A stretch of 64,000 nt of DNA from an uncultured Desulfospira sp. (GCA_963663165.1 OY760175.1:3616001-3680000); one strand, 5' to 3'; positions 1 to 64,000 are shown, numbered from the stretch's first letter. Notes: generated from the sequence alone by a model not told the origin. A program made the numbers and translations.

Positions 1-2209
1 AACGGTGAAGGGGCGTGCCCAAGGTATCCCTGTGGGTATTCCGGGTCAGCCGGTTTACATTGACGCCCTGAACCTTCCCTTCAAAGGTATAGCCGAAACC
101 ATGGGGGATCAAGACCAGTCCCGGGGCCGTCATTTCAGTGATTTCGACTTCCAGAACGGCGGTTCCGGCTTCTGTGGTGATTTTTGCCGGGCTGCCGTCT
201 GAAAGATTCAGGTTTTCGGCATCCAACGGGTTCATTGCGATTGTGCAGTCCCGTTTGCCTTTATTCCATTGGGGGTTTCGCATCAGGCCGTTGATGTTAT
301 ATTTAAAATGCCGGCCGGCACTGAGGATCAAAGGAAAATCTTTTGAACGCTTAAGGTCCAGGGCTTCCTTTTCAGGCGTCAGGTGTGCCGCGGCTTCGGC
401 CAATTCGGGAATATGAATTTCAAGTTTGCCTGACGGTGTCTTTATGCTTTTCATCGGCGCATCAACGTCGGCTTTTCCCACCCAAAGCCCCTGGGGATTA
501 TCTATCAGGGCCTGGAATAAATCATCCCCCTGGCTCAGGGTCGGTTCAAAGCCAGCCCTTGCGGCCTGCTCACGGAACTTTCCGGGGGCGGTCATCAGCA
601 TCCCCCAAAAGGCCGCCTTGGCAGCACTGTCCCATTCCTTTCCCAGGGTTTTGGCCAGAATGAACGGCATCGCTTTTTGCGCACGGGGCTCGGATGACGC
701 CCAGGCCAAAAGCGCTGCCCCAAAGGCCATACGATCTCCCTTGGCTGCGCTGTATAATTTATCCGGGATTTCGGGAATCAGCCCCAGCCGGTCTGCTATG
801 CGGGTGTGGATCTGAGAGGCTTCCAGGCACTCTCCCGGCGGTGCCGCCAAAGGCCTTCTTAACTGGCAGAAAATTTTCGGATAGGTCCAGGCGAAGAACG
901 TCGTATCCCAGGATTCATAAAAGGACCGGCACGGCAGGACATAGTCTGCCATAGCCGCTGTTTCACTCATGACAATGTCATTGACCACGAGAAGATCCAG
1001 ATGTTTAAATGCGGCTTCATAGGCCCGGGTATCCGGATAAGCCCGCAATGGATTGCAGGCGGAGACATAGACCGCCCTGATCCGCTCAGGATGGTCACTG
1101 AGGATCTCCTCGGGCAGGACTGCCGGGGGAAAAGACCCGGCCGCAGCCGGCGGCATTTTTGTCACTTTCGTCTGCCACACCCTGGGATCTCTTTCGTCTG
1201 CGTGAAACCCCAGCGGCATGACCATCCCGGGAATAAAATTTCCGCCGGTGGTCTGGAACACGCCGCACACAGCCCCCAGAACATACAACAGATAGGAGTT
1301 CAAAGTGGAATGGCGCCCCATGTAAATCCCCAGATCCTGATGAAAGCCCCATGGCGTCCGGGTCATCAGGCGGCAGAGCTCAAGCACAGGATCATATTCA
1401 AGCCGGCACACCCGCAATGCATTCAAAACATCAACATCGGTAAACCAGGACCGAATCTCATTCCATCCGTCTACACAGGTCTCAAGATAATGGGTGTTCT
1501 CCCAGCCCTTTGACAGAATCAAGGCAACCATCGCTTTGATGAGCAGGGCATCGGTTCCCGGGCGCAATGCCAGATGGATGTCCGCAATCCGGGCTGTTTC
1601 ACTTTTCCTCGGGTCAATCACGACAAGGCGCCTGTCCGGGGATCTGGCAATTTTTTTGAGGGTTACGGGGGCACGGGGCATCTGATGGCTCTCCATGCCG
1701 TTCCAGCCCCAGGCCACCAGCATCTGCGTGTTGTCCTCATCGGGGATGCTGATGTTATACTGCTTTCCCATGACCCGGCCGGCCACCCACCAGGCACCTG
1801 AAAATTCCTGCCCTGTGGATGAATAATAATATTGGGAGCCCATTCCCCGCAGCAGGCCAAGCCCTAATCCAGCCTCCATGTGCCCTCCCTGGGAGCTTCC
1901 GCCCATATAGGCCAGAGTCCGTGGGCCGTATAAATCCACAGCCGTTTTCATCTTATCTGCAATTTCTGCAACTGCCTGGTCCCATGAAATTTTCTTAAAT
2001 TTCCCCTTCACTTTTTTTAACGGATGGGTGAGCCTGTCTTTCTGGTATTGATGGTACAGGACATTCAGCCCTTTTCTGCAGGCATAGCCCAGGCTTCTGG
2101 GGTTCTCTTTGTCCGGAACAACCTTGACCATTCTGCCGTTTTCAACAAGAATTTTTAACCCGCAATTCTGGGCGCATAATACGCACCCTGTCTGATACCA
2201 GGTTCCCAT
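1..2209 (-). CDS. Molybdopterin-dependent oxidoreductase (DMSO reductase superfamily) catalytic subunit; 3' end beyond the window edge
   Basis: Not in the ORF track because there is no stop in the window. Manual translation from ATG at 2209 (RBS AAGGAGG) gives MGTWYQTGCVLCAQNCG...GYACRKG (4Fe-4S CxxCxxxC...C), 'RLVVIDPRKSETARIADIHLALRPGTD', 'ADYVLP', and a C-terminal 'IAMNPLDAENLNLSDG...LIPHGFG' dinucleotide-binding domain. Frame is open to position 1. Confidence 0.92.
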   Translation of the reverse strand, partial: MGTWYQTGCVLCAQNCGLKILVENGRMVKVVPDKENPRSLGYACRKGLNVLYHQYQKDRLTHPLKKVKGKFKKISWDQAVAEIADKMKTAVDLYGPRTLAYMGGSSQGGHMEAGLGLGLLRGMGSQYYYSSTGQEFSGAWWVAGRVMGKQYNISIPDEDNTQMLVAWGWNGMESHQMPRAPVTLKKIARSPDRRLVVIDPRKSETARIADIHLALRPGTDALLIKAMVALILSKGWENTHYLETCVDGWNEIRSWFTDVDVLNALRVCRLEYDPVLELCRLMTRTPWGFHQDLGIYMGRHSTLNSYLLYVLGAVCGVFQTTGGNFIPGMVMPLGFHADERDPRVWQTKVTKMPPAAAGSFPPAVLPEEILSDHPERIRAVYVSACNPLRAYPDTRAYEAAFKHLDLLVVNDIVMSETAAMADYVLPCRSFYESWDTTFFAWTYPKIFCQLRRPLAAPPGECLEASQIHTRIADRLGLIPEIPDKLYSAAKGDRMAFGAALLAWASSEPRAQKAMPFILAKTLGKEWDSAAKAAFWGMLMTAPGKFREQAARAGFEPTLSQGDDLFQALIDNPQGLWVGKADVDAPMKSIKTPSGKLEIHIPELAEAAAHLTPEKEALDLKRSKDFPLILSAGRHFKYNINGLMRNPQWNKGKRDCTIAMNPLDAENLNLSDGSPAKITTEAGTAVLEVEITEMTAPGLVLIPHGFGYTFEGKVQGVNVNRLTRNTHRDTLGTPLHR

Positions 2210-2220
2210 ATTGCCTCCTT

Positions 2221-2565
2221 TTAAATATGTCTTCTTTCCTGTGCCGTGGCCAGATCGGTCTCACCTGTATTTTTAAGGGAAAGCGTCGGGATCATCACCT
2301 CCCTTGCCGGCCGTCTCATGCTCTTTTCTGCAAATACAGTAACCGACAGCCGTTTCTTTTGATCGGCAATCATTTTTTTTGCCGTCTCATAAGGGAAGGT
2401 TGCCGGTTCAGCCGTTCCCTGCCGTGAGACCGGAATACCCCGCAGCGGCTGTGTTTTATGGCTGACCCGGCGGTTTCCCATGAAATGCGTCAGGAATTCA
2501 TTTGACGGGAATCCGGAAGGGGGATTGTCAAGGTGGCGGGCCGGTTTTTCATACAGGTCTGTCAT
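2221..2565 (-). pseudogene. Degenerate remnant of a 4Fe-4S dicluster (ferredoxin-like) protein
   Basis: MTDLYEKPARHLDNPPSGFP and TQPLRGIPVSRQ...FPYETAKKMI resemble two separate blocks of the deltaproteobacterial 'xxVYEKLAxHLDxLPxGFP...LRxIPV...PYE' Fe-S proteins. The intervening sequence and all Cys motifs are missing. Confidence 0.55.
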
Positions 2566-2708
2566 TGAAACATGCGCCTCTTGTTTCAGGGTTGGAAGAG
2601 ACTTTCTGCCTATGGTCAACAGGAATATTAGCGGTTGCAAATTAAAAACAACAGTGTCATAAATGACAAATAATATGCGATATAGGACTTTTCAAGGAGA
2701 ATCCCCCC

Positions 2709-3686
2709 ATGGTCAATATCAGTTTATGGATTACAGACGGGTGCATGGCATCTTCGGCGCTGACAATCATGGACGTCTTCAGCATAGCAAATCTGTGGCA
2801 AGCGCATTTGACAAAGGGAAATGAGCCGGCACTGTTTTCGCCCTCTCTTGTGAGCACCCGCGGAGAACCGGTTACGGCCCGGGGCAACATCCGGATAGCC
2901 CCCCACCGTGCCATCGGTGATATAGAACAGACAGACTGTGTCATCATATCGCCCATCCTGCCGGAATTGGGGCCCCCCGCTGACAATTTGAAATCATTTT
3001 TTCAATGGTTAAAAAAAATGAGGGCCGGGGGGGCATTCATTGCCTCGGTTTGCACCGGAAGTTTTATTTTGGCCCAAAGCGGCCTTCTGGACGGGAAAAA
3101 GGCAACGACCAACTGGCAGTTTGCCGCTTTATTTCAACGTTCTTTTCCCGGGATTACCCTTGTCAGCGAGGATATCCTGGTGGAAGACGATAATATTATG
3201 AGCACCGGAGCCGCAACAGCGGTCAACAACCTTGCCATTTATTTGATCAGGCGGTTCGGATCTGCCAAGCTTGCCCGGGTCTGTGCCAAAGCCCTGCTTG
3301 TGGACCTGAACCGCCGCACACAATCGGCGTATGCCGTTTCAATCCCTTCCCGGTCCCACGGCGATGCCCAGGTTCTGAAGGCGCAGAAAGCGATCGAAAA
3401 AAATTATGCCGCCATTGACAGTGTTGATGAAATTGCAAAAGACATCGGGATAAGTCCCAGGCATTTTAAAAGAAGGTTTAAAAGCGCAACCGGAGATATG
3501 CCTTTAAAATATCTTCAAAAAACCCGAATCGAGGCGGCCAAGGAACTGCTCGAAACAACGGATAAAAATTTTGGAGAAATCACTTTAGAGGTCGGGTACC
3601 AGGATATCAGTTCATTTTGCCGCCTGTTTAAACAGCATACCCAAATCTCACCCAAAGCCTACAGGGAAAAATTTTTAACCATCTGA
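2709..3686 (+). CDS. GlxA-family AraC transcriptional regulator (DJ-1/PfpI amidase-like domain + HTH)
   Basis: 'IASVCTGSFILAQSGLLDGKKATTNW' and AraC C-terminus 'ISPRHFKRRFK...EVGYQDISSFCRLFKQHTQISPKAYRE'. RBS AAGGAGA. Confidence 0.93.
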   Translation: MVNISLWITDGCMASSALTIMDVFSIANLWQAHLTKGNEPALFSPSLVSTRGEPVTARGNIRIAPHRAIGDIEQTDCVIISPILPELGPPADNLKSFFQWLKKMRAGGAFIASVCTGSFILAQSGLLDGKKATTNWQFAALFQRSFPGITLVSEDILVEDDNIMSTGAATAVNNLAIYLIRRFGSAKLARVCAKALLVDLNRRTQSAYAVSIPSRSHGDAQVLKAQKAIEKNYAAIDSVDEIAKDIGISPRHFKRRFKSATGDMPLKYLQKTRIEAAKELLETTDKNFGEITLEVGYQDISSFCRLFKQHTQISPKAYREKFLTI

Positions 3687-3797
3687 TTCCGTTAACGGCC
3701 ACGGACCGTCTTATAGAACACGGGCAGACGGTCAGGGCGGATGAGAATATCGCCCCGGGAATCATACCAAAGGTCTTTTAACGCGGTGCCCTTGCAT

Positions 3798-4442
3798 TTA
3801 CCCCTTCCCCGTCAGGGCGCACAGTTCAAGAGCCCTGGACAGATGGGCAGCAGCGGTTTTCATGCCGGCCTCATCCTCTTTTACGCCCAGACGCACCTCC
3901 GGGTCAAACCGCCCCTGCCCGTGGCGGCTGCTCACGGCAGATGCCCCTAAGGGGCTGATGCAGGCATGGCTGGTCGCCGGAATCATATCCAGGGTGATAA
4001 AGGCCAGGATGTGGGACAGATGGGTGGTCTCCATCCCGCCGTGCCGAAGCCAGGAAACAGCGGCGCTGATGCCGATCTTGTTTTTCAGCTTGCCGCCGGC
4101 CTCATTGCCGAAGATAAACAGTCTTAAACGATCAATGAATGTGGCCATCATGCCGCTGGTCCTCATGAAATAGACCGGGCTTGAAAAAACGATGATATCG
4201 GCGCTCTCAAGGGCCTCAAATGCGATTTGGGCGTCATCTTTCAGGGCGCAGTACCTGCCCTTTTGTTGTTTTTTCAGACAAAAATTGCAGTGGATGCAGT
4301 TTTTGATATTCAATTCGGACAGGTGAAGGGTCTCTGTCTCAAGGCCCTTTTCTTTTGCAAGATCCATTATGGTTCCAACAAAGGTATCTGCATTTCCGTT
4401 TTTAACAGGGCTTGCGGACACTGCAACGATTTTAATCGACAT
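3798..4442 (-). CDS. Flavodoxin family / iron-sulfur flavoprotein (NADPH-dependent FMN reductase fold)
   Basis: ASPVKNGNAD, CIHCNFC...C, 'ADIIVFSSPVYF', 'MATFIDRL'. Start moved to ATG 4442 (RBS AGGAG). Confidence 0.9.
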   Translation of the reverse strand: MSIKIVAVSASPVKNGNADTFVGTIMDLAKEKGLETETLHLSELNIKNCIHCNFCLKKQQKGRYCALKDDAQIAFEALESADIIVFSSPVYFMRTSGMMATFIDRLRLFIFGNEAGGKLKNKIGISAAVSWLRHGGMETTHLSHILAFITLDMIPATSHACISPLGASAVSSRHGQGRFDPEVRLGVKEDEAGMKTAAAHLSRALELCALTGKG

Positions 4443-4444
4443 AT

Positions 4445-4693
4445 TCACTCCTGTTGACTGAATTGATCCAGCCGGGTTAAAAAATTTTTCATGGTGGACC
4501 ATTCTTCCTTTGAAAAACAGTCTATAAATTTCTGGTTTGTTGATTCAAAAAGGGCTTGAATCTCTTTTTTGCAGGCACGGCCGTGGGGTGTTAAAAAAAT
4601 TCGCAAAGATCTTCGATCCCCCTGGTCGGCCCGGCGCTCAATCCACCCGTCCTTTTCCAGCCGGTCCAGAAGCCCTGTGATCGTGGCCCGGAT
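4445..4693 (-). pseudogene. 5'-truncated MarR-family regulator
   Basis: Manual translation: IRATITGLLDRLEKDGWIERRADQGDRRSLRIFLTPHGR...FLTRLDQFSQQE*, a MarR recognition helix and wing (DRR motif). In-frame TGA four codons upstream, no start codon, N-terminal half absent. Its stop abuts the flavodoxin start. Confidence 0.85.
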
Positions 4694-4851
4694 TTTTAAT
4701 TTTCAGGGAAAACACCAAAAAAAAATGTCAGGGCCGGACCGCCCTTGGCTTTGGGGACCAGGGCAATCGCATGTAACTTTCCCACAGTTTAAGCTTACCG
4801 AATGCAATTTCAGTGCGCAGCACTGAAACTAAAGTGTTCCTCTGTTTTTAT

Positions 4852-4928
4852 ATTCTCACGCTAAGGCGCAAAGAATACTATTGCCCAAGGGAAGTTAAGC
4901 TTTGCGCCGTTGCGCCTTTGCGAGAGTT
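4852..4928. repeat. REP-like palindromic intergenic element
   Basis: CTCACGCTAAGGCGCAAAG ... CTTTGCGCCGTTGCGCCTTTGCGAGAG imperfect inverted repeat. Confidence 0.6.
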
Positions 4929-5010
4929 TTTTTAAAGCGTTGCCCACCATTGTCCATATAACATGTTGTTTGTGAGGGGTAAATCAAACAGGGCCATGCT
5001 AACTACCGGC

Positions 5011-5072
5011 TTGGGACTTGGGGAGGCCACGGACGCTGCAATCCCCAAGTCCCAAGCCCCATATCCCAAATC
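5011..5072. repeat. Inverted short heptamer-like repeats (TTGGGAC / GTCCCAA)
   Basis: ttgggacttgggga ... tccccaagtcccaagccccatatcccaaat. Confidence 0.5.
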
Positions 5073-5176
5073 CATTTTATTGGAGTTATTTCCCCCAGAA
5101 TAAGCTTAATAAGATTTTAAGCTTTTGGAGCTGGGTAGCACAGAGGTTTGGCTTACGCCAAACCTCACAGATGGGC

Positions 5177-5490
5177 GGACGCCGACAGTCTGGCCACCTG
5201 GTTTCCCCGGGCGGTGGCCCCCATGCTGGCGGACGGAAAACTGCTGCTGGACATCCGGGTGGATGACCAGGAGCAGACCCACCGGTTTCTCAAGAACGGA
5301 TCTGTGTGCGGCTGCATCAGCACCCTTGACCGGGCACTGCAAGGATGCAGGGTCTTTGAAATCGGCACCATGGCGTACCAGATGCTGTCTACCCCGGCGT
5401 TTGCCGACAGGTGGTTCCGGGAGGGGGTCACTTTGAAAACGGTATCCATGGCACCTGCCGTGATTTTCAACCGGAAGTGATGACCTGTTT
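5177..5490 (+). pseudogene. argP: Internal fragment of an ArgP/LysG-type LysR regulator
   Basis: ADSLATWF...LLLDIRVDDQEQT...GSVCGCIS...PAVIFNRK. No HTH. An extra T (AAG-T-GAT-GAC-CTG) breaks the conserved FNRKDDL motif, and the remainder is lost. Confidence 0.8.
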
Positions 5491-5544
5491 TAAGATGCTT
5501 TCGGCCTCAGAAAGGCTTGCGGTGATCTCTCCCCGGCCGGAAGG

Positions 5545-5910
5545 CTACAGCTTGCCCCTGAGCAGGTCAGCCAGCCCTGCAAAGGCTTTAACCTTGCCGC
5601 CGCCCGACGGGCCGGAAGAGGCATCATCGGCATAGGCATCCGCCACCTGGTCCCGGGCATGTTCATTGTCGTGGCAGTAAAGGCACAAAAGCTCCCAGTT
5701 GCTGCCGTCAGCCGGATTGTTGTCATGGTTGTGGTCCTTATGGTGGACCGTAAGCTCCCTGAGACGGCTGCTTTCAAATTCCCGTCCGCAATGGGCACAC
5801 ACCCAGGGAAACATTTTCAGGGCGCGCTCACGGTAGCTTTTTTCTCTTTCCCGCTGGCTTTGAAGCGCCTGCTCAAGCATTTTACCGGTATCTTTTTTTG
5901 GGGATTTCAT
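5545..5910 (-). CDS. yajD: YajD-family HNH nuclease
   Basis: YRERALKMFPWVCAHCGREF...LRELTVHHKDHNHDNNPADGSNWELLCLYCHDNEH. Confidence 0.92.
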   Translation of the reverse strand: MKSPKKDTGKMLEQALQSQREREKSYRERALKMFPWVCAHCGREFESSRLRELTVHHKDHNHDNNPADGSNWELLCLYCHDNEHARDQVADAYADDASSGPSGGGKVKAFAGLADLLRGKL

Positions 5911-5942
5911 GGGTTCATGGCTCCATCGATGTCTGATTTTTA

Positions 5943-6032
5943 CAACCGTCACGGGCGGCTTGGATTATCCAGCCAAGCACCGCCCACAACACACATTGAA
6001 AACTTTCTCAGAACCTTAGTAAAATTTTCATA
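5943..6032 (+). repeat. Dispersed ~90-bp structured intergenic repeat, copy 1
   Basis: CACGGGCGGCTTGGATTATCCAGCCAAGCACCGCCCACAACA...GAAAACTTTCTCAGAACCTTAGTAAAATTTTC aligns with 12561-12650 and 35132-35224. Confidence 0.8.
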
Positions 6033-6035
6033 CAA

Positions 6036-6148
6036 CCGTCAAGGAGGCCAAAATCGGACGGGCCGTGATGGATGCGGATGTATTTATCAGCCTGACCCAT
6101 TTCAAGGGCCACGAGGTCACCGGTTTTGGCGGTGCCAACAAAAATTTT
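6036..6148 (+). pseudogene. Short internal fragment of a DUF362 Fe-S protein
   Basis: VKEAKIGRAVMDADVFISLTHFKGHEVTGFGGANKN matches the DUF362 motif (LTHFKGHExxGFGGAxKN). Similarity stops abruptly on both sides. Confidence 0.75.
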
Positions 6149-6490
6149 CGCATATTCTGGGGGCTCATCAATTTCAGCAATTTCGGTAGCCGGAATTTCT
6201 GGAGTGATTGCCTTGGGGATTTCAACTTTAAACTGAGGAACCTTTTTTTACTAATGTTACGGTTCCTTGCAATATCATACGCCTTAATTCTACCTGAATT
6301 CCTAAAAAGCACACCTTTATCTAAAATTATCAGCCACACAATACTTTTGTTATTGAATGCTGATTCTAAATCGGCCCGGACTGAAAAAATCCGGCCCGCC
6401 GCAGTAAGCATATGCTGCAGCAGGCCGGAGAGTTGTGGTTAAATTTTCAGTATTCACCCCGTCTGGAAAATAAATTCAGACGGGTAGCCA

Positions 6491-8098
6491 TCAGGCTTTG
6501 ATCTTTCTTCTCATGCCGGCAAGGCCGAGAAGGCCGGCACCCAGAAGGCAGAATGCGCCGGGAACCGGCACGGATGAGGCAGCGGTGACGGCATAGCTGC
6601 CCAGCTCTGTGGCGGTAAAACTTGCATAGGTGCCGCTAAAATTAAGGTCTTCGGCATCGTATTCAACCCAGGTACCATCATTAAGATACCAGACAGTCAG
6701 ATCCGAAAGGTTCACGTCTGCGTCTGCGTAAAGAGAAAGATAAACAGGGCTCTCTTCGCTGACCGTGTACCCTTCGGTGGAAAACACCCAGGCGGACAGA
6801 AGCTCGTAATCGCCTCCGGCAAGGGCTGTTTCAAGCCCGGTCAGATCTGTCCCGCTCAATGCGGCTGCAGTGAAACTGATTTCAGTGGAAGCGGTTGCGG
6901 CAAGAAAGCCTGCACCCGCAGACATACCGGTGCTGCTGTCCGTGATCAGGGCCCGCTGCCGGGAAGACAGATCAAGGGAGACAGTGTCACTGCCGGCAGC
7001 ATTTGTTACGGCATCATACACGGTGACCGTATTGGTAGCGGCATCCAGGACCCCGCCCAGGGCCAGGATTGTGCCCTCGCCGGTAAGGGTTCCATATGTC
7101 AGTGGATTGTAGGAACCGGAAGTGGCGGAAGCCCCGGCCACCAGGCGTAAAGTCCCGTTGTTGGTAATGGTGCCGTCGGAGCCCGCGGAAAGGGAGCTGT
7201 TCACATCAACGGTGGCAGCCGAACTGCTGTTGATGCTGACGGTGCCGGCAGTTACCGCACCGCCGTTGGCAACGGTCAGGCTGCTTTGGCCGTTATAGCC
7301 GACATAAAGTTTGTTGTCTGTACCAAGCGATGACCCTTCCCCGTCAATGGTCGCACGGGTGGTGGATCCGGATGCGTATCCAAGATAGACAACAGAATCA
7401 CTTGCCGTCGTTGCGACGGAACCGCCGTTAGTAATGAAAATCGAAGCCGCACCGGTGCTTTGGGAACCGGTATATAAAAGTCTGGAGATCTCCCATGAGG
7501 AGCCTTCACCGTCAATGATTGCGGTGGCGTCTGAAACCTCACCCAGATATGCAAGGCTGCTTGTCATCGAGCCGCCGTCTAAAATACTGATCTGTGCAGA
7601 CGTATCAACTTTGTGAGCCGCATAAAAAGGAGAGCTGCTCGAAAATGAGGAACCCGCCCCGGAGATGGTCAATGCGGCAGCGGCTCCCTCGTAGCATGCC
7701 AGGTATGTTGTAGCTCCTTGCGTTACGGTGGCCCCGTCGGTGATATTTAAATATCCGTTGCCGTACCGCCCGATAAACATTGTTCCACTGCTGGTCAATG
7801 AGGAACCGGATCCATCCACGTTAATCGTCCCCTCGCTGCCGGCCTCATAGCCGAAGTAGGCTTTGCTGACTGCCATGGTACTACCGTTGTTGATGGTGAC
7901 AGACCCTTCATCGGAATATCCGATGTACGCTTTAGTAGAAGATGTCCAGGTGGCAGGATCGTCCGGATAGACGTCTCCCGTGTACAAAATATCTGCCTGA
8001 ACAGCAGAGGTCATAATAAATAAAGAGGCCAGGATAAGGGCCAGGCCGTTAAATACTTTGGGTAATTTTTTTTGTTTCTTCACTTTCTTTTTCCTCAT
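6491..8098 (-). CDS. Secreted surface protein with T5SS/PEP-CTERM-associated beta-repeats and a VPxP-CTERM exosortase signal
   Basis: Signal peptide; repeats 'G.GS.LT...M.IG.YG.G.LNITDGA.V'; C-terminus VPVPGAFCLLGAGLLGLAGMRRKIKA. Confidence 0.9.
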   Translation of the reverse strand: MRKKKVKKQKKLPKVFNGLALILASLFIMTSAVQADILYTGDVYPDDPATWTSSTKAYIGYSDEGSVTINNGSTMAVSKAYFGYEAGSEGTINVDGSGSSLTSSGTMFIGRYGNGYLNITDGATVTQGATTYLACYEGAAAALTISGAGSSFSSSSPFYAAHKVDTSAQISILDGGSMTSSLAYLGEVSDATAIIDGEGSSWEISRLLYTGSQSTGAASIFITNGGSVATTASDSVVYLGYASGSTTRATIDGEGSSLGTDNKLYVGYNGQSSLTVANGGAVTAGTVSINSSSAATVDVNSSLSAGSDGTITNNGTLRLVAGASATSGSYNPLTYGTLTGEGTILALGGVLDAATNTVTVYDAVTNAAGSDTVSLDLSSRQRALITDSSTGMSAGAGFLAATASTEISFTAAALSGTDLTGLETALAGGDYELLSAWVFSTEGYTVSEESPVYLSLYADADVNLSDLTVWYLNDGTWVEYDAEDLNFSGTYASFTATELGSYAVTAASSVPVPGAFCLLGAGLLGLAGMRRKIKA

Positions 8099-8140
8099 TT
8101 CAATAAATATAGTAAGTTATGGATAAAATATCCCTGGTAA

Positions 8141-8308
8141 TCAATCTGCAAGGGTTGCCTTGTAAGCGGCATACCAGAGATGATAGTCGGCAAGATCAAT
8201 ATCGCCGTCATTGTCAAAATCAGCGGCTTCAATGTATCCGCTGTCACCTTCCCGGGTCTTCAATGCACTGCGCAGAATACGCATGTCAGCCCGGTCCGTA
8301 CAAAGCAT
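8141..8308 (-). pseudogene. Orphan dockerin-like (EF-hand pair) C-terminal remnant
   Basis: Manual translation ...DRADMRILRSALKTREGDSGYIEAADFDNDGDIDLADYHLWYAAYKATLAD* aligns with the C-terminus of 11557-12543 (DRVDAIIIRSAIGSSQGDDAYAEEADYDEDGDVDFADYRQWYKYYKA). First Ca-loop and signal peptide are missing. Confidence 0.78.
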
Positions 8309-8398
8309 CTTGGCGGAGGCATGCGGGTCTTTCTCTTTTTTTTAGATTTAGATACAATTTGCGGGTCGTTGTTCCCTCCTTTTAATCTTTGGCAGTTT

Positions 8399-8440
8399 AA
8401 TAAAAAATCCTGCCGGGTTGATTGTTCATGGCAACCCGGC
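8399..8440 (-). terminator. Intrinsic terminator overlapping the riboswitch aptamer 3' end (expression platform)
   Basis: Minus strand GCCGGGTTG-ccatgaacaat-CAACCCGGC-aggaTTTTTTATT. Confidence 0.75.
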
Positions 8441-8520
8441 GGTCCTGTTTCTTTAATTTGCAAAAGGGGAGGATCCGTGGCTTTCCGGCCCCCGGTTTTC
8501 CGGGGTGTGGCTTTTTCATA
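8425..8520 (-). ncRNA. Cyclic di-GMP-I (GEMM-I) riboswitch
   Basis: Minus strand AAAAGCCACACC-CCGG-AAAA-CCGG-GGGCCGGAAAGCCACGGATCCT...AGGACCGCCGGGTTGCC follows the GEMM-I layout (P2 hairpin, GGGxCGxAAAGCC, P3, GCCGGGUUGCC). Confidence 0.85.
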
Positions 8521-8550
8521 TCAAGTTTGGCTATAACAATTTGTATTTAT

Positions 8551-8578
8551 GAATTCTCGGATTTTTTTGCTGAATGAT
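8551..8578 (-). promoter_or_regulatory. Conserved upstream motif shared by PEP-CTERM gene leaders (copy A)
   Basis: CATTCAGCAAAAAAATCCGAGAAT; related copies at 10293-10340 (+) and 34760-34783 (-). Confidence 0.55.
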
Positions 8579-8599
8579 AAAATTTTTAATTTTCAGGCT

Positions 8600-8780
8600 A
8601 TAGCCTTCCGGCCCGATCCTCCTCGCGATCGCTATCGAAATCGATCATCATTCCTTCCTGTCCCCCTGCTGTATGGCTTAATAAGCATCGCTGCAATTTG
8701 ATCAGCGTCGTTGTCGGGTTTCGGTCCTCCACCCGACGAGTCCGGTCGAAAAGGCGGCTCCTCGGTAGGTCGGGTGCATG
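8600..8780 (-). other. Decayed REP/short-repeat patch, possibly with the 3' tail of a four-helix-bundle gene
   Basis: GTAGGTCGGGTG / GTCGGGTTTCGGTCCTCCACCCGAC palindromes, ATCGCTATCGAAATCGAT repeats, and peptide DQIAAMLIK on the minus strand. Confidence 0.35.
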
Positions 8781-9276
8781 ATTGGAGTACAACATATGAA
8801 ATAACCAGGCTGTATGCCGGTGTAACAGACCGAAAATACGGATAACAATCCGCCAAAAGGGAAAAAAGGACCGCCGGCTTTTTGAGCATGGTTAAATAGC
8901 CGGGCTTTCAGCATTTTTGCAGGTTGTTGTAATATCAACCCTATCGAAAATCCTATGTCAGACCAGCATGAAGTCAGGTCCTGAAGCATAAAAAAAGTAA
9001 TATTTCAAGACCTGGCCCTTTTCACATTTTTTTTGCAAAAAGACCGTTGATGTGATATCTGAAGCCTTTCTGTTAGGCTCATAATCAAATTAAAAATCCA
9101 TGATGCGCCGAAAGAAGCGGGAATTTTAAGTTGCCTTCAAAGCACGCCAATGGAAGCATATTTCAATATGTGCCCCTTAGCGTAACGGGGATGGCCAACC
9201 AAAAGACAAGCATCCGGGAGGTTGTATTTTGATCATGAGTCTTAAATCATGTTTCATAGAAAGGAAGTTCTACACA

Positions 9277-9849
9277 ATGGGTACAAAGTTTTTTGCATGT
9301 ATGTTTGGCGGATTGATGATTTTAGCAAATTGTTCACTGGGGTTTGCCGGAACTGTCTGGCTGGATGAAGTCGTTTTGTTTGACCAGCCTTCAGGCGCTT
9401 CAAATGATGGCGGGCCTGCAAGCTATGCGTTGGGGGAAAATGACGGAAACCATGTTTCCATTGACATTCCGGAAACACTGATTCTGTCGTTTACAGACAA
9501 TACCGCGCTTGACGGTGAGGGCGATGATATTAAACTGTATCAGGTGATTTCAGGTGATTCGTATATTGATGTCTATGGCAGCATGGACAACATCACTTAT
9601 GTATATTTAGGCAGGACAAGCGGTAATGCCACGTATGATCTTACTGACTATGCGGGTCTTGACTATGTGAATTATCTTAAATTTGTTGGTCTGGATGATG
9701 GGGGGTCCGCTGACGGATACGATCTTGATGCAGTGGAAGCACTTAATTCCGGAGACCATATTTCCAGCGTTCCTGTCCCAGCAGCAGTATGGCTTTTAGG
9801 TTCCGGCCTGATAGGGATGATTGGCATCAGGAGAAAGAAACGGGAATAA
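9277..9849 (+). CDS. VPLPA/PEP-CTERM sorting-domain surface protein
   Basis: Signal peptide; acidic domain ending GYDLDAVEALN, related to the domain in 11557-12543; C-terminus VPVPAAVWLLGSGLIGMIGIRRKKRE. Confidence 0.9.
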   Translation: MGTKFFACMFGGLMILANCSLGFAGTVWLDEVVLFDQPSGASNDGGPASYALGENDGNHVSIDIPETLILSFTDNTALDGEGDDIKLYQVISGDSYIDVYGSMDNITYVYLGRTSGNATYDLTDYAGLDYVNYLKFVGLDDGGSADGYDLDAVEALNSGDHISSVPVPAAVWLLGSGLIGMIGIRRKKRE

Positions 9850-10292
9850 CCCGGATTTCCGATTTCTGTTTTCCATTATGGAATCCCGGCAGAAGTCGGT
9901 AAGACACAAATGAAGAACGCACAGCCCCCCTGATGCGTATCTCAGGAGGGGCCGGCTTGCCGTGTTTCGTTCACCGGACTGCATATGACAGGTGCTGAAA
10001 GAAGGCCGTCATACCGGAATCAGGCCATACTGATTATTATTGGGGGGGCAGTGTTCAATTAATTTTACCCTGCCCCCAACAATCACGGGCCGTCTCTTCC
10101 CGATAGCCTTTTGACAACTCCCAACCATCCTGAATCACTCTAAGATAAGGGATCTGCTAAAAAAGGGGGGATTATCGACTCCGGATCATCCCCTCAGAAC
10201 CTGCCTGCCCATTCATACTTTTTTTTAAAAGACAAACAGCGCTTACCTGTCAGCCGTAAAATTCTAAGAAACCCCAAATCGCAAAAACGTTC

Positions 10293-10340
10293 TATTATTC
10301 AGCAAAAAAATCCTGTTATTTAGCAAAGAAATCCGAGAAT
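10293..10340 (+). promoter_or_regulatory. Tandemly duplicated PEP-CTERM leader motif (copy B)
   Basis: TTATTCAGCAAAAAAATCC-tg-TTATTTAGCAAAGAAATCCGAGAAT. Confidence 0.55.
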
Positions 10341-10825
10341 CAATTTTTTTTTTATTGTAATACTTAAATTAACATTTAACTAATCTTTATAAGAGGGCGC
10401 CTTTGTGTAGAAAAGGGCGCCTCTGCAGATAAGTTTTTTTGTCCGGATATTGCCACTTGGAAAGGAGATGATATCGACCGATAACTTTAATTCTAATAAA
10501 AAAGGAAGGCCCGCATGCCTCCGCCAAGATGCGTTGCGGGCCTTCAAAGAACGCTCCGGCACTTAAGGCCGGCACGGAATCCGTTCCCTGATGGAAACGG
10601 CATTCCAAATTTTTACCACAGCCTGCCGTGCAAATCAATACAACCGGGCTGGTCTCCCGGTCCGTGCCATTAGCGTAACATCCTTATTTTTTGATTATTG
10701 CGTAACCTGTATGCGGCCTGCATGTGGCTCGCCCGCGGCAGGCAGGTATAAAAAAACGTTCTTTGTGCCCAGAGAATAGACAGAAAAAAACATTCAATCT
10801 GAAAAAAAAAGAAAGGACAAATGAC

Positions 10826-11467
10826 ATGAAAAGAGTTTTCAACGTAGTGTTAGCTCTGAGTTTTGTAATCGCTGTATCCGGCTTGCTGTCGCCGGCGGCC
10901 GCGGCAACGGTCACTGTTTATACAGACGAAGCTTCGTTTGCCGCCACCCTTGGTTCTTACTATTATGAGGATTTTAGCAACTTTCCTGAGACTGGGGAAG
11001 AAGGACCTGAATCGATAGACATGGGGCCGGAAAATGGTTTCAGCTACACAATGAAAGGTGATGACAGTTCTCTTTATTACAGCGATGGGGCTATATCCGT
11101 ATGGGAGGACTATGATGCCCTTACAATTGAATTTACAGGTGATGCGGTAACCGCCTTTGGTGGAAATTTCTGGCCCACTACAGCTGAACTGACAAACAGA
11201 GTATTTGACATTACCATTGATATTTCTTTTGCTGACGGCAGTAGTTATTCTTACACAATAGAAGATGCGGATGTGAATACCTTCATTGGTTTCAGCAGCT
11301 TAGAAGCCATCTCCTCATTCACCATTTCCGAAACCGTATATTACCTGTATCCCACAGCAGATAACCTGTACGTCGGCAGTACTTCCTCAGTGCCTGTTCC
11401 GGGTGCCATATGGCTCATGGGCGGCGGCCTTTTGGCCCTTGCCGGCATTCGCCGCAGGAACGCCTGA
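10826..11467 (+). CDS. VPLPA/PEP-CTERM sorting-domain surface protein
   Basis: ATG 10826 with RBS AAAGGA; signal peptide ending PAAAA; C-terminus VPVPGAIWLMGGGLLALAGIRRRNA. Confidence 0.9.
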   Translation: MKRVFNVVLALSFVIAVSGLLSPAAAATVTVYTDEASFAATLGSYYYEDFSNFPETGEEGPESIDMGPENGFSYTMKGDDSSLYYSDGAISVWEDYDALTIEFTGDAVTAFGGNFWPTTAELTNRVFDITIDISFADGSSYSYTIEDADVNTFIGFSSLEAISSFTISETVYYLYPTADNLYVGSTSSVPVPGAIWLMGGGLLALAGIRRRNA

Positions 11468-11556
11468 TATAAATTGAAAGTAACAGCCCCTTGGCCTTTT
11501 TGGGGGGACAAGGGGGCCTGGCTAAACAAAAGGATGATCCTTAAAAAGGAGGAAAA

Positions 11557-12543
11557 ATGGTTTTTAACAGATTCGGTAAAATGATTTTCACCGTATTGGC
11601 GCTGTCGCTGTTATTTTTCTACGGTTCGGCCCTGGCCGGCCCTTACACAGAGAACTCGGTGTACTATACCAGTTCCAAAATCAAGGCCTGGGCCACGGGG
11701 TATCTGAACTACCTGCCCTCTGATCCCCTGGACGAAAGCCTGTACGGGACCTATGCCCAGTATGCCGGGGTTTATAAAACGTTTCAGACACCGCAATACG
11801 CCACCGGCCAGGCTGATAATAAAATTGTCACCCTTGGCGACCTTTACCAGGAACAAATCGATGCCGGTGCCGCCTGCGGTGAGATCACCCTGACCTTTGA
11901 CCTTCCCATCGCCAACGGGGATGGCATCGACTTTGCCGTATACGAGAACGGTTTCTGGAATACCAGCGTATCACCCTATGGCATGTTTGCTGAACTGGCA
12001 TACGTATACGTTTCCACTGATGGTGAAAACTGGGCATTGTTTCCCGGCATTTCTCTGACCGAAGGCCTTGTTGGTGCCTACGGGTGTATTGAACCGACAG
12101 ACGTTTACAACCTGGCCGGCAATTATGCCAGGTATACCGGAACCGGGTTTGACCTGGACGATTTGCAGGACCATGAACTGGTTCTGTCAGGCCTTGTGGA
12201 CCTCAATGAAATCAACTACGTCAAAGTGGTGGACATCCCCGGCAGCGGCGATTATCTCGATTCCCAGGGTTACCCGATCTACGACGCCTGGGTCACCTGG
12301 GGATCAGGCGGGTTTGATCTGGACGCCGTGGCTGTCCTTAATGTCAAGTATCCGGACGGCGACCTTAGTGAGGACGGTACGGTAGACCGGGTGGATGCGA
12401 TTATCATCCGAAGCGCCATCGGATCTTCTCAGGGGGATGATGCCTATGCGGAAGAGGCGGATTACGACGAAGACGGTGACGTTGATTTTGCCGATTACCG
12501 GCAGTGGTACAAATATTACAAGGCGTTCATAAGTGAAAACTGA
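11557..12543 (+). CDS. Secreted cell-surface protein with a C-terminal dockerin-like (paired EF-hand) module and no membrane anchor
   Basis: Signal peptide; 'ITLTFDLPIANGDGIDFAVYEN...GFDLDAVAV' domain; C-terminus GDLSEDGTVDRVD...ADYDEDGDVDFADY. Confidence 0.85.
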   Translation: MVFNRFGKMIFTVLALSLLFFYGSALAGPYTENSVYYTSSKIKAWATGYLNYLPSDPLDESLYGTYAQYAGVYKTFQTPQYATGQADNKIVTLGDLYQEQIDAGAACGEITLTFDLPIANGDGIDFAVYENGFWNTSVSPYGMFAELAYVYVSTDGENWALFPGISLTEGLVGAYGCIEPTDVYNLAGNYARYTGTGFDLDDLQDHELVLSGLVDLNEINYVKVVDIPGSGDYLDSQGYPIYDAWVTWGSGGFDLDAVAVLNVKYPDGDLSEDGTVDRVDAIIIRSAIGSSQGDDAYAEEADYDEDGDVDFADYRQWYKYYKAFISEN

Positions 12544-12560
12544 TTTAAAAATTGCCGATG

Positions 12561-12650
12561 ACGGCCAGGGCCGCCCTGGTTACCCGGCCAAGCATCGGCC
12601 CGAAACAAATATTGAAAGTCTTCTCAGGATGTTAGTGAGACTTTCTTATA
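12561..12650 (+). repeat. Dispersed ~90-bp structured intergenic repeat, copy 2
   Basis: ACGGCCAGGGCCGCCCTGGTTACCCGGCCAAGCATCGGCCC...GAAAGTCTTCTCAGGATGTTAGTGAGACTTTCTTATA. Confidence 0.8.
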
Positions 12651-12670
12651 AAAAAAAGGAGATGTGATCA

Positions 12671-13237
12671 ATGAAAAAAATAACGGCAATAACCATAGGT
12701 CTTCTGGCGGCTCTTTGTTTTGGCGGATCATACGCCATTGCCTCACCTGGTATCAGCCTGGATCAGACCGGGTATACCGGGTATATCGGAACGGTTTTCC
12801 AGGTGGAAGTCTGGCTGGATGCAGACGACTTAACGGATTTTGAACTGCTCTCTTTTGGGTTTGATGTCCTGGTTGAAGATGAGTCTGTCTACCATTACGC
12901 CGGGTATACCCTGGGATCGGATTTTGAGTACCTTGGATTTTACCAGGAAGACTACGTGGGCGGCATGGCCTTTCCAAGCGTAACCGATGATGAGGTCCTG
13001 CTGGCCATCTTGTATTTTACCATTGTGGGCGAAGGTTCCTGCGATCTGGACATCAGTGCTGAATATGACGGGTCCATGTACGGCCTCTTTTATCTGATGA
13101 CAGACACCTTCGAGGAAGCCGGTTACAGCTTGTCCTCCTCGGTTGCACTGGGGTCTGCCGTGCCTGTTCCGGGAGCCGTATGGATGATGGGCGCGGGACT
13201 TGTGGCCCTGGCAGGCATCCGCCGCAGGAACACCTGA
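12671..13237 (+). CDS. Cohesin-like domain protein with a VPLPA/PEP-CTERM anchor
   Basis: Signal peptide; ISLD...IGTVFQVEVWL...LLSFGFDV...VLLAILYFTIVGEGSCDLDIS follows the cohesin beta-sandwich pattern; C-terminus VPVPGAVWMMGAGLVALAGIRRRNT. Confidence 0.8.
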   Translation: MKKITAITIGLLAALCFGGSYAIASPGISLDQTGYTGYIGTVFQVEVWLDADDLTDFELLSFGFDVLVEDESVYHYAGYTLGSDFEYLGFYQEDYVGGMAFPSVTDDEVLLAILYFTIVGEGSCDLDISAEYDGSMYGLFYLMTDTFEEAGYSLSSSVALGSAVPVPGAVWMMGAGLVALAGIRRRNT

Positions 13238-13246
13238 TATAGAGTC

Positions 13247-13291
13247 AAAAAAATCAGGGCAGTTGCCAATCGGCAGCTGCCCTGAAATTTT
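13247..13291. terminator. Bidirectional intrinsic terminator
   Basis: AAAAAAATCAGGGCAGTTGCC-aatc-GGCAGCTGCCCTGAAATTTT between convergent genes. Confidence 0.75.
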
Positions 13292-13322
13292 GGTGTACTA
13301 TGCTTCCCGACAGGGTTCTGGA

Positions 13323-14633
13323 TTATTCCTCTTCTTCAGGCAGGTTCACTTCTGCCAGGTCCGGGCCCAGATAAATCCGCTCGCCTTCTCCGAGCACACC
13401 CAGAGCAAGGGCCAGCAGGGTCCATAAATGGATCGTATGATATTTGCATTCATAATGCTCGGCCAGTTTATGAATCTGGTCATGGCAGTTGTGGCAGGGG
13501 GTCACACAATAATCCGCGCCCGTGGCCACGATCTGGTTTTTCTTGGTCCGGCCGTACTCCAGACGGGCTTCATTGTAGCCGGACTGGAGATACCCGCCGC
13601 CACCGCCACAGCAGAAGTTATTAGAGTAGTTCGGCGTCATATCAATAAAGTTTTCTTCACCGACGCAGGCTTTGACCACAAACCGCAGATCTTCGGCCAG
13701 GGCATCCCCAAAGCTTTTGCGAACCTGCTGGCAGGGATCCTGAACCGTAAAGGTGACTTTAAGGTCTTTGTTCCAGTCGGAACTCGGGTTCAGCTTGCCT
13801 TCCCGCATCCATTTGGCATAATACCGGACCATGGGGGCAATTTCGAGATCTGTTTCAATGCCGAACTTCTGCTGGCCTTTCCATACGGAAAACGTGGAAT
13901 GGCCGCACTCGGTATTCAAATATACTTTACAGCCCAGTTCCATGGCGGATTCAATGGTGTTCCGGGTCACTTTTTCCCAGTTTTCATTATCTGCAAGGAA
14001 CATACAGTAGTTTTCACCGCCCCAGCCCCGGGTGCTGTAGGTCCAGTCTGCTCCCACAATGTGCAGAATTTTCCACAGGGGAACCATTTCTTCGGGTTCC
14101 ACACCGGGTTCACGGGAATTCTGGCTTAAGAAAAAATGAGCGCCTTCCTTATTGACGGGCGCCTCAAGATTTTCCCAGCCCGGCTGGTCCTCATGAACCT
14201 CATCAAGAATGTCACCGACCACCCACTCAAAATCTTCCTCAGAAATGCCCATGGCACTGCCGCTGGTATTTCTAAGGGCCATGTCACAGGAACCGACAAT
14301 GCCTTTGGGCCGTTCGTCCCGGGGCCACAGCTGCCGGGCCTCGTAGACCATTGCCGCGATGTCGATCTGCATGGGACAGACATAGAGGCAGCGCTGGCAC
14401 TGGGAACACATCCAGACCCACGGGTGCTTGGTCAGTTCTTCGTCCATCCCCAAAGCCACCATCCGGACAAATTTACGCGGATCCATATTTTCCAGTCCGG
14501 TTGCCGGGCAGCCGGAAGAGCATGCGGCGCATGTCAGGCACAAATTAAGGTTGGCGCCATTGGGCAGCTTGTCCATCAGATTCTTTTTAAAGGCTGCCTT
14601 TCTTTCTTTTCCAAGTTCTATTACCTCACTCAT
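13323..14633 (-). CDS. HdrC/HdrD-like Fe-S oxidoreductase (two 4Fe-4S motifs + CCG domains)
   Basis: CLTCAACSSGCP, CSQCQRCLYVCP, TECGH, QDPC, FCCGGGGG, TPCHNC. Start moved to ATG 14633 (RBS GAGGAG). Confidence 0.9.
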   Translation of the reverse strand: MSEVIELGKERKAAFKKNLMDKLPNGANLNLCLTCAACSSGCPATGLENMDPRKFVRMVALGMDEELTKHPWVWMCSQCQRCLYVCPMQIDIAAMVYEARQLWPRDERPKGIVGSCDMALRNTSGSAMGISEEDFEWVVGDILDEVHEDQPGWENLEAPVNKEGAHFFLSQNSREPGVEPEEMVPLWKILHIVGADWTYSTRGWGGENYCMFLADNENWEKVTRNTIESAMELGCKVYLNTECGHSTFSVWKGQQKFGIETDLEIAPMVRYYAKWMREGKLNPSSDWNKDLKVTFTVQDPCQQVRKSFGDALAEDLRFVVKACVGEENFIDMTPNYSNNFCCGGGGGYLQSGYNEARLEYGRTKKNQIVATGADYCVTPCHNCHDQIHKLAEHYECKYHTIHLWTLLALALGVLGEGERIYLGPDLAEVNLPEEEE

Positions 14634-15192
14634 AACATTCTCCTCTAAAAGGGTTGCTTTTCGGGTCAATATGCCTTTTTATGCGCATTTAAAAAAATGC
14701 CCTGTCCATAACTGTTTCCCCGGGTATCCGGCAAAGCTGCCAATGGCCGGACACACTGAAGCTCTCTTTACTGAATATACCTGAATCAAACAGATGAATG
14801 CTGGGAATAACACCAAATAGATAGCATCAATTTTTCAGGTTACTTAGTGCCGTCAAACCCGGGCAGGGAAGTGTAAAGCTCCCCTCATGTAAAACCGAAA
14901 AATCGAAGCATATAGACTTTTCCTGGTAGATTAAAAGCACAAAAAAATAGATAGAAAAAGTAGATAGGCTTGTCAAAGTGATAATACGAATACCTTACAG
15001 GAATGATTATTGAAAACAATTATAACCAAATCTTTTAAATGAAACCGATGACCTTTCAACTGAATTGAACTGGCCTGTCCGGGCCTGACTGTCTCGCCCA
15101 TTATCCTTCAGGCAAAACGCCCTGAAGGTGAGGGAAGCAAAGCCCCCCTCACCACAACAGGCGGCAAGGCCGTTTCAGGATCTGCGTTAAGA

Positions 15193-16242
15193 TTAATTCA
15201 TCAGTTCAATAACCTCATAGGGGTTAACACCGGCCCTGGTCATATCGGTCACCATCTGCTGAGTGACGGGAACTTCTTTAACTACGGTGACAAAATCGGC
15301 CGGTGTTGACAGATAGGGTGCCAGGCCGGTGTTGCATTTTAACCGGCTGATCCAGAACAAGGGGTTTGTTTTCCCCCCTTTGGGGGCAAAATCTTCTTCA
15401 GCAACCCCTGAAATGCTGCGGGCTTTTCCCCAGTTGTAGCGCAGGGCCACGGCCTTTCCGGTTTTGGCTTTATTGTCCCATATGATCAGAATGCCCCCGA
15501 TGTTGTCTGTTGCCGTTTCCCCCAAAACCGCTTTCTTTTGTTCGGCCGTCAGGTTTTTTACATAAAGGTTTTTCTTTCCCGGGGTCAGGTCCAGCAGGAT
15601 CTGGATGGCGTCCTCCTTGCACCAGTTCGGTGCGGCAATCCAGGTATAGGCCTCCCCTTTATTCAAGGGATATGTGTCCATGATAAACTGCGCAATCTGG
15701 TATCCGGAACTTACACCGGGGCAAAGGTGATTGTGAAATTCACAGCACTTTAAGAAATCATACGGGGCATTCTTTGCCCATGCATCCGTAATGGAGACCA
15801 GGGTGAACGTATCAGGACCGAGTTGTTGTTGTATGGTTTTCCAGCCATCGGGTGTCAGGGCCTGGTCAATGCCCATTTTAAGGCTGATTTTCCCCGCCTG
15901 TTGTCCGTTATCGGTGATGATCACCGCATTGCCCCCGGAATTTTTAACAAAAAGGACCACTTTTAACGGACTGTTGACCGGCCTGTGATACAACAGCAGA
16001 TTTTTTTTACCCATAGAACATCCGGTGATGTCACCAATTACATCCACGATCCCTTCCGTAGTCTCGCCGTTGACCTTGACATAGGTGGCATTGGTGAGGG
16101 CCAGCAGGTCAGGGCTTCCCTTTTCAACCCCGAGCTCTTTGACCCCCTCTGTGATCAGATTTGTCATATCAGCCGCCCAAAGGCCCTGAGCAAAACAGCA
16201 CATCAACATCATCAGCACAACAATTCCAACTAACCGTTTCAT
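15193..16242 (-). CDS. Secreted FmdE-family (metal-binding) protein
   Basis: Signal peptide; EFHNHLCPGVSSG (FHGHxCPG-type motif) and WCKEDAIQ..LDLTPGK; RBS AAGGAG. Confidence 0.85.
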   Translation of the reverse strand: MKRLVGIVVLMMLMCCFAQGLWAADMTNLITEGVKELGVEKGSPDLLALTNATYVKVNGETTEGIVDVIGDITGCSMGKKNLLLYHRPVNSPLKVVLFVKNSGGNAVIITDNGQQAGKISLKMGIDQALTPDGWKTIQQQLGPDTFTLVSITDAWAKNAPYDFLKCCEFHNHLCPGVSSGYQIAQFIMDTYPLNKGEAYTWIAAPNWCKEDAIQILLDLTPGKKNLYVKNLTAEQKKAVLGETATDNIGGILIIWDNKAKTGKAVALRYNWGKARSISGVAEEDFAPKGGKTNPLFWISRLKCNTGLAPYLSTPADFVTVVKEVPVTQQMVTDMTRAGVNPYEVIELMN

Positions 16243-16263
16243 CGCTCTTCTCCTTTTTTCCAT

Positions 16264-16316
16264 AAAAAAAGCCAAGAAAGCTGCCCGTACAAAGATACGG
16301 CAATGCCTTCTTGGCC
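16264..16316 (-). terminator. Leader terminator/attenuator about 20 nt upstream of the FmdE start
   Basis: Minus strand GGCCAAGAAGGC-ATTGCCGTA-tctttg-TACGGGCA-GCTTTCTTGGCT-TTTTTT. Confidence 0.65.
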
Positions 16317-16617
16317 TGAATTAAAAATATGTTCTGCAACGGACAGGGCCGCCCCGTTTTTTCAACCAGGACCGCCCAGACAAACTTTGAAAGCCACGAA
16401 GGGCACAGAAGCGGCAGCCCTAACAGCCTTCAGCTAAAGCCCCTTCAGTCTTTCATACAAAAAAAATCAGTTCTTCAAGAACCTGGGTTATGGGATATGT
16501 GGAATATTACACAAGCAATGTCAAGGATAATTTCCAGTAACCGCAGGGCAATCGCAAGTAAAACAAACACGCCTTTCCAGAATTGAAAATGAGGATAACG
16601 CCAATAAAACCTAGGGA

Positions 16618-16682
16618 TTTAGGCTGAAGACTGAAGCGGTTTAGGGTTGCGCATCCCTTCAGCCTAAACACCCTCAGCCTAA
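16618..16682. repeat. Inverted heptamer repeats (GGCTGAA/GACTGAA ... CTTCAGC/CTAAACA)
   Basis: ttaggctgaagactgaag ... cttcagcctaaacaccctcagcctaa; related tracts at 16419-16452 and 25830-25903. Confidence 0.65.
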
Positions 16683-16840
16683 TTACCTTTTTTACATTAT
16701 GATCATCGAAATCGGCATCACCAGTATGCAAATTCCATGCGATCACCCGGCACGGCAATGATTTCTGTCTTGCCAAATTCCGCTATTTTATGGTATGGGG
16801 AGTGTTTCACGAGACCACAAGCATACAGGTGTGAACTGAC

Positions 16841-17983
16841 ATGAAAGCATTATTAGCCCTGGAAGACGGAAGAACCTTTCCCTGCAGGAGTTTTACCGGC
16901 CCGGGAGAGGCATCCGGAGAGGTGGTGTTTAACACCAGCATGACCGGATACCAGGAAATCCTTACCGACCCTTCATATGCCGGCCAAATGGTCACCATGA
17001 CCTACCCTTTGATCGGCAATTACGGGGTCAACCCCGAAGATGTTGAATCGGATAAAATTCAGGTAGCCGCATTTATTGTAAAGGAATACCAGGATTTCCC
17101 CTCCAATTTCAGATCCAAAGGAACCCTGGCCGATTATCTGATCAAAGGCCATGTCCTGGGGATTGAAGATCTGGACACAAGGGCCTTGACCCGGCACCTT
17201 AGAAAATCCGGGGCCATGCGGGCCGTCATCTCGACTTCGGACCTTGACCCGGACTCCCTGGTTAAAAAGGCAAAGGCCGTCCCGCCCATGGAAGGCTCGG
17301 ACCTGGTGGGGGGCGTGACCTGCAAAAAGCCCTATTTCTGGAAGTACAACCAGCCTGAATATATCAGCCTTGAAAAGCTCAATGATCCGTTAATCTGGCG
17401 GTACAGGGGGAAAAAGCACTCGGTGGTGGCCCTGGATTTCGGCATCAAGTACAATATTATCCGGTGTCTTGAAAAGGCCGGATGCGAAGTCCTGGTGGTT
17501 CCGGCCAGAACGAGTGCCGATACCATCAAGGCATTGAAACCCGAGGGCATTTTCCTGTCCAACGGCCCGGGCGACCCGGAACCCTTAACCTATGCCATTG
17601 ACACCATCAGGGAGCTCATCGGGACAGCCCCCATCTTCGGCATCTGTCTGGGGATGCAGCTTCTTGGCCTGGCCATGGGCGGAAAGACCCTGAAAATCAA
17701 ATTCGGGCACCGGGGCGGGAACCAGCCTGTAAAAAATGTAGATACCGGCAAGGTGGAGATCACCTCCCAGAACCACGGGTTTGCCGTGGACCTGACCACC
17801 CTTGACAAGGATAAATGCCTGCTCACCCACATCAATCTTAATGAGGAATCCCTGGAAGGCCTGAAAAATGATTCAGCCGCCGTCTTTGCCGTCCAGTACC
17901 ATCCCGAGGCATCTCCCGGGCCCCATGACGCCGCCTATCTCTTTAACCAGTTTGCACAGGTGATCCAACATGCCAAAGCGTAA
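16841..17983 (+). CDS. carA: Carbamoyl-phosphate synthase small subunit
   Basis: [57 protein letters not shown]. Confidence 0.99.
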
Positions 17984-20900
17984 CGATATCCACAAAATCC
18001 TGATCATCGGAGCCGGCCCCATCATTATCAGCCAGGCCTGTGAATTTGACTACTCCGGGACCCAGGCCTGCAAGGCGCTCAAAGAAGAAGGATTTGAGGT
18101 GGTCCTGATCAACTCCAACCCGGCCACCATCATGACGGATCCGGAAACTGCCGACCGGGTCTATATTGAGCCGGTGACCTGTGAAGCCCTGTGCAAGATC
18201 ATTGAAAAAGAAAAACCCGATGCCCTGCTGCCCACCCTTGGCGGCCAGACCGCGTTGAACACGGCCCTTGAGACCGCCAAAACCGGTATCCTGGACAAGT
18301 ACAACATTGAAATGATCGGGGCCTCGGTGGCGGCCATTGAAAAGGCTGAAGACCGGGAACTGTTCCGGGACGCCATGAAAAAAATAGGGCTTCGCATTCC
18401 CAAAAGCGGGTTTGCCACCAACCTGCACGAAGTGGAAGAGGTCTCTCACCGCATTGGTTTTCCCATTATTGTCAGGCCCTCCTTTACCTTAGGCGGTACC
18501 GGCGGCGGCGTGGCCTACAACTCCGAGGAGCTGGCCAAACTCTCCAAGGCAGGCCTGGATGCCAGCCTTATCACCCAGGTCATGCTCGAAGAATCGGTCT
18601 TAGGCTGGAAAGAGTATGAGCTTGAGGTCATGCGGGACCATGCGGACAACGTGGTCATTATCTGTTCCATTGAAAACATTGACGCCATGGGGGTCCACAC
18701 CGGGGACTCCATCACCGTGGCCCCGGCCCAGACCCTGTCGGATAAAGAATACCAGCTTCTGAGGGACGCCTCCATTGCCATCATGCGGGAGATCGGCGTG
18801 GATACCGGCGGCTCCAATGTCCAGTTTGCCGTAAACCCGGAAAACGGGGACATTATTGTGGTGGAGATGAACCCCCGGGTGAGCCGCAGTTCCGCCCTGG
18901 CCTCCAAGGCCACGGGGTTTCCCATTGCCAAGATTGCCGCCAAGCTGGCCGTGGGCTACACCCTGGATGAAATTCCCAACGATATCACCGGCGAGACCAT
19001 GGCCTGTTTTGAGCCCTCCATTGACTATTGTGTCATCAAGATTCCCCGGTGGACCTTTGAAAAATTCCCAGAAACCGATGATATCCTGACCACGGCCATG
19101 AAATCCGTGGGCGAGACCATGTCCATTGGCCGGACCTTTAAAGAGGCACTCCAGAAGGGGCTGCGCTCCCTGGAAATCGGCCGGGCCGGATTCGGGGCCG
19201 ACGGAAAAGACCCGGCACCGGGCAGTGTGGCCGGAAACGAGCTGGAATACAAGCTGTCCACCCCCAATTCCCAGAGAATTTTCTATATCAAGTATGCCCT
19301 GGAACATGGCATGCCCATTACCATGATTTCCGAACTCACGGCCATTGATCCCTGGTTTCTGTACCAGATGAAGCAGATTGTTGACCTTGAAAAGCAGATC
19401 CAGCTGGCCGGCCGGGACCTGCCGCGGGAGCTGTTTGAAAAGGCCAAAAAATACGGATTTTCCGACAAGCAGCTGGCCCACCTGGCCAAACTCACGGACA
19501 AGCAGGTGGAAAAAACCAGAAAGGACTTGGGCATCGTGCCGGTGTATAAACTGGTGGACACCTGTGCCGCAGAGTTCAGGGCCACCACGCCCTATTACTA
19601 CTCCACCTATGAAAGCGAATGTGAGGCCAGGGTTTCAGACCGGAAAAAGGTCATCATCCTGGGCGGCGGCCCCAACCGCATCGGCCAGGGCATTGAGTTT
19701 GACTACTGCTGTGTCCATGCCTCCTTTGCCTTAAGGGAAGAAGGGGTGGAATCCATCATGGTCAACTCCAACCCGGAAACCGTGTCCACAGACTATGACA
19801 CCTCGGACAAGCTCTACTTTGAACCCCTGACCCGGGAAGACGTGCTTCACATTGTGGAAAAGGAAAAGCCCGACGGAGTGATTGTCCAGTTTGGGGGCCA
19901 GACCCCCCTAAACCTGGCCACGGACCTTCAAAAGGCCGGGGTTCCCATTATCGGCACCTCTCCCGAGAGCATTGACCGGGCCGAAGACCGGGATCTGTTC
20001 CAGGAGATGCTCAATAAACTGAACCTTCGCCAGCCGGACAACGGCATTGCCTTTTCCTATAACGAGGCCAAGGCCGTGGCCCGGGATATCGGGTATCCGG
20101 TAATGGTCAGGCCCTCCTTTGTCTTAGGCGGCCGGGCCATGAAGATTGTCTATGACGAGGGTGATTTGGAAGAGTTCTTTAACCTGGCCGTGGAGGCCTC
20201 CCCGGACAAACCCGTCCTCATTGACAAGTTCCTGGAAGAGGCTTTTGAGCTGGATGTGGATGCCATCTCAGACGGGCAGACCACCATTATCGGCGGCATG
20301 ATGGAACATGTGGAAGAGGCCGGAATCCACTCGGGTGACTCGGCCTGTGTCCTGCCCCCCTACTCCATCAAACGGGAACATATTGATGAAATGGCCGATG
20401 CGGCCCGGGCCATTGCCAAAGAGCTGAATGTCAAGGGGCTGATGAACATCCAGTTCGGGATCATGAATGACACGGTTTATATCATTGAGGTCAACCCCAG
20501 GGCATCCCGGACCATCCCCTTTGTCTCCAAGGCCATTGGCGTGCCTTTGGCCAAGCTGGCCACCAAAATCATGCTGGGGAAAACCTTAGATGAACTCGGC
20601 TTCACCAAAGAGGTCATCCCGCCTTATTTCTGCGTTAAAGAGGCGGTCATGCCCTTTGACCGGTTTGCCAAGGTGGATCCGGTTTTGGGACCTGAAATGA
20701 AATCCACGGGTGAGGTCATGGGCATTGATGAGGATCTGGGCGCAGCCTTTGCCAAGGCCCAGTTTGCCGCCGGCCAGAAACTGCCCAAAGAGGGCACGGT
20801 GTTCATCTCGGTCCAGGACAAGGACAAACCCGCGGCCCTGCCCGTGGCCAAGGCCTTCCATGAAATGGGGTTTACCATCATGGCCACCCGGGGAACCGCC

Positions 20901-21194
20901 ACCTTTCTGGAAGACAACAACGTTCCGGCCACCATGGTGAAAAAAGTATCCGCCGGACGGCCCAATGTGGTCGATGCCGTGAAAAACAATGAGATTCAGC
21001 TCATCCTCAACACCGGGGCCTCCAGCCAGACCCAGCGGGACGGATATGAGATCAGGCGGGCGGCCATTAAATATAAAATCCCCTATGCCACCACAACGGA
21101 CGGAACAAGGGCCATCTGCCAGGCCATCCAGGCCATGAAAAAGAAAGCCCTTTCCGTTAAACCCATCCAGGAGTATCACAAGGAAAATGTGTAA
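17970..21194 (+). CDS. carB: Carbamoyl-phosphate synthase large subunit
   Basis: MPKRNDI...[54 protein letters not shown]; duplicated ATP-grasp and MGS domain. Confidence 0.99.
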
Positions 21195-22665
21195 GTTACC
21201 GGCAATAAAAACCCGACAGCCCGATGAGCGGCACCCCGGGTGCCCCATGGCATGCCTTAGCGAACGCCCCAAAGACGAATGCGGGGTTTTTGGCCTTTAC
21301 AAACATCCTGAGGCTGCCAAAATCACCTACTTCGGGCTTTATGCCCTCCAGCACCGGGGCCAGGAAAGTGCCGGCATCTCGGTAAACCGGGGGGTTAATG
21401 ACAAGATTTTTTCCCACAAGGGAATGGGCCTGGTGCCGGAAATTTTCAACATGGAAGACCTTGAACGGATCGAAGGCGGGTCTGCCATCGGCCATGTCCG
21501 ATACTCCACCACCGGGGACTCATGCCTGACCAATGCCCAGCCCTTTGTGGTCAACCACCGGCACAGATCCTATGCCCTGGCCCACAACGGCAACCTGGTC
21601 AATGCCCATACCATCAGGGAAGAACTTGAAGAAAAAGGCTCTATTTTCCAGACCACCATGGACTCAGAGGTGTTTCTTCATCTGTTTATCAAGAACCTGG
21701 TCAAGGGAGACTACGAGAGCGCCATTTTAAAGGCCGTGTCAAAGATTGAAGGGGCCTATTCCATGATCCTGCTCACCTGCAAGGGGGAGATCATCGGCAT
21801 GAAGGATCCCAACGGATTCCGCCCCCTGGCATTGGGCAAGCTTAACGGCCACTATGTCCTGGCCTCGGAAACCTGTGCCTTTGACCTGATCCAGGCCGAA
21901 TTTATCCGGGAGCTGGACCCCGGGGAAATCGTGATCATCAATGAAGACGGGATCAGAAGCATCCGGCACCCCAGGGCAGCCGACCATAAATCCCTGTGTA
22001 TTTTTGAATACATCTACTTTGCCCGGCCCGACTCCACCATTGACGGCAAAAATGTCTATGAGATGAGAAAGGCCCACGGCCGCCGCCTGGCCCAGGAGTC
22101 CCACGTGGACGCCGATCTGGTCATGCCCTTTCCGGATTCGGGCAACTATGCGGCCATCGGCTATGCCAAGGAATCGGGCATTCCCTTTGAAATGGGCATG
22201 ATCCGGAACCACTATGTGGGCCGAAGCTTTATCCAGCCCACCCAGTCCATGCGTGACTTTGCCGTGAGGGTCAAGCTCAATCCGGTCCGGGAGCTGATCA
22301 AGGGAAAAGATATCATTATCATTGAAGACTCCATTATACGGGGCACCACGGCTAAAACCCGGGTCAAGGCCTTAAGGGATTTAGGGGTCAAGAAGGTTCA
22401 TATGCGGATCTCATGTCCGCCCCACAGGTTCCCCTGTTATTACGGTATTGATTTTTCTTCAAAGGGGGAGCTCATTGCGGCAAGCATGTCCTTAGAGGAT
22501 CTTCGGGACTACCTGGGCCTGGATTCCCTCCACTACCTTTCCATTGAGGGCATGCTGGAAGCCTCCGGCGTTGAAAACCCGGAACAAAACTTTTGCAAGG
22601 CCTGTTTTGACGGACACTACCCGGTCCCCTTTGATCCCAATTTCACCAAGCAGTGCATGGGGTAA
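21187..22665 (+). CDS. purF: Amidophosphoribosyltransferase
   Basis: Propeptide then [63 protein letters not shown]. Confidence 0.98.
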
Positions 22666-22668
22666 CCA

Positions 22669-23682
22669 TTGGTAACAAAGAAAACCGTGGCATTCTCAAA
22701 AGATGCCTGCAACCTGTTTTTCCACATTTTAACCAAGTGCAACCTGAGCTGCTCCCACTGCTATATCAATCCGGACCAGCACGGCAGCAACACCCTTGAT
22801 ATCAAGACCATCCGGGAGTGGCTTTCCCTGTTCGCCCAAAAGAACCAAAAGGCCAACGTGATTTTCCTTGGGGGCGAACCCACCCTTCACCCGGATCTTT
22901 CAGCGGCGGTTAAACAGGCCAAGGCCCTGGGGTTTGAATCCATCACCATCGACACCAACGGGTTTCTTTTCCATGATATCCTGGACAAGGTCACCCCGGA
23001 TGATCTGGATTTCATCAGCTTTTCCCTGGATGGTGCCACCAGAGCCGTCAATGACGCCTGCAGGGGAAAGGGAAGCTTTGATGCGGTGATGGCGGGGATT
23101 AAAAAGGCCAGGGATAAAGGCTTTTCCTGTTCCATGATCTATACGGTATCGGACAAAAATATTCATGAACTGTCACAGATGCCGGACCTGATAAAGCCCC
23201 TGGGACTTGACCGGTTTTTCATCCAGGTGGTGGGCTTAAGAGGGGAATCGGCAAAATCGGCCGATAATTCCGGCTCAGCCATTCACCAGGTCACCAAGGA
23301 AACCTGGCTGAACCTGATCCCGGCCACCGCAGAAAAAATTGCTCAAATGGGCATTATCGTCACCTATCCCAAGGTCTTTCTGGAACCGTCAGACCCGTTC
23401 CAGTGTGCGGCCCGGGTGGCCCAAAACTATTTTGTCTTTCCCAACGGCCGGGTCTACCAGTGCCCTATTTGCGAGGATTTTTCCCTGCACTCTTTTGACA
23501 TCATCAACAATGAACTGGTGCCGCGCCCCCCGGTCAATGAAACCGACCTGTTCAACCTGAACATCCCCGAAGGCTGCGTCATGAACAAACTGGTCCAGCC
23601 GGCAAACCTGTCCTATGATTCCCAGGGCCGCCCCCTTCACCAGATCGCCTGCTGCATGCTCAAAGAAGAGATTACTTTTTAA
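22669..23682 (+). CDS. Radical SAM protein of unknown function
   Basis: CNLSCSHC, FLGGEPTLH, DTNG, FSLDG; extra C-terminal Cys (CAA, CPIC, GC, ACC). Begins 3 nt after the purF stop. Confidence 0.9.
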   Translation: MVTKKTVAFSKDACNLFFHILTKCNLSCSHCYINPDQHGSNTLDIKTIREWLSLFAQKNQKANVIFLGGEPTLHPDLSAAVKQAKALGFESITIDTNGFLFHDILDKVTPDDLDFISFSLDGATRAVNDACRGKGSFDAVMAGIKKARDKGFSCSMIYTVSDKNIHELSQMPDLIKPLGLDRFFIQVVGLRGESAKSADNSGSAIHQVTKETWLNLIPATAEKIAQMGIIVTYPKVFLEPSDPFQCAARVAQNYFVFPNGRVYQCPICEDFSLHSFDIINNELVPRPPVNETDLFNLNIPEGCVMNKLVQPANLSYDSQGRPLHQIACCMLKEEITF

Positions 23683-24210
23683 GTCACCGGTTTCCCCTGA
23701 TGCCTCAGCCATTGTCGGCCTTTGTCCGTCAGGCGGTATTTTTGCTTGCTGCTTTGCGGTTTGTCCGGAAGGGTCATTTCAATTAATCCGGCTTCCAAAG
23801 CGGGAATCAAATAAGTTTTGCGAAAATGCTCATTATCTTTGAGCCCCAGGGCCTTTTTAAGCTATTGCCGGCTCATTTCACCAGTAACGGCAAGCAGCAG
23901 CCGGACTTCCGGGGTGACTTCCAGGGTCGCTTCCAGTGTTGAAGATCCCACTGCATCCAGGATCATCCTGAGCATGAAAGAAATAAAGGGGCCTGAGTCG
24001 GTCTGAAGGGTACTTTCCTGAATGGCCTGATAATACTCGGCCTGGTGTTCGAAGACCGGGCTTTCCGCCGGGATATCGGCGAACAGGGAATTCCATCGGG
24101 AAAGAATCAGGCTCTGCCACAGGCGCCCCATGCGGCCGTTAACGTCAGCAAACGGGTGAATGAATTCAAATTCGTAATGAAAAACCGAGCTGGCAATGAG
24201 CGGGTGGGCG
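23679..24210 (-). pseudogene. Fic-family protein pseudogene (5'-truncated, internal stop)
   Basis: HYEFEFIHPFADVNGRMGR (G>V in HPFxDGNGR). TAG at 23862, then the frame continues LKKALGLKDNEHFRKTYLIPALEAGLIEMTLPDKPQSSKQKYRLTDKG (C-terminal wHTH) to TAA at 23679. Confidence 0.88.
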
Positions 24211-24214
24211 TTCG

Positions 24215-24805
24215 TTACGGCAACTTTCTGACAATAAACTCGATACAGCATTCGGCCACGGGGGTGGCGGTCTGGTCCAGATGCGGCGGGAGCTTGGGGC
24301 GGTAAAAGTCTTCTATGAGTTCGATTTTGATCACCTTGATCCGGTCGCCGAAAGACTGGAGCAGTTCCATGATATTGATGGATTTATCAGACCAGGAGTT
24401 GGTTTTCTGGATGGTCATGGTCCACTTATGGTCGGGATTGAACTTTGACGGGAACACCCCCTTTTCATAGAGATCTTCATCGGGAACCGTGGTGATGATG
24501 TGGCCGCCGGGTTTTACAATCCGGATCCAGTTTTCAAAACCGATCCGGGGGTCTTCAAGGTGTTCAAGGCAGTGGCTTGAATGGACAAAATCAACGCTGT
24601 TGTCCGGGACCCCCTTCATATACTGGGCATCGCCGTCCTGCAGATCCCATGTCCGGGCCCCGGTCATTTTGGAAAACACCCCTGCATACTGCCCTAAAGG
24701 GTCAGGCTTCCCACCGATATCGATCCCGGTTCCCACAAAATACTTGTTGTGAAACTCTCCAAGATTAAACCGTCTTTTCGCGGCTTTGCTCTGTTCCCAC
24801 GGCAT
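24215..24805 (-). CDS. Class I SAM-dependent methyltransferase
   Basis: GIDIGG motif I, DFVHSSHCLEH, RIVKPGG. Confidence 0.85.
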   Translation of the reverse strand: MPWEQSKAAKRRFNLGEFHNKYFVGTGIDIGGKPDPLGQYAGVFSKMTGARTWDLQDGDAQYMKGVPDNSVDFVHSSHCLEHLEDPRIGFENWIRIVKPGGHIITTVPDEDLYEKGVFPSKFNPDHKWTMTIQKTNSWSDKSINIMELLQSFGDRIKVIKIELIEDFYRPKLPPHLDQTATPVAECCIEFIVRKLP

Positions 24806-24904
24806 TGGATTGTCCTTTCAACCGGCCTGTGTTTGAATACTATAGTGCTGCAAACCCTTTTGACCTACCCTATCGTTTTCAACCATCAATGTCACTGGTT
24901 TATT

Positions 24905-25822
24905 TTAACCCATGCTCAGCCAGATCCCATAGGTAAAGGCCGACAAGATCGTGCAGATGGAAATGGCGGCCACGGAAAAATCGGAATCCCCGCCCATTTC
25001 CCGGGCCATGATATAGGTCAGGGTGGCCGTGGGTGAGGAGAGGATGATCAGGCCGGGCAGGTAATCCTCGGGGGCCGTCCCAAACAGTTTGAACAGCAAA
25101 AGCCCCATGGCCGGAGCCGCCATGGTTTTCAGGAAGCTGGACGCCAGGACGTTTAAAAAGCCGTGTTTGAGCTTTTCAAACGACAGGGAGGCCCCGATGA
25201 TCAGCAACGCCGTGGGAAGGGCCATGCCCTTTAAAATATCCAGGGAGCGGTCCAGGATGACCGGCAGCTTCAGGTTAAGCAGGGAAAAGATGATCCCTGA
25301 CAATGCCGACAGGATAACGGGATTGGTGATGCCGGCTTTTAAGGTGTCCATGAACCGGAAGCGCTCTTTTTCTTTGCGGTTGTGGGCCTGAAGGACTACC
25401 ACGGCCAGGATGTTCTGGACAATCATGACAAATCCGGCAATCAGGGCGGCCCGGACAAACCCGCTGTGGCCCAGGTAATAAAAGGCCACGGCAAGGCCGA
25501 TATATCCCAGATTCCCGTGAAAGGAGCAGTGAATAAAAGAGCCCCTTGACCGTCGGGGAATTTTCAACCCAATGGCCGCTGCCCATGCCACACCGGTAAT
25601 ACAGAACATGGCGGCCAGGGTGGCCAGGATAACGGTGGCATTCAGTTCAGACTTAAGAGAGGCTTTGGAAACCGCGCTGAAAATCATGGCCGGTATGGCA
25701 ATATAGTAAACCAGGCGGTTGGCCTGGTTTACAAAATCCATGGAGATAAAGTCTCTGCGCCGGGCAAAAACCCCCAGAAAGATCACGATAAAAATCGGGA
25801 TGATGGTGGCCAGGATTTCCAT
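24905..25822 (-). CDS. AEC (auxin efflux carrier) family membrane transporter
   Basis: About 10 TM helices; NRLVYYIAIPA, GNLGYIGL, NPVILS, PTALLIIGASL, PTA...MGGD. Confidence 0.9.
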   Translation of the reverse strand: MEILATIIPIFIVIFLGVFARRRDFISMDFVNQANRLVYYIAIPAMIFSAVSKASLKSELNATVILATLAAMFCITGVAWAAAIGLKIPRRSRGSFIHCSFHGNLGYIGLAVAFYYLGHSGFVRAALIAGFVMIVQNILAVVVLQAHNRKEKERFRFMDTLKAGITNPVILSALSGIIFSLLNLKLPVILDRSLDILKGMALPTALLIIGASLSFEKLKHGFLNVLASSFLKTMAAPAMGLLLFKLFGTAPEDYLPGLIILSSPTATLTYIMAREMGGDSDFSVAAISICTILSAFTYGIWLSMG

Positions 25823-25829
25823 GGGTATC

Positions 25830-25903
25830 CTTAGGCTGTCAGGCTAAAGACTGAAGGCTGAAGGTTGCGTTCGTCACCTTCAGCCTAAACCCCTTCAGCC
25901 TAA
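25830..25903. repeat. Inverted heptamer repeats
   Basis: ttaggctgtcaggctaaagactgaaggctgaagg...ccttcagcctaaaccccttcagcctaa. Confidence 0.65.
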
Positions 25904-27289
25904 TTTGGTTTTAATATGAAAAGACTTTGGCCGGGTCAGGTACTCATACCCCACCACAGACAGGGTGCAGCCCCGGCCGGAATTCTTAACCCCGGTCCAG
26001 CCCAGTTCCGGGTCCAGATAGTCACACCGGTTGATGAAAAGGGTCCCGGTATTCACCTGTTGCCCGAGTTCAATCCCCTTGTCATAATCTTTTGTAAAAA
26101 TAGCGGCGGTCAGGCCGAACTCACTGTCGTTCATGAGTTCTACCGCCTCCTCATCAGACGCCACCTTCTGAATTCCCACCACCGGCCCGAAACTTTCCTC
26201 GGTCATCACCCGCATGGTGTGGTTGACGCCGGTCAGAATCTGAGGGGCCAGGTAAGGGGTGCCGGCCTTGTCCATGGGGAAATTTTCGGCCTTGATATGG
26301 GCAACCGCCCCCTGTTCAATGGCTTCTTTGGTCTGCTCCCGGACAAAATCAGCGGCACTGGTCCTGACCAGGGGACCTAAGGTGGTTTCAGGATCATCAG
26401 ACCGGCCAAGCTTTAAGGCATTGACCCATGCAATGGCCTGTTCAAGGAAGTCGTCATACACATCGGCATGGACATAAACCCGTTCAATCCCGCAGCAGGA
26501 CTGGCCGGAATTGAAAAACGCGCCGTCCATGGCCGTGTCCACGGCATGGGGAAGATCGGCATCGGCCCGGACATAGGCCGGGTCCTTGCCGCCAAGTTCC
26601 AGGCCGACATTAATGAACCTTCCGGCAGCCGCCTTTTCCACCATGGCCCCGCCGGGAACAGACCCCGTAAATGCCACATGGTTGATCCGGGCATCTTTGA
26701 TGATGGCTTCGGTATCCCCATGGGTGAGGTGAAGGTACTGGAACACACCTTTGGGCAGGCCTGCCGCCTCAAAGGCCTCAAACAGGCGCTCGGCACAAAG
26801 GGGGGTCTGGGCCGAATGTTTCAAAATTACGGTGTTGCCGGCCAGGATGGCCGGGACAATGGCATTAATAGCGGTCAGATAGGGATAATTCCAGGGGGCA
26901 ATGACAAACACCGTGCCTAAGGGCTCCCGCTGAATCCACCGCTCAAACCCCTCTTTTTCATCCAGTTTCACCGGTGCAAGCCCCTGGTCCGCCAGCCGGA
27001 TCATGGCCCTTGCCCGTTCTTCCAGGCCGTTGACCTCGCCTGCCCCAAACCGGATGGGCCGCCCCATCATCCAGCAAAGTTCTTTGGCGATCTCTTCTTT
27101 TTTGGCCACAAAAGCGTCAACGGCTTTTGTGCATAAGATTTTCCGGTCTGCCAGGGCCGTGGCGGCCCAGGCGCGCTGGGCCTGTTTGGCCTGATCCAGG
27201 GTGGTTTGAATTAACCCCTGATCTGCAAAGGGCCGCTCCACATAGGCAGAATTGTCAACCGGACTGATACATACAAATGAGGATGTCAT
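25895..27289 (-). CDS. NAD(P)-dependent aldehyde dehydrogenase
   Basis: APWNYP, FTGS, LELGGKDP, FNSGQSCC, EESFGPV. Start moved to ATG 27289. Confidence 0.95.
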   Translation of the reverse strand: MTSSFVCISPVDNSAYVERPFADQGLIQTTLDQAKQAQRAWAATALADRKILCTKAVDAFVAKKEEIAKELCWMMGRPIRFGAGEVNGLEERARAMIRLADQGLAPVKLDEKEGFERWIQREPLGTVFVIAPWNYPYLTAINAIVPAILAGNTVILKHSAQTPLCAERLFEAFEAAGLPKGVFQYLHLTHGDTEAIIKDARINHVAFTGSVPGGAMVEKAAAGRFINVGLELGGKDPAYVRADADLPHAVDTAMDGAFFNSGQSCCGIERVYVHADVYDDFLEQAIAWVNALKLGRSDDPETTLGPLVRTSAADFVREQTKEAIEQGAVAHIKAENFPMDKAGTPYLAPQILTGVNHTMRVMTEESFGPVVGIQKVASDEEAVELMNDSEFGLTAAIFTKDYDKGIELGQQVNTGTLFINRCDYLDPELGWTGVKNSGRGCTLSVVGYEYLTRPKSFHIKTKLG

Positions 27290-27547
27290 AACTTCACCTT
27301 TTAAAAATATCCTTAATATGGTTAGACTCAGGTTTAGCCGTCCTATCCTAAAACCGTTTGATTTGCAAGTGAAATCCATCCGGCACACAGGATTAACACG
27401 GACAAAAATTGACTCATTTTTTTGAGGAATAAACCATAAGGGCAATCTCCCGTAAAATGAAGGAAAGCCGGAGAAAAGGAAACCACAGACCGGCCCGCAG
27501 ACTTTCTGTATTCGGATATTATACCACTTGTCAGGGCTCGGCGTTTT

Positions 27548-28654
27548 TTAGATGCAGCAGCCCCTGGCCGTTATGGCTTTTCTCTCCAGGGTACCGTCAG
27601 CCCTTTGAAGGTAAAAGAAATTAAACAGGTTCATGCAAAGGGCTGCATTGACCGGGATAATGCTGATACGGTCTCCCGGGCCAGGTGGATTTTTACACCG
27701 GCTGACATCCACCCAGCCGTGCTCTTCGTGGAGCCGGCATATCCGGGCTTCGGGGTATTCACACACATATCCCATTTCCAGGGCTTCACGGCGCAGCAGC
27801 TGTTTGGCCGAAAGGCTTTTGGAGCCGGCATCTATGATCACCTGGCCCGGAACCCTGTCTGAAACAACCGTTGCCACCATGCGGGCCGCACAATCCTCAA
27901 GGGCGCAATGGTTGAACTTGGCCACAAAATAGTCATTGATATAGGCCGTTCCCACCCGAAGCTCATTGACATGGGCCACCTGGTGGGTATTGAAAAGAGA
28001 CGGGGTGGCGCCTGAAGAGACCATGGGCGGCTCAAGCCCTGCCTTGCATAAGGCGTTATAGGCCGGTTTCCATGACCGGTTAATCTGTTCAAAGCTTTCA
28101 GGGGCTGAGGCGTTGGGGCCGTACAAATGGCCCAGATAAAGCTGGATGCCTTCAAATTCAAGGTACGGGGCGTTTTGGGCGTACCTTGCAAGGGCTGTCA
28201 GTTCATCCGGGTCTGCGGTTCCGCACCGGTGGAGCCCGGCATCAAACATGACATGGATGCCGATGGTTGTATCATGGTCCATTGCGGCCCGGGACAACCA
28301 GTCCATCAGGGACCTTTCGTCAACCGCCACCCGGACGGTGTGGGTTTGGGCAAGGCCTGCGATGATCCGCACCCGTTCATCCCCGAAAGCCGGGTAGGCC
28401 ACGGTGATATCGGTGCCGGGGTGTTCGGCAAGGGCCTGGGCCTCTGTGGCCTTTGCCACCCCGATCCCTGCCCCCCCTGCGGCCAGCTGCATCCGGGTAA
28501 TGGAAAGGGATTTATGGGTTTTGACATGGGGGCGGACCCGGTAGCCGTGGGCCTTGGCATAAGAATGGATCCGGTGGATATTTTTTTCTAAAACAGATTG
28601 GTCTATGACCAGGAAGGGGGTGGGGATTTGGCGGATGTTTTTAATCGTCTCCAT
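27548..28654 (-). CDS. PLP fold-type III enzyme (D-threonine aldolase / D-serine dehydratase / alanine racemase-like)
   Basis: TPFLVID, RPHVKTHKS (PLP lysine), GLHRCG, IIDAGSKSLS, EEHG. Overlaps the upstream NAS stop by 14 nt. Confidence 0.88.
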   Translation of the reverse strand: METIKNIRQIPTPFLVIDQSVLEKNIHRIHSYAKAHGYRVRPHVKTHKSLSITRMQLAAGGAGIGVAKATEAQALAEHPGTDITVAYPAFGDERVRIIAGLAQTHTVRVAVDERSLMDWLSRAAMDHDTTIGIHVMFDAGLHRCGTADPDELTALARYAQNAPYLEFEGIQLYLGHLYGPNASAPESFEQINRSWKPAYNALCKAGLEPPMVSSGATPSLFNTHQVAHVNELRVGTAYINDYFVAKFNHCALEDCAARMVATVVSDRVPGQVIIDAGSKSLSAKQLLRREALEMGYVCEYPEARICRLHEEHGWVDVSRCKNPPGPGDRISIIPVNAALCMNLFNFFYLQRADGTLERKAITARGCCI

Positions 28655-29486
28655 AATCGTCTTTAACCCGTGGTTCGGTTTTGACCACAAAAATGGAGGT
28701 GTTGTTTACCGGGGGATTGGGCCGGACCCGGGTGATCTCCTTAAATCCTGCCGGCAGCTTGAAATCAGCCCCGGCATCCAAAAACCTTCGCAGACCCTTT
28801 TCATAAATCCGGTAGGAAAGGGTGGCGCCTTTGTCAAGTACCTTTAAAAGATGCTCAAAGATCTCCTCTTTGGGGCGGGCATCGGCACCGATCATGATCA
28901 GCTGGCAGGGATCGGCCAGTGGCAGGGAAAAATGGTTGCCGCCGATAATGCGGATCTGCCGGTCAAGGTCCAGGGCATGGATCAGCTGCCGGGACAGGTC
29001 CGCATATTCCCGGCATTGTTCAATGCCGATGCCAAGGATCTGGTACCGGGCACACAGGCTGATCAGGGTCAACGGCAGGGGGCCGCTGCCCAGAAAAACC
29101 ACCCGGTCGCCGGAAGACAGATTTGCCCCGGTATATTCCATCCGGGCAAGCTCCAGGTAATTGGGATAATACACAAACTGTTTGATGGCCTCCCAGGGGG
29201 CGGCCGAATCAATCAGGTCCCGGGCATGGCGCAGTTCCAGGCGCAGTCCGTTGGTTCTTTTGAGCAGGGAAATATGGGCCAGGGCCGGTTGAAGCACGGG
29301 ATCAGCCCGCAGGATCTGTGCCCGGCAGTCATCCATGTCCATTGCCGCCATGCGGTCCAGCCGGCTGAAAAAGGGATAGGCCTCTTCATGCCGGCCCTCA
29401 AGCAAAGACTCCGGATCAATATGGGCCAGGGCATCATAAATATCAAGCACCTCTTTTTTGATAACATCCAGATCAACCATGAACAC
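28641..29486 (-). CDS. Nicotianamine synthase family protein (paralogue 2)
   Basis: FVYYPNYLELARMEY, VVFLGSGPLPLTLI, A.PKEEIF, YR...GLR, VNNTSIFV. Confidence 0.88.
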   Translation of the reverse strand: MFMVDLDVIKKEVLDIYDALAHIDPESLLEGRHEEAYPFFSRLDRMAAMDMDDCRAQILRADPVLQPALAHISLLKRTNGLRLELRHARDLIDSAAPWEAIKQFVYYPNYLELARMEYTGANLSSGDRVVFLGSGPLPLTLISLCARYQILGIGIEQCREYADLSRQLIHALDLDRQIRIIGGNHFSLPLADPCQLIMIGADARPKEEIFEHLLKVLDKGATLSYRIYEKGLRRFLDAGADFKLPAGFKEITRVRPNPPVNNTSIFVVKTEPRVKDDYGDD

Positions 29487-29519
29487 CCTTTCCCTTTTTG
29501 CTTTTACTTAGCCCACCGC

Positions 29520-29668
29520 CTGTGTTTGGACAAAAAATTGCCCAGATGCAAGGCGTAACCTAAAGGTCAGAAACCAGGAAAATGTGCAACCGGAGCAACC
29601 TTTGGGGTTGTGAGGATTGCAGATTTTCCTGCAACGCAGCAGATGGGTGATTTTTCGTCCAAACACTA
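29520..29668. mobile_element. MITE-like palindromic element with GTGTTTGGAC(G/A)AAAA terminal inverted repeats
   Basis: GTGTTTGGACAAAAAATTGCCCAGATGC ... GCAGATGGGTGATTTTTCGTCCAAACACTA. The right end supplies the TAG stop of 29666-30550. Confidence 0.75.
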
Positions 29669-30550
29669 CTTATCGTCAACTTGCATAAAAACCGTGGTAT
29701 TATTGACCCTTCCGGTCGGGGCAATGGCCTGGACGATTTTAAACCCCTTGATATCCTCCGGCTGAACCGGCTTGTACAGCACGGCCTTCATGCCGGTGTA
29801 GGTGCGGAAAATCACCGGGGCCGGCCCCCGTTTTTTCAAGACGTTTAACAGGCTTTCAAAAATCCTGGCCTTAGGCTCGGCCAGGGCCGCCACCAGCATG
29901 ACATCCCAGTCCAGGTCCCCAAGGCCGGCATCATCGCCTTGAACAATCTCAATCTCTTTTTCAAGGCCCAGGCAGCTGATTACTTTTCTGGAGAGTGCCA
30001 CGGTTTCCGGATTGCTGTCAATCCCAATGGACCGGATACCGAAAAAATGGCTCATGAGGATCAAGGTCAATGGCACCGGGCCGGACCCTAAAAATGCCAG
30101 CTTTTTTTCAGGGGAGACGTGCATGGCCTCAATCTGATTTTTGACCAGGGCTTCATACCGGGGATAAAGGGGAAATTCGCTCAGATGCTGCCAGGGATCT
30201 TTGGCGGCAATAAGCTCTTTGGCCAGGTGGACCTCATGGATGCTGAAAAAGGTGGTGTAGTAGGAACGGATCAGGGGAAGCTCCTGGCGGATCTCTTTTT
30301 CGTCCAGGAGCAGCCCTGAAAGGTGGGTTCCGGCGTCCATGTGGGCCAGGTCATCCAGGATCTGGTACATCCGGTACAGCTCTTCGGGAGCAAGGGCCTT
30401 TAACATATCAGGGGAATAATGCCGGATCTTATCGGCAAATCCCATGATATGGGGTTTAATGATGGCAAGGCTGTTCTGGCAGTCTTTGCAGCACCCCAGA
30501 AAATCATGCTCCTTGAGCTCATGTTCGTGGAAAAAATTAATCTCGTGCAT
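29666..30550 (-). CDS. Nicotianamine synthase family protein (paralogue 1, resembling archaeal thermonicotianamine synthase)
   Basis: FPLYPRYEALVKNQ, AFLGSGPVPLT, DVMLVAALAEPKARIF, FRTYTGMKAVLY, GRVNNTTV; His/Cys-rich N-terminus. Confidence 0.9.
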   Translation of the reverse strand: MHEINFFHEHELKEHDFLGCCKDCQNSLAIIKPHIMGFADKIRHYSPDMLKALAPEELYRMYQILDDLAHMDAGTHLSGLLLDEKEIRQELPLIRSYYTTFFSIHEVHLAKELIAAKDPWQHLSEFPLYPRYEALVKNQIEAMHVSPEKKLAFLGSGPVPLTLILMSHFFGIRSIGIDSNPETVALSRKVISCLGLEKEIEIVQGDDAGLGDLDWDVMLVAALAEPKARIFESLLNVLKKRGPAPVIFRTYTGMKAVLYKPVQPEDIKGFKIVQAIAPTGRVNNTTVFMQVDDK

Positions 30551-30582
30551 GGGTCATCCCTAAAAATTGGGGCGCCGGAATA

Positions 30583-31206
30583 CTATTCTTCCTTCCGGCG
30601 GGATTTAAAGTACAGAAAAATCCCCATAAGGCCGAATATGTATCCGATTCCCCCGATAATTTCACTGGGTCCCGGGCCATGTTCGCTCAAATCCGCCACC
30701 ATTTTGGTCAGGGGGGTGATTTTTTTGTTCAAGGATGTTTCCACCGCTTTTTGGACAATGGCTTCAAGTTCTGCTTTATCAATAGAGGGAGCCGTCTCTT
30801 TTGCAGGCGGTGGCGGGGCATCAGCTGCGGCCCCCTGGGACTTATCCGAACCTGCCGCCGGTACGGCATCCTCCGGAATATCCTCAAGGGCAATGGTCCA
30901 CTCTGCCTTGTGCCCCATCCCGGCCAGCAGCTCAATACGCATGGCCGTCCGTTTGGGGAGGGCAAATGAAAACTCCCCGTTATCATCGGTTTTGGTGCGC
31001 AGCAGCTCATTGCCCTGGGTGTCCCATACGATCACTTCCGAGCCCTGGGGTCTTTTTCCGCCGCTGAACTTGCTTTCTCCCAATACCTTATTGCCTTCCA
31101 CCCAGGCAAAAACCGTTACTTTATGGGCCAGGGCAGTGCCGGAAAAAAGAATAAAACAAACCAATAAACAGAATATCGTCACACCATATTTTTGCTTCAT
31201 CGTCAC
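30583..31206 (-). CDS. CbiL/NikL-like accessory Ni/Co transport protein (periplasmic Ig-like domain + C-terminal TM)
   Basis: AHKVTVFAW...KTDDNGEFSF...GMGHKAEW...IIGGIGYIFGLMGI; directly downstream of cbiM. Confidence 0.85.
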   Translation of the reverse strand: MTMKQKYGVTIFCLLVCFILFSGTALAHKVTVFAWVEGNKVLGESKFSGGKRPQGSEVIVWDTQGNELLRTKTDDNGEFSFALPKRTAMRIELLAGMGHKAEWTIALEDIPEDAVPAAGSDKSQGAAADAPPPPAKETAPSIDKAELEAIVQKAVETSLNKKITPLTKMVADLSEHGPGPSEIIGGIGYIFGLMGIFLYFKSRRKEE

Positions 31207-31270
31207 TTCCTATCTGCGCAGGCAGCTGTTTGAAAAGCCAAGCGCGTGTTATTAACGTTTACCCCGGAGT

Positions 31271-31903
31271 CTAACCCAATTCCTGTCTGTTTACGGGTGC
31301 CGGACCCCATTGGGGCAGCAGCTCGGGCCTGACTTTTTTCAAAAACCCCACGCAGGATCCGGTCACCACGCCTTCAATAACCATGACCGGCAGATGGGCA
31401 ACCACAACGGCACAGGCCACTTCAAAGAAATTTTCTTCAGTAAACATGAGGCTGACCGCCACCAGGATGCTGGTTAAGAAAACACTTAAAAAGCCGCAGG
31501 CAAACGACGCGGCAAAAGAAACGGTTCCGCTCTTATGGATAAAAGAGCCGAACAGATAATAACAGATTACGGCGGGCCCTGCGACGTTGACCGTATTGAC
31601 GCCAAGGGTGGTAATTCCCCCAAACTGGAACAGCACCCCCTGGAGCAGCAGGGCAATCAGTATGGCGGGAAAAGCGGCCCACCCCAGCAAAAGCCCTAAA
31701 ATTCCGTTAAGAATCAGGTGGACGCTTGAGGGGCCCACCGGCACATGAATTAAGGACGCCACAAAAAATGCCGCCGACAAAATAGCGGCCTGGGGAACTT
31801 CATCTTCTTTGAGTTTTTTCAGTCCGATCACGGTTCCGGCGGCCGCAATGGCCATGCCGACACCCAGTACGGGAGCTGAAAGAACACCTTCTGAAATATG
31901 CAT
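31271..31903 (-). CDS. cbiM: ECF transporter substrate-binding component CbiM/NikM
   Basis: MHISEGVL N-terminus, AAFFVASLIHVPVGPSSVHL, FGGITTLGVN, HLPVMVIEG. Confidence 0.95.
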   Translation of the reverse strand: MHISEGVLSAPVLGVGMAIAAAGTVIGLKKLKEDEVPQAAILSAAFFVASLIHVPVGPSSVHLILNGILGLLLGWAAFPAILIALLLQGVLFQFGGITTLGVNTVNVAGPAVICYYLFGSFIHKSGTVSFAASFACGFLSVFLTSILVAVSLMFTEENFFEVACAVVVAHLPVMVIEGVVTGSCVGFLKKVRPELLPQWGPAPVNRQELG

Positions 31904-31919
31904 AATACCTTCTTGTTTT

Positions 31920-32036
31920 TTAGCTGTTAGCTATTAGCTGTTAGCCGTTAGCCAGCTGATAGCCGTGGCCAGCCGATAGCAGTTAGCCGGCCGAGACGGT
32001 CTAAAGGCTAACTGCTAAAAGCTAAGGGCTAAAGGC
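31920..32036. repeat. Tandem/inverted heptamer repeats (TAGCTGT / GCTAAAA)
   Basis: tagctgt tagctat tagctgt tagccgt tagc ... gctaact gctaaaa gctaagg gctaaag. Confidence 0.7.
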
Positions 32037-32816
32037 TTATTTACTCTGCCAGTCTTCGAATTTTACCCATATAACGGCACCCAGCTCCACGCCCTTTTCC
32101 TGGCCGTCCTGCTTCATGGTAAAATCAGCTTCGTTAAGGGCGGCAAATCCCCACCATCCGGACTTGGGAGCGGCATAGGTAAAGATGCCGTTGGCATCGG
32201 CCTTGATGGTCTGGGTGACCATATAATCGGTGGGGGCTTCGGACTTGCCGTCTTCATTATAATATTCCACTTCCACTTCGGCATAGGGAACGGCTTTGCC
32301 GTCCAGTTTGACGATGCCCTGGAACACATTGCCGGTATAAAGGGCAAAGGGTTTGGAAAGAGGGACGATTTCGGTTTTCAGGCCGACCTCTTCATCCCAG
32401 CCTTCATCATCGCCGAAAGCCGTGACCACGGTTTTGGTGTAATGAATAATAAAGCAGTCTTCGGCAGGTTCCCAGTAGGGGACAGGTTCCATGTGAAAGG
32501 TATAAACCCCGGGCCTCTGGACTTTGTAATCGGTTTTCCAGGCGGTATGGTCCATTACCTTTGCCTGCTGTAAGGTGCCTAATAAATCTTGTGCCTTGCC
32601 GTTGGCAACAACGGCAAACACTTTGGGTTTAACCAGTTCCATCCCGTGGCCTTCAAAGGGATGGGAAAAAGAGGCGGTAATATGGACGGTCTTGTCTTCA
32701 TCCTGCATGACCATAGCGTCTGAAGGAATGACCATTCCGTAATGGGCCTGAACAGAGGCCAGACCAAAAATCAAACCACAAACCATAACCCCTGATGCCA
32801 GAATCGCTTTTTTCAT
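32037..32816 (-). CDS. DUF4198 periplasmic protein (NikK-like Ni/Co uptake accessory)
   Basis: Signal peptide, mature N-terminal His (AHYGMVIPS), HPFEG, PYWEPAED, GLKTEIVPL, KADANGIF, GWWGFAAL. Confidence 0.92.
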   Translation of the reverse strand: MKKAILASGVMVCGLIFGLASVQAHYGMVIPSDAMVMQDEDKTVHITASFSHPFEGHGMELVKPKVFAVVANGKAQDLLGTLQQAKVMDHTAWKTDYKVQRPGVYTFHMEPVPYWEPAEDCFIIHYTKTVVTAFGDDEGWDEEVGLKTEIVPLSKPFALYTGNVFQGIVKLDGKAVPYAEVEVEYYNEDGKSEAPTDYMVTQTIKADANGIFTYAAPKSGWWGFAALNEADFTMKQDGQEKGVELGAVIWVKFEDWQSK

Positions 32817-33122
32817 AACCTTTTTCTCCTGTGAGTCCTGTGTGTAAAAAAAATACGCAAAATTGCGTTGCCAAATTCGTTACAACCTTCGTGGTTTGAT
32901 TGTTAAAAAATAGCTGACAGACAAAATAACTGGACCGCAGGCTTCGTGCCTGCATTAAAAATTACCTAACTTTGTATATTAAAATCCCGATAGAAGCAAT
33001 GAGAAAAATGGAAACCGAAGACCGTAAAACGGGAGACCGGATGTTGAGAATCCAGCAGGTTACACCCGGGGCGGTGGCCGTGGCCAGTCCGGAATGCAAG
33101 GGCCGAAGGATGTTTCAGTACC

Positions 33123-33160
33123 CAAAAAGGCCGGCATCTTTTCAGATACCGGCCTTTTTC
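33123..33160. terminator. Intrinsic terminator
   Basis: AAAAAGGCCGGcATCT-tttc-AGATaCCGGCCTTTTT. Confidence 0.75.
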
Positions 33161-33187
33161 AGGTTTAAGGAGGGTCGTTATGGCTGT

Positions 33188-33790
33188 TTAGCTGTGTTTT
33201 CCTCTAATGGCGCCGGTCAAAGCAAGCATTCCGGTCCCGAGCAGGGTCAAGGTGCCGGGTACGGGAACTGCGGAGGCTTTTGTAAATACGGCGTAAACCG
33301 CATCGGCTTCATCGGCAGTGCTTTTCGAGGCGCTTAGATATTTTGTAGCAATTTCATCTGAAGGGTCACTGGCATAGTTTCTGGCGTATACCAATGTAAG
33401 ATAGGTGCTGCTCCAAGAGGCTGTATCATAGGCTATATACACTTTTGCTGAAGTCGCAGAATCTTCAATCCCGAACAGTGTGGCGGGATCATTATAATCG
33501 CCTGTAAATACCTGCTCCAGCAATGCCTCGGCCGCTGCTGTCGCAGCCTCTTCCGAATCAAAGTCAAAGGTCCATGTGCCGTTTTCGTAGGTATATGCAT
33601 CATAACCTGTTCCTTCAACAAACTCCACATTGTACAGATCCCCACCAATTTCTACGTTATAGGCTTTAATTATTTCGTTATTGCTGTTAAATTCCAGTGT
33701 TACAGTTGCAGCAGATGCTGTGGAGCAAAAAAATACAGCGCAACCCAACATTACACAGAATGCGGTAAATACGGCCTTGATTTTATTCAT
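33188..33790 (-). CDS. VPLPA/PEP-CTERM sorting-domain surface protein
   Basis: Signal peptide ending ASA; C-terminus VPVPGTLTLLGTGMLALTGAIRGKHS; RBS AAGGAG. Confidence 0.88.
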   Translation of the reverse strand: MNKIKAVFTAFCVMLGCAVFFCSTASAATVTLEFNSNNEIIKAYNVEIGGDLYNVEFVEGTGYDAYTYENGTWTFDFDSEEAATAAAEALLEQVFTGDYNDPATLFGIEDSATSAKVYIAYDTASWSSTYLTLVYARNYASDPSDEIATKYLSASKSTADEADAVYAVFTKASAVPVPGTLTLLGTGMLALTGAIRGKHS

Positions 33791-33924
33791 GTCAAAAACT
33801 CCTTTTTAATATTTGTTATTCCCATTGGCTGAACCCCCGATGTTTAATCGTCGAATAAATGCCGGCCTGTTTCCGGGGCAGGCCGACACAATAAAAGACC
33901 ATGTCATTGAGAATGATATCCTGG

Positions 33925-34570
33925 CTAACCAAGCTTATTTTTCCGGTTCACGCCGGCAATCAGGGCCAGGCCGGAACCCAGCAGAATCAGAGCCGAAGGA
34001 ACCGGTACCGGGGCGGCATCAACCACCACCCAGGCACCGAGGTTGGAGCCGTAAGAACTGTCTGAAACTGCTTTAGTATATTTATTTGAATAACTAATGG
34101 TCTGATTATCCAAATCAAGCTGGATATATATATGTCTGCCTATGGCCGCTGGCACTGGCTTCGTCGTACCGGGCATTATAGTATTCTGCATATCCGATAA
34201 GCGTGCCCCTGGTGTTGGTTCTGGTTGACGCCAGACAAGGCTCAAATGCCGCATAAATCTCTGCCGCACTATAAGAATACAGGTTGGCAATATCATCAGA
34301 CGTTGCCATGCGCCATTCGCCGTATGAGCCGTATTCTTCAGACTCAGACAGTGCGTCAATGGCCGCAAGCTGAGCCGCATAGTACAAGATCACGCCTTCC
34401 GAACTTCTGGAATTGAACATGGCCAGATCCTGGATCCAGTACTGGTTGTTCACATCGTCATAAATTACGCCGTCTCCCATATCTATCAAAGATGCTGAAG
34501 CCGGTCCGGCAAACCAGATCAGGCTTAAAATTAAAATACTTCCCAATTTAATCAACATATGTTTTTTCAT
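33925..34570 (-). pseudogene. Frameshifted (possibly phase-variable) PEP-CTERM surface protein
   Basis: The N-terminal ORF 34115-34570 has the signal peptide. The overlapping frame 33925-34380 carries PVPVPSALILLGSGLALIAGVNRKNKLG. The frames can join at (AT)5, 34124-34133. Confidence 0.85.
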
Positions 34571-34759
34571 TGCATTTTCCTCTTTGTTAAAAAATCGAAT
34601 TACCCATTTTTTGTACTCATCAAAAATTCATAACACGGCTGGGAATAAGGAAAACGTACCCGGAAAGTTGCTGCCCATATTTCCCGCCTTTAAATGGCCG
34701 CAGGCTTTGTTCTTTGAACCTGCCGGCGCAAGACAGGATATATCTTGGCGGCAAAAAAA

Positions 34760-34783
34760 ATGCTGGGACTTTCTTGCTAAATG
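34760..34783 (-). promoter_or_regulatory. PEP-CTERM leader motif (copy C)
   Basis: CATTTAGCAAGAAAGTCCCAGCAT, about 190 nt upstream of the 34570 start. Confidence 0.45.
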
Positions 34784-34902
34784 TTAGCACTTTAGGGAAA
34801 AGGTTCCCATATGAATAGTCTCTGTTTTTTCTTTGACTATCGGCGCAAAACGTTGTATTTTGAAACGTTTTGTAGTTTTACCGATAGACTTATGGAGCTG
34901 AG

Positions 34903-35010
34903 ATGAGAATGACAATATCACCTGCTATCCTTGTGGCGCTGGGACTTGGAGTAATCTTCACCGCTGCGATGATCGGCCTTGCTGTGGCCATCAAAAAGGA
35001 CATGATCTAA
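34903..35010 (+). CDS. 35-aa single-TM small protein
   Basis: MRMTISPAILVALGLGVIFTAAMIGLAVAIKKDMI*; RBS GGAG; TTGACT-17-TATTTT promoter at 34833-34861; terminator directly after. Confidence 0.75.
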   Translation: MRMTISPAILVALGLGVIFTAAMIGLAVAIKKDMI

Positions 35011-35017
35011 TCTCTAT

Positions 35018-35054
35018 AATCCCCCGGTCTCCTGACCGGGGGATTTTTTCTTTT
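35018..35054 (+). terminator. Intrinsic terminator
   Basis: AATCCCCCGGTC-tcct-GACCGGGGGATT followed by a T tract. Confidence 0.85.
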
Positions 35055-35131
35055 CCCTTCTTATCAGCAGTGCCCCATCTTCGCTCATTCAGGCCTTCTC
35101 ACATAGCAACAGTATGCTACGAAGTCCTGAC

Positions 35132-35224
35132 TAACGGCCACGGGCCGCCTTGGTTATCCAACCAAGCACCGCCCACAACAAATAATGAAAGTCTTCTCAA
35201 GATGTTAGTGAGACTTTCTTATAA
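35132..35224 (+). repeat. Dispersed ~90-bp structured intergenic repeat, copy 3
   Basis: TAACGGCCACGGGCCGCCTTGGTTATCCAACCAAGCACCGCCCACAACAAATAATGAAAGTCTTCTCAAGATGTTAGTGAGACTTTCTTATA. Confidence 0.8.
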
Positions 35225-35479
35225 AAACAAATATGAAGCACTGATGAACAGTTACGGACCTTGGTTTTGTTTAGTTTTCAGCATTAGCTGAATAGTTACA
35301 AATTTTTATTTAATCTTTAAAATAACCTCTCTGAATGGTGGTGAACAACATCTCGTTGTGTAAAAACGTTAAGACTAAAATCTAATATGCCGATCCCCAA
35401 ACCTTCTTACCATCTTGGAGATGGCTGCCGTCCCAAGTGGATGCGGTGAAACCACCCATGCCATCCCGAAAGGAACCCC

Positions 35480-38440
35480 ATGAGCAAAGCAGGCTATAGT
35501 ATCCGGACAAAACTGATTGCCATATTTGTACTCATCAAGGTGCTGCCCCTGATTGCCCTGGCCTGGTTTTTCTGGCTCGGGATTTCCCATCTGGCCGACA
35601 GCCTCAATACCCAGACCGCTAAAATGGCCGAAGACTCAGGCCGCCTGGTCGGCGGCATTGCCGATATGGCCACAGGTAACTCCATTGAGGCCCTGGACAA
35701 CCATTCCAGGGAAGCCATTGAACGCCTGACAACGGACACGGCCCGCAGGGTGGCCGCCTTTTTATATGACCGGGACGTGGATATCCGGCAGGCGGCACAG
35801 CTTGATCCCACCCCTGAAAATTTCACTGATTTTCTCTCCAAACGGACCCGGCCGGTTATGCTGGACAACGGCAGCTGGCAAATGGATGAAGCAGGGGAAA
35901 AATGGATACAGACCGCCCCTGAACCCCAAAACACCAAAGACGTAACCGCACGGAACAAGGACAATGAAACCCAGTTTCATTACCGGCCGCCGGAGCCCGA
36001 AGCCCGGATCGAACAGCGCCCCTTATTCCTTGAGATGACCTATGTGGATCTGTCTGGAAAGGAAAAGGTCAAAGTCATCACATCGCATCTGCTGCCCGAT
36101 ACGCTTCTGGATATTTCAAAAAAAGAAAACACCTTTTGCCGGGCGGAGACCTATTTTGAGTCTCTTAAAACCATCACCCCCGAAGACATTTATGTTTCCG
36201 AGGTGATCGGGCCCTATGTCAAGGGGTTCCTCCCCGGAGGGCCTTACAGCAAGGTCCGGGCCAAACAGCGCAACATGGCCTTTGAACCGGAAACCTCGGG
36301 CTATGCCGGAAAGGAAAACCCACTGGGAATACGGTTCCAAGGGCTTATCCGGTGGGCCGCACCGGTGGTAAGCCAGGGAGAAGTCAAAGGGTACGTCACC
36401 CTGGCCCTGGATCATACCCATATCATGGAATTCACCGACCACCTGGTTCCTACCCCGGAACGGTACTGCATTACATCCGATGCCGGCTCGGGCAACTATG
36501 CCTTTATGTGGGATTATAAAGGCCGGAATATCTCCCATCCCCGGGATTATTTTATTTACGGGTATGACCCTGAAACCGGTGAACAGGCGGTGCCGTGGCT
36601 TGAAGCCTCCCTTTATCCCCAATGGCTTGAATGCCGGGGGAGCATGACGGAATTTGAGAAAAAGGTTCCCTGGTTTGATGCCCAGTCTTTAAAGAAAAAA
36701 CCGTCTGCCGAACTCACGGGCCAGGGGTTTGTGGGCCTGGACGGCCGGTTCCTTAATTTTGCCCCCCAGTGTACCGGGTGGCACACCCTGACCCAGCACG
36801 GCGGTTCCGGGTCATTTCTGATTTTCTGGAGCAAGCTGTGGAAACTGACGACAGCGGCCGCCATTCCCTATCATACCGGCATATACAAGGCCCACCCCAG
36901 GGGGTTCGGCTACGTGACCATTGGTGCCAATGTGGACCAGTTTCATAAGCCGGCCGTGGACACTGCCGCCAAAATTGATGCGGTCAAAAAGGCGTTTGAA
37001 AACAACCTTAAACAGCAAAAGGAAGACAACCAGGCCTATATCCGGTCCATCCTCCACAATACCTCCATCAGAATGGCCGTTTATACCCTGCTGATGGTTG
37101 CCCTGGTCATTTTCATTGCCCTGTGGATGGCCGCCGCCCTTACCGGGAAAATCACCCACATGATCCATGGCATCAGAACCTTCAGAGAAGGGGACCGGAC
37201 CTTCCGCCTGACCCAGACATCAACAGATGAAATGGGGCAGCTGGTCTTCTCCTTTAACCAGATGGCCGATAAAATCCAGCAATCCCTTGAGGAAACCGAA
37301 TCGGCCAGGGAAACCGCAGAACAGGCCAATATCCGCCTTAAGACCGAAGTTGCCGACCGAAAGGCGGCCCAGGAAGAGCTTTCCCGTCATAAGGAACATC
37401 TTGAAGACATGGTGAAAGAAAGAACCGCAGAACTTGAAAAACAAATCCTGGAGCGCAAACGGGCTGAAGAAGAGCTGGTACAGTCCGAGAAAATGGCGGC
37501 CTTAGGACAGCTCATTGCCGGCATTGCCCATGAGATCAACACCCCCATGGGTGCCATCAAATCCAGCGGCAGCAATATTTCAGATTCCATCAGCCACCTT
37601 AACGAAGATTTGCCTGCTGTGGCGGCAAGCCTGGAACCCGATCAGTTCAGACTTTTCCAGGACCTGCTCAAAAAGCCTGAACAAAGGGCAACCCTGCTTA
37701 CCAGCCGGGAGGAACGAAAACTCATCCGCAAGGTCAGCGAGACCCTGGCCAATGAAGGGATTGACAACAGCCGGCAGATGGCCTTTTTACTGGTTCAGCT
37801 CAATGCCCATGAAAATGTCGATGATTTTTTCCCCCTTCTCAAGCACAAAAATTCTGAATTTATATTTGAAACCGCTTACGGGCTTTACTCGGTTACCAGC
37901 AACACCGCCAATATCAACCAGGCCGTTGACCGGATCAGCAAAATTATTTATGCCCTCAAATCCTACGTCCGGCAAGGCGATTCCAATGAAAAAACACCAA
38001 CCGATATTGTGGAAGGGATTGAAACCGTTTTGACCATTTACCACAGCCAGATCAAGCAGGATATTGAACTAATCAAAGATGTTAACCCGGTTTCCCCCAT
38101 CATGGGGTACCCCGACGAATTAAACCAGGTATGGACCAATCTGATCCACAATGCCCTCCAGGCCATGGATTATAAGGGGGTGCTGAAAATCACCGTCACG
38201 GACCAGGGCCGGGAAGTGGCCGTGAGTATCAGCGATACCGGATGCGGCATCCCCGAAGAAAACATGGATAAAATTTTTAACCCGTTTTTCACCACAAAAC
38301 CAAGGGGGGAAGGCAGCGGGTTAGGGCTTGATATCATCAAAAAAATCATTGAACGGCATGACGGGAGAATTGGCCTTGACAGTATCGTTGGAAAGGGAAC
38401 CACCTTCACGGTTTTTCTTCCCAAACAGGGAGATGCATGA
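35480..38440 (+). CDS. Membrane sensor histidine kinase (large periplasmic domain, HAMP, HisKA, HATPase)
   Basis: Two TMs, DEMGQL..FNQM HAMP, AGIAHEINTP H-box, NLIHNA, DTGCG, FFTTK, GSGLGL. Confidence 0.95.
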   Translation: MSKAGYSIRTKLIAIFVLIKVLPLIALAWFFWLGISHLADSLNTQTAKMAEDSGRLVGGIADMATGNSIEALDNHSREAIERLTTDTARRVAAFLYDRDVDIRQAAQLDPTPENFTDFLSKRTRPVMLDNGSWQMDEAGEKWIQTAPEPQNTKDVTARNKDNETQFHYRPPEPEARIEQRPLFLEMTYVDLSGKEKVKVITSHLLPDTLLDISKKENTFCRAETYFESLKTITPEDIYVSEVIGPYVKGFLPGGPYSKVRAKQRNMAFEPETSGYAGKENPLGIRFQGLIRWAAPVVSQGEVKGYVTLALDHTHIMEFTDHLVPTPERYCITSDAGSGNYAFMWDYKGRNISHPRDYFIYGYDPETGEQAVPWLEASLYPQWLECRGSMTEFEKKVPWFDAQSLKKKPSAELTGQGFVGLDGRFLNFAPQCTGWHTLTQHGGSGSFLIFWSKLWKLTTAAAIPYHTGIYKAHPRGFGYVTIGANVDQFHKPAVDTAAKIDAVKKAFENNLKQQKEDNQAYIRSILHNTSIRMAVYTLLMVALVIFIALWMAAALTGKITHMIHGIRTFREGDRTFRLTQTSTDEMGQLVFSFNQMADKIQQSLEETESARETAEQANIRLKTEVADRKAAQEELSRHKEHLEDMVKERTAELEKQILERKRAEEELVQSEKMAALGQLIAGIAHEINTPMGAIKSSGSNISDSISHLNEDLPAVAASLEPDQFRLFQDLLKKPEQRATLLTSREERKLIRKVSETLANEGIDNSRQMAFLLVQLNAHENVDDFFPLLKHKNSEFIFETAYGLYSVTSNTANINQAVDRISKIIYALKSYVRQGDSNEKTPTDIVEGIETVLTIYHSQIKQDIELIKDVNPVSPIMGYPDELNQVWTNLIHNALQAMDYKGVLKITVTDQGREVAVSISDTGCGIPEENMDKIFNPFFTTKPRGEGSGLGLDIIKKIIERHDGRIGLDSIVGKGTTFTVFLPKQGDA

Positions 38441-38874
38441 TGAAGACATCTGAAAAATGTTTGATTTTGTGTGTAGATGATGAGCCCATGGTGCTGCATT
38501 CACTGCGTGACCAGCTTTACAAAGCCTATGGGAAAAGATATACTATTGAAATTGCCCAGAGTGCTGAAGAAGGCCTGGAAATTTTAGATGATCTTTACCG
38601 GGACGGGTTTGTCCCGTTGATCATTATTTCCGACTGGCTGATGCCCGGGATGAAAGGGGATGATTTTTTGATTGAGGCCCACCGACGATTTCCCCATGTG
38701 ATCAAGGTGATGCTGTCCGGCCAGGCCGATGACGCGGCCGTAACAAGGGCTAAAAATGAGGCGGATATGTTTGATTTTATCACCAAGCCATGGGACGCCG
38801 GGGAACTGATCCGGTCTATTGATGAAGGGATCGCGCAGTATGCCATGGGCCAGGACCGAAGCGGGCGGGTTTAA
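38437..38874 (+). CDS. Single-domain response regulator
   Basis: ILCVDDE, IISDWLMPGMKG, MLSG, FITKPW. Confidence 0.93.
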   Translation: MMKTSEKCLILCVDDEPMVLHSLRDQLYKAYGKRYTIEIAQSAEEGLEILDDLYRDGFVPLIIISDWLMPGMKGDDFLIEAHRRFPHVIKVMLSGQADDAAVTRAKNEADMFDFITKPWDAGELIRSIDEGIAQYAMGQDRSGRV

Positions 38875-38908
38875 GCCCCTTTAACACGAACAAAAATGGT
38901 AAAACAAC

Positions 38909-39916
38909 ATGACCGAATCCAACATTGATGACCTTGCTATCCTGTGTGTAGACGATGAACCCATTGTCACGGAAAGCCTTCGGTCTCTGTTTTATAAAGC
39001 ACTCAAGGAAATCAAAGTGATTGAAGTGGCCCACAGCGCTGAAGAGGCCATGGAGGTGATTGAAGATTTTATTGAAGACGGCATCAGCCTTCAGGTGATC
39101 ATCTCGGACTATATCATGCCCGGCGTCAAAGGGGATGAGCTGCTGATGAATATCCACAAAAAATTCCCCAGGGCAAAAAAAATCATGCTCACCGGGCAAA
39201 GTGACATCAAAGGCGTCCAGAACGCCATCAACAAGGCCCATTTATACCGGTTTTTAGAAAAACCATGGATCAATGACGACATGATTTTAACCATTCGTTC
39301 TGCCCTGACCGCCTACCATCAGGAAATCCTCCTTGAAGAGCAGTTCAAAAAACTCCAGCAGATGAACCAGGAACTTGAACAAAAGGTATTGGAACGGACC
39401 CGCCAGCTTGAAGAAAAAAACCGGGAACTTGAACGGGCCGCCATTTCAGACCAGCTGACCGGCCTGGTGAACAGAAGAAAATTAGATGAAATCCTGGCCA
39501 CGGAAATCAAACGGTCCAAACGGTATGGTAACGCCTTTGGTGTCATCATGCTGGATATTGATCATTTCAAGGCAGTGAACGACACCCACGGCCATCAAAT
39601 TGGCGATCAGGTGTTGCAGTTGTTTGCCGAGCAGTTGAAACAGGGGGTCCGGGAAGTTGATGTGCCGGGCCGGTGGGGCGGCGAAGAATTTCTGATTGTT
39701 TGTCCTGAAACGGAAAAGGAGGGCCTGGTCTCTCTGGCTGAACAGCTCAGATCCGGGGTGCAAAGCCGGGAGGTGTCAGGGGTCGGCCCCAAGACCGCCA
39801 GCTTCGGGGTCACCCTTTTTAAAGAAGACGATACCGTTGAAACCCTGGTTGGCCGGGCGGACAAGGCCTTGTATCAGGCCAAGGCCAATGGCCGCAACCG
39901 AATCGAGTACATATAG
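38909..39916 (+). CDS. Response regulator-diguanylate cyclase (REC-GGDEF)
   Basis: REC domain, coiled coil, DQLTGLVNRR, DIDHFKAVND, I-site REVD, RWGGEEF. Confidence 0.95.
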   Translation: MTESNIDDLAILCVDDEPIVTESLRSLFYKALKEIKVIEVAHSAEEAMEVIEDFIEDGISLQVIISDYIMPGVKGDELLMNIHKKFPRAKKIMLTGQSDIKGVQNAINKAHLYRFLEKPWINDDMILTIRSALTAYHQEILLEEQFKKLQQMNQELEQKVLERTRQLEEKNRELERAAISDQLTGLVNRRKLDEILATEIKRSKRYGNAFGVIMLDIDHFKAVNDTHGHQIGDQVLQLFAEQLKQGVREVDVPGRWGGEEFLIVCPETEKEGLVSLAEQLRSGVQSREVSGVGPKTASFGVTLFKEDDTVETLVGRADKALYQAKANGRNRIEYI

Positions 39917-40003
39917 TGTTTGGGCGGCTCGATAGAGGAGCTTCAGCTCACAAAGGCACCCATCTGCGGCGCGTTTGCCACCCTTCTTTTCGTTCAAACA
40001 CTA
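39914..40003. mobile_element. Shortened MITE-like element of the 29520-29668 family
   Basis: TAGTGTTTGGGCG ... CACCCATCTGCGGCG ... TTTTCGTTCAAACACTA. Both terminal TAGs are the stop codons of the flanking convergent genes. Confidence 0.7.
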
Positions 40004-40588
40004 TTCCGGGTCCGGGTTTTCTAACTTATCATACCAGGGTTCGTCGCCGTACAGTTCCTTGGTGCATTTCGGGCATATGCTGTGGCTGACCATGGCATCG
40101 GAGTGTTTTGCGATATAGGCCTCTATTTTGTTCCATATGCCGTTGTCGTCCCGGACGGCTTTGCATCTTGAGCAGATGGGAAGGAGCCCTCTCAAAGTTT
40201 TGAGTTCGACCTCCTTTTTGACCCGGGCCAGAAGTTCCGGCGGCATAAACGGCTTGGCGATATAATCTGAGCCGCCGACTTCAAACCCCTTTACGATATC
40301 GGCGGTTGTCGCCTTTGCCGTTAAAAAAATAACCGGAATATGCTTTTGGGCCATATCGGATTTTATCTGTTTACAGATATCGTATCCATCCATATCCGGC
40401 AGCATCACATCCAGAAGAATCAGGTCAAACGCCTTTTTCCTTACCCATTCAAAGGTTTCTTTGCCGTTCATGGCCGACTCGATATCGTAGCCTTTATTTT
40501 TCAGCACATTCCCCAATAGTTTAAGATTGCTATCTTCATCATCCACAATTAAAATGGAAAAATCAGATTCAATATAATCTTTAGCCAT
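40001..40588 (-). CDS. Response regulator with a C-terminal Cys-rich (CxxC...HxxCxxC) tail
   Basis: ILIVDDE, DLILLDVMLPDMDG, DYIAKPF, LLPICSRCK...SHSICPKC. Confidence 0.92.
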   Translation of the reverse strand: MAKDYIESDFSILIVDDEDSNLKLLGNVLKNKGYDIESAMNGKETFEWVRKKAFDLILLDVMLPDMDGYDICKQIKSDMAQKHIPVIFLTAKATTADIVKGFEVGGSDYIAKPFMPPELLARVKKEVELKTLRGLLPICSRCKAVRDDNGIWNKIEAYIAKHSDAMVSHSICPKCTKELYGDEPWYDKLENPDPE

Positions 40589-40802
40589 CTTGTGCCCCTT
40601 TATATGGTTGTGGCGCAAACTTGAACCTATAAATCCTTGAAATCAGCCGGTATGAAATGATAAAAGAAAACTTGAGTTTTAGCAATGGGTAAAATCAGTC
40701 CAAAACATCGCATGACGACCTGGTGCCATTGACTGCCCCGAGGAAATTCAAAAAAAGATGGTTAACAGATCGCACAATTAACAAAGGTAACCGGGACCCA
40801 AG

Positions 40803-42920
40803 ATGCTTAACCCCAAACTTTTACCGACATTAACCGGCGGGTGGATCATACTGATGGTGACCCTGGTTTCCGGGGTTTTATCCGGGCCTTTGTTTGCCCG
40901 GTCAACGGTTGAAGAGCTGGTGGAATCCATGAGTCTTGAACAGCTCATGACCCTTGAGGCCGGTTCCACCAGCTTTTTTGAAACACCGATAGAAAAGATG
41001 CCGGGCAGCCTGTATGTCATTTCCCGGGAAACCATGGATTTTTCATACGGGGCAAGCCTGGCAGATTACCTTTCCTATTACGTTCCCGGGGCCCAGATAT
41101 CCGAATTTTACGATAAAGGCCCGCTGTACACCACCCGGGGAACCTCAGGCGGCTCCAACGGCACCACCCTTTTCATGCTCAACTCAGAAAAACTGAACAC
41201 CAGCAGCGGCATGCCGTTTAACCTCAACCTTCCCCTGTTAGGGTTTGCCGACCGGATTGAAGTGCTGAACGGCCCCTGTTCCCTGATCCACGGCAGCGGC
41301 AGCATGAACGGATTTGTTAATATCATCCATAAAACCGGAAAAGACAACCCCGGCTCATTTTTATCCGTGGAAACCGGCCTTAACGACGGGATGATCCGGA
41401 TGGAAACCGGCCATGGCCTGCCCGATACCCGGATCGGGGACCTGTATCTGTATGCAGGGGCGGTAGAATCTGATTCCCTGGACCGGCCGGCAAAGCAGGC
41501 CGATGCCTTTACCGGCCCGAGTTTCAGGACCTCTTTTAACCTGCACAAAAAAAACCTTACCCTGACAGCATTTGCCGAGCAGGAAAAATTTGAGTCCAGC
41601 CTGCCCGACCTCACCAGAAATCCGGATGACGGATATTTACAGGTTGAGATGAAAAGCTATGGCGCCATTCCCAAACTCAAATTCGACATCAGCCCCTTTG
41701 AAGACATCACCATTTCCATGCCGATCACCTATTTTGAGCAGTCTGAATCGGTTCCCCAACCGGATATAACCGGCACTTCTGACGAAGAATTTCATTTCAA
41801 AACACATCTTCTTTTCCGGACCACCCGCATCAACCGACATAAGCTCGCCGTTGGCGGTACGGCGTTCATGTTAAAAAAAGAGCGGAACATTCAGCAGTAC
41901 AATTTTTTTGACTATGGGCCGGGGCAGCCGCCCGCTGCTTTGGCCGATATATCCCTTAAGCTTTTCTGCATCGGCCTTAGCGCCTATGTGGAGGATACCA
42001 TTGAGGTGACCCCCCGGCTGGATCTGTTTACCGGCTTACGGTATGACAGTGTTCATGCCAAAGATTTTACACTTGACATCAATGATGCCGGAAAAACCGA
42101 TATCGGGTTCAGTGGAAATTACGATGAAATCGTAACGCCAAGATTAGGGGTCACCTATGCGCTTTCCAGTGAAAAATTCTTAACATTTATGTACCAGCAG
42201 GGGTACAGCAACCCGGACTATGCCGACCGCATCGGGCACAACAGGCTCAGCGATATTTCAACGGAAAAACTGGAAAGCTTGGAGCTTGGATACCACCAGT
42301 CACTGGCCCGGGAAAGGGGAAAAATCAGCCTGAGCGCTTACTATAATATTTTCAGGGACACGGCGCTGCAGGGATATACCAGAAGCCAGGCCGGCGATTC
42401 CGTCGCCATTCCCATTGTCATGGACCGGTTTGACGTCTTTGGCTTTGAAGGCGCCTTCACCTATCATTTTGATCCCCGTACAAGCCTTTGGGCATCCTAT
42501 TCCTATTCACGGCCCGTCAATTTCAACACCAATGGCTTAGCCCACCCCATCACCAGCGAAGACGGGGATGAATGGCTGATTTTCCCCACACACATGATCA
42601 AGCTCAATGTCTCCCATCGTTTTTTCAACGACCGGTTAGAGGTGCTGATCGGCGGCCTGTACAACAGCAGTATTTCCACCCTTCAAAGAGAACCGGCCCC
42701 GGGTTCATCATCTGAAGATGTCTTTTCCCACCACCGGTTTGTGCTCAATGCCGCGGCCCGTTACAAGCTGTCCAAAACCCTGACCTTAACCCTGCGGGGG
42801 AAAAATATCCTGGACAACGATGTCCCGGCCACCGGGTACTACTACAACTGGGGGTATGGAAAAGATAACACGGCCTTTACCCACCCGGAGGTGTATATCG
42901 GGTTGAACTGGAAATTTTGA
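40803..42920 (+). CDS. TonB-dependent outer-membrane receptor
   Basis: Signal peptide; plug 'PGSLYVIS...DRIEVLNGPCSLIHGSGSMNGFVNII'; GLRYD; GKNILD; terminal IGLNWKF. Confidence 0.9.
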   Translation: MLNPKLLPTLTGGWIILMVTLVSGVLSGPLFARSTVEELVESMSLEQLMTLEAGSTSFFETPIEKMPGSLYVISRETMDFSYGASLADYLSYYVPGAQISEFYDKGPLYTTRGTSGGSNGTTLFMLNSEKLNTSSGMPFNLNLPLLGFADRIEVLNGPCSLIHGSGSMNGFVNIIHKTGKDNPGSFLSVETGLNDGMIRMETGHGLPDTRIGDLYLYAGAVESDSLDRPAKQADAFTGPSFRTSFNLHKKNLTLTAFAEQEKFESSLPDLTRNPDDGYLQVEMKSYGAIPKLKFDISPFEDITISMPITYFEQSESVPQPDITGTSDEEFHFKTHLLFRTTRINRHKLAVGGTAFMLKKERNIQQYNFFDYGPGQPPAALADISLKLFCIGLSAYVEDTIEVTPRLDLFTGLRYDSVHAKDFTLDINDAGKTDIGFSGNYDEIVTPRLGVTYALSSEKFLTFMYQQGYSNPDYADRIGHNRLSDISTEKLESLELGYHQSLARERGKISLSAYYNIFRDTALQGYTRSQAGDSVAIPIVMDRFDVFGFEGAFTYHFDPRTSLWASYSYSRPVNFNTNGLAHPITSEDGDEWLIFPTHMIKLNVSHRFFNDRLEVLIGGLYNSSISTLQREPAPGSSSEDVFSHHRFVLNAAARYKLSKTLTLTLRGKNILDNDVPATGYYYNWGYGKDNTAFTHPEVYIGLNWKF

Positions 42921-43504
42921 TCATGAGGCCTTTCAAATTGAAATCCGCCTGCATGGCCGCCGCTTTTCTGGTCCTGCTGTTTCCCTTCACCGGGACCGGT
43001 TCCGGCCTCAAGTCGGGGCCGGTCTCGGAGCAGGAAATCCAGGCGGCCATGGTCATGAAGTTCACCGATTTCATCTCGTGGCCGGAACATTCCTTTGCCC
43101 ATAAAAAAGCCCCTTTTATCCTCGGAATTTTAGGGGGGCCCGGTTTGGGGACATTATTTTCCCCTTTTATCGGCCACCTGATCCAGGGACGGCCCCTTGC
43201 GGTTCAAACCTATGACCATATCACCCAGATCACCCAGCCTCAGATCCTGATCATCAGCCAGTCCAAAAAGGATCTGGCAGACCAGGTTATCGGGCAGATG
43301 AAGGCCAGACCCGTGCTGACCATAGGAAATTTCCCTGAATTTGCCGACATGGGCGGGCTGATCGCCTTTTGCAAAAAGCCCGGGGGCAGGATCGGATTTA
43401 AAATCAATCTGACCGCCAAAACAGACTCCGGGCTTGAAATCAGCTCGTTTCTCATGAAACTGGGAGAAATTGTCCAGCCTGGGAAAAAGGGGGATACGCC
43501 GTGA
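42917..43504 (+). CDS. yfiR: YfiR/HmsC-family periplasmic protein
   Basis: EQEIQAAMVMKFTDFISWP, PVLTIG, GGLIAF, FKINL..K..GLEISSFLMKL. Confidence 0.85.
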   Translation: MIMRPFKLKSACMAAAFLVLLFPFTGTGSGLKSGPVSEQEIQAAMVMKFTDFISWPEHSFAHKKAPFILGILGGPGLGTLFSPFIGHLIQGRPLAVQTYDHITQITQPQILIISQSKKDLADQVIGQMKARPVLTIGNFPEFADMGGLIAFCKKPGGRIGFKINLTAKTDSGLEISSFLMKLGEIVQPGKKGDTP

Positions 43505-46257
43505 ACATTTTAAAATCCTTTTCTTTCCTGCTTCGAAAACAGAAATCCATTCAGTCCAAAATCCTGACCATTGTTCTGTTCAGCAATGCATTGGGCCTGG
43601 CCATCGGCAGTCTTTTCTTCATCGTCAACGATATCATGCTGGTCAAAAAAAGCCTGGTATACGGGTTTACGGCCCTGGCCGATGTCACATCCAAGAACCT
43701 GGAAGCCCCCCTTTATTTTGGAGATGCCAAGGCCGGCAAAGACACCCTTCTGGCCCTGATGGCCAATGAAGACATCCTTGGGGCCTGTGTTTATGACAAA
43801 ACCGGAAAAATCTTTACCACTTACACCAGCCCGGGATCAGATCTCAACCTTGAATCCTTTTCCGGGTTAAAGATGATGCCCGACGGCATCCACCTGAAAA
43901 AGTCCCGGTTTCTAACCTACAAAACGGTAAACTTTAAAGGGAACATCCTGGGAAGGATTCTGATCATGGCCGATACCGCCCATATGCTCAACCTGGTGGG
44001 CCAGCACATTTTATACAACATCTGTCTGTTTACCGGGATCTGTGCCCTGATTTATCTGCTTTCTACCCGGGCCATGAAAATCATCACGGGTCCCCTCAAC
44101 CGGCTGTACCGGGCAGTGGAATCCATCACCAGAGAAAAGAACTATTCGTTGAGGGTGACATACAGCGACGATGACGAATTTGGCCGGATGATCAAGGCCT
44201 TTAACCAGATGATCAGTGAAATCCAGATCAGGGACAGCCAGCTTGAAAACAATATGGACATTCTCGAAGAAAAAGTCCAGGAAAGGACCCGGACCCTCAA
44301 TGAATTAAACCGGGAACTGTTAAAAGAAAAGGAAAAGGCCGAGGTGGCCAGCCAGGCAAAAACTGATTTTCTGGCCAACATGAGCCATGAAATCCGGACC
44401 CCCATGAACGCCATTTTAGGATTAAGCCACCTGTCTTTAAAAGCCGGCCTGGACAGAAAACAGAACAATTACATCCTGAAAATAAAACGGGCCGCCGAAT
44501 CGCTGCTTCAAATTATTGACGATATCCTTGATTTCTCCAAAATTGAGGCCGGCAAACTGGTCATGGAAGTCCGGGACCTGGACCTGAAGGAAATCGTGCA
44601 GGACATCTCCACCCTGCTGTCCATAAAAGCCCATGACAGGGGGCTGAACCTTGTGTTTAACATTGATCCTAAGACCCCGGTGCATCTTAAAGGCGACGGG
44701 TTACGGCTGAGCCAGATCCTGATGAACCTGATCGGAAATGCCATCAAGTTTACCGAAAAAGGAGATATCTTTGTATTCATCTATCCGGTTCAGGTTGAAA
44801 ATGATCAGGTTATTTTAAAATTTGAAGTGGCCGATACCGGTATCGGCCTGACCCGGGAGCAGCAAGGCAAGCTTTTTCAGTCTTTCCAGCAGGCAGACAC
44901 ATCCACCACCCGTAAATTCGGCGGCACCGGGTTAGGGCTTGCCATCTGCAAGAACCTGGTGGATTTAATGGGCGGCACCATCGGGGTTGAAAGCGAAATA
45001 GACAACGGCAGTACTTTTTATTTTACAGCGAAATTCGGATGCTGCAAAGACGGCACTCAACCCGAAAACCAGGCAGGTTTTCCGCCCAATGGCGCGCAAT
45101 TCCCGGACCATTCCTCTGGAGATCACATGCTGGAAAAAAATCAGACAACCGTTCATATCTGCGATGTTCCCGAAGGCTTTGATGCCTTTCGGGGGGCACG
45201 TATCCTGCTGGTGGAAGACAATGAAATCAACCAGGAAGTGGCCGTGGACATGCTTGAAGGGGAAGGCTTTTTCACTGATGTGGCCGGCAACGGCAAAGAC
45301 GCCCTGAACCGGTTAAAAGACCCTAAATTTGCCGCATCCCTTGACCTGATCCTCATGGATTTGCAGATGCCGGTTATGGACGGCTATGACGCGTCAAGGC
45401 AAATCAGAAAAATAGACGCCCTCAAGGCGCTGCCCATCATTGCCATGACCGCCGATGTCATGAACGGGGTCCACGAAAAGGCCGAGCAAAGCGGCATGAG
45501 CGACTACATCTCCAAACCCATTGATCCGGCCCTATTGTTCAGCACCCTGGCAAAGTGGATCAAACCCGGCGACAGGCCCCTTCCGGACGGCTTTGAGCCC
45601 AGACCCGTTTGTTCGCCCCTTCAGGCACCTGCTTTTAAAATTCCAGGAATTAATGTTTCCTTAGGGATATACAGGGTGAGCGGGAATGTGGACGCCTATA
45701 AAAAAATGCTTAAAAAATTTGTGCTTCACCACCGGGATGCGGGACAGAAGATTGTCCATGAAGTGGAAAACCAAAACTTAAAAGAAGCTTCCGCCCTGGC
45801 CCATATGCTCAAAGGGGTGGCCGGCAATATCGGCGCATCAGACCTGTATAATTCCCTGTTGGATCTTGAAAAGGCCTTAACATCCCATGGGGATAAAGAC
45901 ATTCCCTCCGCCGCAGACAAGGCCAACACCATTCTGCTTCGTACGGTGTCGCTCATTGAACCGGTTTTAGAACAACCGGACTTACCGGACCAAAGCGCAT
46001 CCCCCCCGGACCGGAAACCGGAAAAAGAGATCCTCAGCGACATGGCCCCAATGCTGGACAGGCTGTCACAGCTTTTGGAGACCTTTAATGTGGATGCGGA
46101 AAATGTTCTGGAAACCCTGATGGAAAAGGCCAGAGGATCGGCCATGGAAGAAGGCCTGATGCCCATCCAGAAAAAACTGGACGGGTATGACTTTGAAGGG
46201 GCGGCCCAGGAACTGTCCCGCTTTAGAGAAACCGTTAACACAAAAATGGACCCGTAA
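43501..46257 (+). CDS. Hybrid histidine kinase (CHASE8-like periplasmic, HAMP, HisKA, HATPase, REC, Hpt)
   Basis: [64 protein letters not shown]. Confidence 0.95.
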
Positions 46258-46262
46258 AAATC

Positions 46263-47402
46263 ATGGAAAACAAACCAGGCCCGGAACAAAAAATTCTGAT
46301 CGTGGACGACATCCCCACCAATCTGGATCTTTTAAAAGGGATTTTACAGCCTTCCTACACGGTGTTTGTGGCCATCAACGGCAGTATTGCACTGCAAATC
46401 GCACAAACCCAGGAACCGGATTTGATTTTGCTGGATATCATGATGCCTGAAATGGACGGATATGAAGTATGCAAAAGGCTTAAAGCCCATGAGGCAACAT
46501 CAAAAATCCCGGTGATTTTTGTTACGGCCAAAGGGGCCCCGGTTGACGAATCCAAAGGATTTAAAGTGGGATGTGTTGATTACATTAAAAAACCCATCAG
46601 CCCCCTCATTGTTTCCGCAAGGGTAAAGACCCACCTGATGCTCCGCCGTGCCCTTCACACCCTGGAACAGCAGAATGAAGAACTGAAAAAAGCGGCAAAG
46701 CTCCGGGAGGATGTGGAACGGATCTCCCGGCATGATCTGAAAAATCCCATGTCGGCCATCTTTTCAGGGCTATACTTTCTCGGGGTGGACCCGGACCTGG
46801 GCAAAGAGGCCAAAGAGCATCTTGAAACCATCAATGAGGCGGCCCAGGACATGCTCAACATGATCAACTCATCCCTTGACCTGTTTAAAATGGAGCAGGA
46901 TATCTACCGGCCCAACCTTGAAGATGTGGATATCATGGACATCCTTACACGGATCAAAAGGGATTTAAGGGCCCTTTCCAGTGCAAAGGACAGCCGCATA
47001 GAGGTAAAGGGCCCATACGGCACACCCCCGGAGGGAATTTCGAATTTTACGGTAAGGGGAGAACCCCTGCTCATTTATTCCATGCTGGTGAACCTGTTAA
47101 AAAATGCCCTGGAGGCAACCCCGGCCGATGAACCCGTGACCGTTGCCCTGGCCTCACGCCGGGACCAGGCGCAAATTGCCATTCACAACAGGGGGGCCAT
47201 CCCCAAAGACATCCGGGATACGGTGTTTGACAAATTCGTAACCTGCGGAAAACAAAAAGGAACCGGACTTGGGACATACAGTGCCCGGCTGATTGCACAC
47301 ACCCTGGGAGGCGATATTGCCATGGAAACCTATGAGCAGAGGGGAACGACATTCACAGTATTGCTGGCAAAAGGAAATGACTTCGGGTATAAAGAAACAT
47401 AA
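46263..47402 (+). CDS. REC-histidine kinase hybrid
   Basis: ILIVDD, DLILLDIMMP, HDLKNP, NLLKNA, GTGLG. Confidence 0.93.
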   Translation: MENKPGPEQKILIVDDIPTNLDLLKGILQPSYTVFVAINGSIALQIAQTQEPDLILLDIMMPEMDGYEVCKRLKAHEATSKIPVIFVTAKGAPVDESKGFKVGCVDYIKKPISPLIVSARVKTHLMLRRALHTLEQQNEELKKAAKLREDVERISRHDLKNPMSAIFSGLYFLGVDPDLGKEAKEHLETINEAAQDMLNMINSSLDLFKMEQDIYRPNLEDVDIMDILTRIKRDLRALSSAKDSRIEVKGPYGTPPEGISNFTVRGEPLLIYSMLVNLLKNALEATPADEPVTVALASRRDQAQIAIHNRGAIPKDIRDTVFDKFVTCGKQKGTGLGTYSARLIAHTLGGDIAMETYEQRGTTFTVLLAKGNDFGYKET

Positions 47403-47480
47403 CCGCCACACTTTCGAAAATAATTGATGACAACCAGCCGGCAAAAAAACAATAGGAAAGACACCGTGTACGATAAGGCA

Positions 47481-47891
47481 ATGAGTCCCAATCTCAATTT
47501 TCTTCTGGTGGATGATGACCCCAGAATCTTGAAGACCCTCCGGAAAACCTTAGAGGCTGCCGGATTCAAAAACCTGCATACGGCTGAAAACGGAAAGGCG
47601 GCCCTTAACTGCCTTCGGGAATACGGCATAGACCTGGTTTTCATGGACTGGGACATGCCGGAAATGAACGGCGGCGAAGTCCTTGAAGAAATGCAGACCC
47701 AAAACATGCTCACCCACACCAAAGTGGTGATGCTCACCGCCCACTCTGAAAAAGACTATGTGGTGGTATCCAAACAGCTGGGCGCAGCCAATTATATCAT
47801 AAAGCCCTTCACCCCCATTGCCATCTATGAAAAACTCGAATCGATTTTTCATGCCAACCTCCCCTATAAAAACGACATTGTTTTTTTGTAA
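47481..47891 (+). CDS. CheY-like single-domain response regulator
   Basis: FLLVDDD, DWDMPEMNG, MLTA, YIIKPF. Confidence 0.9.
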   Translation: MSPNLNFLLVDDDPRILKTLRKTLEAAGFKNLHTAENGKAALNCLREYGIDLVFMDWDMPEMNGGEVLEEMQTQNMLTHTKVVMLTAHSEKDYVVVSKQLGAANYIIKPFTPIAIYEKLESIFHANLPYKNDIVFL

Positions 47892-47942
47892 GCATTCATC
47901 GGAACAGCCGACAGACGGACCGTTTCTTTAAAAACTCCGGTT

Positions 47943-50900
47943 TTATTTCCCATGGATCACTATTCCAAACCCCGAAACCAGCCGGGCAAGGTCGCAGGCA
48001 TCGATCCTGCCGTCCCCGTTAAAATCACCTTCCGGAAAAAAAGCCGTATCCTGTGCGGTACTTCCCAGGGCCGGCAGCAACAGGGCCAGATCTTTTCCAT
48101 CCACATCAAAATCTTTGTCCAGGTCTATTTGGGGTGCGATTTCCTGGAGATCTACCCGGCCCAGGCCTGAGGCCATGACGCAAAGGTCCTTTTGGTCAAT
48201 GACATTGTCCCGGTTAAAATCCGCCCGGGCCAGAAACCCGGGCTGACCTGAGACACTGCCCAGTGCCGCGGCAAAAAGGGCCAGGTCCTCTCCATCCACA
48301 TCCAGATCAAGGTCGAAGTCGGCTGCCATGGGGTTGCCCGGATGAATGTCAGCATTCTTTGGATCCGTTCCAAGCCCTGTTTCTTCCCCGTCCCCGTATC
48401 CGTCATTGTCCGAATCCCAGTCAAAAGGATCGGTTCCAAGGGCAATTTCATCGGCGTTTAACAGGCCGTCCTGGTCGGCATCCCCGGCCCGGGTCATGGT
48501 GGTAAAGGTCCACAACGGCCCCTCGGTTTCCCCGCCATGGGAATCCAGGCAGACGATTTTCCAGAAATACTGAACCCCATAGTCAAGGCCGGCAAGTTCA
48601 AACTCCGGCACCAGAAGGCCCTGCCCTGACGGGGCCATTTCATCGGGGTCCGTGCCCAGGTACAGGTTGAAACTCAGGCTGTCCAGGGGATCAGGATCCG
48701 TTCCTGTCCAGGATAAAACAAGATCCGGGAAAGTCTGGATTTTCCCGTTCTCAGGGTCAGGCGAACAGGGAATATCAGGGTCTTGATTATGGGTGACCGT
48801 CACGGGGACAGGACTGTATACCCCCATGGAACTGTCACTGTCACTGATTTCAAGATAAATGTAATAGGTCCCTTCCGGCACCAGTGCCACGTTCCAGGCA
48901 AATTCATCATCTTCTAAATCAGGATCTTCAAGAATCCCGTCCTGGATCAGGGTTCCGTCAAATCCCTGGTCGTCGGTATCGTAAAAAATGGAAATCCATG
49001 CGTTGGAATCCGGGTCCTCATCGGTCCATTGAATTAAAATATCCCCGCTGTTTTCAACCACACTTGTCACAGGCTGTACCAGGGTAATCTGAGGGGGAAC
49101 GTTTTCTTCCACATATTTAAGAAAAAACCGGGTAACCACACTCCAGGGCCCGGGAAGGCCATGTCCGTCAACGGCCCGGCACCGGAAATAGTAAGTTGAA
49201 AAATTTTCAAGCTCAGGTTCCACCTGCCAGGAATTAGCGGCGGTTTCAGTCTCGCGGACCACCTGGCTGAGCCCGGCATCGGCATATACTTCAAACTCAA
49301 AGGTTAAATCATCCCTGTCCGGTTCCAAGACCGGGTTAACTTCCAGCACAGGGGTAAGGGTGGTGACCCAGGCCCCCGTGTCCGGATTGTTGATGGAGGG
49401 TGTAGCCGGGGTCTGGTTCGCCGAATTGGTAAAAAAAGAGCCAGACGCCCACTCACTGCACCCACTGCCGCTAAAGGCCCGGACCCGCCAGAAATACAAG
49501 GTGTTGTCCATTAAATTTCCCGGTTCCCAGGACACGGATTTCTGGGCGATGCCTGTTTTTTCCGAAACCATAAGGTTTGAGCTGTCAAAGGCCGGGGACA
49601 GATCCAGCTCAAAAGAGTAGTTCATGGACCCGGAAACCGGATCAACGCTGCCCGAAGCGGTGAGAACCGGGGCAAGGCTTTGTATCTCTTCCCCCTGGGC
49701 CGGACTAGAAATCAGCGGTGTTCCGGGAGGCGAATGGGTAACGTCCACGGTAAAGGATGCCACAGGGGAAAATGTGCTGTTGCCCTCATTGTCGGTCAGT
49801 TTACACCGCCAGTAATAGGTCGTGCCGTCTTCCAGATCCGTATCCGCCTGCCAGGACAGGGTGGTTTCTTCTCCGGGATCCAGGTCAGGAGAGCCCGCCA
49901 CAAAAAGGGTTAAAGCGTCATCGGAAAAGATTTGAAATTCAGCGGTTAATTGATCCTGGTCCGGATTTTCTTTGCAGGTTACGCTGAGGACCGGATTAAG
50001 GGTGGCCGAAAGGCCCTGGTCACAGGGGCCGGCAATTAAGGGCGGGCCCGGCGGTTCATCCACCGCATTGACAAAGAATGTTCCATAGGTCCACAGGCTG
50101 TATGCAATGCCGTCACAGGCCCTGACCCGCCAGTAAACCGTCTGATTTTCCAGGAAGGCGTCAACCGGACTGAACGAGGTTGAGGGTTCTGCCTCGGGCA
50201 CCTGGTACCGGCTTTCCAAAAGGTCCGTATATTCCGGATCACTGTAAATCTCAACATCATAAAACAGGGCATCGCCGTCCTTGTCCGTACTGTTGGCGAT
50301 CTCCAGAACCGGAGAAAGTGTATCAACCGGTGATCCGTCAAGGGGCTGTATAATCCCCGGGGCAGACGGCCCGTATTCGCCGTCCAGGGGATCCAGGCCG
50401 GTTAAATATTCGTCCAGGTCGCAGATCCCGTCATGATCAAAGTCTTCTGAACCGTCCCGGTCCAGGGAGTCGAAATGGCTGATCTCCCACTGATCCGCCA
50501 TCCCGTCGCAGTCAGCGTCCGACCCGGGACAAATTTTAATGGCCCCGGAGGTTGATGTTTCAAGAACGCCGTCAGAGGCGGTAAAAATAATTGAATAGGA
50601 ACCGGCCTGGCCGCTCAAGGGGACCCAGTCAAATATGGCCTGGCCGTTTTCCTGGTCTGTAAAAACCGCCCCGGCCGGCAGGGATACGGCCGTCAGGCTC
50701 GGGATGGTGCCGTCCGGGTCACTGGCAATCACCATAAATGAAACCGGGTCCCCTTCGACACGGACCATATCCGGTACCGGCTGGATAACCGGGGCCTGGG
50801 GTGAATCTGCCGGTTCGGTTAAGACCAGCGTATAGGACCCGGTGGAATTCACGTCAAAAATATTAAAATAATAAGACCATTGGCTGGTCCCTTCCCGTTC

Positions 50901-52145
50901 TTTGGAAAACCAGGCGTTCTGAAGGGAGATCTGCTTTCCGTCAGACCGAGTCAGGCGCTTTATCTCCATTGCACCGCCTTCAGGGTCCGTCAGTTTGGCA
51001 AAGGAAAACCCGGTGCCCTGGGGAAGGGTTAAGCCATAGGTCTTTTCATCTGCCGTGCCGGTCTTAAACGTAAGGCCGGCCTGGGAGGAGACATCGCTTA
51101 CCTGGGATTCGGTGTTTTCCGACTCATAGATCACCAGTCCCTGGTCCGACTGTCCCAAAAAGTCATTGATGTCGTCCCGGCCCGGCAGGTCCACCCGGAC
51201 CTCTCCCACAAGGGTGTGGGTCTGCACGTCCGTGATCAGCGAGGTCAGGTCCCCGCCCAGCTCATCGGAGTGAGTGAAATTGGCTGAAAAATTTTCAAAC
51301 CGTCCGGACAATGAACTGGTCATGGTCCAGGCCGCCGTCTTGCATGTCCCGGGATCAATATCCCCGAATTGCGCTAAAAGGGAGGCGGATGTCTCCTGTC
51401 CCTGGATGCGTGTCCCGGTAATTACAAAATGGACCAGCAGGTTCTGGTCATTTTCCGTAATCTCGGGCTGGGCCGACTGGATGGAAAGGTCCACGGCCTT
51501 CCCGTATCCTGAATTTTTCACCCGGGCCCCGAACACAAAGGGGACCGGTGCTTCGATTTGAGTCGTAAAGGCATCATCGCCATACACATACTCCGGTAAA
51601 AAATAATCCAGGGTCAGTTCCGGCATGGGTTTGACATGGATATAATCCGGGGACACCCGGGTGAGCTGCTCTTCCCCGTTAAGGGTATAGGTCAGCTGTG
51701 CCCCCACATAGTAAAGCCGGCCTGCGGCAGACTGCCCCCCGGACCCCGGCGCCGGGATGATGAGCCAGTGAATATCGGCATAGGAAGCAGGATTAACACT
51801 CCCGGAACCGTCCACATCCGCAATATTTTCCAGGGTGTCCACCCGGATGAAAAAGGCGGCCTCGGTGTCACTGGAATCAGAGGATGCCGTAACCGCGTTC
51901 TCCAGTTCATCGGTAAACAGCACCTTGACGGCCACATTTTCAAGACTGGTTTCGGGCAGGCTGTTCAATATGCGCATGTGGGCATCAAAGGCCTGGCGTT
52001 CAAGGGAAAGCTCCTGCTCGATCGAAAGCTTGACTTCGGCGCATACGGATTCTTCGGCATAAGCCCTGCAGCAGCAGAGAGAAAATACAATGAAAATCAG
52101 CAGGAAACACGGTTTTGTCTTTGAATTATTCATTTTCATGATCAA
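47943..52145 (-). CDS. Large secreted protein: conserved N-terminal domain, Ig/Fn3-like repeats, Ca-binding DxDxDG repeats, two C-terminal dockerin-like modules
   Basis: Signal peptide; ESVCAEVKLSIEQELSLERQAFDAHM; repeated Y(Y/F)WRV Fn3 strands; DFDLDLDVDGEDL...DFNRDNVIDQKDL and DLDKDFDVDGKDL...DFNGDGRIDACDL. Confidence 0.85.
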   Translation of the reverse strand: MIMKMNNSKTKPCFLLIFIVFSLCCCRAYAEESVCAEVKLSIEQELSLERQAFDAHMRILNSLPETSLENVAVKVLFTDELENAVTASSDSSDTEAAFFIRVDTLENIADVDGSGSVNPASYADIHWLIIPAPGSGGQSAAGRLYYVGAQLTYTLNGEEQLTRVSPDYIHVKPMPELTLDYFLPEYVYGDDAFTTQIEAPVPFVFGARVKNSGYGKAVDLSIQSAQPEITENDQNLLVHFVITGTRIQGQETSASLLAQFGDIDPGTCKTAAWTMTSSLSGRFENFSANFTHSDELGGDLTSLITDVQTHTLVGEVRVDLPGRDDINDFLGQSDQGLVIYESENTESQVSDVSSQAGLTFKTGTADEKTYGLTLPQGTGFSFAKLTDPEGGAMEIKRLTRSDGKQISLQNAWFSKEREGTSQWSYYFNIFDVNSTGSYTLVLTEPADSPQAPVIQPVPDMVRVEGDPVSFMVIASDPDGTIPSLTAVSLPAGAVFTDQENGQAIFDWVPLSGQAGSYSIIFTASDGVLETSTSGAIKICPGSDADCDGMADQWEISHFDSLDRDGSEDFDHDGICDLDEYLTGLDPLDGEYGPSAPGIIQPLDGSPVDTLSPVLEIANSTDKDGDALFYDVEIYSDPEYTDLLESRYQVPEAEPSTSFSPVDAFLENQTVYWRVRACDGIAYSLWTYGTFFVNAVDEPPGPPLIAGPCDQGLSATLNPVLSVTCKENPDQDQLTAEFQIFSDDALTLFVAGSPDLDPGEETTLSWQADTDLEDGTTYYWRCKLTDNEGNSTFSPVASFTVDVTHSPPGTPLISSPAQGEEIQSLAPVLTASGSVDPVSGSMNYSFELDLSPAFDSSNLMVSEKTGIAQKSVSWEPGNLMDNTLYFWRVRAFSGSGCSEWASGSFFTNSANQTPATPSINNPDTGAWVTTLTPVLEVNPVLEPDRDDLTFEFEVYADAGLSQVVRETETAANSWQVEPELENFSTYYFRCRAVDGHGLPGPWSVVTRFFLKYVEENVPPQITLVQPVTSVVENSGDILIQWTDEDPDSNAWISIFYDTDDQGFDGTLIQDGILEDPDLEDDEFAWNVALVPEGTYYIYLEISDSDSSMGVYSPVPVTVTHNQDPDIPCSPDPENGKIQTFPDLVLSWTGTDPDPLDSLSFNLYLGTDPDEMAPSGQGLLVPEFELAGLDYGVQYFWKIVCLDSHGGETEGPLWTFTTMTRAGDADQDGLLNADEIALGTDPFDWDSDNDGYGDGEETGLGTDPKNADIHPGNPMAADFDLDLDVDGEDLALFAAALGSVSGQPGFLARADFNRDNVIDQKDLCVMASGLGRVDLQEIAPQIDLDKDFDVDGKDLALLLPALGSTAQDTAFFPEGDFNGDGRIDACDLARLVSGFGIVIHGK

Positions 52146-52176
52146 TATTTTTTTCCTGTATATATTGGACTGCCGC

Positions 52177-55100
52177 TTAAATTCCGTCGTAAGCCTCTTG
52201 CCAGTTTTTGCTGTGTTTTTTTAACATCTTCCCACCATTATTAATGGATTTTGCCCCTGCAATTATCAAATCCCCAGCGCCCGGCACCTGTGTCCACCCG
52301 ACCGTACCCTCAACCATGGTTTCAATAACGCAGGCATCAGATGTCGGATCTTTTCCCTTTAAGTGCTGTTCATAGGCCTTTGCCGCCATGGGCCCCAAAA
52401 CGATGCCGACCACGGGAACAGCGCCGATTACCGCTCCGGCAATACCGGGCAGAATGCCGTGCTGCCCCCCCATCAAGGCACCGATGGCAGCCCCAAGAAC
52501 CATGGAGCCCATAATAAAGAATTCCCCTTCCGGATCAACCAGGGTCATGGGATTATTTGAAGCATATCCGTAAAACATAACACTTCCCCCCTCAAATCCC
52601 AGGGGATCGACCCTGGTATACCGGCCTGTCTCAGGGTCATAATAACGGTTCCAGTTATAGTGCAGGCCGGTTTCAGCATCATAATACTGGCCCGGGAACC
52701 TCAGGTTGTTTACCACTTGTTCGACCATGACGTCGGTTTTTCCAAAGGCCCGGGCAGTTGCTTTCCATACGACAGTTCCATAAATATCGGTCAGCGCCAG
52801 GGGCGTTCCAAGGTGGTTGTTGTGATAAAAATAGATGTTGCCGCCCTGCTGCATGAATACCGGGTCCGTGGTCCAGCCGCTGCCGGGTTTATAGTCATAT
52901 GTCCTGATTTCATTGCCGGCTGCGTCATATTCCCCTGCCAGGCCTTCATCGGAATAGTAAAACCAGGTCCTGACGCCTTCAACCTCTTTCCACAGCCGTT
53001 TCCCAAACGGGTCATAGCCGTATTCGGCTGTCAGGGTGCCGGTATTAATATCCCCGGCCCATACCTGCACCAGTCGTCCGGTAACGTTATAAACATAGCT
53101 GATGGTATTTCCGTTTTCCGTTTTCCGGATCAGGTTGCCGTTGGCGTCGAACGCCTGGGAGATACCGCCGTAACTTACCAGTTCATTGTTGGCGTTAACC
53201 GTTATCTCACCGGTTACACCGTCAGCATGGGTCCGGTTACCCACCAGATCATAGGCAAAATCTTCTTCAACCGTCCCGTTCTTTGCCACGCCCAGAAGCT
53301 GGTATGCCCTGTCATATGTATAGGAAAAGGAGTCTGTCCCGCTTGTTTGGCCAATGATATTTCCCATGTTATCCAGGGTGACGGCGGCATCTGTCACCGG
53401 GTTTCCTCCGGGATCAGATACCTTGATGCTCAGAGGCCTCATCAACGGATCATGGGTAAATGTCTGCCGGGTTCCACCGGGCAGTGTCGCACCTGTGGGC
53501 GTCATCCATAAGAATCCATTATAGGAAATAGTCCCGACACCGGGTATGGTGATGCCGGAAAGCTGGTTGGCCCCGTCATACTGATAGGTTCTGGTTACCT
53601 GATCCGGGCCGGTATAGGATACTTTCAGCCCGTTTGCGTCATAGGTGTAAGCATGGGATTTGGAAAATGAACCATAGTTAACGGTCTGGGATATTTTCCT
53701 GCCCCCGGCATCATACCAATAGGTCCCGGATATGCTTCCATCTGAATAGGCGGTTAGTTTCCCGGATTTATCATAATCAAACAAGATCTCCTTTACCGGT
53801 TCTGAATAATCGTCTGCCGAATAATACCGGACAGTCACCAGGTTGTTGGCATCCGAGTAAACAAACCGGGTCTTTTGATTTTCAGCATCAATTTTTTCAA
53901 CCAGATTTCCGGCCCCGTCATAATCATAGGACGTGACCTGTCCCATGGGCCGGATCTCTTTTTTCAAGCGGTTGTTCAAGTCATATTCAAACCGGGTGAT
54001 CTGTCCTTTTGCATCCTCCAGGCCGATTAAATTGTCCCTGTTGTCATATAAATACGCGGTTTCCTCTCCATTGGCATTGATCACCTTTTTTATCCTGCCA
54101 AGGCTGTCATATTCAAAGGTGCTTGGATTGCCCTGCCGGTCCTCACGGAAGATAAGGTTTCCGGCCGGGTCATAGGCAAAGCTGCTTTCATGGGACAGCG
54201 CATCACTCAACAGATCGGTCTGTTTAACAATCATCCCCCTTGAATCATACTCAAAGGACCGTGAAAAAGTGGGAAAATCAATTTTTTCAATCTGGTTGGA
54301 ACCGGCCACATTACAGGACGGGCAGGCCTGAGAGAGGCCGGGAACCCCGTAATTGAGAACCGTGTTTATGTTATCGCCGTTTGTAATCTGACTTAATCGT
54401 CCCTGATCGTCGTATCCGAGTCGGTTGGTTTTCCCTTCAGCATCAACCATCCGGACAAGGTTGCCGCCGTCATCATACACCAGGTTGAATTCATGATGAT
54501 CCGGGAATTGAATTCTAACAAGGTTCTCAGACCCATCATATTCGTAAAGTGTCTGCCTGTCCTCTTCATCAAAAAAGGATTGAGTTCTGCCGGCATCATC
54601 ATACACAAACCGCTGTGCATGACCTGCGGGATCGGTTCTTGAAGTGAGCCTGCCTTGATCGTCATATTCAAACTGCCAGGTTTTTCCCCGGCCATCAGTC
54701 ACTGTTTCCGGATTGCCAAGGGAATCATACCCGGTAGCGCTGATTTCATTTCCTTCAGGGTCCTTGATATAGTTGAGGTTCCCTTTGGTATCATACCCGA
54801 ATGTGGTCACTGCATCCTGGGTGCCGTCTTCTCCGGGCACCTTATGGGTGAGGATATTGCCATACGCATCATGGGTATACTCAATGGTCCGTGCCACATC
54901 GGTCCCGGGGGCCTGGACCATGTTTAACAGATTCCCCTTTTCGTCATATTCATAGGTGGTGACCATTCCGCGCTCATCCGTTTTTTTCACCACCTTTGAA
55001 AGAAGCGTATCGTACTCATAGGTCACCGAGGTGCCGTCGGGGTGGGTGACGGATGTCAGATTTTCCCACTCATCATAGGCATAGGTGGTCACATTGCCCA

Positions 55101-58100
55101 GGGCATCGGATACCACCCGGGTTCTGTCGTCATAGGCGCCTTCCGTGACCGGTTCGCCGTTGACCATCTGTTTTTTAAGATACCCGTAAACATCAAACCA
55201 CTTTTCAGTGATCTTCCCGGTCTCGGTGGTGACCCGGGCATAGTACTCGGTCTTTCCCTTGGGCCGTTTGCGGCTGGTCCCGATACCGCTTGAGTATGCC
55301 ATAGCCGAAGTGGTCGTATCCGAATTCTGGGTATATTCAAATTCAGGCCCGTTGCCCTCGGCATCCTTGATGGAAGAGATATAGCTGTTCGCGTTATAGG
55401 AGATAAGAACCGTTTTTCCACTGGGAAGCTCTTTTTTGATGATCCGTTTGAGATCATCGTATTCATACCGGGTTTCCCGGCCCAGAAGATCCGTTACCCC
55501 GGCCATTTTTCCCTGGGAATTATATTCATAGGAGACCTGTCTGCCGTCATAATCGCGTATCCGGACCACCTGGCCGTCTGAATTGTAGTCATACCAGATC
55601 ACCTGGTCACCGAAGTGGTCCTTGATCCCGGTGAGCCGCTCTTCATCGTCGTATACATAATGGATGGTGACATCATTGGCATTGCCGAAGGTGTCCAGGC
55701 GGTCGCCTGTAAATTTGGCCCAGTTGCCCCTTTCATCCTTCCAGACCATGGTCTGGTCAGGGTCCACGGCCACACACCCGGCCCGGGTCCCGGGCGAAGA
55801 TGACGGCGCGGAATATGTCACTGTCCCGTCGGATTCCAAGGTGTCGGTCACCGGTTCGAACCGGAGCCCGTCTATGTAAAGATACCGGATGGTACCGCCG
55901 GACGTCCGGACCACCTGGGCCTTTCCTCCCAGGCTGTTGATATGCCAGTTGCGTTTGCTGTAAGAATCAACGGCATATGCCGCCCCTTTGGATGCCGGCG
56001 CTTTGGCCTGCAGGGATGCGGCGGCCACGGTATAGTGCTTGACCTCGTTGTAATACCGGGTGATGTCAATGGTATGCCCCATAACCTTTACGCTCATATC
56101 GTTTACGTAATCGAGGTATTTGCCCCGCATCAGGTCTACATAACTGCTGACGGTCTGGCTGGTTTTGCTGTTACAGCACTCGTCACAGGCCCGGCAGTTG
56201 GGCTCCGGCTCGCAAAGGATGCCTTCCATGTCATCCGGGGCCTGGGCCGGGGTGGGAATACTGCTGCCGGTCCCGCTCCCGGAGCCCCCGCTAAGATAGG
56301 TGGTATCAACGGTAAATCCGCTGCTGAACCCGGTGCTGCCCCCGCTGCCGGCGTCACATTCGCCGTTGTCATAGATAATGCAGTGAAGTGCGCCGCTCAG
56401 GCTTTCGGTGCCGTTGGCACACTCCCAGCCATAGGTAATTTCCGTGCATTGGTTTAATACCCGGCATCCACCGGCACCGGTATCTTCGGACCCGTCCGGG
56501 GCTGAAAGGCAGGTGACCCTGAAAGGAACGGTAACCCGCCCATTGGGGGCGATGGCTTCGGGAAGGGCGGACAACAGCTCATATTGAAACACATCGTTTC
56601 CCTGGGGCAGGGTAAAGGAAAGGTCATCCGCCTGGATCAGGCCGTAATTGACCAGGGTAAACTCCCCGTTGTACACATCTCCGGCAGACATTTTTGGCAG
56701 GTAGACCGATGCCGGCTCCACCACCACAACCGGGGCCGGGACATCGGTCACAAATGTGGTGGTCAATACAATTTCATATTTGTCCGTAATGGTGGTGGGA
56801 ACCACCTCCCACTGGACACTGACCAGCTGGTAATCCAGAAAGATATCCTGGCTGGCGGTGATCCCGGGCCTGATCCAGAAGCGGCCGGTATATTCCAGGT
56901 GTTCATCGGCACTGATCCGGCACTGGTAACTGCCTGCGGGAAGATCCTGGAAAAGGGCTTCGCCTAAATCATCCGTGGTCAGGGTCTGGTCAATATCGGG
57001 AAGGGCATCGTTTATCAGGCGGATTCGGGCGTTTTCCAGGCCCTGCCTTAGTTCATTGGCTTCATCAAAGGTGCCCGTATAGATATCGGAAACCTTAAAA
57101 AGGATATTGCCCTGGCCGGAATTGGTGACCGCGGCCAGCAGTCCCACATCGGTCTGGGCATAATTATCGCTTTGGATCCTCAGATAAAAGGTATAGTACC
57201 CCTGGGTAACAGAGGATGTGGGGGCAAAGGAGATATCCACCTGTTTTTCTTGTCCCACCTCAATTTGGTCATATGCCGCAGGGGTGTTGAGCCGGACCCA
57301 TTCCGGTGCCGGGGTCCCGTCCTCAAGCACCAGGGAAAGGGACGGGTTCTTCAGTATTTCAAGTCCGGTATTCTTGAGCATCAGGCTTTCCACCCGGGTC
57401 TCTTCCTGGGCCACCCCCGTTTCAATGACTCCCGGCGAGACGGTCAGGACGGGGCTGGCCTGGGATAAATTGATATTCAGATCTATGGTCTGCCATCCGT
57501 CATCTCCTGATTCATCACTCACCACTTTCAGGACGGCCTGGATCTGTGAATCCGCCGTATTATCGGCCCAGAGCGTAAAATCAAGGGCTTTGGTTGTGCC
57601 CGGGCAAAGAGAGGAGAGCCCATCACCCGGATCCAGGTGCAGCCCTGTGGCAAGCTCCCCTGAGGGCTGGTCCTGTGCCTGGTATAAAAGTTTGACATTG
57701 GTCAGACTGGTTCCGCCCCCGGTTAAGAGGGTGACGGTGCCCGTTGCCGTATAATTTCTGGAAATCCGAATATTAAAATTTAAAGGCGACACGGCCAGGC
57801 TGTGGATGGTAAATTCGCCCTGGGGGCTGCGGTCCGTCAAATCCGGGTGGACCGCAAAAACCTGGTAAAGCCCGGATTCCTTTTCAAGGGGAACAAAAGA
57901 ATAGGCAAAAGAGCCGTCTTCACCGGTGAGCACCCGAAAGGTTCGTTCAAACCCGTTGACCTTGATCACCAGGTTCAGGGAAGCATCAGGTTTGGGCAGT
58001 CCGGTTGCCCGGTCAACGGCACGGCCGGAAATCAGGATCTCCTCATCCCCGAAAGAGACTTCCGGGCTGATGGACAGGACCTGGCCGTAATAGGACGTAT

Positions 58101-61100
58101 CCACCAGGGTCAGTTCCCGGATCTGGGTTAAGCCGGACATGGAGACTTCAGAATCTGATCCCGTGCCATAGTGAATCCGGTCAATGGCCAGTTCAACCTG
58201 GGCCGTGTCGGATATGGCGGCGGGTACCTGGATCTGAACCGCATCAGACGTAAAAATATCCCCGGGGTCTATTTTGGCCACGGTATCGCCGTTGGGCAGG
58301 GTGGTGACGGCAAGGCCGGTTTTCTGGACAAAGGCGGCCGTGGAAGAGACATTGCCGTCCTCATCCAGGAGTCTGAACCGGATCTCATCGGAAGAGCCGC
58401 CACTCTTTGCAGTCATAATTTCAATGGACTCCTGGCCGGTATTCTCCAGGGTGAACCGGACCTCTCCCGTGCCGCCCCGGGTAAATTCCTCATTAAGGAT
58501 CCCGGCAATGAGCATCCCGTCCCGGACCTGGACCTCACGGTTTTGGATAATCCGGACCTGGTCCGAGGTTGTGGGGCTGATGTCAATGGTGACGGCCATG
58601 GCTTCGAGATCTTCCAGCTGCGCATATCCGCCCATAACCACAGGGACGACCCGGTATTCACCGGCTTCAAGGGCAAACGGATCGCTTATATGAGAGTTGC
58701 CGCCGATATCCACCATCACCTGTACCGGATCAAGGGGGGTTTCAGAAAAATTGCCCACCAGGAACTCCAGACGGTTCATCAATCCCCGCCTTATGGGGGA
58801 GAGCCCGGCGATCCGGGTCTCAAGGTCCGGAACATACACCAGGATCTCATCCAGCCGGTCCTGGAAATCCGTTATATCTGCTTTGTTGAGCAGATCAATA
58901 CCGGTTTCGGGAAGCCAGAGGCTTCTGGCAAGGCTTACGGCGCTGTTAACCTCATCAACGGCCACCACCGCATACTGGATGCTGTCCGAGGTATAACCGG
59001 TATCCTCATAGGAAAATTGGGTAATCAAGGCGTCATTGAGTTGGGTTCCGGTCGGGTCCGGGCCCGAATAGATATCAAATCCCGAGACACCGGCATTGCC
59101 GTGGGTCCAGGAAATCACCGGGAACTTTTCATCTTCCTGGACAACGGCCATTCCGGAAACCGGCAGCAGGGCCGCATTCAAATATGCCGTGGCGGGTTCG
59201 GATTCGTTCTGGGCCTCATCCACAGCCGTTATCCCGTAATGGGGGGCGGTATGGATTGGAGACGGATCCAGGACCTCAAGGGCTGCGATCCCCTGGATCA
59301 GGGCGGTCATTCCCAGAACGGATGTGACGGGCTGGGCATCCCTGTAAAGGGTATACAAAAGGCTTTCCCCTTCTTCAACCCCATCCCAGGATGCCCGGAT
59401 TCCCTGTCCGGTCAACTCCAGGGTGAAATTGGCCGGCATGTCCGGGGCAGTGGCATCGGACAGGGCGCTTACCGGATCACTTAAGGGGCTCAAGCTCTCA
59501 AGCTCGCCGATCTGCCGGATGCTGGCCAAAGCGTAGGTATAAAGGCCTTCGGGTTCGGCATTGGCAACAGGGTCATCGGTAAATGTATCTGTATCCAGTG
59601 TTCTGGCAAAGAGGGTAAGGGCCTCTTCACCAGGGGCTTTTCGATAAATCTGATATCCGGCACTCTCCTCAATTTCAGTCCATGACAGCCTGATTTTTCC
59701 GCCGGCAAGAGATTGCGCCGTAAAGTCATCGGGTGCGCTTAAGGGGGGCAGATCCCCCTGGAAGATTTCAAAACGGTTTTCCCCTGTAATGCGGCGGCTT
59801 TCATTGTCCAGATCATCCATGGCTGAAAAGGTAAACACCATAAACTCAGCCGCCTCAAGCCCGGCATCGGCCGGCAGGTCAAACATTACCTGGAAGGTCT
59901 GGGCATCCCCGGATTCAGCCGGAATTTCTGTCAGGGCCCCGCAGCCGGTTTCAGCCCGGTCCGCTCCGGACAGAAGGTATGAGAGTGCGGGGACGGTGCC
60001 GGATTTCACCGCTTCGTCCAGGCCCAGGGTAACGGTCAGGGACGCCGGCTCGTCCGGGTCATTTTGAACCGGGGCCGGGGGATCAACGGCAATTCTGGTC
60101 AGAACGGGTCCCTGGGTATCAATCAGAACGGATTTTCCCGATTGAATTTCAGTTCCCCGGTTTCCCACAAGGTCCCGCCCGGAAAATATCGCCCAGGCCT
60201 GCCCCGAAGGCGTGGCCGTGTCAATGGAGAATCCCCCTTCGTATTGGGTATCGTCTGTTTTTGTCAAAGAAATGATAATGGGGTTGCCGCCGGTCGGGGT
60301 CAGGCTGAAAAACGGGGTTGTCAAAAGGGGCTCGCTCAGTGTCAGGACGACATTGACCACGCCGGTTCCCATTCTTTGGGACACGGCATCATAAAACCCC
60401 GAATGAACGAACTCAACTTGTTCCACAAAGGGCATGACCCTGTCGGATACTGCCTGGGCCTTTTCCGACAGCAGGCTTTCATTTCCGGCCGTGTCCACTG
60501 CGGCAATCCGGTATATCCAGGTACCGTCCTCAGGGGGAAGGTCATTGAAAAGGCAGGATAAAGCCAGGGAGGAATTGACCGCCACGGCATCTGCGGGCAG
60601 GCTGAAATCCGCATTAGACCGGTAAATGTTATACCCTTTGACACCGGTATCTTCCGGGGACTGCCAGGAGAGCCGGATCACCCCGGCCTGGCCGGCCGTT
60701 GCCGACAGATGGGTGGGGGGCATGGGAATGGCTGTGTCCAGTGTCACGGAAACGGCCGTGGTCAGGGCACTGTCTCCTTTCCGGTTCCGGGCACAGGCCT
60801 GAATACGGTTAAGCCCTTCGGTCAGGCCCACTTTAACGGAAAAATTGCCGTCGTCTCCAACATCGGTTTGGGCCGATTCCTGTCCATTGACAAAAATCAC
60901 CAGAATGCTGCCTGCCGGGGCCGTCCCTGTGGCCGTAATGACGGGCACACCGGTGACGCAGGCTTCAGGTGAGACCAGGACCGGCGGATCAGGAAGATCC
61001 AGATCAATGGTAAAGGCAATATCTTTGGACGAAACATTGCCCAGGGAATCCATTGCCGTAATGGTCAGGATATGGGCACCGTCTGAGAAATCTTCCAAAG

Positions 61101-64000
61101 AGAGCCGGCAGCTGTAGGTGGTTGATCCGTTATTGTCCGTATAGACCAGATTCCCGTCCACCAGAAACGAGACCTGGCTGATGCCGGCTGGATCAGATCC
61201 GGTCAGGGTAATCCAGCCGGTTTTTCCAAGGGTCATATTTTCCTGGAAAGTGTCTGAATCCCATTGGGTATCTGTTATGGAAGGCCCCTGGGTGTCCGGG
61301 ACCGGTACGGCGCAAATTGTTGCAACCCCGGTATTTTCCCCTCCGGACAGGTTGACGGTTGTCACGGCCATATAATAGGTGGTGTTGTTGGTCAGCCCGG
61401 CTATTCCGGCTGAAAGGCCGGTGGCGGTAACTGCCGGGGAAAGGCCGGTGACATCTGAGAAATCAGAATCACTGATATAGATACGGTACTGTTTGACCAG
61501 CTCTGACGGTTCTGCCCCGTCCCAGGTCAGATTCACGTATCCGCTGTGGGGATCAGATATAAGATTGACGGGGTTGGGAAGCCACGTAATACCGGAAAGC
61601 TGTACCCCCGCACTTTCGTTCCCGGAAAAATCAAGGGCCGTAATCCTGAACCATACCCGGGTGGCCGGGGCAAGGCCGGTGAGCTCATAACCGGCCTGGG
61701 AGGCGGGAATATCCGTCCCTTCAGTTTGGCCGTCAATATAGACCCTGTAACCGGACAGATCCCCATAGGTGTTGGCCGAATGGGTCCAGGAAAACAGCAG
61801 CCGGTCATTAAAACATTGGACCGCAAGTCCGGTGGCATCCTCGGGCGGGGTGGTATCGGCAATCAGGGGAAGGGCTTGGGAAAGCGCATTGTTGAGCTCA
61901 TCAGACTCTTCGACCTCACCGCTGCTGTCGGCATTGACCGTTATGGTGTGGTAGCCGGGAGTGCTTTTCCAGGTCCAGGTGACATCAAGGAGATCCCCGG
62001 GCATCATGACCTGGTTAAGCCGTGAGGTCCTGACCGGATTTTCATCAATTAGAAAGGCAATATTCACGGGCACGGCCAGGGGGCCTTCACCGGTATTTTC
62101 GATCTTTGCCGTAAAGACAAGGGGAGTGCCGGACTGGATATCCTGGGCCGGTTCCCAGGATATGGCCGAAACCGTAAGATCCGGGGGCGGCCCCTGGGTC
62201 AGGAACCGGAAGACTTTACTTGCGGTCGCTTCTCCTGCTGCATCTTTTGCAACCACCTGCCAGTAATACCAGGTTCCCAGGGCAAGGTCCGACACCGTAT
62301 AGCCCGGTGAAGACAGATCCTGGGCAAGTAGGACCAGGCTGTCAGGCCCTGTTCCGAAGTAAAGATCATAGGTCAGCACATCCCAGGGGTTGGGGTCGCT
62401 GCACTGCCAGGACAGGGCAAGGGTGCCGTCGGTTAAGGCAACCTGAGTCCCCTGGTCTGCCGGAACCGGGCTGACCGGGGCAAACGGGGCGGTATTGGGC
62501 GGCGGAAGGGTAACACAGTCGCTGGGCTCAATCAGCCAGGGGGCGGTTTCCACTTCCCCGTAGACCGCATCCCCGGCATAACCGGGTCCCTGGACATCAT
62601 TCCACCAGTTGTTGGCCGCGGTTACGGCCAGGGTATTATTGTATATGCCAAACTGGCTGTTTCCCACAAAATTATTCTGTTCAATATAGGGGGCGGCTGA
62701 ATTTTCAAGTCTGATGCCGGTCTGGTTTTCCGTTAGGTTGTTGCAGTGCAGCACGGCATTGTTGCACCCGGTTCCGGACAGATAAATCCCTGCCGCGGAA
62801 CTTGCCCGGACAGTGGTATTGACAATGGTCGGAGACGCGTTGCCGCACAAAATAGCCCCATTAACGTCTTGTCCGGCAAATTCCACCACGCAATGGTCCA
62901 GCATCGTGTCAGCGTCAACCGTCAGGTCCTGAAAATTGATTCCCCGCCAGTCACCGGGAGCCGGGGCCTCGCTGGCCGAGGTGAACAATACCGGGGCGTC
63001 CGCCGTGCCGTTGACCTTTAATGTGCCCAAATCGTAACCATAACCGATCTTAAGCCAGGAATAGCCTTCAAATTTTACAATTGATCCGGCCTCTACGGTT
63101 AATATGGCCGGGGTGCTGCTGTCTTTGAAAACATACAGGTCCCCGTTTACCACATAGGGCAGGCCCTCATTGGCATGCCAGGTGGATTTCCAGTTGAGCG
63201 TTCCGGCATCCATCCGGATTCCCCTGGACGCTACTCCCGCATTGCCCGTCATATGTTCCAGGTTTACATCCGGGTAAAATCGCAGCCCGTATTCGTCATT
63301 TTGGGTAAAGGTGTTGTCCTGGATTACCGGCGAGGCGTTGCCTTTAAAATAAATCCCGGACCCGGCATTGGCCGTGAAGGTCGAATTTTTAATGACAGCG
63401 CTGCTGCCGCTGCCCTGGCCGGACAGCCCAAAACCGAGGTTCTCCTGAAACCGGGCGTTTTCTATTGTCGGGGCTGCGTTTCCCAGATAAATCCCCGCAT
63501 TGGTTCCACAGCCTGCGTATTCAACGGTAAAATGCCTCAGGACCGTCTGATCATCCACGGTCTTGTCATGAAAACTGATCCCCTGCCAGTCTCCGGGGGC
63601 CGGGTTCTCACTGGCCGAGGTGAACAATACCGGGGCATCTGCCGTGCCATTGACCTTTAATGTGCCCAAATCGTAGCCGTAACCGATCTGCAGCCGAATA
63701 TTGTCTTTAAATTTTACAATTGATCCCGCCTCTATGGTTAAAACGGCCGGGGTGCTGCTGTTTTTGCAGACAGTCACGTTTCCGGCCACCACATAGGGCA
63801 GGCCGTCATTGGCATGCCAGGTGGATTTCCAGTTGACCGTTCCGCCATCTATTCTGATCCCGTTGGACGTAACCCCCGCATTGCCCGTCATATTTTCCAG
63901 GTTTACACCCGGGTGGAACTGCAGGCCGTATTCGTCATTGCCGATAAAGGTGTTGTCCCGGATTACCGGGGAGGCATTATCCTGAAAATAGATCCCGGAC
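52177..64000 (-). CDS. Giant (>3940 aa) adhesin-RHS/YD-repeat protein; 5' end beyond the window
   Basis: Frame is open to the right edge. Beta-helix repeats, CARDB (PDLTVSAI...EESDELNN), Fn3/Ig domains, Cys-rich linker, YD repeats, RHS core [30 protein letters not shown]...[10 protein letters not shown]. Confidence 0.93.
   Translation of the reverse strand, partial: [3940 protein letters not shown]
62940..64000 (-). repeat. 639-bp (213-aa) tandem intragenic repeat in the RHS giant
   Basis: ATG of MTGNAGV at 63891 and 63252; near-identical DNA blocks ([21 protein letters not shown]); partial third unit at the edge. Confidence 0.9.

Follow-up and report, generated by a model that had tools for sequence, protein, structure and literature searches.

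The closest known relatives of the nicotianamine-synthase (NAS) family enzymes described here are MtNAS and the Cnt systems. MtNAS of Methanothermobacter thermautotrophicus (3fpe, 3fpg, 3o31), a thermonicotianamine synthase, is known as a single enzyme, and no report of its linkage to a transporter was found in the literature. As far as the accessible part of PMC10248798 and general background describe it, MtNAS adds aminobutyrate units derived from S-adenosylmethionine (SAM) to an amino-acid starter. In the Cnt systems (staphylopine, pseudopaline and yersinopine), one NAS-family enzyme starts a chelator pathway, and a dedicated exporter and a complex-specific importer are encoded. ECF-type nickel transporters of the NikKMLQO kind were defined separately, via comparative genomics (PMC545781, PMC2667541). 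The locus analysed here, in an uncultured, sulfate-reducing Desulfospira sp., is a six-gene operon behind a structured leader RNA.

Operon layout

An earlier note on this DNA had described a same-strand run of six genes, and its order and coordinates hold: on the minus strand of the window (the whole 64,000-nucleotide stretch analysed), nikK-nikM-nikL-NAS1-NAS2-PLP run as one operon from 32816 to 27548. The features are, from 5' to 3':

32971..32999, minus strand: sigma-70-like promoter (TTGCTT, 17-nt spacer, TACAAA; consensus match, read from the sequence)
32846..32956, minus strand: structured leader RNA (model R1, 83.3 bits, E 1.6e-15)
32037..32816, minus strand: nikK, secreted DUF4198 metal-binding protein (PF10670, 210.7 bits)
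31271..31903, minus strand: nikM, ECF S component for Ni/Co (PF01891, CbiM, 203.6 bits)
30583..31206, minus strand: nikL, accessory membrane-anchored subunit (NF058648, 192.9 bits against a cut-off of 100)
29666..30550, minus strand: NAS1, conservative clade (PF03059, 100.6 bits against a cut-off of 27.1)
29519..29665, minus strand: MITE-like repeat of ~147 nt with terminal inverted repeats (blastn against the genome)
28641..29486, minus strand: NAS2, divergent paralogue (PF03059, 107 bits against a cut-off of 27.1)
28690/28654-27548, minus strand: fold-type III PLP enzyme (PF01168 and PF14031)

NAS2 likely starts at the ATG at 29480. Starting the PLP gene at the ATG at 28654 gives 368 amino acids, the same as in orthologues, and a 14-nt overlap with NAS2, as had been noted earlier. 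NAS1 and NAS2 are spaced 179 nt apart by the repeat element, which has dozens of copies in the genome (blastn; >60 matches listed, the top ones at 87-95% identity), and the gap including the repeat folds into a hairpin of -64.3 kcal/mol. In the closest relative (locus L019, ~90% protein identity) the same gap measures just 50 nt. The block common to L019 and the window is exactly nikK to PLP and both flanks differ, so the cassette appears to move as a block. The same kind of arrangement was found again in dozens of loci in other genomes, a recurrence that is far from chance. Because the terminator arm of the window's leader has been replaced and a repeat lies between NAS1 and NAS2, co-transcription of all six genes is not assured.

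Paired nicotianamine-synthase-type enzymes and a PLP enzyme

Scored over the whole protein, NAS1 and NAS2 each reach about four times the PF03059 gathering cut-off of 27.1 bits. Both align with MtNAS across the whole catalytic domain (NAS1 with 3fpe, E 1.1e-47, 166 bits; NAS2, E 1.8e-29, 106.6 bits) and share 32% identity with each other. The catalytic Glu (chain position 81; Gln in 3fpg, a variant) and Tyr (107) of MtNAS correspond to E106 and Y132 of NAS1 and to E84 and Y110 of NAS2; these residues are invariant among 20 aligned NAS1 and 19 aligned NAS2 sequences, respectively, as is the glycine-rich SAM motif in both clades. The equivalent residues of AtNAS1, E77 and Y106, are described as essential in the accessible part of PMC10248798. 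By their Pfam scores and MtNAS alignments, both ORFs belong to the NAS family proper, as the earlier note had proposed, and not to the ordinary methyltransferases, and both are predicted to be active SAM aminocarboxypropyl (aminobutyrate) transferases. NAS1 also has a conserved His/Cys-rich N-terminus (H8, H10, C20, C21 and C24). In the tree, NAS1 and NAS2 fall into a pair of ancient sister clades that both include bacteria and archaea (97% support for the NAS2 clade), and the MtNAS clade (P0259, 263.6 bits to 3fpe) falls outside both.

The NAS pair is the unit. Two adjacent NAS matches were present in 5/5 NAS-positive genomes among 61 relatives searched and in 8/8 genomes above cut-off among 401 genomes of the phylum, and NAS1 lies directly 5' of NAS2 in 57 of the 70 loci with at least 1 kb upstream.

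The PLP gene follows NAS2 on the 3' side in 29/57 loci with enough downstream sequence. Among the 61 relatives, its close orthologues are confined to NAS-bearing genomes; orthologues with 58-70% identity are also present elsewhere in genomes where the gene does not adjoin NAS. The protein matches Ala_racemase_N (PF01168, 95.5 bits) and D-ser_dehydrat (PF14031, 51.5 bits), its best solved relative is 6qkb (121.6 bits), and its HVKTHK aligns with the PLP lysine motif of 6qkb. These matches place the enzyme in the D-threonine aldolase, D-3-hydroxyaspartate aldolase and D-serine dehydratase group, fold-type III. Of the proposal that it supplies a D-amino acid in the manner of CntK, the handling of a D-amino acid is plausible; a racemase role is not supported, as the aldolase/dehydratase group is no racemase family and is unrelated to CntK. 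It is a relative of BhcC, and orthology was rejected (NF045642, 145.3 bits against a cut-off of 690).

Linkage to nickel and cobalt transport

The nikM product scores 284 bits against the NCBIfam CbiM equivalog NF004905 (cut-off 173) and begins MHISEG, with Met1-His2 as in TtNikM2. Within the accessible part of PMC3945884, this N-terminus has a metal-binding role, and NikM-type S components take the bare ion and not a chelate, larger molecules being excluded; import of a chelator complex by the ECF unit is therefore unlikely. NikK has a signal peptide followed by HYGMVIPSD, and the accessible part of PMC12663993 characterizes a DUF4198 protein as periplasmic and metal-binding. Genes for CbiQ/NikQ and the ATPase (NikO) are absent from the window operon, and all six CbiQ matches in the genome lie elsewhere. 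A complete paralogous nik operon lies 1.67 Mb away (C1:1.977-1.981 Mb), and its NikM is 71% identical to that of the window. What had been read as an ECF Ni/Co uptake operon with a 'cbiL-like' gene therefore contains NikK, NikM and NikL, the 'cbiL-like' gene belonging to the NikL family (NF058648), and lacks the CbiQ and ATPase genes; of an importer for Ni(II)/Co(II) of the ECF type, it encodes the substrate-capture part alone. A search for NikR gave no gene, and the window has no NikR box with two or fewer mismatches.

Bacteria and archaea alike conserve the linkage of NAS genes to Ni/Co transport, in agreement with the linkage to metal transporters claimed earlier. Of the 31 loci with 6 kb or more of flanking sequence on each side, 16 have a NikM gene no more than 10 kb away; the other 15 lack one inside that distance. 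Desulfobacter and Desulfospira joergensenii have nikKMLQO-NAS1-NAS2, Desulfosarcina has cbiM-cbiQ-fused ATPase-NAS1-NAS2-PLP, NaphS2 and Desulfatiglandales have a divergent nik operon at the NAS locus, and in ANME-1 and ANME-2c archaea nikKMLQO adjoins a NAS gene. Because these arrangements vary, they argue for a functional link and not for shared descent alone. Other NAS loci encode NicO, a Nik/Opp-type ABC system with a TonB receptor, FecCD with Peripla_BP_2, or ExbB, CbiX and ChlI/D-like chelatase genes. A UbiE-type methyltransferase is also recurrent at NAS loci, and its orthologues adjoin NAS genes in other genomes.

A structured leader RNA and its regulon

The -35 box (TTGATT-type) and 17-nt spacing of the promoter are kept in five aligned relatives. 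Downstream of it, the leader consists of hairpin H1 (GCAGGC-ACGAA-GCCTGC), a conserved box on its 3' side (AAACCACGAAGGTTG), and then a short hairpin (ACGCAA/TTGCGT) and eight U just 5' of the nikK ribosome-binding site. In most relatives this box supplies the 5' arm for a strong terminator (-17 to -27 kcal/mol in 6/9 folded instances); in the window copy the terminator's 3' arm has been replaced. Across 37 aligned instances, in an alignment fitted to model R1 and so favouring covariation, 98% of cells are paired, against 32-60% with partners slid, all six pairs of H1 show changes on both sides, and the covariation score was reached by 0/500 shuffles. Covariation and the terminator platform suggest a structured cis-regulatory RNA of the attenuator or riboswitch type. 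It had no overlapping match in Rfam 15 (4227 families, E <= 1, window positions 20000-40000), and six loci holding full leader instances gave zero Rfam matches; a structured leader RNA without an Rfam match ahead of this operon is new.

Model R1, built from seven sequences chosen by motif, matches 73/121 relatives at E <= 0.01, although its weak matches may be generic terminators. In other genomes, the 29 top-scoring matches have as their first downstream ORF NikK (21), NikM (2), Peripla_BP_2 (2), or a methyltransferase, TonB receptor, TrmO_N protein or fumarase (one each). The Desulfospira genome itself has four leader sites: ahead of the nikK operon in the window, of a UbiE-type methyltransferase, of an AraC regulator followed by a TonB-dependent receptor, and of an importer composed of FecCD, an ABC ATPase and a periplasmic binding protein. 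At NAS loci of other genomes, the leader stands directly 5' of NAS1 (L091), of MT-NAS1-NAS2-PLP (L029), of a methyltransferase (L024 and L053), of a TonB receptor that follows NAS2 (L055) or of FmdE-FecCD (L069 and L062).

The genome also has eight canonical cobalamin riboswitches, all at sites other than the leader's. In the six with the first downstream ORF scanned, this encodes a TonB receptor, a Peripla_BP_2-CbiZ fusion, a ThiC-like radical SAM protein, Glycos_transf_3 or an AraC regulator (two cases). Since these riboswitches sit elsewhere and the six scanned precede other genes, the leader regulon is distinct from them. Cobamide uptake, too, classically combines a TonB receptor with a FecCD set; the metal might be cobalt, or what is imported might be another species. 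The leader, the recurrent methyltransferase and the archaeal distribution are observations beyond the earlier note.

A proposed chelator regulon and its alternatives

The reading that we favour, at a probability of roughly 0.6, is a regulon linked to Ni/Co in which a nicotianamine-like chelator is produced and probably taken back up. The presence of one leader ahead of the methyltransferase, the AraC-TonB receptor genes and the FecCD importer argues for it; NikM-type proteins bind the naked ion, so that the commonest transporter partner needs no chelator, and this counts against it, as do the 15/31 well-flanked loci without NikM, the lack of a recurrent exporter family near NAS genes in 32 loci, the single NAS gene of ANME-1 loci and the overlap with cobamide uptake. 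The most likely product of NAS1, NAS2 and the PLP enzyme would be a polyamino-carboxylate chelator resembling nicotianamine or thermonicotianamine, probably with one aminobutyrate unit added by each NAS to a starter amino acid, and the PLP enzyme may supply that starter, such as a D-beta-hydroxy amino acid from an aldol condensation. The two NAS enzymes might act in sequence or as a heterodimer, as the earlier note had suggested. The chelator would be made, modified and then released, and the metal recovered partly as a complex via the TonB receptor and ABC importer and partly as a free ion via NikK and NikM. NikK, NikM and NikL would form the capture half of the ECF importer, with NikQ and NikO presumably shared from the distant complete nik operon, or NikKML would act alone. 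The earlier interpretation is thus supported in part, and the scavenging role that it assigned to the product fits the TonB receptor and chelate-type ABC importer of the leader regulon.

The strongest competitor, which we consider unlikely but worth weighing, is a cytoplasmic acceptor or buffer: the NAS product would stay inside, take Ni(II)/Co(II) from the inner face of NikM, keep it dissolved and innocuous despite the sulfide-rich cytoplasm, and pass it to hydrogenase, CODH, cobamide or F430 maturation. Nicotianamine inside plant cells offers a parallel. Consistent with this, no exporter family recurs near NAS genes in 32 loci (the window encodes an AEC-family transporter two genes downstream, and even L019 does not conserve it), bare ions are the substrate of ECF Nik and NicO, the partners seen most often, archaeal loci encode chelatase or amidase genes (CbiX, CobB/CfbB-like) alongside NAS, and the conserved His/Cys-rich N-terminus of NAS1 is cytoplasmic. 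However, the same leader precedes TonB receptors and chelate-type ABC importers both in this genome and at NAS loci, which is hard to explain if there is nothing outside to re-import, and NaphS2-type loci have an outer-membrane porin inside the nik operon.

A division of labour in which one NAS is catalytic and its paralogue a non-catalytic scaffold or regulator, or in which the two make separate products, seems improbable. NAS2 is far more divergent than NAS1 (106.6 versus 166 bits to MtNAS), ANME-1 loci have a single NAS gene, of the NAS2 clade, so a second enzyme is not always needed locally, and ANME-2 loci have two genes, both of the NAS2 clade; but the catalytic Glu and Tyr and the SAM motif are invariant in both clades, purifying selection on both is clear, and the NAS1 and NAS2 trees mutually agree. 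A product with no metal role (an aminocarboxypropylated solute or cofactor precursor beside nik by accident of operon shuffling) would accommodate the 15/31 well-flanked loci without NikM but is very improbable given four linked classes of Ni/Co or chelate transporters in many arrangements in both domains and a leader common to NAS genes and nikK/nikM operons. The coupling of NAS-type enzymes to a nickel/cobalt importer, which methane-cycling archaea also have, may reveal how anaerobes acquire nickel and cobalt where sulfide locks metals away.

Comparison with known systems

The window NAS proteins share Pfam family, length class and the catalytic Glu and Tyr with MtNAS but occur as two paired paralogues, and NAS1, unlike MtNAS, has the extra His/Cys N-terminus. 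As in the Cnt systems, a NAS-family enzyme would start a chelator pathway co-encoded with metal import genes, possibly with use of a D-amino acid, and some related NAS loci carry the TonB receptor and Nik/Opp-type ABC importer of Cnt operons. The differences from Cnt are several. The window NAS proteins score 43.1 and 28.5 bits against the CntL equivalog NF033601 (cut-off 350), and there are two of them with no exporter nearby. For CntM, noted earlier as lacking, PF10100 had no match in the 6.74-Mb, 96.7%-complete genome, but the control search matched 0/14 control genomes; among the clustered neighbours of NAS loci a CntM-type gene is likewise absent. A fold-III PLP enzyme takes the place of the DapF-type CntK, and the chief transport partner is an ECF S unit, with chelate-type importers confined to a subset of loci and to other parts of the leader regulon. 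Cnt genes have a Zur- or Fur-type box, whereas the window operon has an RNA leader of presumed regulatory role.

NikK (DUF4198), NikM with its MH N-terminus and NikL occur in the usual NikKMLQO order, with biosynthetic genes in place of NikQ and NikO. The leader resembles attenuating riboswitches and leaders (cobalamin, NiCo) in having a conserved 5' structure that overlaps an intrinsic terminator ahead of transport or biosynthesis genes, and differs from known riboswitches in being very small, with one WGAA-loop hairpin and the terminator.

Operon organization and flanks

The two NAS genes lie in a run of six co-directional ORFs on the minus strand (32816-27548), with intergenic gaps from nikK to NAS2 of 133, 64, 32 and 179 nt, in that order. 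Both ORFs belong, as the earlier note had proposed, to the nicotianamine synthase family, and the 14-nt overlap it described between NAS2 and the gene for a fold-type III PLP enzyme is true if the latter starts at ATG 28654.

Features of the nik-NAS operon, in order of transcription
nikK, minus strand: DUF4198 (Pfam, 210.7 bits)
nikM, minus strand: CbiM (Pfam, 203.6 bits) and CbiM equivalog (NCBIfam, 284 bits)
nikL, minus strand: NF058648 (NCBIfam, 192.9 bits)
NAS1, 29666-30550, minus strand: PF03059, 100.6 bits against a cut-off of 27.1
Repeat of ~147 nt, 29519-29665, minus strand: terminal inverted repeats GTGTTTGGAC...GTCCAAACAC, occupying the NAS1-NAS2 gap
NAS2, minus strand: PF03059, 107 bits against the same cut-off
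PLP enzyme gene, minus strand: Ala_racemase_N and D-ser_dehydrat domains (Pfam)

The preceding PEP-CTERM gene is terminated at 33124-33159 by a strong U-tailed hairpin, which places the start of the operon at nikK. The region directly upstream (33188-34570, minus strand) encodes small PEP-CTERM-type secreted proteins unrelated to the nik-NAS operon and ends in a strong terminator. In the closest relative, L019 (~90% identity), the common block is exactly nikK to the PLP gene and both flanks are different. The aldehyde dehydrogenase, AEC-family transporter and small methyltransferase encoded downstream (27445-24215) were rejected as operon members, being conserved in no related locus. A generic promoter and terminator scan returned numbers at shuffled-sequence level (9 versus 8.5 and 14 versus 14.6, respectively). 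The 179-nt NAS1-NAS2 gap folds into a hairpin of -64 kcal/mol, and the repeat within it, which could affect co-transcription, has >60 genomic matches listed by blastn (the best at 87-95% identity) and is missing from the same gap in the closest relative.

Distribution and gene linkage

NAS1 and NAS2 each have >120 cluster representatives (61-89% and 51-91% identity, respectively), and named relatives come from Desulfobacter, Desulfospira, Desulfonema, Desulfosarcina and similar organisms. Cultured carriers include Desulfobacter curvatus, Desulfospira joergensenii, Desulfosarcina variabilis and Desulfonema magnum. With each species represented by one genome, a scan yielded 80 loci, including Desulfobacterales, Desulfatiglandales, Methanothrix, Methanosarcinaceae, ANME-1, ANME-2 and ANME-3. 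Occurrence is sparse: 5 of 61 relatives are NAS-positive, all five with adjacent pairs, and 8 of 401 genomes of the phylum exceed the cut-off, always as two adjacent matches, one case being truncated at a contig end. NAS1 directly precedes NAS2 in 57 of the 70 loci with at least 1 kb available upstream, most exceptions being archaeal and one (L057) a false miss, and a PLP gene follows NAS2 in 29 of the 57 loci with at least 1.3 kb available downstream.

The linkage to Ni/Co transport drawn in the earlier note is conserved across bacteria and archaea, with NikM in 16 of the 31 loci having at least 6 kb available on each side. Several arrangements are found: nikKMLQO-NAS1-NAS2(-PLP); nikK-nikL-cbiM-cbiQ-fused ATPase-NAS1-NAS2-PLP; NAS1-NAS2 adjoining a divergent nikK-porin-nikMLQO; and a NAS2-clade gene adjoining archaeal nikKMLQO. 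Clustering of neighbours within ~7 kb of 32 loci gave, counted as loci, ABC ATPases (20), the PLP enzyme (14), NikM (13), NikK (12), NikL (12), CbiQ (11), Peripla_BP_2 (4), FmdE-like proteins (4), and FecCD, ExbB with DUF3450, tetrapyrrole methylase and amino-acid permease (3 each). A UbiE-type methyltransferase adjoins the NAS genes in 8 of these 32 loci, ANME-1 included. NicO, a Nik/Opp-type ABC system with a TonB receptor, CbiX, and ChlI/D-like and CobB/CfbB-like genes are neighbours at single loci. Among individual archaeal loci, nikKMLQO, NAS, methyltransferase and a CobB/CfbB-like amidase occur together in L093 (ANME-1), and two NAS2-clade genes lie ~0.7 kb apart in L094, L096 and L098 (ANME-2 type), with a CbiX-type chelatase gene on the opposite strand between the two in L094.

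NAS paralogues and the PLP enzyme

NAS1 and NAS2, the only NAS genes in their genome, share 32% identity. Both align with MtNAS, the thermonicotianamine synthase of Methanothermobacter thermautotrophicus (E = 1.1e-47 for NAS1 and 1.8e-29 for NAS2), and both match CntL of the staphylopine-type pathway only remotely. MtNAS chain position 81, Gln in the 3fpg variant, is Glu in both proteins (NAS1 E106, NAS2 E84), and the Tyr at position 107 corresponds to Y132 and Y110; these residues are unchanged throughout alignments of 20 NAS1-type and 19 NAS2-type proteins. The corresponding residues of AtNAS1 are described as essential in PMC10248798. Both enzymes are probably catalytically active. Upstream of the MtNAS-alignable part, NAS1 carries a His/Cys-rich stretch (H8, H10, C20, C21 and C24 within residues 1-30) that is kept across its clade and may be metal-binding or regulatory. 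Prediction of a NAS1-NAS2 complex gave an ipSAE of 0.00 in two runs without controls, which bears neither way on a heteromer.

Trees of 161 family members (FastTree) and 63 members (IQ-TREE, LG+C20, quick search) both resolve a NAS1 clade (support 99 and 83) and a NAS2 clade (98 and 97). Each mixes bacteria with Methanothrix and Methanosarcinaceae, and ANME sequences fall in the NAS2 clade only. Branching orders within the two clades are largely congruent, as expected for pairwise inheritance. Of the reference synthases that the earlier note wanted in a tree (MtNAS, CntL and plant NAS), these unrooted trees place MtNAS, whose clade (recognised via P0259, 263.6 bits to 3fpe) lies outside both (support 87).

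The closest solved relatives of the PLP enzyme are D-3-hydroxyaspartate aldolase (6qkb, 121.6 bits), D-threonine aldolases, D-serine dehydratase and D-threo-3-hydroxyaspartate dehydratase; orthology to BhcC was rejected (145 bits against a cut-off of 690). Close orthologues (67-100% identity) are restricted, among 61 relatives, to the three NAS-positive genomes that belong to the window's genus, and in each the PLP gene abuts NAS2. Non-adjacent orthologues (58-70% identity) occur in two further cases: Desulfobacter curvatus has the gene on a different contig and NaphS2 has it ~8 kb off. To our knowledge, every characterised member of the group uses D-beta-hydroxy-alpha-amino acids as substrates, which makes a D-configured starter, from aldol condensation or other processing by the PLP enzyme, plausible. 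The earlier suggestion that this enzyme supplies a D-amino acid is plausible in that form; a racemase role is not indicated, alanine racemase being a much weaker match (31.7 bits).

A leader RNA upstream of nikK

In six Desulfobacteraceae loci the sequence ahead of nikK has three elements in common: a sigma-70-like promoter, a hairpin (H1) and a conserved box, AAACCAYGAAGGTTG. This leader, absent from the earlier note and found in the follow-up, is built of a 6-bp hairpin (WGAA loop) and a terminator with the 5' arm AAACCAYGAAGGTT, joined by a linker of 24-121 nt. Most relatives have a strong intrinsic terminator here (-17 to -27 kcal/mol), in which the box forms the 5' arm and CCTTYGTGGTTT, followed by a U run, the 3' arm. 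In the window copy the 3' arm is swapped for a short hairpin and eight U, and regulation there may be different or less tight.

A covariance model (R1) was built from seven instances. At E <= 0.01 it has matches in 73 of 121 relatives; its E-values are rough, and low-scoring hits may be ordinary terminators. Across 37 aligned instances the WGAA loop is closed by C-G and all six hairpin pairs show changes on both sides. Pairing holds in 98% of cells against 32-60% with slid partners, and none of 500 shuffles scores as high as the real pairing, in an alignment fitted to R1, which favours this result. The leader has no match in Rfam. Two simpler searches were uninformative: a loose motif regex was too degenerate, and a 16-nt H1 pattern, too short for metagenomes, had NikK or NAS in 0 of 80 loci among the matches listed. 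A reading of H1 as a sigma-54 promoter was dropped because of the RNA-like covariation of the stem, the sigma-70-like promoter upstream and a poor pattern fit: of six aligned upstream regions, GGCAYG-N4-YTGC fits just those of the window and L022 and fails in the other four because GT replaces the -12 GC. We regard the leader as a candidate for a riboswitch, or for an attenuator that depends on a protein, in a Ni/Co-linked regulon. In L022 (Desulfospira joergensenii, 4990-5331), tandem leaders precede nikK, one full (82.5 bits) and one weaker (29.6 bits) with its own promoter-like boxes, in a layout that resembles tandem riboswitch arrangements.

The putative leader regulon

The leader ties the nik-NAS genes to a methyltransferase, a TonB receptor and a chelate-type ABC importer, both in the window's own genome (G000, contig C1), which has four R1 sites, and in other genomes.

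Leader sites and the genes behind them
32846-32956 of the window, minus strand: nik-NAS operon (83 bits)
G000:C1:5358642-5358835: methyltransferase (80 bits)
G000:C1:1290561-1290668: AraC and TonB receptor (44 bits), the receptor at C1:1.292 Mb
G000:C1:2263595-2263691: FecCD, ATPase and Peripla_BP_2 (35 bits), the operon at C1:2.26 Mb
Locus L091: before NAS1 and, divergently, before nikK
Locus L029: before methyltransferase-NAS1-NAS2-PLP
Loci L024 and L053: before a methyltransferase
Locus L055: before a TonB receptor directly after NAS2
Loci L069 and L062: before FmdE-FecCD

Among the 29 best R1 matches in other genomes, 23 precede nikK or nikM operons; the first downstream ORF is NikK in 21, NikM in 2 and Peripla_BP_2 in 2, with single cases of a methyltransferase, a TonB receptor, TrmO_N and fumarase. 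Leader instances also lie in loci L234-L263, with a full one in L235. The box 15-mer has just two copies in the window's genome, the second ~100 nt upstream of an orthologue of the UbiE-type methyltransferase (53% identity to those adjoining NAS genes). This 273-aa protein, encoded behind a leader outside the window (G000:C1:5357854-5358582, locus L220), is probably a fourth pathway enzyme, in this genome encoded apart from the operon.

The genome also has eight canonical cobalamin riboswitches, all away from leader sites. The six scanned for their first ORF precede a TonB receptor, a Peripla_BP_2-CbiZ fusion, a ThiC-like radical SAM protein, Glycos_transf_3 and two AraC regulators, and the leader regulon is therefore apart from them. 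We note that four cobalamin riboswitches lie within 26 kb at G000:C1:717888-737092, outside the window, two of them before AraC-family regulators, an unusual target of this class.

Transport genes, metal regulators and proposed function

NikM begins with MHISEG. According to PMC3945884, TtNikM2 binds a bare Ni(II) ion through Met1, His2 and His67, and its N-terminal loop excludes larger molecules. NikK has a signal peptide, and one DUF4198 protein is reported in PMC12663993 to be a periplasmic metal-binding protein. The window operon contains no CbiQ or ATPase gene, and the six CbiQ matches of the genome all lie elsewhere. A complete second operon (C1:1.977-1.981 Mb) encodes NikK, NikM (71% identity to the window NikM), a 211-aa ORF at the position of NikL, CbiQ and an ATPase. 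The genome has no NikR and no NikR_C domain, in a search whose control matched in 5 genomes; NikR boxes of the delta-proteobacterial type (half-sites from PMC545781, <=2 mismatches) number 0 in the window and 17 elsewhere in the genome. CntM has no match in the genome, and its control search was likewise silent.

The NAS pair is present in nearly all bacterial loci examined, with the PLP enzyme tightly associated, and the NAS genes show conserved linkage to Ni/Co import genes. We favour, at a probability of roughly 0.6, a nicotianamine-like chelator made by the NAS pair and the PLP enzyme, released from the cell and then re-imported for Ni and/or Co acquisition. The PLP enzyme would provide a starter to which each NAS adds one aminobutyrate, and the product might be methylated after assembly. 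The ECF unit would receive metal from the chelator, perhaps via NikK, or operate in parallel, since NikM takes the bare ion alone.

In the main rival reading, which we consider less likely, the NAS product is instead a purely cytoplasmic metal acceptor or buffer, a role consistent with the absence of any recurrent exporter family among the neighbours within ~7 kb of 32 loci. An extension of the released-chelator reading is offered tentatively: an ancient two-synthase pathway for a dedicated Ni/Co chelator, common to sulfate reducers and to archaea of the methane cycle (Methanothrix, Methanosarcinaceae, ANME-1 and ANME-2). Its enzymes would be NAS1, NAS2 and a methyltransferase, in many cases together with a D-amino-acid PLP enzyme. 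The released chelator would pull Ni or Co from sulfide minerals, and bacterial re-uptake would proceed via the TonB receptor and FecCD-type importer. The small hairpin-plus-terminator leader would represent a new class of riboswitch, responding to Ni(II)/Co(II) or to the chelator with its metal bound, and would substitute for NikR in these bacteria.

Significance and comparison with known systems

Demand for Ni and Co is high for hydrogenases, CO dehydrogenase/acetyl-CoA synthase and cobamides, and in archaea for F430, and sulfide renders both metals nearly insoluble in the habitats of these organisms. The analysis provides three things open to direct test: a conserved gene set with plausible chemistry, a defined regulon pointing to candidate uptake genes, and a small RNA element suited to in vitro probing. 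Given the common occurrence in sulfate reducers and in ANME or methanogen archaea, one may ask whether the partners in methane-oxidising consortia share these metals or compete for them.

A review by Laffont and Arnoux (2020, Metallomics) reportedly covers gene neighbourhoods of cntL/NAS and may already mention such clusters. The literature searched described no Ni or Co chelator of strict anaerobes and nothing fitting a nickel or ECF riboswitch candidate; titles and abstracts gave no account linking nicotianamine synthesis to ECF nickel transport, nor did term searches of PMC7438024 and PMC12454661 bring up anything on NAS-ECF linkage. NAS-derived chelators as such are already known. As far as the literature was searched, what appears to be new is the obligatory enzyme pair, its PLP and methyltransferase partners, the coupling to ECF transport, the spread of NAS into methanogens and ANME archaea, and the RNA leader regulon.
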